The position numbers and the translations under genes were made by a program. A model generated the notes under the pieces. That model ran no database searches. It was not told the origin of the DNA and worked only from the letters and a program-made list of their open reading frames with translations. Positions 1 through 64,000 of a stretch of 64,000 nt of DNA are shown piece after piece. Every line of letters begins with the position of its first letter. The stretch's first letter is position 1. Origin of the DNA: Marsupella aquatica (Eukaryota; Plantae; Marchantiophyta); the NCBI GenBank assembly GCA_973895155.1, contig OZ316897.1, positions 3,566,211 through 3,630,210 on the forward strand. Direction: 5' to 3'.

Positions 1-694
1 TTGGAATGCGCACTTTGAGGGATGTGTCATTGACTTCAATCGTGAAATGGGAGGGCTTAGACATTCTCATGAGATTCAACATTTGAAGCGACAGAGGAAG
101 CCTCGAGACTGTTCATTCGAATGCGCTACAGAACGCGTTGTGCTGATGAAACCTCGAGAATACCCACGGTGTTGGCCATGCCATCGAATAGATTCTTACA
201 CTTCCAATTATCGCAAAGAATCCGTCAGACAGCTTTCCCCTAGATTCAATGACTTCTCGAGACTTAGGAACTATCGGTTCAACTATCAGTTGCCTCTACT
301 GACGCGGAAGGTTAGTCTGACTCGGTGAATTCAAGAAATTTCGACCACCTCCAGAGGCAACGACTTTATTGACCGGTGTATAAGTGCACGTTGACTAGCC
401 AAACGACTCTCTAAGATCGTGTGTACTCCATCTGTTCAATCAGCTGATCGGGGCTAGAAGTGCAACTGACTGAGGTTTATCAATGCCACTTCTTACGGAG
501 TGTTCTATTCCTGAAGTCTCTCGCGAGATTCTTCAGGATCCGGCCATGATAGCAGAGGGAGTCCACGAGTCGTAGCAGCAAAGACGACAACAAACTTGAG
601 TGGCAGGTCGTATTGCTACCGGTAATTTCATTGGTTTGGGAAAGAATTCCATCACTACGCGCGATTACAAAGTTCCTTAGGTCGATTTAGCAAG

Positions 695-3090
695 ATGCAA
701 TCTGAGGAGTGGGAAGAATTTGCGATCTTCCTGCAATTGGAGGAGTGGAATAATGCTACGGACCGCAATACCAATTCTCCCGACACGCCAGTCCTTCAAG
801 CGGTACCTGCTGATCTGGGGGCCCTTCGACTACTCGGCCAACACTCGTCAGAAGTGCGGAAGCAGCACTCGGGGAAGCTACTGACAGAGCAGCAATTGCG
901 GCAAGATGAAGAACTCGCGAGGCAGGTCGAGCAAAGTCTGCAAATAGTGGAATGGAGTGAAGTGAAAGTCCCCAATACCATATCTCACTTTACGCAAGAC
1001 TTTCCAGCGACGGCCGCTGATCGGAAGGGCAAACCGGAGCTTCAGCCTTATGGGGGCTTGTCTCAAGAGCAGAAGCAGCACTCGGAGAAGCTTGTGGCAG
1101 AGCAGCAACTGTGGCATGACGAAGAACTCGCGTGGCGAATGGAGCATGGTTCCTTTGACGAGAATCAGTTGTATGATCTCTTTTTTGCCGAGTGGACGGA
1201 CGATCGAGGATACGTTGGAGTCGGGTCCGTGATAAAAGACTCTGAAGGCCAAGTCGTCTTCGAACATAGAGAATGCATAGGGCTCGACATCAGTCACTAT
1301 TTTGCAGAGTACCTCGCCTTGATTAATGGCCTCGACGTTGCCCGATCGATTGGTCTGAGGCATATAAATGCATATGGGATTCGGGCGTTCATTTATTGGG
1401 AGGTAAAAAACATTGTCCCTCATATCTGGTTATTTCAGAGCTTCAGGCACTTCAATTTTAATATTGTGCATGTTCAATATAGGATGCTGAAATGCCTAGT
1501 CTGCATCAAGCTAGATCGTCCTTGAACCTTTGCCTAGTGTCTCCTCGAGATTCTGAGCCTTCGTTATACCTTCTCCAAATCCAAACCTCGACCATCAAGG
1601 AACCGTCCCCTCCAGACTTACACAATCCTGAATTCCGAGTTTCCAGCTGACAACCCACCCGAGTTGTGACTTTGAATACTGACCAGTCGGACATGTTTCC
1701 CTTCGATGTGACGATGGGGAATGATTTGTCAATATTGACTAGGTTCAACGACAGGTTGAGGCTGCCGGGATAGTAGAACAGTTTGACAAATTACAAGAGC
1801 AAATCAAGAAGCTCGACAGCTTTAGTGTGAATTGTCTCTCACGGACAGAGAATCAGGACGCTATCAAACTGGCCATTCATGCTGCAAACAATGCGCAAAG
1901 AATCAAGCGGAAGTCTGGTTTGGAGGAAGATACTCGCCAGCAGTGTCTCATTTGCTTGGAGAACATTTTTCCATCCGACTTGGTCTGCCAAAAGGTGTGT
2001 CGCCATGAATTTTGCTTCGATTGTTTATCCCAGCACGTGGAAACCGAAGTATCGCAAGGGAAGGTGCCTGTCCGCTGTCCTCAATTCGTCGATTGTGGCC
2101 TTTATATGGACGACAGCGACTGCAAGCGCCTCGTCTCGCCTAAAGTATTCGACACGTACTCGACTCGCGTGATAGAGGCCACCATCTCCGATTTCGACAA
2201 AGTTTACTGCCCGTTTCCAGGCTGTTCTGCCTTGATGTGCAGGACTAGTGATAACAAAGCAAACATGAATGTTGCAAGTTCTTCCAGGTCTACCCCAGGA
2301 AGGACAATCGTTGGTAGCGCGGAGTGCATGGAGTGCCATCGTTTGTTCTGTGCGGAATGTAACGTTCCGTGGCATGCAGATTTGAACTGCGAGCAGTATC
2401 AAACCCTCCCACCGGATGAGAGGGCCGCAGAAGACAGAAAGCTCTTTCAACTTGCAGCGGACCAAAAGTGGCGGAGATGCGGGAAATGCAGCAGCATGAT
2501 TATTCTTGCCGAAGGCTGCTTCCACATGACTTGCAGGTGATCCACTGACCGGTAGATTCTTCCATCTCTTGTCGCAAACAACTACTGTATCAGCATTCAG
2601 AGTTGCCTAGAGCATGAACCTTTGTCGCGTCTGTTCTAAGAAACTCTTCAAGTCGAACTGGAGGCCGATCTGGAGTCTTCCTTCTGAACTTCACCATCAA
2701 TTGGTCTTATTCTGTCAAAGGACGCGGTCGAAAGCAAATTACAATCGCAATGTTTGGAACCCGGTATCCTGTATATCCACACCACTGTTAAATGGTTGAC
2801 AGACGTCATGCCTGCAATTGCAAGGAAATGAAGACTCCCCGAAATCAATGAGCTAACTCATTCAAGCGATACCTTGAGGACGGTAGCTTTCCATGACTCA
2901 CTTTCTAGCAGCTTACTTGGCTGAACATTGTGTACTGAATTTTGACAGTGATTACTGGCCTACGATATCTTTTCGCAGGTGTGGCAACGAGTTCTGCTAT
3001 ACTTGTGGAACCAACTATCAAAAGAAGAAGAAGATGTGTGACTGTGAGCTCTTCTCTGTTGGTGTACAACGAGGATGGCGGTTATGGTGA
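695..3090 (+). CDS. RBR (RING1-IBR-RING2) E3 ubiquitin ligase with N-terminal RNase H-like domain (RSL1/RFA-like); exons 695-1402, 1755-2536, 2979-3090
   Basis: RING1 CLICLE..C.H.FC..C, IBR YCPFPGC..C.EC..LFCAECNVPWH, and RING2 RRCGKC..GCFHMTCR|CGNEFCYTCG. The RNase H-like segment is GVGSVIKD..AEYLALINGL. GT-AG junctions join the three ORFs in frame. Confidence 0.92.
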
Positions 3091-3284
3091 CTGAAGTGTG
3101 GGCTCAACTGAACATAATTATGTTGTAAGAAAAAAGGGAAAAAGCTGTACTCATGTTATGGATCTCATCTTCTTTGGGCCACCATGAATTATCCAAGTCT
3201 CCAGAATTACACAACCACAACAGGGAACAACCACACACAATGACAGAAGTGTGTGATTTGCGAAAATGTGGGAGTACAAGATAT

Positions 3285-3537
3285 TTGTGATGATACCATT
3301 AATCTCAAGGCACTCAATCGAAGCGATTGGGATCATTCCATTAATCTCCAGGCACTCTATCGAGGAGGTGGGGATCATACCATCAATCTCCTGGCAATCA
3401 ATCGAGGAGGTTGGGATCATACCATCAATCTCAAGGCACTCAATCGAGGAGGTTGGGATCATACCATCAATCTCCAAGCACTCAATGGAGGAGGTTGGGA
3501 TCGTACCATCAATCTCAAGGCACTCATCGAGGAGGTT
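3285..3537. repeat. 42-bp tandem repeat, ~6 copies
   Basis: The unit ccatcaatctcaaggcactcaatcgaggaggttgggatcata is repeated and accounts for the repetitive ORFs at 3151-3603. Confidence 0.9.
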
Positions 3538-5079
3538 CTGTTTTCGTTAGTGCAAGAGACTTTAGTTTTTGCTTTGGCTCAATATTCCCAAGCTAAAAGC
3601 TAGGACGAGACCCCAAACAAGTTACTTTGACAGGATTCTTTGCTTCTTTTAAAATCATATCTGGAAGCACTTTTCTCTTGGGCTCTGAGGAACCTGATCG
3701 GCATGCTATTTTGGGTCTGGGGCTGGTTACAGCACCAGCAAGGGAGTATGTCTTTGCTTAGGTATGTTGTTTCTTGTAGAGCCAAGGCCTTATCCTCAAG
3801 TTTTGGCCTAGTGCTTTGTTTACACAATGGGTGTTTGATGCCCTAGAGAGAGCTCAGGTATTCACTATTCTTAGTAGGGGCTCAGCTGCAGGTTTTAGGG
3901 CGTCCAGAAATTTTATTCTTTGTGACCCTCCTAGAGGTTTACTCCGGAACTATATCAAACTTTTCAGGTTGCTGCTCCGTAGGGCTTTAGCTCTTTTCTA
4001 ATCGTTGGGGGCTCTTGAGCTTTTTGGCTCTGTGGTCTTCTTGGGGTTTTCCCTCATTTTTCCTCCCTTATTGCATTTCCTGCCTTCGGGATCCTGTCTC
4101 TCAGTTTGGCAGTTCTTGTTTTTTGGCACTGTTATACACTGAAGTGGACAATCTTTGATTTCAATCAGAAACTTACTGTAGAAGACAGTCAGTTGCATTG
4201 TGGCTACCATAGTTTAGCCTACCAAACAGCCTGACTTCCCTAAATAGACTGACTTCCCTAAATAGAAGTTACTAGACCAGGGGCAATTATCATTATTACC
4301 TATAGTAGAAGTCCCTATCATAAGTGGAATGGCATGTTGGCAAGGCTGTCTCAGGTGATCGAGCTCAAACATATAGTTGGGACATTGCGAGAAGCTTGGC
4401 TTAATTTTGGAATCAAAATTAGATGGCAGCCTTCCATGTGGTTTTCTAGCCTCTTGTTGATTATTGCTGTCACTAGGTCATCCTTGCGGACAGTAAAAGC
4501 TTGTCATATTTTCTATGAGCTCATTGTCTGCGGGGATTATGTACGTTTTGTTTGTATCTACAACTCATATGCAATGTTGATTGGATTAATCTACCAAACA
4601 AATGTTGCATTAAAGTTTTTCATTGTTTACGGTTCAATAGTGGGAAAGTTGCCTAGTACATAGTGTCTATTGCACTCAATAGCTTGAAAAACCTTGATTG
4701 GTGATTGGTCTATTGCATTTTCTATGTTTTAGGGTTCAATTAGTAGAAGGTCTGCCTGGCTAGTGAAAATACTGTCCCTTGTTCTAAACCTCTTCAAGAA
4801 GTTTGTGTACATTGAATTTGGTTGCATTTTTTTTAATTTTGTCGGGTTCAATCAGTAGAAACTCTGCCATTGCCCTCAACGACGTCAAAAACTCTGATTA
4901 TGGAGCCAATGATAAGTCAGTTGCAAAATTCTAAGTCCAGCTCCCGTACCCATCAAGCTGATATTTTGACCGGAGGATGCATAATATCAGCTTGGTGGGT
5001 ACAGGAGCGTCCACCAAATTATAATTCAACGAGCCTTAAGCCGAATCTTATGGGCTTCGAATCGACAACATTCTGTCTC

Positions 5080-5960
5080 AGTTATTGAGAATGTGAGCTT
5101 TGAAAATGCCACAGTTTTTCAAAACATCTTGACAGGTGTGGCTATAAGTCAAGACATCCCTGGCTGGTTTGTGAAGTCCGAGCAGATCAAATGGAGAGCG
5201 CTGCTGGCAATGCATATCAATTCTCAACCGACCAGTTCTCTAACTTCATCGATCTGAATCAGAAGCGGCAGATGGGACCATTGCCTCCCAACACATTCAC
5301 ACTAAACTTGGCAAGAAGTATACAGTACTCTTTCAGACAACAGCCAATGCTGTGGACATGCCAATTCTAAGTGATGGAAGAATACCAAGCCAGCGACATT
5401 GATCTGCAGTCAGTTGTCGTGATTGCTAATATATTCATCCAAGTTGAGGATTGACACAGGTCGCACTATCTTGTAAGCATCTGTATTTGACAATTGCGAA
5501 TAGAGCTGTGATGTTGAGGGTGTTTGTTGGAGAATGGGTTGGAGTGCGGCAGACTACTCGAAGAACAGAGTTCAGCATAGTACCAAGTGAAGAGTACTAG
5601 TGCACATTAGTGAGTGAAAAGGTCCACGTGCAGCTCAGGTGATATTTGTTCTCATGCGAAGGCGGAGGTGCCTATCCAAGTCCATAAAATGACTTTTCCA
5701 AAACCAGTGGTCCCATCGCTTGTACATTTTCAGCTTTACTCGCCGGGAATCCTTTGAACGGTGTTGATGCAAGTAGGTCACTCGTTGCTACATCTGATAT
5801 CCATGTCCTTGTGTACTGCATTCCTCATAACTTGGGGAGATGTGTGAAGCCAACAATGGGCTCAACTTAGCTTGCAAGGTTGATCACCAGGGAGCTGGCG
5901 ATGAACTGACACATGAGGGTGTTCCCACACTCCGATCATCAAATTAACAGTCCTTGCCTA
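5080..5960 (+). pseudogene. Frameshifted two-domain DUF642 / choice-of-anchor-C-like (galactose-binding jelly-roll) pseudogene
   Basis: Manual translation across frameshifts gives VIENVSFE..DIPGWFV, NFIDLNQ/DGTIASQHIHTKLGKKYTVLFQTTAN, then LLENG..E and FSALLAGNP. This matches the recalled NGSFE..IPGW..IDLN..ISQ..T..G..Y.V.F.LAGNP pattern twice. Confidence 0.55.
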
Positions 5961-7244
5961 GTGTGAAGAGGAGAGCAGTTTAATCCACCAAATATCCTAA
6001 GTCAAGCATTCCAATCGTAAAACCAAAACAATAGTTGAGGATACTTTCCGTATTTCAGATCAACACCACCCAACTGAACTCTCGATTAATCAAAGCTCAG
6101 TTATGCAAGCACTCAAGATTGAATATCTTGAACAGCTCTCTAAGAGTTTTAATATTTTTACACCATGAATGGAATTAACCCTTCACCTATTTTAGAAATC
6201 CGTAGCCCAAAGGCAAGTCTTGCTCTCTCAGAACTTTCCTGAATGAACCGCTACTGGATTTTCTCTAAGATTTTCAACGTCTACAAAAGCCTCGTCTACC
6301 AAGTAGAAATTCTTCCACATCAAAAACACCTTTTCACTCACTTCAACTCTCCCTAGAAGTTAACTTGTTTCGCAAAGACTGCCTTACTGTAATACTTTTT
6401 AAGTGTAAACTTTCAACCAAATACAATCAACCTCGAGTCTAATAGTTGGAAGTGGGTGTGGAGTTTTCAGTAAAATGTTGTTCCAAAACGTTTTCTTGCA
6501 ACTCAGTATTCCCATCTCACTTCTAAACTCTAAGCGTCAGGGGCCTGCTCAGCAAGTATGAGCGATAGTGAGATCACTAACCCACATGAATCACGAGTTG
6601 CTGAATCAAATCTTGGCACCTTCCTCGCACTTTCTGTACTTCGCAATGCTCCTGCAAAAGCTACCATCATCCCTTCTCTGGGATAATCCATTATCCCTTT
6701 GAATTTCTGGGAGTAGAATGGGAGGTGACCCTTTCCACTTGATGTAAAAATTCCGGTTCTATACATCCTCCGGTATGACCTTCTGATACCATATCCCGAG
6801 GGCACTGGTCTATTATTTATTTATCAGGACACAAGTGTAAAATTCGAAGAAGACACACCTGTGTGAGGCAATTAAGAAAGCTGTCGAGCTCATGACGAGT
6901 CTTCGCTCGCATCCAGGCGAATTGCTCTACGTTTGCTTGGCTCCTGCTAGATGATGATGTTTCATTCGGTACTGGAGCGGTTCAGGTGCTCAATATCCAG
7001 AAGCCGGAAATTTTGAACATCACATGTAAAACTCAACGACAGCAATGCCACTAGTTAGCGAAGATTCCATTGGCACATTGCTTGCCTCCTGCTGCTTCTG
7101 CAAGGTCCAGCTTATCCTCTACGTGGGGAAAAACGGCAGCGAAGTATCCGAGGTGGCCATGGACGAGATTGGCATCAGCGAATGCCTCAGGATATACATA
7201 GAACTCATTTCGATGGTTGTCGGTATTCACCCAGGAGTTCAAAA

Positions 7245-8876
7245 TTAGAAGTGTGCACTTTCATCCCCTTCATCTATGGGAGAACCGGGAGCAAAGGGGA
7301 CAAAACCTCTCCCTCCAAAGTGAGGACGCATGTATCCATTGTCAAACTTTCGCCATACCTTATGGATCGTGGATGTTGGCGCTCTCAACAACATGCTCAA
7401 TGAGGATCGTCTCTGGACTGTTGATCGGCCTCCGTCTAAGAGCAGGGGAAATGTGATATCCCCAAAATTCCCTGATGGTTCTTTGGGTGATGAAGGCTCT
7501 GACCCATCACTCACAGCTGTTGCTGAACTGGGAAGAAGCCATTCAATTAGCGGCTTTGTTGCCATGCCAAATACAACGGTACTGACAAGCACCACTGCAA
7601 TAGTACTTGTAATTGCTGTAGCATGCTCTGGACTCTTCGTGTCACCCGATATAGTGAACTGATTGAAAGCCAGCGCAATCGACACGGCTCCACGCATCAG
7701 GCCCGCCCACCATATGATAATTTGCTGCCTGAAACTGATCTTAGTTGGTTTTCCCCTCTGTAAGTAATTCGTAAGAGCAGACAAGGGGAACACAAAACAA
7801 GCTCGGCCAAGCAGCACGAGTCCAATTAGTGTAGCGAAAACACCCAGGGTTTCTGGCCCAGTCGTCATCGTCGTTTTCCACTTATCCAAGTCCAGAGCAT
7901 CCATACCCACGTATAGAAAGATGAAAGTCTCAGCAATGAAGGACATGGTTGCGAAGGCATGCCTCGTTGTCACCTTCGAACCTTCGGTAACATTGTGCCA
8001 AGTGTAGTGAGACATGACAATACCACAGAAGAAGACAGTGAGGATTCCGCTCAAGTAGAAAAGCTCTGCAAGAATGTACGAAAGGTACGCCATGAGGGTC
8101 ATGATAGCGATCTCACGATCGGTGGAATGTCTCCCGAAGTACAAGGTCTTGATGATATAGGCACTGAGAAGTCCAGTCAATATTCCAAGTAGAGTGCTGG
8201 AGAAGAAGAGGTAAAGGAAGTTGCCGAAAATCATGAGGGCTTCCCACCCGGTGAAATCATCGAAATTAAACTTCTGTACGGCCCGAAATAGCACAACAGA
8301 GGTGGCATCGTTAACCACACCTTCTCCAAACACCAGACTGTAGAGAAGTGGAGTTCGATCCTGATTAAGAACCTGCAACACACAGACGGAGTCCGTGGCA
8401 GAGTAGATAACTCCAAGCGCCAAAAAGTCCTTGACTTGAAATGCCCCCAGTCCCAACTTTGGGAGCACGTATCTGGTTCCAGCAGAGATGATGAAGAAGG
8501 AAATGAACACCCCCACCACTCCGAACAGGATAATGGGAAGGAAATTGCGGAAGAACTGCTTCTTCTTCACCTGAAAACCAGCATTGAATATGATCGGAGG
8601 GAGAAGGTAAATGAAAAATAGCTCTTCATCGAACTGCAGAATACGGGAGCTCGCTCCTTTACTCGTGATGAGAATAATTACTCCTGTGGACAGTCCAAGG
8701 ATCAGAGCCGTGATCGACTCGTTCATCCACCGATTCTCCTCCAAGAGATGTCCCAGTACAATACAAGCACACAAAAGGGTCACAAATAAAGATATGGCAA
8801 CCACATGCATATGATCCGCGTCGTCCGCCAACCCTGCCTGCACCATGACCGAATGAAGGGAACCCCAAATCTCCAT
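7245..8876 (-). CDS. NHX: Vacuolar/endosomal Na+(K+)/H+ antiporter, class I NHX; CDS has no introns
   Basis: A 543-aa multi-TM ORF with the amiloride motif LFFIYLLPPIIFNAGF, plus GEGVVNDATS, WWAGLMRGAVS and a C-terminal WRKFDN.YMRP.FGGRGF. Confidence 0.96.
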   Translation of the reverse strand: MEIWGSLHSVMVQAGLADDADHMHVVAISLFVTLLCACIVLGHLLEENRWMNESITALILGLSTGVIILITSKGASSRILQFDEELFFIYLLPPIIFNAGFQVKKKQFFRNFLPIILFGVVGVFISFFIISAGTRYVLPKLGLGAFQVKDFLALGVIYSATDSVCVLQVLNQDRTPLLYSLVFGEGVVNDATSVVLFRAVQKFNFDDFTGWEALMIFGNFLYLFFSSTLLGILTGLLSAYIIKTLYFGRHSTDREIAIMTLMAYLSYILAELFYLSGILTVFFCGIVMSHYTWHNVTEGSKVTTRHAFATMSFIAETFIFLYVGMDALDLDKWKTTMTTGPETLGVFATLIGLVLLGRACFVFPLSALTNYLQRGKPTKISFRQQIIIWWAGLMRGAVSIALAFNQFTISGDTKSPEHATAITSTIAVVLVSTVVFGMATKPLIEWLLPSSATAVSDGSEPSSPKEPSGNFGDITFPLLLDGGRSTVQRRSSLSMLLRAPTSTIHKVWRKFDNGYMRPHFGGRGFVPFAPGSPIDEGDESAHF

Positions 8877-9188
8877 GATGATGTACTTCGACCTGCCACC
8901 CCAAACTGCGTCCCACTAGTAAACGGCAACGATCACTGATTCACCCCTTTCCCGGAATGATTCTAACCTCGACCGGTGGCAACCAAAGTTGCTCCGACTC
9001 CGTACCTTTAAAACTACACCCTTCCCTGTAGACATCCAATCACGTTCTGTGTGAAGACAGAGACCCTAGTCCATGAACATCTCCGTGACACCTCCACCAC
9101 AAGACGCAGCTGAGACGGCCCTCAGAACGAGCAATTCATCCACACACACCCAACAGGTCCTCCTCTGCTTTCATGTGATGCCGAACAC

Positions 9189-9502
9189 CTGTAAGAGGTG
9201 ATGCGCCTATGAGACGACGGATCCAAAGGCGTCTGTCATAGCAAAGGAACCACACAACACCACCACAGTTCTCAATCCTCGACAAGCGTGACGCCAACGA
9301 ACACCCTACTACCACATGTACGTGAGGAGGGGGTCAATCTAGATCCAATGTCGAAATCCAATCCAATCCAAACTATCCGGAATGAAAGAACGCGAACAGC
9401 TCCTCGACTCTTCAAACAGCGGCAAGAGAAGACACCCCTGTGGCAATCCACAAGCAAACGACCTAAACCGGTCACAACCTAAATGCAATCAACCAGACTA
9501 AC
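9189..9502 (-). other. Probable 5'UTR intron of the NHX gene
   Basis: Minus-strand donor GCAG|GTTAGT near 9502 and acceptor CTTACAG|G near 9189; endpoints are approximate. Confidence 0.45.
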
Positions 9503-10789
9503 CTGCTGCCTCACGGCTCTGCTAATTAACAGCAACAATGGCAACCCGTTGTGTACCTCATGGCGTGCCGCTACAGCGAACGATCGATGCCTCAAGCCTC
9601 GCGTCGCGAACAGTAGGCTGATCCGAAGCACGAACTAGAGGCCCGAATCGCGATTCCGAAGGGGGAAAATCGCCGAAAGTAAAACCGCCGCTGAAAAACG
9701 ACTTCTGGGATCACTCCACGAAATGAAATTCCAACAGAGGTGAACAAGAACGATTATTTTTCACCGAAGAGGAGACCGAGACCGAGAGATAGAGAGAAGT
9801 GAGCGCGTTATAAACTGCTAAGGACATGGATTGTGGGGATTGGAGAGAGAGCAGAGTCTTGCGCTCGATGCCGCTGCGCGAGGGGCGGTATATGGTCACG
9901 AGTGCGCTCATCAATGGATGAATTGGTGGGCAATTAATTCACAATTGATTGAGTAGGGAGAAGCGACTTGCCTTGAGAACGATGCACTGCTGAACGTGTG
10001 GGACAGACATCTCGTCTTTGAGTGGTGTAGCGTAGTCTCTCATTGTGCATTCCCCTTCGTTTCCTCGTCAGAGGCGTCGAGACGGGGGTCTCGTGTCCCG
10101 CGCTCTACGTGGTTACGTGCTTGAACCGGCCCGATGTACTGTGGTCGAATGCTTCTCACTGCGGTTGCGAACGACTTCTATACTGTGGTGACAAGGCGGG
10201 AAGTAGGAAGTTGGCATGAGCAGGCCACATGCCTCTCTAGTCGCAAGGTGGACTAATAAGAGCCAATTTGCATGTGGGCGGCCGTTAGTTTTCTGGCTCT
10301 CAATTTTACAGATGGTAGTAAAGTATTGACTGAGAATTTTGTGAAAAAAACCTCCTTGTGAGGCGGGGCTTATGGCATACAAAGGAGAAGCCCTTGATGT
10401 CCCGTACTTTGAAATCACAATAAAACAGAAAGTAGGGACACAAAATGACTTCCCTCAGCCGCCCCCCCCCCCCCAACAAAAAAAAAAAAACCAAAAAAAA
10501 AAACAATTGGGCTATGGCCAAGGAGTCATGAGGCACCCACCTACTTTCCCTTGGGCAAAACAAGTTCTTTAAAATGCATTTTTTAGAAAATTATGTAGGG
10601 TTTAGGGTTTAATTCATGGAATTTTGTTTCACCAGAATGTGAGTTACACTAATTGTGGTCAACAGTAGTTACTAATGATTTGTTACCGTGCATGTCAACT
10701 ACAAATACATGTTAACTATGAACAGAAAGCCCAGGCTCATCTACTGGAAATAGAAATACTCAAAAAGGTTTGGTTATCAAATTACTCAA

Positions 10790-10950
10790 AAGGTTAAACT
10801 ATATGTATACTCAACCCTATTTAAACCTCGTTTCCATAATTTAATCATTTAATTGTTTTGAGTTATCCAATTACTCGAACGGCTAAACTATATGTATACT
10901 CAACCCTATTTAAACCTCATTTCCATAATTTAATCATTTAATTGTTTGAG
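10790..10950. repeat. Two ~79-bp direct repeats
   Basis: attactc..taaactatatgtatactcaaccctatttaaacctc.tttccataatttaatcatttaattgttt occurs twice. Confidence 0.8.
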
Positions 10951-11234
10951 TGTAGATGCACCTAAGTCTCCCAATGCTCGCCTTGCCCCTTGCTTTGAAG
11001 TACTCGTGTTTCACCTGTGCCTTTGGTATCAGGGTTGCTTATTGGACAAAACTTTTTGAGTATCTCAAGCCCCTTCTCTCCAGTACATCCATTGACTAGC
11101 CACTATTATATGCAGCCTCCTCCTTCCAATGCATCCCCATGGGAGTGCTCTTGCAGAAAGTCCCTTTGCTTAAACTTTCACTTGGAACCAACTTGCATGT
11201 GGGCTGCCCTCAAACTATTTGGCCCTTTGTGCTC

Positions 11235-11890
11235 TCAAATTTGCAGGATCCAGATTTTCAAGAGTATTTGTTGTCCTGCTACATGTGAGCTATGCAAGCC
11301 TATTTCATGTCCCCATTTTTGGGGTGTTTTTGTCATTTCACATGTCTTTTTTATCGTCATATCAAAGTACGGGACCTCAAGGGCCAGAAGCCATTGCTTC
11401 TCCAATTTGTATGCCATCAGCGTTGCCTGATGAAGAGGTTTTTCCACAAAATTCTCAGTCAGTACTTTAGTGCCATCTGTGAGTAGAGGGACGGAAAAGT
11501 CAGGGCTGCGCACAATCAAGTTGGCTCTAAGACCACCTTGCAGCTTGAGAGGCAAGTTGGCATGAGCAGGCCACCATTTGCAAGGTGGTAAAACAGCCAA
11601 CTTGCATGTGGGTGACCCCTAGTTTTCTGGCCCTCAACTTCACAGATGACATTAAAAGATTGACTGAGAAATTTGTGGAAAAACCTCTCATCAGCGGGGT
11701 TTATGGCATGCAACTGAGAACCTTAATGTCCCATACTTTGAAATCACAATAAAACAGAAAACAGTTCCACAAATTGAACACCCCCACCCCACCACCACCA
11801 TCAAAAAAGGCACCCCCAACAAAAACCCAAAAAAGGCTTATGAAACTCACATGCACTTTGACACTCTTGAGAATCTAGATGTGCAGTTTA
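11235..11890. mobile_element. Degenerate foldback / long-TIR element; partial third copy at ~10205-10530
   Basis: ~11235-11490 is an imperfect reverse complement of ~11630-11890 (e.g. ccacaaaattctcagtcagtac vs gattgactgagaaatttgtgg). 10205-10440 repeats 11555-11760 directly. Confidence 0.65.
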
Positions 11891-12183
11891 AGGGAATGTT
11901 AGGGGGGCTGTACAAGAAGGTGGGGGCCTTCAGTGTCTCTCCATCCAAAGCAGAGTTGATGGCCATTTCCTTACACAAAAGTTCAAATGTTTGAGCCAAA
12001 ATGTGTCAGGTATGGAAGTAATCAATGCAATCACTGCAAAGAAGGGCAGTTTGCTTCAGGTGTTTAGACCACCTCAAGAGGAGGTCCAAGTTGTTGACGA
12101 GAAATCTTACACACATCAGCAAAAAAGGGACATACAAGGAGCCCACTCAGAGATGTCTAGGTTTGGTAATGCTTTTGCTTGAT

Positions 12184-12505
12184 TGTGCCCAAGTTCATGT
12201 AAAGTGAAATGTGACCAGTTCCCACATATGAATGGCTAGGATTACATCTCTCACTTACAAAAAAAAGATTTCTATCCCCAAGTTCTTGTAAAGCCACCCT
12301 TAGGGTTGTGCCCAAGTTCATGTAAAGTGAAATGTGACCAGTTCCCACATATGAATGGCTAGGATTGCATCTCTCACTTAGACAAAAATGAATTCCCAAG
12401 TATTAATGGCTAGGATTGCATCTCTCACTTAGACAAAAATGAATTCTATGCACAAGTTCTTGTAAAGCCACCCTTATGGTTCCGAGTCTTGTAAAGCCCC
12501 CCTTA
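12184..12505. repeat. Tandem ~123-bp repeats with partial copies
   Basis: tgtgcccaagttcatgtaaagtgaaatgtgaccagttcccacatatgaatggctaggatt occurs twice, plus sub-repeats. Confidence 0.85.
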
Positions 12506-13479
12506 GTTAGAGTGCAGCACACATGCAAGTTGGCTCTTAATTCAAGAATCACAACTAAACTGTTGTCAGAAAATATCGGGCGTTGAAGACAAGAAATACC
12601 ACTAATCAGATTATCACAAAATATCGGGCGTTGATGACAAACGAAAGTATACCAAAAACAAGAGTCATCGAGAGTATAAACGAACAGTAGTTTTGGATCC
12701 GATGAGGTTTCATGAGGATTGGCAACGAATGGCGCGTGTGAGTAGATTCACAGTGCCTGTCAAAATTTGACCTGCCAGGGACTGTTGCCAAGTGGATGGT
12801 AAGAATGAATGCATGGACGATGGACCTCCACACCTCCCCCGCAAGTGACACTCATGACTCAAGCTTTGCAAGGAAGTTAGGAAGAGCTGCAAAAAGGAGT
12901 TCACCAAAGTGTGTGGACAACTCAGGCGGTTAATCGTGAGCTGATTCGGCCATTTCGGCGAGGTGTGTCCTTCAAACACTGGACAATCCTTCGATAGAGC
13001 ACTGCCCTCCTTAGGACATGGTGGTTAAAGTCGGAGGCCTTGAGCCGTCAATTCCAGAATTGACAATGTTTAGGTGGCGACTTGGAAACAGGTCCGTTCA
13101 TTTTTCCTGAGGTCCAGAGACGACCTGTCAGCTCACAGAAGATTCTCCCGAGCTGCATGAGAGGCACATTGAAGAATATTTGTCTGCAGCTGAGATACTA
13201 ATCATTGAGGGTGAGATTTCAATTTTACACGGAAGAGGGAATCCCTTCAGGTGCGGTGACATTTTGCTTCCGCAGTACGTAGATTTCAGGTCCAACCTGA
13301 CTGCTGACTGTTCATTGTCTGTCAAGGATTTTGGGTGATTGATCGTTTGATGTTTGCCACAGGTCATTGACAAATGTCTGGAATGAGCTAAGCGTGCAGA
13401 CAAGCGATTGCTCGAGCATGGAGAAGTTATATCTGTTATAGAAGAAGGCCTTTTGAGCCGTGAACCAAGAGGCATTGCC

Positions 13480-16400
13480 ATGGCGAAGCTATTCGATCCC
13501 GCTGCTGCTGCCATTCATTGTCCTTCCTCCCTTGTCTCTTCCTCTTCTTCGGCCCAGGGGAGATCGAATTTGGTCAATGGCTTTGGAGCTCAGCCAGCAA
13601 GGAAATTAAGCCAAATGCAAAGATTGGTGTCCTGTGCCTTGGTCGCTGGCACGTCTCAGGATAGCTCTGCAGGTGGGTCATATCTGCAGTGTTCCTCGAA
13701 ATTCCATTTTCGCAAATGGGGAATCATGTCTGATTTAGTCGGCCCGGTCGTCGAAAATAATTTTGCCATAATACTGGAGCAGTCTTTGTCGTTTCTAACT
13801 TCTTTCAATTTGTTCCGTGCCAAGAATCTTTACGAGAACGTTTATTTCCTTTTGTTCAGCTTTGAATCGAATTTCTGATCAGGAATGGACCAAAATTCCC
13901 GATTAACTTATAAGTTGCTTACATTTGTGAGGCATCGTGGTGCTTTGTGAGCAGAGGTAATGAACTTGGGAAGAACACATCTCCGGATTTCTAAGCTGGG
14001 GATCGGGACCTTGCAGTGGGGTGATCCTGGTTCTGGATATGGAGAACGATTCGGTGAAGAGCAACTCGCAAGCGCATTTGATGTGCTGATCAACGGTGGC
14101 ATCAACTTTTTTGATACAGCAGAAGTACGCTCTAAACCTGTTTGCCGAGAAGTATATGAACGACTCAAATGAAAAATAGTTAGAGGACGAGCTCACTCTC
14201 TCTGAGTTGTAGCAAACCAAGAGCAAATCACACCAGTAATAAAATTGCCTAACAAGATCCAACACTGTTTTTGAATTGTTCCATAAGAACACTGTTTCAG
14301 AATTGTAACCCTGTTCAGCATCATGTGCAATGAACAATTTCTCTCCTTCTTGGAAAACTGCACAGTACCGACACTTTGAACCTTCTTTACGGATACGATC
14401 TGCTTCACCTTGTCTTCAAGGGGGAAACTGAGGACATGCATTACTCACATAATAACGCTTGGATTAAATTGCCACTGTCCCCTAAGCAAAAGTGGTGGAT
14501 TCAAGTTACTAAAATAAACCAAAAATGTGCATCCAAGTTACTAAAATAAACCCAAAATGGTCTCAAAACAGTTTAAAAAGCGCTCGATTTTGTCCTCCAT
14601 AAACCTGGTGGACAATGGTGGTTGAAGGGGAATAATCGTTGCATGAGGGCTGATATCCTCATCAACGACTTTCTAGGAAATGAAGAAGAGCAACCATGGT
14701 GTGACCCCACCCAACATTTGGGCTCCCTCTGCATTGCTGTCAATGGCCACATCCGCAATTGGACGGTTTCTTCGTACTGCCCCTCCTGCACCTTTGTCGC
14801 CAACACGAGGAGGCCTGCCTCTATTCCCGGCGACACTTGTGCCCGCCTCGTAGACCCAAATTGTACTTCGCTCCTATTGTTCAATGAGTTTTCTTCTCTC
14901 TGCAGGTGCTAATGGTAAGGTGCGCTCATCATTAGATCTTTCACCATTTGCAGTAATCACCCGCCATCGCCAAAACTGCCCTCCCATTCTCCCGCAAATC
15001 TCTGCCAGAGATCCTCTCACTTCCTCCTTGAAAAGAGCTTCTCGCCAAAAGTGGCTGCTCCTCAGGGTGGATCTGTCGGGCAGTGACAGCCCCAGCCCCA
15101 GTTCCTTGGGTCCGACTGCTTACCACACATTCAAGAAAATGGCGGTTTCCTGAACGGGGACTCACATATCCATTGACTGTATGTTCCAGGTGTATGGATA
15201 TCAGGGTATTAAAAGTGGGTCCTCCTCGGAGCAATTGTTAGGAAGGTTCTTGAAACGTCCCGCTGTGCAAGGAGGAGGTGAAAACTTGTCCCCTGTAATT
15301 GCATCGAAGTTCTTCACCATCCCATGGACTAATTTTCTCGTTGGTGAGTACGAAGACACACATGCCGTATTATGGTGCTGCTTTCTCATCGTCTACGTTT
15401 ATAGTGTTATACTCACCAAAATCTCATGCGCAACCGTCATCAGAATATGCAAGCAAAAGCCACCGTGATGTAGTGTGATGATTGCTTCGACCCTGATGCG
15501 CCTCTTAGAGCGAGCTCTGTTATAGATCAATCTAAATTTTGTGCAGGGTGAGGACAGCTGCTCGTGAGAAGTTTGTCTCGTGGAATTTGTCTCGGATAGA
15601 ATTCCTCCACTTTTGATTATCTAATAATTCAATATTTTAGGGTAGCATGAATAGCCCCAGGAAAATTTTAATCTCTTTTATTGTGTTTCAGGTGGAGGGT
15701 TCAGATTAGGGCGCAAGTCTTTGCTGGCAGCAGTGAAAGAGAGCTTGAAACGACTTGACAAGAAACAGATTGATCTGTATCAAGTGAGATTTCTAACCCC
15801 TTCGGAGTTCCGAACAAAGTGACTCGAGTATAATAAGTGGCTCGTAGAAATGTGTACAAAGCACTACAACAGAACTTTTTGAATCCTACCCGAGAAAGGG
15901 CAGTGTCTTTTGAGTAATTCCTTTAGTTCATTTCCTAAGAGATGTCGGACACGACTGCGTTATCTCTGCTTTACTTTTCCAGCAGATGATAGAATAAACT
16001 GGTTAGTTGCAGCGTTAGACTGATCATATTTCGATTCTTGTCTCACAGATTCATTTCCCATTTCCCATTTTCAGCAATGCAGCCTTGATGGAAAGTTTGA
16101 AAGAGGCCGTAGAAGAAGGCCTCACAACAGCTGTAGGCGTCTCAAACTATTCAAAATATCAGGTGGACATCCTAAACATCGGACAACTTCTACATCATTT
16201 TTAGCGCCGTTGCAACTTTTTCCCTGGTATGTGCCATTGGGAAATTAAGTGCATTGAGCATGGCCAAATCGTTTGTTGATATCTAACGTTTAAATGCTGC
16301 AGTTTCTATGATTCATACTTCCAGGAACATTGTGACTGCAACAGAAGTTTGTGCGGAAGATTATTGAATCTGTACTATGTGCTTACAGATGGAAGAGGCA

Positions 16401-18079
16401 GATGACATACTAGGCAAGTATGGAATACCACTGGCTTCTAACCAAGTCCAATTCAGGTGGGCAAAGCTCTCGATACGGCAGCTATTTGTCTGTACTGGTC
16501 AGCTCGCAGTTCCATGACTAATAGTTGAACGTATCTACCGTAGATAATGGACTGATAGTACATGACGGAAAGTTGAAAGTTACAGATTCTACGTAATTAC
16601 AGTCGTCTTGACCATGTTCTGATTCATCTGCAGTTTATTCTACCAGAACCCTATTGACGACGGTCTTCTCAAATCTGCCCAGGTAAATTTCTGCGTTTTC
16701 AATTCTTGATCCTTCTCAGTGTTGCTTTGTTAGAATTTAGGCAACAAAATACGGCTGTACGAAGCAGTCCTACATAGCTCATTTCATTTCTAGCTGTGCC
16801 TTGATGAATGATACAACCTCAATATTACTTTCATTCACTTTTTGACAGGAACGAGGAATCACTGTCATAGCCTATTCACCTTTGGCAACCGGTTTGCTCA
16901 CTGAGAAGACTTTCGAGAAGAATGACAGTAAATCGACCCAGGTGAGACGGTCTCTGTCTAGTTTTGGCATACCCTCTCCTGATCCCTCCAATGTCTATTC
17001 CAACTGCACTGTATTTAGGTGTATCTAATCTGTGAAGCTTCGTGCCACGAGAACATAAGTTTGCATGTATCATTTTGGATCTAATAAAAGTACTAATGGT
17101 TTTGTGGGACCAGATTCGACCATTGCTAGAGCTGATGCAGTCAGTGGGTGCCAAACATGGAGGCAAGTCGGTCTCTCAGGTACATACTGTAATGGAATGT
17201 TAAGATTGCACTGGTCCCAGTGCTCAGTGCTCTCTATCTACGGGTTGCATGCACAGTGTTTTAAAACATTGCGGAGCATGCCTAGAAAGTTGTCCATCCT
17301 TCAACGTATGATCTTTGAAAAAACGTGATTTCGTATTGTCGGCTTGCACATCACCGCGCTTATATGGTCTGTCCATTATATGAACTCTTCATTACTTTTG
17401 CAGGTGGCTCTGAACTACTTGATTACGAAAGGTGCATTGCCAATTGCTGGGTAAGTCTGGCAACACTCTAGAGCTCTAGGAAATATCCGACACTTCAACA
17501 ATATGTGTCCCTCGTTTCTGCTGTTTAGTGGTCCCTTAAGATGAAGGGACGGAGATCCTCCATGCAGTAGCCAGTTTCGCTTCTCATCTTGCGAAAAGGG
17601 TCTGGCAGGGATATTAAGTTGAAGTTCGTGTCCAAGCTTCGTTGAACCGACTCTATCTACCCTTCAATGGAGTAGAATGTGGGATCTCTGTGATTCTTCC
17701 GGCAGCTAAAATTGTCAATTCTGACGGTAACTTAAACCCTTCCCTCTGCTCTGCAGGGTCAAAACAGTAGAACAAGCGAAGGCACATACGGAAACATTGG
17801 GCTGGCGCTTGACAGACAACGAAGGTACGCACTCCTGACATCAGAGAACAATATAACTACTTTATAATTTGGGCTGTCCGTATGGTACTGGAACCAACGA
17901 TTTGCGTAACCAGTCTCCGGGAGCAATGCGTGCCTTTGTTCCATTTTGGGAGAGTTTTGGCAATTTTTTGAAATAATGAGATTTCAACAAGTTTTGTGGT
18001 TAGCGATGGAGTCCTAAACGATTTTCGCCGGCTTGCAGTCGAAGCACTAGAGGAGACAAGGAGAGCTTTGAAGTTATAG
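13480..18079 (+). CDS. Aldo-keto reductase with probable plastid transit peptide (pyridoxal-reductase-related plant AKR); 12 exons: 13480-13672, 13955-14124, 15190-15343, 15692-15783, 16049-16162, 16389-16456, 16634-16682, 16849-16941, 17114-17179, 17404-17450, 17757-17824, 18039-18079
   Basis: AKR motifs LGIGTLQWG, GINFFDTAEVYG, IASKF, SLKRL..IDLYQIH, AVGVSNY, SNQVQFS, IAYSPLATG and SQVALNYL. All junctions are GT-AG with consistent phase, and the N-terminus is Ser-rich. Confidence 0.93.
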
Positions 18080-19329
18080 GGCTCTGCTCCACGTCATTTG
18101 TTGAAAAAGGTAAGATGAGGGTGTGTCGGCGGGACACCGACTTCCCCTCTGGTAGGGATTAGATGGACTTTCAGGTGTCCAGCACTAGAAGCTTATGCAA
18201 ATCCTAAACTTTTGACAAAATCCATCAAGTTCATATAGTTTACATTAAAGAAGTTGAACGTGGTGAATTCCTTGGTCAAAGCGAAGACTGTAAGCTCGAC
18301 TGCACTGTAAATTTTTGTATCTTTCATCAGTGATCAATGAACTGTTGAACTGTGCACTTTTGTATGTCTGAGCTTTTCTATCTGGCAAAAGCGAACTACA
18401 TTTTACTGTATGTATGCACGACCACTGCTTTCGAATTGAACTTCTTACCGAGTTCATTTGAGTTAAACAGTGCGAGAAAACATAATCTCAAATTTTCGAA
18501 ATTGGAGGCACTAATGTTTTTTCACAAAAATTTCTAATTCTTCTCTTGGAATGAATAAAACAACCTTATTCTTTGTTGCACATGATGTGTCAATTTTATG
18601 ATGTGTCAATTCTCTGGAAACTAAACCCCCAAACTCCAGGGTAGACAAGTCACTACAAAGAAGTCTAGTGAAAGTCAGTTGTCGTGTTACTATTGCATCC
18701 AAGATATACTCTAGTGTCCAATTGCTCTGCTTCCATCATCACACAAGTTTTTGTTGTCTCAAGCTAGGTATGGTCATCTTGTATAGGTCATAGAGATTGA
18801 AAAATCTAGTCACATAATAGGAGCTACATTTGTGATCATCAAATCTCCCCATATTTAAGGATGACTCTTAGATTCTGGCTAATGGTGTTTGTAATGGTGT
18901 GTGGAGCTAAACAAATGGGAAGTGGCAGTCAAATCTCCCTAGATTTAATGATGGATGTCAGATTCTGGCTAATATGGTCATGTGGCTAGGTGCAAAACCA
19001 GCCAATGGACCACAAAACATCTACAGTAGCAAGTTTAAGCCAAAAGTGATGAATAAGTTTTAGAGAGGTAGAATCCACCTGTTGCCACCAAACAAAACTT
19101 TGTGAAAGAGAGAATTTTTTAAAGGTTTTTTAAAAACTCACCAAAAGTATAATTCAGGGAAAAAGAAAGCACAATGAAAGGAAAGAAAAAGAATTCCAAA
19201 GAGGACAAACACCTAACAAGAAAAAAGAAAAACAAATGTAAACTTAAAATAAAAATAAAAAGATAAAAATGTCAAACGATACATGAATGCAAACTCAATG
19301 ACTAGTGTCTACATTGAAATATGTAACAG

Positions 19330-19770
19330 AAGCTAATGGGTCATATCCAATGTCCTAACCAAATCAGCAAGTGGGACAAGAATGTCCTCTAGGGGGGCTA
19401 GCATCTAGGGGGCACAGTGGTGCCCACTCTGAGGGATTGACGACAAATGGCTTGAACTTGGGCACGTTGTAAGGCCACTGAAATGCGCTGACGAAAGGGT
19501 GTGGTCAAGATGGATAATGGGGGTCTAGAGGGACCCATCCATCCGTGCATATCACGAGCAGCCTCTTGAAGAAGCCCATTAAATTGATGTCTCGAAGAAG
19601 CCCATTAAATTGATAATGAAGACACCCAAAGAGCTCAATAGTGAGGGGGGAAAAGGTATCAGATGAAGCTTGAGCGGCATATTTTGTCCTTTGTTGAGGT
19701 TGCCCGGGATGTTGTTGCCCCTGCCGTTGTCATCGCTAACTCAATGAGGTCCGAACGCAAAGGGAACCCT
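19330..19770 (-). mobile_element. 3' fragment of a CRE-type non-LTR retrotransposon (restriction-like endonuclease C-terminus), decayed
   Basis: Minus-strand translation across a frameshift and a small duplication gives RSDLIELAMTTAG..K..YAAQASSDTFFPLTIELFGCLH..AARDMHGWMGPSRPPLSILTTPFRQRISVALQRAQVQAI. Confidence 0.65.
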
Positions 19771-20610
19771 AAACCCTTTGCTTTTAGCAAGTGGGCTAAT
19801 GTCAACTTAGAGAAAAGATGCTCAAAACATTTCTTATTTATTTTTTCTTAGATTAATACATTTCTTATATCTCCCATGAGATCTATGAATGCCCATTAGA
19901 TTATGGCTAACGGGGTCTGTGGCTATGCGGAAAACAACATCAGATCTCCCTAGGTTTAAGGATAACCCCATTGTCAGATCTCTGTAGGCTACCGTCAGAT
20001 ATTGGCTAAGGGGGTCTGTGGCTGGATATGAAAGTGTCCCCTGGACCATAGAAAATATAGCAAAATTTAAATACTTTTTCAAGAGGTACAATGACTCTTT
20101 ACCGTACTGGAAGTGTACTATGTCTGACATGGAAAGGGGGTGCATTATAATCATTTTCTGGGGCTTTTCCCCTTTATTGGGGTTCCTTTGCCTTTGGGAC
20201 TTGTCTCCCCGGAAATGATGCTCCCCTAACAAGGTTGGGTTTGAAACCCCCATGGACCAGATTTCCTAAAACTTGAGTTTAATTGGAATAAATTGATGCT
20301 CATAAATTCAAATATTTTTTAGATTTGAGTATGTGATAGAGGAGTAGGTAAGCTATACTTCCATCAAAGTGACTGGAAATTTTTGGCCATTGTGGTTGAA
20401 TCATTAATCATAGAATATAAAGAGGTAAATTCTATTATATTAATAATATTAGGGCTTGTGTTTTTTCAGGTCTAGTTTCTCACTACAGTAGTTGTCTTGC
20501 AGGTGAAAAACAAAATATTCTTTTTTAAGTACAAAGTTCACATGGACCATCAAAATGTGGTCCATAGGAGCACTGTCCAACATGGAGGTCCATATGTGCT
20601 TCTCTTTGTC

Positions 20611-23600
20611 TCTCCCGGTTAGGCGTTTTTTTCTGTTGCATTTTGATATAATTATAACACTTTTTATAACGTTTTATGACGTATATTCGTCCAGTCGGAA
20701 GTTGTCACGTGCCTGGGATCTTCAGATCTTTTTCCGCTTGACCTTGTACTCTATAGAAGCTCGTCTCCCCTAACTAGGCTCTCGGTCAGCAGTCTCAAAC
20801 ATCCTCTTCACTACAAATCAATGCCTGCCACTCGCATTTCGGCCATCTTCATATCCTGATCCCCGAAGTCTTTCAAAAAACTGGAGCTGGATTGTATCTC
20901 GGAGTCTTCATTGCTGTGTCTGCATTGCTGTGTAACTCGAGCGATGTGCGCGCAGCTTTGGACATTCTCTAGGTTAGATCAGATAAGTTTCTCAAGAATC
21001 CTCCTGGGAGAGAAGCTTCTCGATGTTTTGAAATTGGTTCAATTTCACGAGGAATCTGCGCACGAGCAATGCAGTTCCAGTTATATGGCGTAATCATATA
21101 GCACACTGTATTAGTTCGACAGAAATTGGACCAATAATTCGATTCGGAGGAAAAGCCGACGATGCCGAATTCACAGTCAGCTCCATTGCAGAGTGAAGTG
21201 GATGTCGTCGTCATTGGGGCTGGCATGGCTGGGATCTACATGCTCTATAAGCTCAGGGAGCTTGGCCTCAACGCCAGGGCATTTGAGGCAGCCGATGATA
21301 TCGGTGGTACTTGGTATTGGAATCGATACCCCGGGGCGCGATGCGACATCCAAAGCATGGAGTATTGCTATTCCTTCTCAAAGGAGCTGAACCAGGAATG
21401 GACCTGGAGTGAACGCTATTCGAGCCAAGCTGAGATTCTCCGGTACTTGAATTATGTCGCCGATCGTTTCGACCTGCGGCGTTATATCACCTTAAAGGCG
21501 CGTGTGACATCGATGGTTTACGACGATGATAAGTACCACTGGCTTGTCAGGACCGACACAAATGAAGCCGTGACAGCGCGTTTCTGTATCTCGGCCGTAG
21601 GCTGCTTATCTCAGCCTCTCATCCCAAACATTCCAGGTACGGAGAGTTTCACAATAGCAATGTACAATTGACGATGAATCATTTGAACACGAAACGAAGA
21701 TTAGATGCCACGCCATTACAAGAAATTGACGTGTCAACTTTACACTACAAGTTCTCGACCGCAAGTTTATGATCAGCATACTTACTGGAAAGCTTTCGAG
21801 GAAACTAGAAGATTGTAGTAGTTGTTTGATCTTCACTGGAATATCCTACTGTAGTTGTTTTATCTCTATGAACGAAGCATGCTGAAAATTCGAGGAAAAT
21901 AAAAGTGCAAGGAAACTTTATCAGTTGCGCTTATGTCCGTGCAATATAAATGTCCTCGAGGTTACCAAATACTTATTTGATTTACACAAAGGTATCCTAG
22001 TTGTTTGATCTCTGCCGATGGCAGCATTGCAAAACTTTGCGAATTCACTGAAATTCTCCCGTTCTCATCAGGGTTGGACAAGTTTCCTGCCGGATCTGTT
22101 TACCACACCGGTCGCTGGCCACATGAACCGGTAGACTTCACCGGTCAGCGGGTAGGTATTATTGGGACCGGATCGTCAGGTGTGCAGGCTATCCCAGAAC
22201 TCGCGAAGCAAGCGGCCGAGTTGTTTGTATTCCAACGCACGCCCAATCATGCGGTACCCGCGAACAACTATAAGTTTTCCGACAGCTACTCAAAGCAAAT
22301 GAAGCAACGCTACGAGGAACTGTGGAAACAGTGGGTCCGCACTCCTACTGGCGGGAACAACAACATTCCTGTCAAATCAGCGCTTGACGTCCCAGAGCAG
22401 GAACGCGAAATCATCTATGAGAGCAGCTGGACTCACGGCGGGTTCGACATTTTGTACACTTTCAACGACATCAGCACAAATCAGGCAGCAAACGACACCG
22501 TAGCGGACTTCGTGCGGCGGAAGATCCGCCAACTCGTTCCAGACCAGGCAGTAGCCGAGCAGTTGGTTCCTGCAGAGCATCCGTTGGGAACCAAGCGGCT
22601 CTGTCTCACTTACGGTTACTACGAAACTTTCAATCGGCCAAACGTCCATCTAGTCAGCGCTAAGGTCTCTGTTTTTTTAAATTCTTTCAATTCTGTCTTT
22701 GATTATCGGCATGCTCTCTTGTCTTAATGGGTCTTAATGGATTGAAACCAGACGATCGGAGGATAGACCATAAATAATGTTAAATTGAATTGTATTGAAC
22801 ATCCCTTTGACCCTAAATTTACTTCATTTCAACTCAGTTCAGTTCTGCTCAATTCAGTCCAGTTTTCAATTCAATTCAATTCAGGTTGAGCCTATCGTCG
22901 AGATCGAAAGAAGTGGAGTGCGCACCTCAAAGGAGCTGTACCCTCTCGACTGCCTGATTTTTGCCACCGGCTATGACGCCGTCACCGGCGCGCTGCTGGC
23001 CATTGACATTCGCGGCCGGGGCGGTCGCTCGCTGCGAGATGAGTGGGACAACGGAGCAGCTGCATACCTCGGCGTGGCCATAGCAGAGTTTCCCAATCTG
23101 TTCGTGATTACAGGCCCGGGCAGTCCTTCTATACTCTACAACGTTGCTCGCCCAATCGAGCAGCATGTGGACTGGATCGCCAACTGTCTTGCCTATATGG
23201 CGAAGCATCACATGGCGGTCATTGAACCGAGCAAAGAGGCTCAGACTGCCTGGATACATCTCGTCTCCCAACTGGCCCAAAAGACACTGTACCCAAAATG
23301 TAAATCTTGGTATAACGGCGACAACGTCGATGGCAAACCGCGCAGGTTCTTGCCTTTCATCGGGTTCTCTCACTACCAGGACGAAATCGACAAGGTGGCC
23401 AGCAACAACTATGAGGGTTTTGTATTGAGCCCCGAAGAGGTTCGGGCATGATCAAAGATCTGAGCTATGCAGTGAAGCCGCTGCTGGTAAGCCCGGATAG
23501 CCACTCTTGCTAAGAAGGTCAATGCGCTAAGGGTGTCGTTACAAGACGTCGTGTACTTGTGACTCTTCCCACCAAAGCAAACTAGACTCAACAGCCACTT

Positions 23601-24820
23601 ATTGTTCTGAAGATAGACTGAGGATTTAGAACGATTCTCTACACTGCCTCTAGGACTAGGGATTGTTCTAAAGACCGACGGAGTACTTGTGCATATACTC
23701 TGCTCTAGCTACTTTACTCTACTCTCGGGCCACTAGCTGCTGATCTAGGTAGTAACTGAAGACTTTTGAATCCATAACAAGTACCTAGGTAGTAACTGAA
23801 GACTTTTGAATCCATAACAAGTCATCAGATTCTGACTTACCTCAAGAGAGGGCTGGTGAGATGTGGAGCTGCTCAATTCTGGGAATGTTGGGAAATCGAG
23901 ATCAGATTCACTCAGTTGTTTGTTGTTGGTTGGTCACAGCACGAATCCACGAATTTGAGCTACAGTTCAGCACGACCGGTTGTCCGGACAATTCATACAG
24001 CAGCAAATAGACCCAGGCCATTCCCCCATCTTCCATAGCCTATTTACATTTTAATGAGATATATTTCCACCTAATTCATTCAATGCATTCAATTCGTTGG
24101 ATACCCTAAATCCCATAGATGCTCTTCCCGAGTTTCGAAGCGAAAGATTGCAAACTTATAGACAATCCGACGATGTGGTTTTGGAGGGCAGAAGCCTCCA
24201 GTTTGTGCATTGCACAGCTAGTGAAAAGCATTAATGCCCAGATTGAAGGATTCTTTCCATAAATTTCAGGTGCTTGACTGTTAAAGCACATGGCGTCGAC
24301 CTCAGATCGATACACGACGAGTGTCACAAACCAATCCATAAATTTGTAAATTTATAAATTTTCAGAAGAGCTCAGCCTGGCGTTTGTACAGGGAGCTTTC
24401 CAGGGAAGTGACCCTTCTGAGAACTTGTTTTCTTGCTCTTTCCATAAAAGAATTCGATGCAGACGAGGGACAAGAGTGTGCGAGTGTAGAGTCTTGCTCT
24501 GTTCAAGTGCTTAACACCCCATAATTATCTCCAATAGGGAGTCTCGAACTCTCTGTTTTGGGCAAGGTTGTGTTCTGGAACTACACTGATGGACACAAAA
24601 ACAATTATCCGCACACTTGTGACCGCAGACCACAACTGGTACTTCCAGGGTTGCGGGCAATGTTGTTGTCCAGAAGTACAATGGTGGACATAAAAACTTG
24701 CGACCGCAGACCAAAAGTGGTACTTCCAGGCTAGGGGTCTTTTCACGGACCTGGAGGTTTGAGACACACTAATACCTAAACTTCCCTGGCAGACAATTGG
24801 AGCTGTCACTATTTGGATTC
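20611..24820 (+). repeat. Segmental duplication, copy 1 (BVMO plus flanks)
   Basis: Colinear near-identity with 31311-35861, from tctcccggtt to cactatttggattc. Confidence 0.95.
21162..23451 (+). CDS. Type I Baeyer-Villiger monooxygenase (FAD/NADPH; phenylacetone/cyclohexanone monooxygenase family), copy 1; exons 21162-21636, 22072-22664, 22885-23451 (544 aa)
   Basis: Rossmann motifs VIGAGMAG and IIGTGSSG, BVMO motif GGTWYWNRYPGARCD, fingerprint FPAGSVYHTGRWP, QRTP, catalytic TKRL, ATGYD and SWYNGDNV.GKPR. Splicing gives 1635 nt in frame. Confidence 0.95.
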
Positions 24821-27800
24821 AGCTACGGCTCAACGGTTTGATCGCAGCGAGGCGGTCGTTTTGAGCCCGGGTTTGGCACTTGATGCGGAGTGAAGGCGAC
24901 GCGACGGAAGCTTTTACAGTGCTGGAGTTGCAGACGGTGCCGTTGTGATTCGGCAACATATCCCGTCGGTAACTCGTTGTTTTCTCATTGGAAACGGCGG
25001 CGAGGTGTGTAACCCGGGCTTTGTTTTCTGCTTTGGGTGCCAATTGTTTTTTAGGGCTTAAAGGGGTTTAACCCCTTGTGTGTGTTTATACACACATTCG
25101 TATTGTATAAACACATGTTTTTACCCCCTCCTCCCCGTCACCCCGTTTTCTCCCCGGCCCTGCGTTTAGTATTCGCGCCCCCCCCTGCACCCCGTTTTTA
25201 CGGCACTCCGCAGCGCCGGCCGGCGCAAAAGTTGCCGCCCGGCAGTTGCCCTTACGAACGCCCCGGCCAGGCCCTCCCCGCTTGCCCGACGCCCCTCCCG
25301 CTGCCTCTCGCCGGCAGCCTGCCTCGCGAGTCGCGGCAGCAACTCATTTTTTGCCCCCGGCCCGGCCCTGCAACTATACACGGCTGCGTATGCAGCCGCC
25401 CGATACTGCCTGTATTTCCCTCTACAGCCCGGCCATACACCCTTCATGTGCCCCGGCCACTATACGGGGTATTTTGGGATTGAAGGGACTTAAGGGCCCC
25501 CTTTAAGCCCCATTTTTAGCCTTTTTCTCCTCCTTATTGTTTCCTCTTGTGCCGGGACCTGCCTCCTTCCGTTTTAACCGCTCCGATAGGGGGAACGGTC
25601 CCCTGTGAGACCTGTCCCACTGTGCGGGAATATTCCCAAAAAACAGAGAGCTGTTTTTTGGCCGTCCGACAAAGATTCTATTTGCCGAACGGAAACTTTT
25701 TTGGTTCTTTTTTGGCGAGGTCATAGCCACTAGAGTTAGCAACGCGGTGCACCAATCACATCGCAATTTTAACGACTGGTTATACTTGGTATTTTGGTTA
25801 TTCTCTGAGGTGGTCAAAATGGGGAGTTTCCCAAGGTTTTACCCACCTCGACCAAAATTTGAATAACTTTTCCGTCGAATTTTGATTTTGATTTTGGCTT
25901 TCAGTATTGGACTCCTAGCTTTGTGGGCTACGCGGCGGTGTTGAGTTTTGAGTTTTATTAGAAGTTTTGAGAAAAGATGTTTTTTCATGATTGTTTCATA
26001 TGAGTGACTCGGACGATACTAAAAGAATTGGCGTCGGTGGAGCTTCAAGATTGCGACGGTCAGATGGAGAGTCTGAGGAGGAGCTGCTACCATTTGAGGA
26101 GGAACAAGTATCACCGGTACAATCACCGGTGTGGCGTGCAGTGGAGGAAGTTGTACTATTACCAGAGCTATCGGTAGTGGGGAAGAAAAGGGAGATAGCT
26201 AGATTTGGAGGATTGAAGTTTGAGGTGGAAGAGTACCATGGTCGTACTGATTACTTGTTGTGGGAGAAGCAAGTCAAGGGTGTTCTTTGGGCCATGGGCT
26301 TAGCTCATCTGCTTTCTTCGCGAGAGAGAATGATGGAGAGGAGGAGATTTCTGTGAAGCAGTGGAGATAGGAGCAGGTGATTGCTGTCAATGCAATGATG
26401 CTTTATCTCAAGCCGCACATCATCAAGAAGTTGGATGATTATGCGGATTGCACGTCACTGTTCAAGGCTCTAAGAGAGAAGTACTACCGGGAAGATGCGT
26501 CAAACCGGCTGTACAAGAAGTCTCTCTTGATGAGCCTGAGGCTCAAGGAAGGGAGCAAACTACAGGATCACCTAGATGAGTTTGATAGTCTAGCGGTGGA
26601 TCTGTCAAACCTAGGTAAGGGAGTTGAAGATGAGGATAAGGCCTTGCTTCTGCTAAGCTCCTTATTGCCATCTTATCAGGGCTTGAAACAGGTTCTCTTG
26701 TACAGAGATCTGAAGTCCATTTCGTATAATGAGATGGTGAGCTCTTTACTGTCTGATGATGCTCAGAAGAAGCTAGGTCAAGCACAGACAGCATCTTCTT
26801 CTGGCATTGCGCTGAACGTGAACCGGGGAAGACCAACGCATCGCACGAATGGGCAAAACAGGTTTAGATCTACATCACTGGGGAGATCTAAATCCAGAGG
26901 GAAATCACAAGAGAGGAAGCCTCTTGCATGTTGGAGATGTGGCAAGTCTGGCCATATAAAAAGGGATTGTCGAGTAAAGGACCCTACTACATCAGCTAAC
27001 GCGGCGTCGAGCTTGCATGAGGTAGATTTTCTCGATGATGATGACATATTGTGATGCCAAGGTTATGCTCTCAACGTAGTGTCAAATCCAGGTAGTGATG
27101 ACTGGATTCTAGATAGTGCATATACTTTTCACATTTGCTCTAGGAGAGATTTTTTCAGTTCTTACACGGTTTCCAACGATTCAGTGTTGATGGGAAATGG
27201 AATCTCATGTCAAGTTGTGGACTTGGATCTGTTAGATTTCAGATGTTTGATGGTGTTATGAGAACGTTGAGGAATGTGAGACATATTCCCAGCATGATGA
27301 AAATCTCATTTCACTTGGAGTTTTAGAAGCGAATGGCCATCAATGGAGTTCTGCTAATGGTGTCCTTCAGGTTTCAACTAGTACTAAAGTTGTATTGAAG
27401 GGAAAGAGACATAACAATCTATACATTTTGGAGGGCAGTGTAGTCTATGATGAAGCCAATGTAACCTTATCTCATGAGGAGATAGCCTGGTTGTGGCACT
27501 TCCGTTTGGGCCACATGAGTGAAAAAGGTTTGGCTATTCTTCAAAAAAAAAATTACTTTCTAATTGGCAATCTTGTAAATTGGAATTCTATGAGCATTGT
27601 GTGTTTGGGAAGCAGCACAAGAAACCCTTCGGAGTTGGAACTCACACCAGCAAGGAGGTATTTGAGTATGTACATAGTGATGTGTGGGGTCCAGCCCCTA
27701 CTCCCTCACATTCTGGACGGTTATACTATGTCACGTTCATAGACTATTACTCAAGGTATATGTGGATATACTTTCTACACAGTAAATCTGATGTTTTTAC

Positions 27801-30800
27801 CACTTTTAAGGAGTGGAAAATCCAAGTTAAAAATCAGACTGGTAATAAGGTGAGATATCTTCGATTGGATAACGACGGTAAATACAGTTCCGGGGAATTT
27901 GGAATGTATTGTAAGGAGCAGGGGATTACCCGCCATCTCACAACAAGTTATACTCCTCAGCAGAATGGTGTTTTTGAAAGACTCAACCGAACATTATTGG
28001 ATCGCTCGAGGAGTATGTTGAGTCAATCATGCTTACCACATGAGTTTTGGGCTAAAGCCGTCAATACTACAGCTTATTTGGTAAATTTTTCTCCATCCAG
28101 TTCTATTAGATTCAAGACGCCATTTGAAATGAGGTACGGGCGTTCAATAGATTACTCACATCTGAGGATTTTTGAATGTGATGCTTATGTGCTTACACCT
28201 TCCCAACTTTGATCCAAGCTGGAGTCCAAGTCAAAGAAGTGCATTTTCCTTGGCTATCAGAAAGGTGTGAAGGGTTATAGGTTATGGGATCCAGTAACCT
28301 GTAAACTAATTGTCAGTAGAGATGTGTCCTTTAATGAGTCCACATCATCATAGGAGGGGGAGACTCCCATACTGACAAGGGGAAATCTCTCATCCCGGAC
28401 CAGGTTGAGGGGGAGATTAGTCATGATGATGTTCATGACAGGAAAGATGGAGAAGCTCCGGGCTTGGAGCTGGTTCCTGTGATGGAACAAGAGGAGCAAA
28501 TTGTTGTTGAGGTACCTCAAATTCGGCCAGCAACAGCAGCAGATCAGCCTGAGTCATCTACTAGAAGAACTTCTAGTCGTTCTACTAAAGCTCCTACCAG
28601 GTATGGTCAATGGGCAGACTCATCTAAGCTAGATGATATTGACATTGCACCTGATGAAGATGATATGGCTTTGATCTTAGAAGAAGGAGAGCCTTCTTCG
28701 TACAGTGAAGCTTGTGCTTCAGAGCATAAGCATGAGTGGAATGCAACAATGCAGAGGGAGTTACAATCTTTGAGTGACAACAAGACATGGAAGTTGGTGG
28801 AGCTTCCAAGAGGTCAGCAAGTGGTGGACAGCAAATGAATTTACAAGTTGAAGGAGAGTCCTTCAGAGGGTGGAGATAAGATCTACAAGGCAAGGCTTGT
28901 TGCCAAGTGATTCACTAAGGAGAAAGGAGTGGATTACAATGAGGTCTTTTCACCGGTGGCTAAGTATTCCACAATTTGGATCTTGTGTTAGCTTGTTGTG
29001 TTTTTTGGTCTGGTGATGGATCAGATGGATGTTGTTACTGCATTTCTATATGGCAACTTGGAAGAGATGATCTTCATGAGATAGCCAGTAGGCTTTATAA
29101 AGAAGGGTCAAGAGAACTTAGTTTGCAAATCATTGCTCCAGTCCTTGTATGGATTGAAGCAATCTCCCAGACAATGGAACAAGCGGTTTGATGATTTCAT
29201 ATTTGCTCAAGGTTTTACAAGGATGGTGTATGATCTTTGTGTGTATACGAAATCAGTCAAGAATGATGTATTTGGTTTCATCATTCTGGTTATCTATGTG
29301 GATGACATGCTGATTGTGGCTAAAGATCAATCTGAGGTTGACAAACTCAAGGCAAAATTGAGTTCTGAATTCAAAATGAAGGATCTTGGTAAGGCCAAGA
29401 AGATCTTAGGGATGGATATTTTTAGGAACTCTGATACTGGACAGTTGTGCTTTCAGAGTCAAGGCCAGTATACGAGGAAAGTACTTGCTCGATTCAACAT
29501 GGAAAACTGTAAGCCAGTGAGTATTCCTTTAGCTTCACACTTCAAGTTATCATCGGCTTTCTCTCCTACGGATGCTGTGGAGACAGGTCTGATGGCTAAG
29601 ATTCCTTATGAGAAGGCAATAGGCAGTCTGATGTATTTGATGACTTGTACTAGGCCTGACTTGGCCCTAGCGATGGGCAAGGTTAGCAGATTCATGTCAA
29701 ATCCAGGGAAGGTACATTGGGAAGCTATGAAATGGATTCTCAGGTATCTGAAGGGAACACAGGACTATGGATTACTATTTGATACGAAATCAGATAGAAC
29801 GTTAGTTGGCTATGTAAATTCTGACTATGGAGGCTGTCTAGATACAAGGAGGTCTACAACTGGGTTTGTATTTACTTTTGGAGGAGAATGTATTAGTTAG
29901 AAATCTACCTTGCAGAAGTGTATATCTCAATCTACTATAGAAGCAGAGTATGTTGCAGCAGCAGAAACAGCAAAGGAAGCAATTTGGTTGGACAAGTTGA
30001 ATAGGGAGATGGGTTTAGAGCATGGCAAAATGTCTCTAAACTGTGATAGTCAGAGTGCTCTTCACTTAGCTGCTAACCAGGTGATGAATAGCAGGGTGAA
30101 GCACATTGATATCAGGTACCATTTTATCAGACAAGCAGTGTCTAATAAAACTTTTGAGCTAGTCAAGATTGATGGAAAGCTCAATCCTGCTGATGCCTTT
30201 ACCAAAGTGATTCATTTGGAGAGTTTCTCAAGACACCGTGCTACTTTGCAGGTTTTGCAATTGTAGTGCAAGTACAGTTATTTAGCAATGTGTGACTATT
30301 TGTATATGGATTACTCATTCCAGTTTGGCTACGGCTTAGTTCTAGTTAACCCTTAGTTAACCCTTGTGGTTTTTAGGGGGAGACCTGTTTAGGTGATTGT
30401 CTAGAACTTCCCGTTGAGGATTCCATATGGTAGCATTTAGTCCAGTCCCCAAGACAAGAGTCAAGGGGGAGTTTGTTAGATATTGCTCTAGTCTTGTGAC
30501 TCATGAGCTAACCACAGTTAGGCTAACTCAGGTTAGTACCTAGCTAATGTTAGCGGTAGTGTTGTTGTGTATTAAGCCAGGGCTGATGCCAGACCTTGGT
30601 GGAACTTAGGTTCATTGTTACGGAGCTAGTTGAGAGATAGGGAGAGCTTGTGCTGTGGATGCTTGGTATGGCCGTTCGGCCTAGAATGCAGTAAAGCTCT
30701 TGTGTGTTCCCGTGGACGTAGCCTCATGTGGAGGTGAACCACGTATCTCTCTGTGTCGACTCTTGTACGCTGGATGGTTCATGGGCTTGCAGTTGCGAAT

Positions 30801-30817
30801 GTCGTCTATGCTTAACA
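24821..30817 (+). mobile_element. Ty1/copia LTR retrotransposon, inactive, lacking its 5' LTR and PBS; gag-pol remnants ~26000-30266; 3' LTR 30474-30817
   Basis: Gag CWRCGKSGHIKRDC, protease WILDSA, integrase HSDVWG..PQQNG..ERLNRT, RT LYGLKQ..YVDDML and RNase H KHIDIRYHF, with many stops and frameshifts. PPT AAGGGGGAG is followed by TGTTA...TAACA. Confidence 0.93.
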
Positions 30818-31890
30818 AGAACACCCGCACGTCTAAAAGGTCCACCGCTGCCTAGCGCCAAAGGTGATGTCTCAAAGGCACCCCCTCCGGTCAGATCCCC
30901 AAGTGGCTACACCGCAACGAGCTCCTCCAGGTCACGATCCGATCCCAGCAAAGAGCCGGGAGGACAAACACCAGGCCCTGGTCCAGGCCGGAGCCAGAAG
31001 CCGACCAGCCAAGAAGGCTCCCAGGTACCAAAGCCGCTCTACTAAACAGAGCCGAGGAACCAGGATGCCGACCTCCAAAGGACCAAAGCCAGCGCGCCGA
31101 GCCGATGAGGACGATCACAAAGCACCAAGAGAGAAGCACCAAAATTCAAAATTCAAAGGTCGGGGGCCAGCAGCCCGCACAATCACCCGGGCCCCTCGAA
31201 AAGGGGCAGAGTAGATGCGCGGGTCCATCCAAGTTTGGTTTGTCCATGTGGGCTTGATAGAGAACCTATCCCATCCGGGCTTTATGTTCTTTTATGACGT
31301 CTATGGAGTATCTCCCGGTTAAGCTTTTCTTTTGCACTTTAATATAATTGTAACATCGTTTTATGACGTATATGCATCCAGTCGGAAGTTGTCACGTGCC
31401 TGAGATCTTCAGATCTTTTCGGCTTGAGTGCTTGACCTTACATGTCTATAGAAGCACGTCTCCCCTACTAGGCTCTTCGGTCAGCGGTCACAAACATCTT
31501 CTTCACTAGAAATCAATGCCTTCCACTCGCATTTCGGCGATCTTCATATCCTGATCCCCGAAGTCTTTCAAAATACTGAAGCTGGATTGTATCTCGGAGT
31601 CTTCGGATGCTCACATGCAGTTCCTTGTGTCTGCATTTCCTTGTGTCTGCATTGCTGTGTAACTCGAACGACGTAAGCGCAGTTTTTTGGACATTCTCTA
31701 GATTAGATCAGATAAATTTGTCAAGAATCCTCCTGGGAGAGAAGCTTCTCGATGTTTTGAAATTGGTTCAATTTCACGAGGAAACTACGCATGAGGAACG
31801 CAGTTCCAGTTATATGGCGTAATCATATAGCACACTGTACTAGTTCGACAGAAATTGGACCAAAAATTCGATTCGGAGGAAAAGCCCACG

Positions 31891-34163
31891 ATGCCGAATT
31901 CACAATTAGCTCCATTGCAGAGTGAAGTGGATGTCGTCGTCATCGGGGCTGGCATGGCTGGGATCTACATGCTCTATAAGCTCAGGGAGCTTGGCCTCAA
32001 CGCCAGGGCATTTGAGGCAGCCGATGATATCGGTGGTACTTGGTATTGGAATCGATACCCCGGGGCGCGATGCGACATCCAAAGCATGGAGTATTGCTAT
32101 TCCTTCTCAAAGGAGCTGAACCAGGAATGGACCTGGAGTGAACGCTATTCGAGCCAAGCTGAAATTCTCCGGTACTTGAATTATGTCGCCGATCGTTTCG
32201 ACCTGCGGCGTTATATCACCTTAAAGGCGCGTGTGACATCGATGGTTTACGACGATGATAAGTACCACTGGCTTGTCAGGACCGACACAAATGAAGCCGT
32301 GACAGCGCGTTTCTGTATCTCGGCCGTAGGCTGCTTATCTCAGCCTCTCATCCCAAACATTCCAGGTACGGAGAGTTTCACAATAGCAATGTACAATTGA
32401 CGATGAATCATTTGAACACGAAACGAAGATTAGATGCCACGCCATTACAAGAAATTGACGTGTCAACTTTACACTACAAGTTTTCGACAGCAAGTTTATG
32501 TCAGCATACTTACTGGAAAGCTTTCGAGGAAACTAGAAGTTTGTAGTAGTTGTTTGATCTTCACTGGAATATCCTACTGTAGTTGTTTTATCTCTATGAA
32601 CCAAGCATGCTGAAAATTCGAGGAAAATAAAAGTGCAAGGAAACTTTATCAGTTGCGCTTATGTCCGTGCAATATAAATGTCCTCGAGGTTACCAAATAC
32701 TTATTTGATTTCCACAAAGGTATCCTAGTTGTTTGATCTCTGCCGATGGAAGCATTGCAAAACTTTGCGAATTCACTGAAATTCTCCCGTTCTCATCAGG
32801 GTTGGACAAGTTTCCTGCCGGATCTGTCTACCACACCGGTCGCTGGCCACATGAACCGGTAGACTTCACCGGTCAGCGGGTAGGCATTATTGGGACCGGA
32901 TCGTCAGGTGTGCAGGCTATCCCAGAGCTCGCGAAGCAAGCGGCCGAGTTGTTTGTATTCCAACGCACGCCCAATCATGCGGTACCCGCGAACAACTATA
33001 AGTTTTCCGACAGCTACTCAAAGCAAATTAAGCAACGCTACGAGGAATTGTGGAAACAGTGGGTCCGCAGTCCCTCTGGCGGGAACAACAACATTCCTGT
33101 CAAATCAGCGCTTGACGTCCCAGAGCAGGAACGCGAAATCGTCTATGAGAGCAGCTGGACCCACGGCGGGTTCGACATTTTGAGCACTTTCAACGACATC
33201 ATCACAAATCAGGCAGCAAACGACACCGCAGCGGACTTCGTGCGGCGGAAGATCCGCGAACTCGTTCTAGACCCGACAGTAGCCGAGCAGTTGGTTCCTG
33301 GAGAGCACCCGTTCGGAACCAAGCGGCTCTGTCTCACTTACGGTTACTACGAAACTTTCAATCGGCCAAACGTCCATCTAGTCAGCGCTAAGGTCTCTGT
33401 TATCAAAATTCTTTCAATTCTGTCTTTGATTATCGGCATGTTCTCTTGTCTTAATGGATTGAGACAAGACGATCGGAGGCTAGAACATAAATAATGTTAA
33501 ATTGAATTGTATTGAACATCACTTTGACCCTGAATTTACCTCATTTCAACTCAATTCAGTTCCGCTCAATTCAGTCCAATTTTCAATTCAATTCAGGTTG
33601 AGCCTATCGTCGAGATCGAAAAAAGTGGAGTGCGCACCTCAAAGGAGCTGTACCCTCTCGACTGCCTGATTTTGGCCACCGGCTATGACGCCGTTACCGG
33701 CGCGCTGCTGGCCATTGACATCTGCGGCCGAGGCGGTCGCTCGCTGCGAGATGAGTGGGACAACGGAGCAGCTGCATACCTCGGCGTGGCCATAGCAGAG
33801 TTTCCCAATCTGTTCGTGATTACAGGCCCGGGCAGTCCTTCTATACTCTACAACGTTGCTCGCCCAATCGAGCAGCATGTGGACTGGATCGCCAACTGTC
33901 TTGCCTATATGGCGAAGCATCACATGGCGGTCATTGAACCGAGCAAAGAGGCTCAGACTGCCTGGATACATCTCGTCTCCCAACTGGCCCAACAGACACT
34001 GTTCCCAAAATGTAAATCTTGGTATAACGGCGACAACGTCAATGGCAAACCGCGCAGGTTCTTGCCTTTCATCGGGTTCTCTCACTATCAGGACGAAATC
34101 GACAAGGTGGCCAGCAACAACTATGAGGGTTTTGTATTGAGCCCCGAAGAGGTTCGGGCATGA
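31891..34163 (+). CDS. Type I Baeyer-Villiger monooxygenase, copy 2; exons 31891-32365, 32800-33392, 33597-34163 (544 aa)
   Basis: Same motifs, exon sizes and splice sites as copy 1. About 20 amino-acid differences by manual count and no disabling lesion seen. Confidence 0.95.
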
Positions 34164-35295
34164 TCAAAGATCTGAGCTATGCAGTGAAGCCGCTGCTGGT
34201 AAGCCCGGATAGCCACTCTTGCTAAGAAGGTCAATGCGCTAAGGGTGTCGTTACAAGACGTCGTGTATTTGTGACTCTTCCCACCAAAGCAAACTACACT
34301 CAACAACCACTTATTGTTCTGAAGATAGACTGAGGATTTAGAACGATTCTCTACTCTGCTCTAGGACTAGGGATTGTTCTAACGACCGACGGAGTACTTG
34401 TGCATATACTCTGCTCTAGCTACTTTACTCTACTCTCGGGCCACTAGCTGCTGATCTAGGTAGTAACTGAAGACTTTTGAATCCATAACAAGTATCTAGG
34501 TTGTACCTGAAGACTTTCGAATCCATAACAAGTCATCAGATTCTGATTTACCTCACGAGAGGGCTGGTGAGATGTGGAGCTGCTCAATTCTGGGAATGTT
34601 GGGAAATCGAGATCAGATTCACTCAGTTGTTTGTTGTTGGTTGGTCACAGCACGAATCCACGAATTTGAGCTACAGTTCAGCACGACCGGTTGTCCGGAC
34701 AATTCATACAGCAGCAAATAGACCCAGGCCATTCCCCCATCTTCCATAGCCTATTTACATTTTAATGATCTACTTCCACCTAATTCATTCAATGCATTCA
34801 ATTCGTTGGATACCCTAAATCCCATAGATGCTCTTCCCGAGTTTCGAAGCGAAAGATTGCAAACTTATAGACAATCCGACGATGTGGTTTCGGAGGGCAG
34901 AAGCCTCCAGTTTGTGCATTGCACAGCTAGTGAAAAGCATTAATGCCCAGATTGAAGGATTCTTTCCATAAATTTCAGGTGCTTGACTGTTAAAGCACAT
35001 GGCGTCGACCTTAGATCGATACACGACGAGTGTCACAAACCAATCCATAAATTTGTAAATTTTCAGAAGAGCTCAGCCTGGCGTTTGTACAGGGAGCTTT
35101 CCAGGGAAGTGACCCTTCTGAGAACTTGTTTTCTTGCTCTTTCCATAAAAGAATTCAATGCAGACGAGGGACAAGAGTGTGCGAGTGTAGAGTCTTGCTC
35201 TGTTCAAGTGCTTAACACCCCATAATTATCTCCAATAGGGAGTCTCGAACTCTCTGTTTTGCCTCCGGTCAAGGGCAAGGATGTGTTCCGGAACT

Positions 35296-35607
35296 AGGGG
35301 GACTCAAATATCGGGCCGGGAGAGTTTTGCAGCCGCCCGAGTTAGATTTGGGTGGACACGGCCTGAAAATGTGCGGGAGACCCTTAGGCTAGCCCGCACA
35401 CTCTGACCGCAGCATTTCGGAAACACCTGGGAACAGACTCCCGTAGTCACTTTCTCCCCCCCCCCCTCCCCGGAGTGTCACATTACGGACGTAAAAAAAT
35501 TGCGGTGACAAAGATTCCTTCCCCCGTTATACTTGCTCATAGGGCACCTCACGGGCAAAAGTAACCTCCCGGGAACACACATGACAGCCCCATATTTGAG
35601 ACCCCCT
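35296..35607. mobile_element. MITE, 312 bp, AGGGGG...CCCCCT termini, 3-bp TSD ACT
   Basis: Imperfect TIRs AGGGGGACTCAAATATCGGGC / GCCCCATATTTGAGACCCCCT. The paralogous empty site ggaACTacactg is at ~24577-24588. Confidence 0.85.
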
Positions 35608-35883
35608 ACTACACTGATGGACACAAAAACAATTATCCGCACACTTGTGACCGCAGACCACAACTGGTACTTCCAGGGTTGCGGGCAATGTTGTTTTCCG
35701 GAAGTACAATGGCGGACATAAAAACTATTGTCGCACACTTGCGACCGCAGACCAAAAGTGGTACTTCCAGGCTAGGGGTCTTTTCACGGACCTGGAGGTT
35801 TAAGACACTCTAATGCCTAAACTTCCCTGGCAGACAATTGGAGCTGTCACTATTTGGATTCTTTGGAAAACCTGTTGCCAACG

Positions 35884-36006
35884 AATCACCTGATGACAGA
35901 GTTTAGCTGTATTCACCGCCATGGTTGTTTCATCCACTTTGTGGAATCACCTGATGACAGAGTTTAGCTGTATTCACTGCCAGGGTTGTTTCATCCACTT
36001 TGTGGA
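35884..36006. repeat. Two ~61-bp tandem repeats
   Basis: gaatcacctgatgacagagtttagctgtattcac..ggttgtttcatccactttgtg occurs twice. Confidence 0.85.
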
Positions 36007-38106
36007 ACACAGAGTTGCAGCGGTAATGCCACTCCTCACTATGGGCACCCAAATAGACCCTGGAACAATAGATGGAACCATGCCCCTTCCTCTGATTTTT
36101 GGACTAATTCAGTCTTCTCTGGCATGGGGCCAGTCAGGTCAATAGAGATAGATACCATGATCACATTAGGGGTGATAAGATCACACATCTAATCTTTTCA
36201 ACTTACTCTTTGTCGATGCACTGTTGGATTATCTTGATCTACTCGCGGACCAAGATGGATTAGTTGGGTCCCGTTGCGTTGGCTGTGGTTTCTTCCCGCT
36301 CCAGCGTGCCGGTGACTCATGCGTCCGCCCTGTGGGTCCTGGTGGTGTGTGGTCTTGCCTGATGTGCGCATATACATCGCTACACAACATACATCGCTTG
36401 TCACATATATCCAGACATAGTCACACTACCGCATCACAAACACAAGAGAATGGAATACAATTGGAACTCATGTCCACACATGTCCGATCCGATCGCACAC
36501 ATATGTCGAGTCAACGCACCTTGCACTCAAAGAATCCAAACTACATAGAGAGAGCTCTCAGCCACCATAGCCACCATCCGAGCTCTCCTCTCCAAGGCTC
36601 AACATCGAAAGATAACCTTTCGATGCCTCACAAGAGAGAACTAGAGTCGCGGAACTCGACTACCTTAACACTTAGCTCCGGCGTCGCTAACTCCGATGTG
36701 GAGCTCCCTTATGGTCTAGGCCCGGATAGGCCATCCGAGGAGGACTTAGCATGGGGAGACTTGTGGGCAATGAGACGTGGCACTAGCAAAGGGGCAAGGA
36801 GCCAAGCTGGTGATACACATTAAGGACTTAGGCTAGCTAAGAACTGGTCGGGTCAAGGGGAAAAGGGGTTGGGCTCAAGGTCGACCGTCTGGACCCCCGG
36901 ACGGACTTTGAGTTCTGAGGGCTTGAGTGTGAGCTCCTCTTGGGCCCAAGGCCAATGGAGTTGACGCCATGGGCAACGGACGCTTGGGGTGTGAGCTATG
37001 GCCCGATCCGAGTTTGGCCGGTCGGGGATCCCAAGTGGCGATGAGACCTGAGGGCCTAGGCATGAGCACCGGGTCAGCCCGATCACGACGGGCTAAGGCA
37101 CTCTGCTTGCGGATGCCCTAACGAGAAAATTATGGGCGTTGTCAGTTGGTGGCGCACCCAATATGCGCGATAGGATCCGGGTTGGAGGCCAAAAGTTTAG
37201 GGACCAAAGCTGGTTTGGGGGTGGCAGGTCTCCAGAAGCATATATGAGGGGAGTGGTGTCTCCCTGGGGCTAAGGGCAAGCCGAAGTCGTGAGCCGCGGC
37301 GGTTGCGACACTAAGGGAAAGCGTCAAACGGAAACGACGATATCTTCCCAACGAGAAGTCCATTGGATGACTTCTTGGGTGCGTTGGAAATCTCTCAAGG
37401 AGTGATACGTCCTCCTAAGCTCAGATGGGTCTGGGGGACCATGGGCTCTCAAGGTTTGCGGGTGTTAGCTCGCCCGCTTCCCAAATCCTACCGAATAGCA
37501 GCCAAACCGCGTTCAGTCTCCCAAGGGAGCTTGCGTTGGGGAGGCAAAGGCCAAGTAGGCATGGAGGTTGAGTTCCAAGGGTGCTTGGCCCCTAGACCAT
37601 CAGTGGGGCGAGACCCGGGAGTTGGTTGCTAGAATCGAGGCCATTATGATCCCGACGTGTTGGGACAAGCTTTAGGACAAGCTACACTAATTGGGCCATG
37701 AGCATGTCCTGGGGTCAGGGCGGTCAGTTGGTGAAGGATAGGTACAAGGGGGAACCCGGGCCGCGCCCAAGGAAGAAGTTGTTCTGGACGAACAGTGGGC
37801 GTGGGTTCTGGTTCCGGCTTATGGCATCGGGAGGACTTATCGTTGACCTATTTACCACTGTCTATTGAGCTTGAGTTAGGATGCTAGACTTGGGAGTTCT
37901 AGATCCTGAAGGGTTACTTACCGAGGTGCTTGGTTTTTGGTGCAGACTATGAGGACCGTTGAGTAGCGGTCGTGTTGGAGAGCAAGTGCGGCTTCGTATG
38001 GGAGGGGCCGATGGTAGTGCAAGGGGGCACTAGGTTGCTTGCTCGAGGTATTCCGTGGAGGCGTTCGGGCACCGGGGGCACTTAGGCGTGGGTGTCAGCA
38101 TCGGTG

Positions 38107-41100
38107 TGTAGGAAAACCGTCAGCTCCAGACTAGACAGCAATGTGGAACATGAGAGCACTCAATCTCACACTACACCAACAAGACACCACGATCAATCAT
38201 GGAGAAACTCCTAAAGGATCCATAGCTCATGAGATTGAGCATTTGAAGAATGAGGGAGAGAATGCTCTCCCTCCAACCTATACCCCCCAAGGGGGACTAA
38301 GATGTGTGGGCCTAAATAAGTGGATCTTATCCTAAACTAACCAAGGGTTAATTAACCCTAGTAAGGCCAAACTAACTATAGTCGGGAACTCGAGTCAATT
38401 CCTAACAATCTCCACCTTGACTCCAGTTCACACAATGAGTCAGGTGATCATAAACAATATGTAACTAAGTAACATATCTACATAGTCTCCGGTTTGGCCC
38501 TAACATTAATAATATCCACACAATGACTAAAGCTATTGGTAGGTAAAACTTTGGTAAGCATGTCTACTGCATTCTCCTCTGAAGCCACCTTCTCCAGAAG
38601 GTGGATTGCATGATTGAGGACTACCAAAGGAGGCAAAAAAGTCTCCAGTCCTTTCACTAATCCAAGGACTGTCAACGGCCAAGATTAGCACATCTCAGGT
38701 AAAAAATACTTCATGACACACTTCCACAAATGTTGGGCACAATTCCAAGAGGTAAGGACTTTTGAAAAGTGTGGATACACTTCCAAAAGACTTGGCATGC
38801 TAGATCTAACCTTTCAATCTCAACTACTCAATCCTAGCCATCAAGGGATATATGGCACATTCAGTGCTCATGGACTCCTATTAAGTGCTCATGGAGTCCT
38901 TTCTTATGGAGAAAAAAGGACTAAAATGGTAGTCCTCAATCATGCAATCCACCAGAAACATCTGCTTTGTCTCAATCACGTCACGGATGAAGTGATAACG
39001 AATATCAATGTGCTTTGTCCTAGCGTGGAACATAGGGTTCTTAGCCAAATGCAAAGCACTTTGACTATCACACAACAACACCGGTCTTTCAGGTGAAAGA
39101 CCTAAATCACTCACCAATCTCCATAGCCAGATCAACTCCTTGGTTGCCTCGCAGGCAGCCATGTACTCAGCCTCAATAGTAGACAACGCAACACAGGATT
39201 GAGTTGCCGACTTCCAACTGATACAACCTCCACCCAGCATAAACACATAGCTTGTAGTAGACTTCCTGTTATCCAAGTTACCAGCATAATTTGAATCTAC
39301 AAAACCTCCAACTCTAATGTAGAGTCTGCTTTACCGTCAAATAGAATCCCACAATCTAAGGTACCTTTCAAATATCGCAAAACCCACTTCACTGCTTCCC
39401 AATGAAGTTTACCAGGGTTTGCCATAAATCTACTCAAAATGCTAACGGCGTGGGCAATATCAGGTCTAGTGCATGTCATTGCATACATCAAACTACCCAC
39501 AACACTATCATAGGAAACTTGTTTCATCGCCAGTCTATCACTCTCACTAGAAGGGCAATCATTCTTTGAGAGTTTAAAGTGGGAAGCCAATGGAGTACCA
39601 ACTGGTTTTGCATTCTCCATCCCATACTTGGCAAGTACTTTCTCTAAATACTGCCTCTGAGACAACCATAATTGCCTTTGCTCCCTATCACGGTGAATCT
39701 CCATCCCTAGAATCTTCTTGGCTTGACCCAAGTCCTTCATTGAAAACTCCTTACTCAGCATTGCTTTCAGATGGGCAACATCAAACTTATTCTCAGCCAG
39801 GATCAGCATGTCATCCACGTATAGTGCCAGCACAATGTAACAAAAGCGTGAGTAATTCTCCACCTCCTTCATGTAAATACAACAATCATGTTCACTCCGC
39901 GTGAACCCATGTGATAACATAAAGGAATCAAAACGCTTATTCCATTGTTTGGGACTCTGCTTCAATCCGTATAACGAGCGCAAGAGCTGACACACCAAAT
40001 CTCTGGTCTTCTCGTCAATAAAACCTGGAGGCTGAGTCATATAAATCTCCACATCAAGCAATCCATGCAGGAAAGCAGTATTTACATCCATTTGATCTAA
40101 CTCAAGATCATAGAATGCCACAATTGCAAGTAAAACATGGATAGTAGCGAGTTTGACAACTGGTGAGAAAATCTATGTGTAGTCCAAGCCCTCCTTCTGG
40201 GTGTACCCTTTGGCCACAAGGCGTGCCTTGTAAGTGCCATCCTGCTTCTTCTTGTACAACCATCTACACAGAACCAGTGTCTTCTCGAGAGGCATGTCCA
40301 CTAAGCGCCAAGTTGAATTCTTCTTCAAAGAATTCATCTCCTTCAACATCGCCTCCATCCACTTATCCTTCTTTGGAGAGGCCACAGCTTCTTCATAGCT
40401 AGAGGGGTCTCCATCTTCAGTGAGCAATATAACACCGGGATCATCGTCGTGCTCAACAACATGAACACGAGGATCTGCAAAACCAAATCTATCAGGGGGT
40501 TGGCCAAGATTGGCCCTTGTGGATCGCCTCAATTGAGGAACTGCACCTCTACCAAAGGGACCAGCAGCTTCCTCAACACCATCAAGCTCCACCGTAGTGG
40601 GTTCCTCCACCTGCTCCTCCTGATCATCCCGGGTTCTTGACAACCATTCTTCATCAAAAACAATATTTATGCTCACAATTGCCTTGCAATCGACAGGATC
40701 CCATAATTGGTAGCCCTTCTGCCGCGGACTAAAGCCTAGAAAAATACATTTCTTAGACTTGGGATCCAACTTAGACCTGTGTGTCTACTCAATGTGAACA
40801 TAGGCAGCACACCCAAAAACTCGGAGTCTAGAGTAATCAGCAGGTCTCTTATACCACAACTCAAATGGAGTCTGCATCAACTTACTACTGTGTGGTGACA
40901 GGTTGTAAACGTATGCAGCTTGGTTGACAACTTCAGCCCAAAAATTATTGGGCAACTTGGACCTACATAGCATGTTGCGTGCTTTCTTCAGTAATGTCCG
41001 ATTCAACCGTTCTGCCACTCCATTCTGCTGTGGGGTCTCTGGTATAGTGTAATGACGCTTGAGGCCAAGGTCCCGACCAAATTGGTCAAATTCATTGGAC

Positions 41101-44100
41101 TTATACTCACCACCGTTATCTGACCAAACACACTTCAACTCCTTTCCAGTTTGTAGCTCCACCATGGCTTTCCACTCCTTGAAGATCTCAAATACTTGAG
41201 ACTTCTCCTTCATGTAGTACAGCCAACACATTCAAGAGTAATCATCTACAAACGTCACAAAATATCTGGCTCCACCCAACGACGGCTCCGGCGCTGGACC
41301 CCAAACATCTGAATGTACATACTCAAGAATCTCATGAGAATGGTAGGAACTAGAACTGAAACTCACTCTCCTCTGCTTGCCGTAGATGCATTCTTCACAG
41401 AAAGAAAGTTTTCCAGATTGTGCGCCTTGCAGCAAATCTCTGTTTGCCAAGGCTGCCAATCCTTTACCACTCAAGTGCCCAATCGTGCATGCCATAAATC
41501 TATGGCCTGTGTGCGACCAGATGTTGATGGTGCTTCAATTGAAGCAATCGACGATGCCACTGCATCCAAACGTTCCACCATAGAATCCACATGCTCCACT
41601 CTAGGAGCAGTGACATCTCCTTGCAAGATGTACAAATTATTCTGTCGGAGCGCCTTAATCAAAGTCACCTCAACTTTGACAACAAAGAGCGCACCATCAC
41701 GTGCAGTGAAATGATATCCACCAGCTTCCAAAGCACCAAGAGAAATCAAGTTCTTAGAGATGTCTGGTATGTGCCTGACTTCCGTCAATGCTCGCACAAC
41801 ACCATCAAACATCCGGAATTTGATAGTCTCCATGCCAACAATCTCACATCGGACCCCGTTGCCGATTTCCACGCTACCAGTACACGGTTGGTAAGTAGAG
41901 AAATAAGATCGCATTGGACACATGTGATAAGAGGAACCCAAATCCAACATCCATTTATTGTCATACACAAAATTAATAGCACCGATACATAGCACTTCAG
42001 CACCATCCTCATGATCAGCAATCACTATGCGAGCTGAAGATGAAGATGCACCATCAAAAGTAGGACGCTTTTGCTTGGTCAAAGAAGGGCAAGACCACTT
42101 GGTGTGGCCCTTCTCATGGCAATGCCAACACTGAACCTTCTTACTACGGGACTTAGATTTAGATCTGTTATGAGATCTAGATCTAGATTGATTCGCAATA
42201 CGCTCAGTGGATCTACCTCTAACCATTAAGGCAGCAGACTCATCATCACGGGGAGATAGATGTCGCTTGCTCCATTCTGCAAGAATAGTAGCCTTCACCG
42301 CATCTAGCTTCAACGTAGGCTTGTCATGCGTGATCACCGTTACCAACATTGAAAAGCTCTTCGGAAGCGACATCAACAAATGCATTGCAAGGTACTCATC
42401 GGTCAACTTATCTCCTGCTGTGGTCACCTCGTGCACAATCTCATCGAAGAGACTAAGATGATCACGCATGTTTCCACCATTCTGCAACTTCAACCTGAAT
42501 AGTCGCTCCAACTGGTAAATGTGAGTAGTCAATGAAGTACTTTGGTATAGCTGAGTAAGTGTATCCCAAATCTTCTTGGCGTTACGATCCATCCCCAACA
42601 CGTTCTTGAGAATGTTGTTCGCCAAGAACAACTCAATTGTACTACACGCCTGCACCGACATGTCTTCCCACTCCTCATCTGTAAGAGTCGAGGGCTTCAC
42701 TCTAGTGATGGTCTTCTCAAGACCCTGCTGGATCAACACGTTGGTCACCTTCCGAGTCCAGAGGCTAAAGCTGACCTTCCCATCAAAATTTTCCACCTCA
42801 AATTTTGGCGCTGCAAGCTTTCTTGAAGTCATTGATGTTGACACAAACACACACAAAACACAAGTACCGAAATACCTCTACACACAATCACCAAAAAATG
42901 AAAGTTGGCAAAAGTGGAACTGTAATGCACCACCGCGTAGCCTGCAAGGTACACTACCAATATCTAAAAACGATTTGGCAAAAAACTGCTTCTGAAAAAA
43001 GTTATCCAGAAAAAAAGGTTTTTTTTTTTTTCTCCTCCTCAAAGCACCCGCGGAACGGTGTTCCATGGGTCCTTGTTTTTCCCCACCGCAAAGCTACCGC
43101 GGAACGGTGTTCCATGGGTCAATGTTTTTCTTCACCGCCAAGTTGCCACGAAATGGTGTTCCGTGGGTATTGTTTTTTCCCACCAACAAACCGTGACGGA
43201 ACAGTGTTCCGTGGGAGACTGTCTCACCACCACTGAGCTGCGACGAAACAATGTTCCGCGGGAGACTATCTCACCACCACTGAGCTGCGACAGAATAGTG
43301 TTCCGCGGGTGAAATTTCTCACCACCACTCAGAACAAGCGCTAAACATGGCGTGATTTCTGGACAAAATCATTGTTCACTTGTCATTTTCTGTTTGCCCT
43401 AAGTAACAACCACAACTCATCGCTACAGTGCCCAGCGGCTGCGTACTCCACTCGTACTCCACCACACAAATTGTCGGCGTTGCCGCAAATTGTTGCGCAA
43501 CGCGACCCAAGAGGTGAACGAAGAAAAAATTGAGAAAAAACCACGAAGAAAAAAAAACATTGATGTTTTCCCGAGAAAACATCAACCCAAGACCCTGTAA
43601 GAGATCAAGCCGAGCACAAAGACTCCATAGCCAAAGAGATTAGGCTACAAACATCAAAACATAAAATGATATTGCTTCGCACTCGCCGGATGAAACGCTG
43701 TGAAAATTTCACCGAGATGAAGTGCTCGCCAATGCGCACAATCAAACGCAAGACTGTCCGCCCGACAGTACATTCAGAAAACCAAAGACACATCCGATAC
43801 TTCTGATGTGAAGTTTCAATCGGGAAACCGTCACTCCTTCTGAATGCGAAACCTCCAGCGCACAACGACCAGTGACACAATCATACAAATTGTTGAAAAC
43901 AATCTGATCTGTCACCACGATTCAACACAAAGAATACTCTCACCACTGTCCAGGCAACCGAACGTCAAACACAAAGCTCTGATACCACTTGTAGGAGAAC
44001 CGTCAGCTCCAGACTAGATAGCAATGCGGAACATGAGAGCACTCAATCTCACACTACACCAACAAGACACCACGATCAATCATGGAGAAACTCCTAAAGG

Positions 44101-44290
44101 ATCCATAGCTCATGAGATTGAACATGTGAAGAATGAGGGAGAGAATGCTCTCCCTCCAACCTATACCCCCCAAGGGGGACTAAGATGTGTGGGCCTAAAT
44201 AAGTGGATCTTATCCTAAACTAACCAAGGGTCAATTAACCCTAGTGAGGCCAAACTAACTATAGTCGGGAACTCGAGTCAATTCCTAACA
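38107..44290 (-). mobile_element. Full-length Ty1/copia, inactive; LTRs 38107-38407 and 43990-44290; TSD CGGTG
   Basis: 301-bp TG..CA LTRs with 7 differences by eye; PBS TGGTATCAGAGC at 43976-43987 (minus); PPT next to 38407. The gag (CWHCHEKGHTKWSC), PR, INT, RT (YVDDML) and RH ORFs are broken by stops and frameshifts. Confidence 0.97.
38600..38953. mobile_element. MITE, 354 bp, perfect 27-bp TIRs, 4-bp TSD AGAA, inserted in the copia RNase H
   Basis: GGTGGATTGCATGATTGAGGACTACCA ... TGGTAGTCCTCAATCATGCAATCCACC. Removing it restores KQMFLEKVASEENAVDMLTK. Confidence 0.93.
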
Positions 44291-44794
44291 CGGTGAGGGC
44301 GCTGGGTGGCAAGGTCCACCACTACTATCCTCTCACACAAACCTAACAGAACCTTATCGGCTCATATAGTACACATACCAGATATACGGATCTAGATAGT
44401 ACAATACACTCTAACACTACCTAGAATGGTGTGATAGGCCCTTGGGGTTGTTGTTCTCTTTCCCTCTGGTTTTTGCTGTGGGTTTTTTGAATTTCATTCC
44501 ACGCACCGCCCCTCTTATTTAAAAAACAAAAAACAAATTTGCTCACCAACATAAAAAGGTCATTGTGAGGATATTATTACAACTCTCATATCATATGGAC
44601 ACATGTAGAATATATCTCAGGATTTGTTGTTCAAAAGAAAATGTTTTCTCCCATTAATTACAGTTTAGGGTCCACGTAGGTCAAAGACAGGTTCACTTCT
44701 TTCAAATAAACTACTACTTGTGGTGAATGCAGTCCTCTTTGAGCTCCTCTTACATTGTACATGCTGTAGGCTAGTTTTTCTAGCATGAGGGTCC

Positions 44795-45125
44795 TGTTAA
44801 GTATTACTCTTAGTCTTGTGACTCATAGGTTACAACAATTAGGCTGACCACAGTTAGGGACTTAGTTGGGGTTAGGTTAGTTGTGTGTGCCAGGGCTAGT
44901 GTAAGCCGCTGGTACACGGTGCTTGCTCATTGTAACGGAGCAACTTGAGGAAGAGAGAGAGCTTGTGTGTTCGACTACTCTAAAGTAAAGTTGGAGTGTT
45001 CGTGTGGACGTAGCCTTGGAGAAGAGCGGGGAGAAGAGGTGAATCACGTATGGATTGTGTCGACTACGTGAGCAAGGTATGAGTCATGATTGTATCGTCA
45101 TGAAGGAAGACGTCATAGTTCAACA
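44795..45125 (+). mobile_element. Solo LTR (331 bp), TSD GGTCC, related to the LTR at 30474-30817
   Basis: TGTTAA...TCAACA flanked by GGTCC on both sides. It shares tagtcttgtgactcat and cgtggacgtagcc/gtggacgtagcc blocks with the 30474 LTR. Confidence 0.88.
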
Positions 45126-47859
45126 GGTCCTTCTTTAGGAAAAATCCCAAATAATGGGCAGTATTACCATACTTCTTACTTTTTAAATGTACGATCCAAT
45201 CAAAGTAATAATAAGAATTTAGAGACTGTTTCGGGCAGCATGTCTTTGCAATATTCCTATTATATATGATGCTCCTGAGGACGAAGTGGGTGAACCATGT
45301 TGCTAAAATGCTGCTCTAGTTCTGAAGTCCATCGGAGCATACTAGCAAAAATGGAGTCCATCCGAGCTTCAAATTCAAAAATTCCCTACTCTGTTGCTTG
45401 GTTGGTAAATGTGCTTGATTATGTAAAATTGTAACCCCTCCTCCTTTATGAACCCCATGACAAGTTATATCCAAAATCTTAGGCCTTCCATTGTGCCACA
45501 TAATTGTTTCTGCCACAAACACGAGCTATGATGACTCGGGGGTTTCACTTCCGCAGACTGGCACATTATGTGCAATGAAGCATAGAGTCATATTATTATT
45601 TATAGGGTAAGAATTAAAATTTTAAGTTTAAGACATTAGGGCTATTTAAATCCAATTTTGAGATTTATAAGAGAATACAGGGTTTTAAAAACAAATCAAG
45701 AATATTTCAAACTAATGGGAGTTCAAAAAATTCCCCAAAAACCTTTGTTTTGTAAGTTTTAGGGGCCCAGGAGACCTAAACTCATTGCAGGCAATGGGGA
45801 TCTCCATGTAGTGAGACCCCCAGTATAATGATTGCAACGACAAACAAACATGACCATTTGTGTTTGTTGTGAGGCTAGACAAAATGGATAGATCCAGAAA
45901 CGGGAAAAAATTGGAACTATTGAAAATTTACATACCGAAAAGCCAATTTTCTGTGAAAAATTCCCTACTGGCATATGGAGTAAGGAAAGTTGGCTACTTC
46001 ATGTGCTTGGGTTGCAGCCAACTGGCTAATAGTCTCTGGTTACTTAGAGTAAATTCACTGGCTAATCTCAAAGTTTAGCAATGCACTCAGATGGTCAATG
46101 GTAACTTGAACAGCTGCTCTCTTTAATAGAAACTGAGAAATTAACTTTTCGGGAAGACTTCTGGGATCCGTTAGCTCATTGTCAGCCACTGGAGACTATT
46201 ACACGGCATGGTAACGAGCAGCAGACATACAGCCCTTGTCATGCCTAGGGCTTGCTGGCTACTGATGTCAGCCCTTGATCCTGATGTGGTGAATGGCTGC
46301 CATATTTTCCAATATTTAGCCCAAATATCATTAGCCAGCCCTTTTCTAGGTAAGGTTTTGGCAATCTTTTGCCCACAACTAAATGGCTGATACTGGAGAA
46401 CAAAATGCAGAGGCAAAAGAAGCAACCTATATTAATTCTTTGAATCATAATAAATCATTTATTTTTAAATTGTTTACTTGAAGAACAACAATGATTAACT
46501 CTAAGCAGTTTGATCTAATTGATCAATGCATTCAATCAATCATTAGCTAACAAAGAGGACAGGGGACGAGGCCGGTGACAACGGTGCACAAGGGTAGCCA
46601 GACAAAGGTGCATGTTGTTGGATTTTTTTAATTAATGGATGAGATCACATGCTGGTCACACCACTCTTATTTACCAGCATGACATCCGAGGTTTAGCATA
46701 GCATGGTTTTCATGATGCTATATCGATACTACTGACCGGGGTAAGTTACGGTAGTTGCAGAATAGAAAATGTGGTAGGGGCTAATCTTCTCCACAACCTT
46801 GGGAGTGTGGAGATGGCAACAGATCAAGACCTTTATTCAATTTTGTTTTTCGCTGTGAAATTCAGGGGTAATGTACCACATGGGCCAATATTCATGGTCC
46901 GACTGGAAGCTGTATTCAATCTAGAACACTCCTCTCTTCATTCTTAACCAGGGATCTTAAACCCTTTCATCAGAGGTCTTAATTGTTCATTTACTTTCAT
47001 ATTTCTCATTAAAATCCCAAGCATAGGACACCCCAGCATTTGACCTTGTGTTTGGCTCAAGGTTGATTGTGACATGTGTTCAAACTTCCTGAGATCTTCG
47101 ATTTTCCACAATCGATACTAAAGGCATTTTCATGTGGCTTGGCATAGGTTATGACATGCATCCAGACGTGATGCAAGCGCAATGACATTCAAGTCTAACA
47201 AAAGGCCTGCTATAAATATGTGCAGATCTCCCATCCGCCTCCCTGCAACCCCGGTCGACATCAAAACCAAACATTGTGAACTTCTCGTCTGGCCCGGCAG
47301 CAGTTCCTCGCATGGTCGACTAAGTTTTGGAGATACAAGGATGACACATTGTATGTCAAGTCAAACACCACCCTTGATTGCGAACACCACCTCTCCATGG
47401 TGCACACAAACATTTAGTTCGTGGAGATTAAGAGCAATAAGACAACGGGGGAGTAAGTTTCAAGCAGCCACGAATCGTTATTGACTTCACTACTCCCAAC
47501 TGCTTTGATATATGTTGGTACTACAGAGTAAAGTATCTTAAATACAAATCTTCCCAATCCACTGATGCTAGTCCTGTACAATCGTCCATTTCATACCCTC
47601 TGGTATGTTTTAGATTTTAGACAAATGATGATCCTGATATGAAGGAGCTGGACGCACGTGACATATCTATGTGCGGTAACCAGAGCATACTCAACCCTTT
47701 TGCTAGAAAAGCACCTTCCACTGTACACGAGTAAGAATTCGAATCCAATCTATATTACTCTTGGGTGGTAGCATCAAACCGTGTAGACCTCTCAAATGTC
47801 CTCATTGCAGACATCTCAGCGCTCAATGGCGGGTTTCCAAGTATCTGGGTAGAAAACCA

Positions 47860-50800
47860 TCACCCTCTTCTAACAGCCCAGTTCAAAATAACAGCTCCAA
47901 GAAGCACAGCGACCGACAAACTTGTTATTAGAGTCGTCTTCGAAGCTAAAATGACCCGTTGCCAAGGTCGATGCAGCATAGATTTTGTGACAGCATTAGC
48001 GCAATTGAAGGCAAAGGGGGCTTTGCTGCTCTTCTCAAATTCTTCGATAGAAAAGTCCTGCTAGGCACCAAACAGGACCGTCATAACCCTTTTTTCAAGA
48101 TAGATGTACATTTCCGTTATTCTGCAACAGGAGAGTCTGCTCCAGTTGAGTGAAATACAGGATGAGCTTGAATACACAGCAGTTCTTAAAACTGGACAAA
48201 TCTGTCAAGGATAAGTTCCACAAACATACCGCTGGAAGCTTTTGATTCAAATGTAAGTGCTGCACATGCAACTTGACGTTAGCTAAAGCCCAGGGCCACA
48301 AGTTTGTGGGTGTGTCCGCATAAGCATTTGATACGACTTCAAATGCGGACCTTGCACCAGCTTCAATAGCTTTCAATATCTTCAATTCCCGTCCCTCTCG
48401 ATGTCTGAGCAATGAACAGAAATAGGTCAAAATCTATGTCGAGAATCTCTACTAGGACAAGGTACAAGGTACTAACCAGGATTGCTCCAGAGGGGGCTCA
48501 ACACCAAATGAGATATTTACTTCAGATGAGAAACAGACTTAACTTTTGCACTGCTGATGTGAGCAAATCACAAATATGTGTACAATATTCTAGCACGACG
48601 TCCAGAATAGCTACTCTTACCGTTAAAAATTAAGTCCCGTAAGCAGAAAACAAACCAGGCAACGGTAAGAAAGCTCACTTTATGTATCCATTGAGCATGT
48701 GAGCTGGCCAAAGATTTGGCCTTCCATGCATTGGCACAACCATGTGGGGACTAAGATCAAGGAGCCGGTGCGTTGTGTCAAAGTAATCCTGTAGTTCATT
48801 ACAATCCATTTCAATATTCGTGTCATTATCAATGTTGTTACACGTCCACACCACTGCATCAATGGCGAACTGTTCTGGTCATGAATAATTGAAACTTACC
48901 TGGAGGTTGCCGCCTGAGGTAGGATCCAGAACAGAGCTTCCTTGCCTGCGCAACCAGAGTTGAAATGCAATGTTCGATGTCAACGTTCATGTGATGTGAA
49001 GCCCCACACAAAATACTAAAGGAACAATGATGTCGTTGTCTGGTAGAGCTAAATATCAATGTAAAGCCACTCACCCTACGCAATGATCTCCAACAACAAG
49101 AGTACCAGTAGCTGAATCAAAGAATGCCAGATGTCCATCAGTGTGACCCTGTAACAAAGTAGGAACACCGATACGAGGTGAGATAACTTCGTAACAGCCA
49201 TCACGTTGCCTACCTAGGACCACACAATCCAAGAGAATCATCCTCCACATCTCAAATGCTCCTTGCACAGACACTTTTGATATGCTTGCAAAAAGCACAA
49301 GGCTCTCACAACTCTGCAGACTTCATTAGACATTTTGCGTCCATTAGAAGAAAACACAGAAGTAGGACGTTTTCACGATCCAACGATTGACACTGAAAAG
49401 ATTATCAAAAACACTAAAACATTGAAAACCAATTCAAAAAGTAGTAGGCGTAACAATCGTAACAATCAAGGGACACAATGAAGGGATCAAAAGACACTTT
49501 ACCGGGGCGGATATAACATCAAGCTCACGGCCACCAATTAGTAATTTGGAGCCACCATCAACGGTGATGCATTTAAAACCTTTTGTGGCTGCACGCAAAA
49601 AACAATTCGACGTTACATGTAGACTTCAAAAACAATGTCATTGAGAGGAATTAGTTCAAGAAACAATCCACCACTATCTGTCCCAGACAGAAACCTCGGC
49701 AAATTCTGGACCTCCATGGCCCCTTGAAAGGAAAATCAATCTAAACACTAAAGATACTTGAAGCCGTACGTATCTACGTGTTCAGTCTTTACTCGGCAGG
49801 TGCTATCATGTACTGCTCCAGACAATACCTGAGGGCTAATGATTCTCGATTCCTACTACTTGACGTCACTACGACAGTTCACACTCACGCATACCGAACT
49901 CCTGACCACCCTTCATTGCGAAAGGAGCAATAAGTACAGAATGGCAGCAGAAGAGCTCACCTTTGCCCATCCGTCGAAATGTAGCCTGATGTGCAACAAG
50001 CACAGCCTCTGGATTTTGTTTTCTAACAACGGGTAGACCTGCAGGTCACACAATGTGGAAATTGGGGCAGTTAGATACTCCACAATTAAAGAAACAGTGA
50101 ACTGGCCTGGAACGAATTAGGAACCAATATTCCAACTAGAAACTCCTTAACGGTAACAAGTCAATTGACACCCAGCAGACTACATTTGTGAGTGACCGCC
50201 CATCAACTATTTAAGACCCAAATCATATTTCAGTACATACCATCGATGTGATCAAAATGGTGATGCGTCAAAAACACCAGCATCTTTCTTGGTAATGCTT
50301 TCACAATCTGTTTCAACTGCTCTGCACCAATGTACAGAGTACTTAGATGAATGAGCATGAAAGCACAAGACACAAAAAGAGATCAGGTTGTCGCATATGT
50401 CACTGACCAAAGATACGGAAAATCGAATTCCACACCCACACAAGAAAACCTTCAGCAAAGTGCCCGTATGCTGACATTTTGTACTGATTTGACTCTTACC
50501 TCGGACTGAGCAGCTCCTGTGCAGCCTGGATCGGCGATCAAGACATCACCAGATGCGGCATGATTCGAAGACATAGTTATCTCCTTGGTCAAAAATCGTG
50601 AAGGAGAAAAAATGACGAGATTCGTTTTACTGAAAGGCTTGCCAGTGATAGAATTCATAGGCACAATAACTACACCCGGCGGGTAGTCCTGTCAGAAAAA
50701 AAAAGTTCGCACTTCAGTTCCAGAACAATGATCCAAGCCTGGCAGCAAAGCGATTCATAAGGTCCTCACATCTATAGCAAATTACCATCCCATAGCCTAC

Positions 50801-52446
50801 ACGCGAGTTTTACCGAGACGAAGGATCAAACTGTCAGCACACCTGACCATGAGAATTTGTCAAGCCATTGACAAAGCCATCTGGTACGTGGGGAGAGACT
50901 GCGACAGCAGCAAGAGGTCCAATTCGCATCTTATGTACACCTGATAGGGCCAACAAATCGATTGCTGCTTGGGAGTTCAACCAGCGACCCCCTCCTGCAC
51001 GTGTCCAGAAGTAAGTGGATATTTAGTACTGAGAGACCAAATAAAGCTCACTCGCAAGCTTGGCTTCAGACACAAATTAATTGTTTCTAAGAACAATCCT
51101 CCAACTGATATAAAATAGATAGTAGTAGATATTACTGTAATTCATTATCTTATCCTCAAAAAACAGGATGCCCTCACGTCAGACACCCGCTCTCATCCCA
51201 ATTGGGGAAGAACGCCATTGACCAAAAATACCATGCTTGTCCATAATGGCCTTAACAATTGAAGGAATCGCTATTAATTGCAAAAAGATGAGCTTCAAGA
51301 CATCAGACTGAGTTCATACACACTGGACAATGTGTTATGATGACCACGTCGTTGACATTTACTCATTCATTTAATTTACGAGAAGATGAAGAAATCAATC
51401 TTGGAGCTAAAGTGCCATACTCCACCTGGAACTTGAGTCTCGTCAATATCAGATTCTGTAATGAATATAAGCGTGTGAAGAGGTGGTCCGGGTCCAAAAT
51501 TTGTCTCTTCAACCAATCTCCAATACCTCCAGGACTTCATTCGGACTCCAGGTGGATACACTTGTGTCTCGACCTGTCCAATTAAGAGGTAGGACTAAGA
51601 ATTCAGGAGAAAAGCTAGGACACCCTTCGCAATGGAAAGTCAGAAACAAGTAGAGTGACACGCCTCGCTCGCTCGACTACGGACCCTCGAACAGAGCGAC
51701 AGGTGAACTGGGGGTAGGTGCAGTGCCACATGAAATCAGACGTACAAGGATCCGACAATCAACTCTGCAAGGTCTGTCTTCTGGTCCTAGGAACAGATTA
51801 ATAATATAAAGTACTGGATCCTCTAACCTTTCGCTCTGATCCTCTAATTCGCCTTATTCCCAAACTAGAATTGTAAAAATGAGACTTGATTATTGATTCA
51901 CAAATATATGTAAAATTTAGAGAGTGTAGTCCACAGAATCCTCCAACGACAGCGGAGAAGATCTTTCCTTGAAAATGGAACCTGTAGACTGACACTACCT
52001 TGAAATCTCTGCTTCAGATTTTCCCATTTATATTTTCAAGTATTCAGGTTTTTGAGAGAAGACAACTCCAGGATGTAGTGGTCCATTTCCATTTTAAGGA
52101 TCCGGCCAACAATGTATGACAGCGTTGCTCGTAAAACCCTTACTTGTGTAACTGCCTCACTGACGTTGAATCCAGAAAGGCCCAATTTATGAATGGAGTT
52201 AGTGACGCAACGAGTCACGTTGAGAGATCCGTCGTCATCCTCGCTAAGAGGTGACATGGTTATGCCATTACTCCCATTTGTCTTGGACAGAGGAGCCAGG
52301 GGTAGGTCCCAGAGCTCCCTGTCCACATAAGGTAGCCCTTCATACTTTTCTGGCACGGGACGCTTCTGTCGAATCACAAGAAACTGGAACTGGTCTGCAT
52401 TAGGTTTCTTCGCGATCAGAGCCAGCTGATATGACGCTCCTGCCAT
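47860..52446 (-). CDS. Metallo-beta-lactamase-fold hydrolase with N-terminal extension and C-terminal transmembrane anchor (LACTB2-like plant family), ~12 exons
   Basis: Exon fragments LIADPGC, VFLTHHHFDHIDG (HxHxDH, ~50240-50280), GHTDGHL..LVVGDHCVG, QGSSVLDPTSGGNL, PMHG and RELKILKAIEAG. The last exon ends in hydrophobic LITSLSVAVLLGAVILNW with the stop at 47860-47862. Confidence 0.88.
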
Positions 52447-53566
52447 CTGCAGTACTCTCCGCCTTTCCCTCTCTCCTCTACAATTCTCCAGCTACTCCTG
52501 CCTAGCGAACTCAGCAGACACCTCACTCACCCCGTGGCAAATCTCCTCCCCTGTCTATCAGTCATTCAAAACTCCGATCAGATTCTGTCGCAAACAATCC
52601 GACCTGCGCTTGCCATACAACTAAATGTTCGAGTTTTCGTTCTACCGCACCGAATAGATAAATCTGTGATCTCAAGTATTTCTTCCGCTACCAAGCCAAC
52701 CCTCCGAGCGCTTCCCTGGAGCACAGCACAGGCTGTCGACTAAACCTCACCAATCTACTGGCTTAATTCCCAATCTTGCAATCCGCAAATGTCCACATGA
52801 ACAACACTCCCGCGACCGTATCCGACTTTCTTCCCCAGACGCCTCCCTTCCCCAAGATCGACGAAACACATCGCCTCCCTCTCTCCGACATCGATGAAGA
52901 TGATCCTCCATCCACTCATTTCCCCCCTCTCCTCGGTCAGTAAAGTCCACCTTCCCAGCCAGAGCTTCCTCCTCTCCTATATACATTCAACTGCAAAAGT
53001 CACAAATATTACCATAACCATGAGACCAGATCACAAACGTGACGAGACCTAAAGCCAAAGAAACCTGATCAGCACGAGAAAACTACAGCTTCAGAGTCAC
53101 ACAATTCCACTTCCACTTCAGCAAGAAAACCGATCCACCCGAGAACCAGGGCCTCGAAGTTCGAACCTCCGCCTCTCTCTCCCGTCTCCTCGCTTCCTCC
53201 TACTTAGAAAAAAGAATTCCTCGTCGCCTCGTCAGCCTCTCCATATCAAAGCCAAGTAAAGCAAACCCAAGCCATGCAATGCGTCGTTCCTATCTGGGAC
53301 TGTGCTGATGAGCGCAGAGAGCTCCTCCCCCCCCCGCATTGGAGATCAATTTGTTGCTTGGAATGGAATCGCTTTGGCGCTGGCGAAAGGCGTTCTGAGC
53401 TTGGTCAAGATTCTCTCACCTGGATCCATCCAGTAGTGGAAGGAATATGCAAAGCGGGAGGGGTTGGGTTGGAAGGGGCCCGCAGCCCACTCCCACAGAG
53501 TCTTGGCCCATGACCCTCTCCTCTCTCTCACCCAATCTTCTTACTTTCTCCTTTCGCACGCAGCTG

Positions 53567-53600
53567 CTTCTCTTCTCTTCTCTTCTCTTCTCTTCTCTTC
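53567..53600. repeat. (CTTCT)n microsatellite
   Basis: Direct reading of the sequence. Confidence 0.9.
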
Positions 53601-53677
53601 TCGTGCCTTCTCTTCTCTTTTGCGCTGCGGTCGGTGCATGCATGCCCCCAAAACACCAAATCTGGACAACACTGCGA

Positions 53678-54540
53678 GACTTTGGGGACTAAATAGGTGG
53701 CGTTTCTATGCTCTAGCCTGGCTATGGACTCTCAAATAGGAGGCGATTAGATGCTCTGGCCAGAGTATGTGAGTCTTTGGGGACTCTCAAATAGGAGGCG
53801 TTTGTAAGCTCTGGCCTCACTATGCCAGACTTTGGGGACTCTCCAGTAGGAAGCGTTTCTATGCTCTAGCCTGACTATTCGAGACTTTGGGGACAAATAG
53901 GAGGCAATTATATGCTCTAGCCTGACTATGGCAGAGTTTGGGGACTCTCAAGTAGGAGGCGGTTGAATGCTCTAGCCTTGACTATGCGAGACTTTGGGGA
54001 CTCTCAAATAGGAGGCGATGATTGTATGTTCTAGCCTGACTATGCCAAACTTTGGGGACTCTCAAATAGGAGGCGTTAATATGCTCTAGCCTGACTATGG
54101 AGACTTTGGGGACTCTCAAATAGGAGGCAATTATATGCTCTAGCCTGACTATGCCAGACTTTGGGGACTCTCAAATAGGAGGCGATTATATGCTCACTAT
54201 GCCAGACTTTGGGGACTCTCAAATAGGAGGCGATGATTATATGTTCTAGCCTGACTATGCCAGACTTTGGGGACTCTCAAATAGGAGGCGTTAATATGCT
54301 CTAGCCTGAGTATGCCAGACTTTGGGGACTCTCAAATAGGAGGCGATTATATGCTCTAGCCTGACTATGCCAGACTCTGGGGACTCTCAAATAGGAGGCG
54401 ATTATATGCTCTGGGCTCACTATGCCAGACTTTGGGGACTCTCATATAGGAGGCGATTATATGCTCTAGCCTGACTACTGTAGACGAGACTTTTCGGACT
54501 CTCAAATAATAGCAGGCGTTGATGTGCTCTAGCCTGACTC
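53678..54540. repeat. 55-bp minisatellite, ~16 units, decaying into longer variant units up to ~54930
   Basis: Consensus gactttggggactctcaaataggaggcgattatatgctctagcctgactatgcca. Confidence 0.95.
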
Positions 54541-57112
54541 CCCGTGCTTTTGAAATAATTATGGGGCCTTTATATGCTCTAGCCTGATTAGGCGTTCTTT
54601 TGAAATAAATATAAGTTTATATAAAAGAAAAATCATTCCCAGGAAATATAAGATAGTTATGCTGTAGCCTGACTACCTAGTCTTTTGAAATAAATATAGG
54701 TGACAACAACAACTTGCCATAAAAGTTCCTTAATATTAACACTCGTTTATAATTTGTCTCCGTTCCCTACACCCCTAAAGGCCCGTTCTTTTGAAATAAA
54801 TATGAGTTTATATGCTCTAGCCTGACTACCTGTTCTTTTGAAATAAATATAGGTGACTACAACACCTTGCAAGAAAAAATTAATTATTATTGGCCCTCAT
54901 TTATAATTTGTTTCCATTCCCTGGACCCCCAAAGCTTAGTGATGCAGGCAGAGTTCCATTCTAGAGGTGTCTCTATACCTAGGCCATAAAAGTAGGTTTC
55001 TATAGCTAATTACTAGTAAGATACGGTAAAGTCCTGTCTGGAGGGCATTATGCTCCATGAATGCCTTGAAAAATGAAACAGGAAAGTCCAGAAGGACATT
55101 AAGTATACAGTAAAGTCCCATTTATAGGCCATTGTGGGATATAATGCTAGTGGGTTAGAGCCATGACCCCTGAGTGGTCTTGGACTAACGAGCATAAGCC
55201 ATGAGTGTAGTTTGCTCTATTTTTTACCTGAAAATTGGGACTGAAATTGGATAGCCCTCCAGGTAGGCTAGTAGGGGGATCAAAATCTCATTTACCCAAA
55301 ACCAGGCTGGCTCATATCCATCCATAGAAATAGAAAATTACAGGAGGGTTTACAATTGCCTAATGCCCCAAACAGCAAGAAATTGGGAATCTCAATGCAT
55401 TTATATTTAGTCTCAAAATTATAGTGTCACCAGCCCAATGCCTGTGCGTTGGACAGTATCGTGTGTATTATAAGTGATGTTGAGCAGAGATGTTGTCAAA
55501 CATGGCACTCTACAAAATGAGCAGAGGCAGCAGTTGCATTTTTTTCCCTTGCGTCTCCCAAACTTCACCGTAAATTTATGTCAAGGTTCACTTACAAATA
55601 AAGAGGAGACCACTTGGTGTGTAAATTTACTACTCCTAGTTGGACTGAAGTGGGTCCCTGGTTTTTTGCTTGTGTTTGTGTACATCATATACTCTTTGTC
55701 TGTTATTTAGACCACCTCTGGAGGTGGTGTAAAATTTGATCCAAAGGACATTGTAGTTTTTAGCTGACACACTTCTGCTTGATGATCTTCTGGCACTGAT
55801 TTATCCCTCCTTAATTAGCCGTTGATCTCTTGCTGGTGTCTTGGCGTGGGTGTCTGCTGGATTGCCATGGGATGATGGTAGCACAAGTGTCTGGTCTTTC
55901 TTGTAAATTGCCCCTAAGTGAGATGGCCATTGGCGAGGTGGCCTGGCAACTGGATTTAAAGGAGGTAGGGAGTTGCAAGGAGAGTGACTGGCTGGGCACA
56001 GAAAGGAGCACAAGGGCACCTTAGGCCATCTCTTGTTTAGAAATAATCACCTTTTGACACCATAATCAGACAATGAGGGAGGCTCATGGCCAGAATGACA
56101 TCTTGTAAACAGACTCTGAGAAAGAAACATCTAAATTACATATTACAAAGTTTAGATGAAGCTCCATGCCAAACATTTTTGCTCCCATTAGTTCTTACCT
56201 AAATTTCCATGGTATTTATTCAGACAAGTATTTTAGCAAAAAGAGCATTTGGGGGATTCCATCTAAGTTCAAAGGTTAGGTTAGAGATCTCATCATAGTA
56301 GCTTATGTATATTATAATGCCCTGTACAGGGGTATTGTGGGCTATAACTATCCAAAAAATGAGGGCTTTAGCCGAAGTGTTGAGTGATTATTGCCTCTAA
56401 TACCCTGGTAACAAGTTTGTATTAGAGACAAGGGTCAAGGTCAAGGCTAATCAATGTGATTAGCATTGATTAGCCCGTACCTAGCTGCCTGCTGCCCGCT
56501 TTTCCTGCTGTCGGTATCAAGTTAAATACAGGGCGCGAATAGCTATGGTCAGCAGCTGCCCCCAGGCTGGGTGGCAACAAGCTCAGTTGTGCTGGGCACA
56601 TCTCAAGATCAAATAGTGCTGGTGACAAATGCTTTTGTCATCACCCCACCCAAAATTGGAGTTCATTCATTCCCTTGTCACACTTAGAAAAGTGTGAGAA
56701 TTGAAAAAAGACAGGCAGCACATTCAATCACGGGTCAGGGCGGCTCATTGTGAGCCTCAAAGGTGTCTTTTGTCTTGTCTGATGTAGCTCCTCATATTCT
56801 GGGAGATTATCCCCCCAATTTACCAGGCAATAGCTAGACCAGCATGAACAGCTTTTTGCCTCAAAATGGATACTTATTAAGCAATAAATTCCAAAAGCTT
56901 TAAAGAGGCACACACCACCAGCATGATCTTGAACCAGGAGAAGGGTGTGGACATTGACACCCTAAGCTCCAACATAATGCAACACCACATTTGAAGCCTG
57001 CAGCATTTATTACGGTTCATGTTCCACTGATTCAAAGGTGGAATTGATAAACATTATCCACAGGGTGGGTGGAATACTCTGAGACTGATGGGACTTCTCA
57101 TATTTACAATTA

Positions 57113-57230
57113 CTAGCCTGAATTCCAGCACTTTGCTCGTAAATATATGATCAACCACTAGCCTGAATTCCAGCACTTTGCTCGTAAATAGACGATCAAC
57201 TTCTAGCCTGAATTCCAGCACTTTGCTCAC
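57113..57230. repeat. 45-bp tandem repeat, ~2.6 copies
   Basis: ctagcctgaattccagcactttgctc starts at 57113, 57158 and 57203. Confidence 0.88.
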
Positions 57231-57476
57231 AAATCTCATTAGTTATTCATAGAAAGTTACTTGTATGGCCTATGTCTGGGGTGAAGCCTCTAGACCACTC
57301 TGCCTGCCTTACATAACTTTGGGGGTGCCCCCAAGGAATGGGGACATATCATAAATGAAAGTGAAGGATATGCAATCTTTTTCTTGCAAAGTTCTTTTGT
57401 ACTCACTTATATTTACAGTACATGCAAAATAACGGGTAGTCTGGCTAGTAGAGGATGAATATCATGACACTCATTT

Positions 57477-57670
57477 TCAGTTCCACCCCAACATTAGCTG
57501 TGCCCCCCAAAATATGTGATGAATAACATCGAGCAGATCTCCAGTTTCACCCCAACACGGGCTGTGCCCCAAGGTCATGGTCCGGAGACAGAATAGATGA
57601 CGAATACCATCAGGCAGATTTCCAGTTTCACTTCAACACTAGCTGTGCCCCAAGGTCATGGTCCGGAGAC
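57477..57670. repeat. Imperfect direct repeats (2-3 copies)
   Basis: cagtttcac.ccaacac..gctgtgccccaaggtcatggtccggagac is repeated. Confidence 0.75.
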
Positions 57671-58320
57671 TTCACTTTAGACCATATGCCCTTCTCCTTG
57701 CATTTTATCACACTTTTCTCCTAGCTTTAATTCACACTTCATTAGATAAATTGTGATGGATTACATTATCCAATGAGATCCTCTCGATTGGTACAAACTA
57801 GGTTACTGTCCATTTTCAAAATGATGGGACTCTTCATATTTACACTCATTTGTGATGGGTTGCATTGGCCAACGTGGTTGTTTCTTGTGAGAGAAAATAA
57901 GCTTAAACCGTCACTGTCCATTTTCAAAGCCTGGGTCACCACAATTAGTCCATAATGTTCTTAACAAAATAAGAAAGAAAAACAAATGAGACGGCAATAT
58001 CCTCCCACAACTTCTGGGACAGTGGCCTTAGCCAATTTACCGTCCCAGCTGAATGAGGACATGCTAATTTGTATATGAACCGTTATCAAGGGTATACTAA
58101 GGATGGCAACATTGACAGGGATAGCATAGTAAGCTCAAGAACAAACCGATTTGCATGGTAATGTTGACTATGCACCCATTCGAAGCTCTCTAGCTAAAGG
58201 CACTCTTAACAATCTAATCAAGAAACGGTTGGGAAGTAAACGGCCTCCTGTGGGTAGGATATGGGTAGAGTATGTAACAAAAGAACTAAATATTAACAAC
58301 ACCCCTGTCCAAGGTTGGGT

Positions 58321-60758
58321 TCAAACAGCTGCCAATGGATTGAGATGGACACTGAACGCTAGCCTCCAAAGGTCGCTGAAACACACGCTGGCGAACTTCG
58401 TCATCTGCATCAACCGCCTGCCATTCATGTTACACCATTAATAACCCATATTGACATGGTAGACTCACATTTGAAGTCCTCAGAAGGTGCTATGGCTAAT
58501 GATGATCAATACGATCAAAGGCTACCAGGGTAGGCTCTCACTTTCTCACGACATGTTGGTTCCGCAATATTGCAAAAACAAGTACAGAGGCGAACGCTCC
58601 TGTAAAAAGCGTTTTACTTTGTGGCAGCTTTCTGTGTCTTGTTATCCACTTGGAGCCAGAAGTCAAGCTGAGTCGAATAATCACCAACTCTACCAGTCTC
58701 ATAACTGTTCTCACAAACGGCAATCTCCAGATTCCAGTTCCCTTTAAAACTCTAAATTTCGACTCCTCTGAAGCTGCAGTTGACTGGGCCCCCGCTGCTT
58801 CTGTTAACTCCATACTTGTGCTAGATTCGTGCTCGAGAGATCGAGCACCGTCGTTTTCTTCTCCTACGGTTTGAACTGGTTGGGCGACCACTCTGGGACT
58901 CGTCTCATTTCTCTGGTTTGTACTCTTGCTGAGACTTGGTTTTTGTGAATGAGAAACCAGCTGAAGTCTTTGTAAGATGACCTGTTATTATTGAAACCAA
59001 GAACATATTGCATGAACCTTGTCAGCGTCAAGATCACTCAAAGACAAGTGGAGGATCCAATACAGAAATAGTCTGTGGCGTCACCTGAGAAACAAGGTAA
59101 GAAGTGGTCTCTGTGCATTTTTAGATTACATAGCTAATCAAAACAGCTTTTGACATGGAGACAGAGCCGGCGACACGACCAACAATGTTGAGAAAACGAT
59201 AAGTTGCCGGTGAGCATCACATAGAATCACCTGCATTTCTTCTTCTGAAATACTTGAATTCTGAATCCAGAGTTGAGCTGCCACGTAATTTTTGTGCAGC
59301 TTTGCAAGAACCTCAATAGCATAAATTTGTGTGAGTTGCAAGTAGTTCGTTCTCGAGAGATAAACTTTGTGAGCCGTTCCGTTGGACTCAATCTCGCTTA
59401 TGCTGGATTTGTCATTGAAATCTTTGCTTACAGGAAATTCAACAACTTTCGCCATAAGCCCATCTGAACTGCCTTCTATTGATCTCCAGCCGCTCAAGTA
59501 CTCTTCTATAGCTTCTTGTGATGCAGGATGGAAGCCCATAGATAGCTGCAAACATGTTCTGTCCAGACGACAGATTCTTGTCAGACTAGTTACAAAAAAT
59601 GAAGCAAGACTGACATTTCTCTGGAAATTGAATACGTCGACAATCTGGGCAATGATGGAAAAGTTTATTACCCTGTAAGAATCAAGGAATAAGGCACCTT
59701 TCCCACACCATCGAAAATAGATATCAGTTCATCAAAAATGTTGCAGGGTCTGCAAATGCAGCGGACAAGGTGAGTAGACTACAAGAATGCCACGACCTAA
59801 GAATTTTCGTTTTCAGATGTACACAAGTGAGAAAGATGAGTTCGCAAATAAAGTTCTCAGAAACATATGGGCTGAGGGAACAAAAATTGACGAAGTGACT
59901 TTCTAATTTCGAAATGGAAGTTTCTGGTTTAACTTCAAATGGAAGAACGTTGGCAACGAACTTTCACTGCAGTTTCAGCAAGACTAGCAGACATTTTCAT
60001 TCAAGAGAAGAACTTTGCTCAAGACTGAAGACCGCTCCAAACAGGAAATGGAACAATGAATCACGATGATTCACTCTAACAATTGCCATTTTAGAAACCT
60101 TCCACACCACCAAAAAAATGCTAACCTGTCCATTTGATTCACAGCCTGCAACAATACCATCCCTGCAGCCTCAACCATCGTGACTACGTCCGCACATTCA
60201 TGTCTCTGTCTGGAAGGTTCAGTTTGTGACCAAGCCTGATTCCAAGCATCCCTAACAAGAATGCGAAGGGTAGAACTTGCCACCTCTGCTGCTTCGTCAT
60301 ACATCGCACTCACGAGACATCTGCAGCACAACAGCAATCTTAATTGAAGGACAACGGACACTAAGGGGAAGTTAATCCTTAAGACCTTTTGAAGAACTCA
60401 TAGGTGGAAAAATGAAATTTAATAAGTTTGGATTCTTCTGAGTTTTCAAGTACAATGTCTAAATCTACCGATCAAATAAACCTGATCAGTGATCGGAAAC
60501 TGGTGAAGACTCCAGACTGGTCAAGACACTACCTTAGCTGAGATGACAGAGCCTACACAATCTGTAAGATAGACAAGCAGCACTTTGCTATCGACTCACA
60601 CTGACGAAACTTCCAATGCCATCTCTAGAAGCTCAAAGTTCATGAACGCAATCCATACAATTAGTCCTGAAATTCCATCTCGTGGGATCAAAGGCAATAT
60701 TCTTTCGGGCATACTTTTCCGCATGATCTATATCAGGCCACATCGTTTGGGTTCCCAT
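58321..60758 (-). CDS. APEM9: APEM9/DAYU-like peroxisomal tail-anchored protein (PEX26/Pex15 analogue); exons 60758-60715, 60320-60126, 59749-59672, 59558-59231, 58981-58542, 58417-58321
   Basis: The spliced product reads MGTQTMWPDIDHAEKCLVSAMYDEA..MVEAAGMVLLQA..ELISIFDGVGKVP..LTGTCLQ..DLWRLAFSVHLNPLAAV*. This fits recalled plant APEM9 motifs, and the splice phases are consistent. Confidence 0.88.
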
Positions 60759-61359
60759 CGAGAATTGGTGGTGCTGACACAACTCTGTCTCAAATTGCTA
60801 CGCCGGCGCACTCCCAGACCAACTTGATTCCCGACCTGGTCACCAGATTCTCAAGCAGCAGCTTAGCGAAGCTGCAAGCGGCTAGGTCTGCAGGGACGCA
60901 CTCATCAAGTATAGTCTTGGCTCGTAACTACCGTCCCCGCAACCATCTCTCCTTCCCCAGCTGCTCTGCCCAAGCGTCGAATCTGGTCAGAATTCACCAT
61001 ATCCCTTTCAAAATGCACTCGACTGAAATGAACTACATCAATTTGAGATTACTAGCCTAGGTTGAGCAATCAATCGACTTTCCTGTGCTCTGCCTGTGGC
61101 AAGGCCTAGAAACAGAGCTACTTCTCGTTCCAATTAGTTAAAAGAAGTCATCGCGCAAATCTGGTACACCCATTTTGCGACAGCAATTGCTCCGCAGTGC
61201 CTCTTTAGGTTTTCTCATAAATCCTTGGAAGAGTTCAATAAATTTAAGTAGGGCCAGTTCGCGTTGCCGTAATACACTCGAGTCTAATTTGTACCCGGCA
61301 GGATGCAGTTCCTCATATTATGATGAAAATGCACGAAGTACCACAAAATATCCAAATTG

Positions 61360-61495
61360 GCGAGAACTTACGTGCTACAAAAAACCAACAATCCTAGCAG
61401 GTGCAGCCAATCCTTATCCCGCTGCTCCACAGAAGTTTCCCCCCTCGGCACCAAATTAACGTTCACCCGAGTTCCAGAGAATGCTGAGCTCTATC
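61360..61495. repeat. ~130-bp dispersed repeat; second copy at ~63680-63810
   Basis: caatcct.gcaggtgcagccaatccttatcc..ctcggcaccaaatt.acgttcaccc.agttccagagaatgct.agctc is present at both sites. Confidence 0.8.
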
Positions 61496-61649
61496 TATCC
61501 AAAGATCTTGCCTCCGGCACGAACAGTTCGTTCTCTTGACCAAATCCTCGTCTCTGCTCCTCAGCCACGCCACTACGCTGCTCCTCAGCGATCTCTCCGA
61601 ATACGCACGTGCTGTGACCGTTTTTGTCTATGCCTAGATCAAGAATCGA

Positions 61650-63320
61650 AACTAATGGTAACCTACTGCCGGAGATCTTGAATCTTCAGCAGTCCTGCAG
61701 CATCCTCTTTTCCATAAAAATAGGGTTCCTACGACAAATACCAGTAAAACTGAAGTTTTGTACAACGAATCTATAATAAAAAGGTCAAGCGCATAATCAT
61801 CCTTAACCTGTAAAATCTCAACCAATGAAACCGGGTCAATAAGGTGAAGCCCGACGAGCTCACAAAACTGAGGAGATTGACTCTGAGGGTATGTTACCAA
61901 TATTTGCGTTACTGCATACGAAAAATTAAGACCCGCCTACTCAGTATGGATAAGAGAATATGCGATCCATACAAATAACTAAGTGAGATTGAATGTCAAA
62001 TCTAAGTTCGCAATCCATGAAAGAATATCCAGTAAACGCCTTTCCTTGGTCTACAGTTGCAACTCTGCAGGATGTGGTGAAAGCAAAAAAGCAATTTTTG
62101 CTTTCCAGGTTGACCGTTTATCGGAAGCAAAGACTCTGGTGGATTTCCAGAAATCCGAAGTTACTCAAATCTTCGTGAGGTATCGCAGAAGGTAGCAACA
62201 GCAACAGGACGCATACTCTTTTACAACATAGCATAAACAGAAATGCCACACCAGTTCATGAACTTACACTTGTCCCCTGCCCATGAAATCGACCGAATTG
62301 AATCGTCTAAACCTGAATGACGAGCACCATCGTGAGATGATCAGCCAACAAATTGAACTACCACTACGTGACATATGCGAATTCTAACCTCAGGAGCGGT
62401 GTCTTCCCAGTTGAATAAGATGTTAAGTGAACCATACCCAGCTGCAAGCAAAAAACATTCACTTGTAGCAAACATGGATCTCATACCTCATCTTCGTCTT
62501 GAGTTTCTAATTCGAGATCAGAAAGAGCATATCCTACACGGAGGAGGCCATAACCCTGCAGATTCAAACAGAGAAAAAGGGGCCCGCAATCAGTGGGATC
62601 TCTACCTGGATGAGTTCGTGCCTTTTATCTCCCATTGACCTGATGCATACCCTGTTCTAAAACCATTTAATTCTCATTACAAACATACATTATAGGGTAA
62701 AGAAATGCTCAGCATCTTCTTCTTTTAGATGACATTAAGACCAGAAGAACTCCGTCTATACCTTCTCCGTGAGAACAGCAGAGATGCCGAGAGCTTCATT
62801 GTCCTGATCTGACTCGTACTGCGCATGTGTGCAACATCCTGTACAAATAGCCCGGGAGTTACTGCAATTCCAAAACTTCCCTAGATGATTTCAAGTCTTG
62901 ATAAAAAACACCGAATTTTCTTCTTACTTTGAGCTTAACCGTCTGAAAATTCCCCAAAATTAACTGGGAGGCTTCTCATCATCGGGAAGTGGGAATGCAA
63001 TTTCATACAGTCGACAGATTTTGTAAGGAAAAATTGGTTGGCAGCTCGGTGGAGAACAATTTCTTTGTTAAGGAGCTTCGCCGTAGAGGAAAGTTTTTGC
63101 CCTGACATTCAGTCCAGATTTTCTCATGTTCCAGATATCGACAATTCTCCAATTGCAACACGTCTGAGAGCATAAAACTACCCGTCACTACCTGTGCAGC
63201 GAAGTCTAGAGCTGGACCGTGGATGAGACCAAGCACGTCAGAATCCCAACTACCAAAAGCAACAACACCTTCAATTAACATTGAGAGAGTGTAGCCAGAT
63301 AAATTACTCACCTTGTCTGC
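61650..63320 (-). pseudogene. Possible decayed spliced gene of unknown family
   Basis: Exon-like blocks bounded by AG/GT on the minus strand (e.g. ~62838-62762) with short, interrupted ORFs. No recognisable domain. Confidence 0.25.
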
Positions 63321-64000
63321 ACGAAGCAGGCAGCTGTAAATTATGACCCTCCTGCAGCTTTGAGGATATATGGGTTCGGCAGCAGTTCACAATTTGAAAC
63401 GCCACAACCAGGGGAGAATTGGGTTATCATCTACCTGACTACTGCCGCTACTCCCAGTTGCACTAGCTCGCAGAAAGAATTCCGCTCATGAGACAGGAAT
63501 TGCCGGCTCCCTATTCCTGAATTCACAATTACAGCTCACAAAACGCGAGCTCCCAGCGAGAAACACAAGATCTGACGATCCCACTGCATGAAAAGCTTGA
63601 GGAGACTCCCGGCTATAATCTCTATGGGTTTGCTCTCGAATGTTGGGCCAGAATGATAATTCTCATGCCAAAACGATCGTGCTACAAAACCATTCCTCTC
63701 CAACAATCCTCGCAGGTGCAGCCAATCCTTATCCGGTTGCTCGACATAATTTCCCCTTCTCGGCACCAAATTGACGTTCACCCAAGTTCCAGAGAATGCT
63801 AAGCTCAATCTAAATCAAGGAATTGCGAAAAGCTTGTTTCTAAATCCTAGTAAATATTCATAAGCCACTTCGTCCCCAAATACGGGTGTTAGAGAGAAGG
63901 TAAAAACAACCATTAGGGCACCGCAAATATCCATAACTCCTTCTAGACCTCATTTCTATATTAATTGGTACTAGAAGCAAACAGATATACACATTCATAT

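Follow-up and report, generated by a model that had tools for sequence, protein, structure and literature searches.

The closest described relatives of the genes reported here are two bacterial enzymes of known structure: phenylacetone monooxygenase (PAMO; 1w4x) of Thermobifida fusca, a type I Baeyer-Villiger monooxygenase (BVMO), and steroid monooxygenase (STMO; 4aos) of Rhodococcus rhodochrous, a steroid-degrading enzyme. Among plants, a BVMO of the moss Physcomitrium patens (PpBVMO; Beneventi et al. 2013) is, as cited in PMC4498894 and PMC13557801, a bryophyte nuclear gene of the PAMO/STMO-type clade; according to the same papers, it is thought to be bacterial in origin, with a best bacterial match of ∼62% in Blastococcus. 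In a survey published in 2026 and covering 78 plant genomes, BVMOs were confined to a single moss, ferns, and one angiosperm, the last a doubtful case; three thalloid liverworts had none, and several independent horizontal gene transfers (HGTs) were proposed (PMC13557801). The 13 fern members exhibit 25 to 35% identity to PpBVMO and have their best matches in Acidobacteriota, and the BVMO of Chloranthus is fungal-like and a possible contaminant (PMC13557801). HGT is frequent in bryophytes, and the genes acquired in this way are intron-poor and located in LTR-rich regions (PMC12513842).

Two BVMO genes, BVMO-A and BVMO-B, were analyzed in a window of 64,000 nucleotides, the whole stretch of DNA under study. 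They belong to a leafy liverwort rather than a moss. The fern and Chloranthus BVMOs are likewise plant-genome genes and are ascribed to independent HGT, but the liverwort genes are PAMO-like. BVMOs have not previously been reported in this plant group. The pair is no new kind of system: bryophytes commonly carry HGT-derived genes (PMC12513842), and a BVMO of the PAMO type has already been characterized from a moss.

Structure of the gene pair and its locus

The initial annotation of the window had described two intact genes of 544 amino acids with two introns each, and the gene models, open frames, and four GT-AG introns confirmed this description (Table 1). Both genes are on the forward strand and consist of three exons and two introns. 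The coding sequence of each copy is 1,635 nt (544 codons plus a stop codon), the six in-frame exon pieces are stop-free, and no internal stop codons or frameshifts were detected in either copy. Intron 1 is in phase 1 and intron 2 in phase 0, and the spliceosomal introns of both genes are housed in AG/G proto-splice sites. The first junction of BVMO-A (...IPNIP-G-LDKF...) is collinear with PAMO and with an uninterrupted metagenome fragment, P0001, while the second junction (...HLVSAK/VEPIVEI...) is continuous in P0001. As had been proposed, there is no apparent targeting peptide; the N terminus is collinear with that of PAMO, with 18 residues ahead of the GxGxxG motif. The exons have a GC content of 0.54 and an observed/expected CpG ratio of 1.0, compared with a GC content of 0.37 for the introns. 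This contrast, also remarked upon initially, holds as an observation but not as a foreign signature, since the composition of the window's host genes follows the same trend (GC3 of 0.46 to 0.58 versus 0.61 to 0.65).

Table 1. Positions of the BVMO genes, the duplicated blocks, and neighboring features in the window
Feature	Coordinates	Strand	Description
RVT_3 + RING/IBR (RBR-type E3) gene, host	193..3054	+	Syntenic in Calypogeia fissa
NHX-type Na+/H+ exchanger gene, host	7245..8876	-	Intronless; collinear in C. fissa
Aldo-keto reductase (AKR) gene, host	13299..17478	+	Multi-exon; 3.7 kb upstream of BVMO-A; syntenic in C. fissa
Duplicated block A	20670..24820	+	5′ flank, gene, and 3′ flank; blastn identity to block B, 95.5%
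BVMO-A	21162..23451	+	
BVMO-A exon 1	21162..21636	+	Start codon; FAD-binding GAGMAG; second BVMO motif GGTWYWNRYPGARCD; Asp equivalent to PAMO D66
BVMO-A intron 1	21637..22071	+	435 nt; GT-AG; phase 1; GC ∼0.37
BVMO-A exon 2	22072..22664	+	Variant fingerprint PAGSVYHTGRWP; NADPH-binding GTGSSG; helical subdomain; GTKR (Arg equivalent to PAMO R337)
BVMO-A intron 2	22665..22884	+	220 nt; GT-AG; phase 0
BVMO-A exon 3	22885..23451	+	FATGYD; PAMO-type bulge GPGSPSILYNV; Trp equivalent to PAMO W501; stop codon
Ty1/copia-type retroelement coding remnant	25991..30266	+	Between the blocks; gag, zinc knuckle, integrase, RT
Duplicated block B	31357..35861	+	blastn match to block A
BVMO-B	31891..34163	+	
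BVMO-B exon 1	31891..32365	+	4 nt differences from BVMO-A
BVMO-B exon 2	32800..33392	+	21 nt and 13 aa differences from BVMO-A; aa changes all in exon codons 76 to 171
BVMO-B exon 3	33597..34163	+	10 nt and 6 aa differences from BVMO-A

The window contains only two BVMO copies and no N gaps. The duplication that had been claimed is evident as tandem blocks, whose divergence ranges from 0.8 to 9.3% depending on the segment. The pN/pS ratio between BVMO-A and BVMO-B is 0.43 overall, 0 in the exon 2 core, 0.09 in exon 1, and ∼1 in the helical subdomain; the divergence is too small and too mosaic to prove selection on both copies. A search of the surroundings of the blocks and of the copia remnant detected no terminal inverted repeats and no LTR pair, and hence transposon capture, which was considered as an origin, is unsupported. 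No Rfam matches were detected in the window.

The host is a leafy liverwort of the order Jungermanniales, a relative of C. fissa but a different species. The NHX protein of the window is 92% identical to that of C. fissa, 80% to that of Marchantia paleacea, and 75% to that of Sphagnum. The gene order RBR-NHX-AKR is the same on C. fissa contig CBCUJL010000054.1, and blastn of the window against this locus gave collinear matches with 72 to 81% nucleotide identity; the C. fissa locus compared ends ∼3 kb short of the BVMO site, and the AKR gene there, which has several exons, is truncated where the locus stops. The location of the BVMO pair in a plant nuclear chromosome, beside host genes of conserved synteny, is thus supported. 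The link between the AKR and BVMO genes is one of adjacency only, the AKR being an old host gene.

Enzyme family and conserved residues

Homology searches were run exon by exon. The best solved match of each exon was PAMO (E values of 1e-59, 3e-63, and 6e-53 for exons 1, 2, and 3, respectively), and E values of this order exclude chance similarity. STMO scored below PAMO (E values of 4e-57, 4e-56, and 2e-46), ranking second among the solved relatives for exons 1 and 2 and third for exon 3, where 6jdk had a slightly better score. Together the three exons cover PAMO residues 15 to 541, with ∼54% identity over 521 aligned residues and a single 1-residue insertion, located in exon 2. The near gap-free alignment with PAMO that had been described in the initial annotation, bulge (SPSILYN) included, was borne out, and the proteins are of the same length class (542 amino acids for PAMO). 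The two-residue active-site bulge after GPGSPS (PAMO 441 to 444, within P440-N445) is of equal length in the liverwort BVMO, where GPGSPSILYNV aligns without gaps with GPGSPSALSNM of PAMO.

The FAD-binding Rossmann motif GxGxxG is present as GAGMAG at exon 1 residue 19 and the central NADPH-binding motif GxGxxG/A as GTGSSG in exon 2 of both copies, which also contain the [FL]ATGYD motif. A second BVMO motif, reportedly defined as [A/G]GxWxxxx[F/Y]P[G/M]xxxD by Riebel et al. in 2012, is matched by GGTWYWNRYPGARCD in exon 1 of both copies. The catalytic Asp (PAMO D66) is retained as the D of GARCD in exon 1 and the catalytic Arg (PAMO R337) as the R of GTKR at exon 2 codon 175, as are the counterparts of PAMO R217, T218, K336, and W501. 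The BVMO fingerprint is said to have been defined by Fraaije et al. in 2002 as FxGxxxHxxxW[P/D]. This strict pattern is unmatched in PAGSVYHTGRWP, which reads F-P-A-G-S-V-Y-H-T-G-R-W-P, with the G, H, W, and P in register and, because of the 1-residue insertion, a P at the position of the F. Among 473 homologues, this position was occupied by F in 454, Y in 15, I in 2, S in 1, V in 1, and P in none. As 19 homologues are without F, this residue is not strictly conserved across the family, but the sample offers no precedent for P, and the insertion, seen in 0 of 473 homologues, might affect function. The earlier statement that all cofactor and catalytic motifs are present consequently stands for the Rossmann motifs, the Asp and Arg, the second motif, and the bulge but not for the strict fingerprint. 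The conserved features support the prediction that both genes encode bacterial-type, PAMO-like type I BVMOs, which differ from PAMO in being products of eukaryotic nuclear genes with two introns and in having P for F in the fingerprint.

Judging by the conserved residues alone, the enzyme probably resides in the cytosol and would attack a ketone carbonyl, the Arg equivalent to PAMO R337 would stabilize the Criegee intermediate, and rearrangement would produce an ester or lactone. The substrate pocket exhibits the changes Q152C, A442I, S444Y, M446V, I339C, and V54T relative to PAMO, and the differences between BVMO-A and BVMO-B are almost confined to the helical subdomain, which shapes substrate access. 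Our guess at the substrate is a small ketone, aromatic or terpenoid, from the specialized metabolism of liverworts. Unusual lactones and esters of terpenoid and aromatic type abound in leafy liverworts, and we know of no BVMO tied to that chemistry.

Database relatives and phylogenetic placement

Apart from P0001, no proteins of >∼57% identity were found in large databases by a word search with exon 2 (108 to 345 amino acids) or a profile search (300 to 950 amino acids). The same protein database returned the NHX proteins of C. fissa, Marchantia, Riccia, Sphagnum, Ceratodon, and Physcomitrium, which served as a positive control. The negative result for plant homologues applies to annotated proteins, for which absence from annotation is not absence from the genome, and the collection was without the annotation of the genome under study (the NHX open reading frame had no exact match). 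The word search, which sees only fragments of 108 to 345 amino acids, detected nothing beyond 61%. The profile search combined a full-length Bhargavaea backbone with the three exons, each entered as its own row. Bacillota relatives of that backbone predominated in the results, which included neither the protein of the window nor any close plant homologue, and PpBVMO did not outrank bacterial proteins. The best named genome matches for exon 2 had identities of 44 to 55% (T. fusca, Burkholderiales, Actinoallomurus, and Chloroflexota) and the best full-length proteins 50 to 56.5%, while the named best matches of 50 to 56% were spread over Actinomycetota, Pseudomonadota, Bacillota, Chloroflexota, and Binatota. 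In a representative search with exon 2, P0001 was the top match (61%) and the remainder were at 53% or below; the ESM Atlas yielded only bacterial or unnamed BVMO-like clusters. Two candidate close relatives, P0078 and P0098 (two stretches, 53 to 60%), were rejected as frameshifted high-GC bacterial sequences.

A maximum-likelihood tree, one of the checks suggested initially, was generated with each exon as its own row and with other eukaryotic BVMOs (PpBVMO and those of Ceratodon, ferns, algae, Emiliania, and Adineta) left out, which leaves room for a clade shared among eukaryotes or bryophytes. Within this set, all three exon rows fell inside a 43-row, otherwise bacterial clade that includes PAMO (T. 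fusca L004; UFBoot 99/SH-aLRT 98) and is itself nested within further bacterial clades. The clade is internally a polytomy in which the liverwort stem is long (0.8) and exon 1 branches separately from the other two exons, without conflict; the liverwort gene and PAMO share this supported clade, but the former is no specific sister of the latter.

The nearest relative found was P0001 (277 amino acids; IMG sample 3300059835), which is 61% identical over exon 2 and was sister to the liverwort BVMO with support of 99/100. This fragment is continuous across the two splice junctions, in exact agreement with the gene model. Its open reading frame ends inside a 1,082-bp contig on both sides, exactly at the limits of homology, and F, L, I, K, and Y abound among its nonhomologous N-terminal residues, as would be expected from AT-rich intron sequence. 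P0001 thus looks like a eukaryotic exon, although it differs from the liverwort BVMO in having the canonical fingerprint F-E-G and exon ends that appear to be at other positions. The bryophyte-like NHX contigs of the JGI data come from three samples other than that of P0001, so that a supposed link between them was dismissed.

Origin of the genes

We assign a probability of roughly three in four to the reading that these are two real nuclear leafy-liverwort genes for PAMO-type BVMOs, derived by HGT from a bacterium and followed by intron gain and tandem duplication. This reading is supported by the nesting of the exons in a bacterial clade together with the failure of the searches to find, apart from P0001, plant or other database proteins of >∼57% identity. 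Most likely, a gene passed from a bacterium to the plant lineage, whereupon two spliceosomal introns would have been gained at AG/G sites and the composition would have drifted toward that of the host; after tandem duplication, the copies would have been partly homogenized by gene conversion and split by a copia-type insertion. The initial annotation had proposed transfer, intron gain, and duplication, with which the bacterial-clade nesting, introns, synteny, and tandem blocks agree, but the donor is represented by a polytomy with matches of 50 to 56% across five phyla.

An old acquisition held in common with mosses, in which case the pair would be a fast-evolving orthologue of the Physcomitrium/Ceratodon PpBVMO lineage, with a single gain by an early land plant or bryophyte and losses in most liverworts, is unlikely. 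PpBVMO belongs to the same PAMO/STMO-type clade (PMC4498894), two moss BVMOs are ∼64% identical (PMC13557801), so that 55 to 60% between moss and liverwort is possible, and the largely host-like composition, the long stem, and the exon-like P0001 as nearest relative are consistent with such a history. However, nothing from Physcomitrium, Ceratodon, or Sphagnum scored higher than generic bacterial proteins in the profile search despite the presence of these proteomes in the database, the published survey detected no BVMO in Marchantia, Ricciocarpos, or Lunularia (PMC13557801), and the uninterrupted state of P0001 at both intron sites leaves shared ancient introns unsupported. P0001 also bears on the suggestion that the bacterial gene arrived by way of a second eukaryote, whether fungus, alga, or a different bryophyte, of whose lineage P0001 would be a member. 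Its well-supported sister position, the double truncation of its reading frame where homology ends, and its intron-like N-terminal residues fit this route, but its putative eukaryotic nature is read from protein sequence, every named relative is bacterial, and the solved fungal BVMO 5j7x gave E values of 1e-31 to 1e-34, compared with 1e-53 to 1e-63 for PAMO, so that we regard a eukaryotic donor as quite improbable.

The BVMOs of Hordeum, Pantholops, and possibly Chloranthus have been judged contaminants (PMC4498894 and PMC13557801), and an assembly chimera had been named at the outset as a potential refutation. A misjoining of bacterial DNA to a plant contig is nevertheless barely credible here, given the two GT-AG introns of low, plant-like GC content in each copy, the divergence between the copies and between their 4-kb flanks, the copia elements on both sides, the syntenic host AKR gene 3.7 kb away, the lack of N gaps, and a best bacterial identity of only ∼56%. 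Loss of function, whether as young unprocessed pseudogenes or as enzymes crippled by the fingerprint insertion, would be in keeping with the unprecedented P, with the pN/pS of ∼1 in the helical subdomain, and with the failure of the word and profile searches to find a transcript-derived homologue in the databases. Against this, both 1,635-nt frames and all four splice sites are intact, the catalytic and cofactor residues are all retained despite the long stem, the exon 2 core has 0 nonsynonymous changes and exon 1 a pN/pS of 0.09, and 19 of the 473 accepted homologues are likewise without F; such a loss is unlikely.

A narrower form of the preferred reading, less likely than not, would be a transfer restricted to one small lineage of leafy liverworts, absent at the AKR-flanking site of C. 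fissa and independent of the moss and fern acquisitions, with the liverwort genes and P0001 forming an unrecognized eukaryotic PAMO-type branch in which introns were gained separately after transfer. If true, this would provide a datable intron gain and a neofunctionalizing duplication in an HGT gene and would raise the possibility of recruitment into liverwort terpenoid or aromatic lactone chemistry. The synteny of the flanking genes with those of a sequenced relative makes the pair well suited to dating the gain of introns that followed transfer. The altered bulge and pocket residues may be of interest for biocatalysis. The leafy-liverwort pair adds a further plant lineage to the sporadic distribution of BVMOs in land plants.

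Structure and protein class of the two monooxygenase genes

Two near-identical three-exon genes for Baeyer-Villiger monooxygenases (BVMOs), BVMO-A and BVMO-B, were identified on the + strand of the window from the listing of open reading frames (ORFs) and by direct reading of the sequence. All four introns had GT...AG borders, with intron 1 in phase 1 and intron 2 in phase 0, and the usual proto-splice site, AG/G, was present at both exon-exon junctions. The coding sequence of each copy was 1635 nt (544 codons plus a stop), and no stop codons were present inside the exon pieces. The phenylacetone monooxygenase (PAMO) of Thermobifida fusca was collinear with the joined junctions (...IPNIP-G-LDKF... 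and ...HLVSAK/VEPIVEI...), and P0001, a 277-aa protein fragment from a metagenome, read both junctions without interruption, providing independent support for the splice junctions. The initial annotation of two intact, intron-containing genes of 544 codons was confirmed by these stop-free frames and GT-AG introns.

Features of the Marsupella aquatica window (coordinates are window positions)
Feature	Position	Strand	Remarks
RVT_3 (RNase H-like) plus RING/IBR (RBR-type E3 ligase) gene	193-3054	+	syntenic in Calypogeia fissa
Intronless NHX-type exchanger	7245-8876	-	single uninterrupted 543-codon ORF
Multi-exon aldo-keto reductase (AKR)	~13.3-17.5 kb		syntenic with C. fissa
BVMO-A, exons 1 to 3	21162-21636, 22072-22664, 22885-23451	+	ORF listing, sequence reading
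Ty1/copia-type element between BVMO copies	25991-30266	+	gag, integrase, RT ORFs
BVMO-B, exons 1 to 3	31891-32365, 32800-33392, 33597-34163	+	ORF listing, sequence reading
Ty1/copia-type element beyond copy B	39297-43236	-	

Homology searches of the gene model were run exon by exon, with the exons as separate queries. Class B flavoprotein monooxygenase folds were recognised by Pfam in exons 1 and 2, and every exon matched type I BVMOs among the solved structures, with the best match being to PAMO (E values of 1e-59, 3e-63 and 6e-53), followed by steroid monooxygenase, OTEMO and cyclohexanone monooxygenases. Relative to the PAMO encoded in the T. fusca genomic locus, the liverwort protein exhibited 54% identity across 521 residues and retained D66, R337, K336, R217, T218 and W501, together with a P440-N445 bulge of the same length. 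The pocket differed from that of PAMO by Q152C, A442I, S444Y, M446V, I339C and V54T (PAMO to liverwort). All motifs had initially been reported as present; this held for both Rossmann motifs, the second BVMO motif, GTKR and ATG-Y-D but not for the strict fingerprint, FxGxxxHxxxW[PD], which was unmatched due to a one-residue insertion (F-P-A-G-S-V-Y-H-T-G-R-W-P) that places P at the F position. Among 473 collected homologues, this position was occupied by F in 454 and by another residue in 19, with P being found in none of the 473. Unlike the liverwort protein, P0001 has the canonical fingerprint. On the basis of the conserved residues alone, catalysis would be expected to follow the textbook BVMO cycle.

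Duplication, composition and host neighbourhood

The proposed tandem duplication was supported by the 95.5% identity of two blocks, located at 20670-24820 (A) and 31357-35861 (B). No LTR pair was detectable by blastn around the copia coding remnant between the blocks. Divergence between the blocks was mosaic, amounting to 9.3% in the 5' flank, 0.8% in exon 1, 1.4% in intron 1, 3.5% in exon 2, 6.9% in intron 2, 1.8% in exon 3 and ~2% in the 3' flank, with the promoter regions being the most diverged part. This pattern suggests the presence of gene-conversion tracts across parts of the duplicated unit and, hence, the overall dS between the copies (0.039) provides no clean date. Thirteen of the 20 amino acid differences between the copies were located in codons 76 to 171 of exon 2, corresponding to the helical subdomain (PAMO 238-333; binomial p = 4e-6), and pN/pS was 0.97 in these codons, 0 in the remainder of exon 2 and 0.43 overall. 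This excess can be due to relaxed or diversifying selection or simply to a tract left unconverted. The 3' flank of copy A also contained a perfect 38-nt tandem duplication with a spacing of 40 (23745-23822), for which copy B apparently had a single unit (34456-34496).

Exons richer in GC and CpG than their introns had been highlighted initially. The contrast was present, with a GC content of 0.54 in the exons (GC3, 0.61-0.65; CpG o/e, ~1.0) versus 0.37 in the introns. Comparison with the host genes (GC3, 0.46-0.58; CpG o/e, 0.67-0.91) and retroelements (CpG o/e, 0.30-0.56) of the window indicated, however, that this contrast is an ordinary feature of host genes. The BVMO genes are just slightly GC-richer than their neighbours, and their composition is largely host-like.

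The window contained no N gaps. The NHX-type (Na+/H+ exchanger) ORF exhibited identities of 92% to Calypogeia fissa, 80% to Marchantia paleacea, 76% to Riccia and ~75% to Sphagnum. The C. fissa gene is located on a 3.1-Mb contig, where its neighbours and their order match those of the window, and a 21.6-kb locus of this species was collinear with positions 193-17478 of the window at 72-81% nucleotide identity. These matches place the host among the leafy liverworts (Jungermanniales), near C. fissa but distinct from that species. Simple contamination was ruled out by the position of BVMO-A, whose start is 3.7 kb downstream from the syntenic AKR. Copy B is flanked by the two Ty1/copia-type elements.

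Other features of this region were also observed. The C. fissa counterpart of the RVT_3 and RING-IBR gene is annotated as one 525-aa product (15483-18274 of the C. fissa locus, L161). The NHX1-type gene is also one uninterrupted 543-codon ORF in that species (L161 10001-11632). In seed plants, NHX1 genes are interrupted by about a dozen introns; the intronless gene may be an ancient retrogene or may have lost all its introns in liverworts. Between the AKR and block A (18839-20023), short dispersed direct repeats of 32-45 nt (...AGATTCTGGCTAAT...) may be left over from a small family of repeats.

Database relatives and phylogenetic position

In an all-against-all HMMER scan of exon 2 against 1.84 billion cluster representatives, P0001 was detected at 61% identity and all others at ≤53%; a word-indexed search with exon 2, covering proteins of 108-345 aa, produced the same picture. 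For a full-length search, the three exons were aligned as separate rows with a 544-aa Bhargavaea BVMO, and this alignment served as the query. Identity to the exons was ≤56.5% among the proteins listed in this search; the window's own protein and plant proteins were both absent from the list. A search of the same database with NHX, performed as a positive control for plant coverage, demonstrated that proteomes of C. fissa, Marchantia paleacea, Riccia, several Sphagnum species, Ceratodon and Physcomitrium were present, as were transcript-like Logan and JGI bryophyte contigs. A scan of 185,579 prokaryote species, with one genome each, detected identities of 44-55% in exon 2 and 50-55% across all exons, with matches in Actinomycetota (T. 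fusca, Actinoallomurus and Nocardia), Burkholderiales, Alphaproteobacteria, Chloroflexota, Binatota and Myxococcota; the range was the same in JGI metagenomes. The clusters of the nearest unnamed proteins had solely bacterial or metagenomic sources. P0001 was the sole relative above 57% identity in these searches. Three proteins from the Bhargavaea-based profile search (P0323, P0339 and P0379) were BVMO/alpha/beta-hydrolase fusions of 868-879 aa; in bacteria, BVMOs and alpha/beta-hydrolases frequently occur as pairs and even as fusions.

Two trees were constructed with each exon as a separate row. In a quick tree of 94 rows, exons 2 and 3 formed a clade with P0001 (SH-aLRT, 99), and exon 1 was placed beside this clade in a basal polytomy. 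A careful tree of 61 rows (LG+C20+F+G4) had three divergent BVMOs as the outgroup and the liverwort gene as the only known eukaryotic BVMO. In this tree, whose bootstrap had not fully settled, all the window rows and P0001 were located inside a 43-row clade (UFBoot 99/SH-aLRT 98) whose remaining members, including PAMO, were all bacterial or metagenomic. This clade was nested within further bacterial clades (96/83, 84/81, 91/89 and 100/96), and exons 2 and 3 again grouped with P0001 (99/100; stem, 0.8). Branching order within the 43-row clade was a polytomy that singled out no donor. This position identifies the liverwort gene as a bacterial-type gene nested among bacterial sequences.

Origin of the liverwort gene

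The prokaryote-to-plant transfer proposed initially was supported with regard to the bacterial type of the gene, its integration, the gain of introns and the duplication. Vertical descent through algae and streptophytes, which would refute this reading, was made less likely by the tree, in which the liverwort gene was the only known eukaryotic BVMO.

P0001 comes from IMG sample 3300059835, where both ends of its ORF lie within a 1082-bp contig, at precisely the limits of BVMO homology. Its first 18 residues are nonhomologous, with an abundance of F, L, I, K and Y as expected of AT-rich DNA, unlike the Arg/Pro/Ala-rich out-of-frame tails of two frameshifted bacterial fragments (P0078 and P0098). 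Both of the liverwort intron sites are read straight through in P0001. Judging from its sequence, this fragment probably represents a single exon of a eukaryotic gene whose introns lie elsewhere. If P0001 is a eukaryotic exon with other intron positions, the ancestor would have been intronless and introns would have been gained separately.

According to Mascotti et al. 2015 (PMC4498894), the Physcomitrella BVMO shares a clade with PAMO, the enzymes of Rhodococcus, and Bradyrhizobium, Sorangium, Emiliania and Adineta. Among 78 Viridiplantae genomes surveyed in the Plant Journal in 2026, BVMOs were present in P. patens, in 13 fern sequences and in Chloranthus, the last a possible contaminant, and independent horizontal transfers were proposed; PpBVMO had ~62% identity to Blastococcus and ~64% to Ceratodon (PMC13557801). 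The liverworts named in the survey text (Marchantia, Ricciocarpos and Lunularia) are all complex thalloids, and no liverwort BVMO was reported there. Approximately 229 transferred genes per bryophyte, many of them species specific, with few introns and LTR-rich surroundings, have been described in a study whose main text makes no mention of BVMOs (Dong et al. 2025, PMC12513842). The BVMO locus fits this profile. A PAMO-type plant BVMO is already known in kind; what is new is the plant lineage carrying one.
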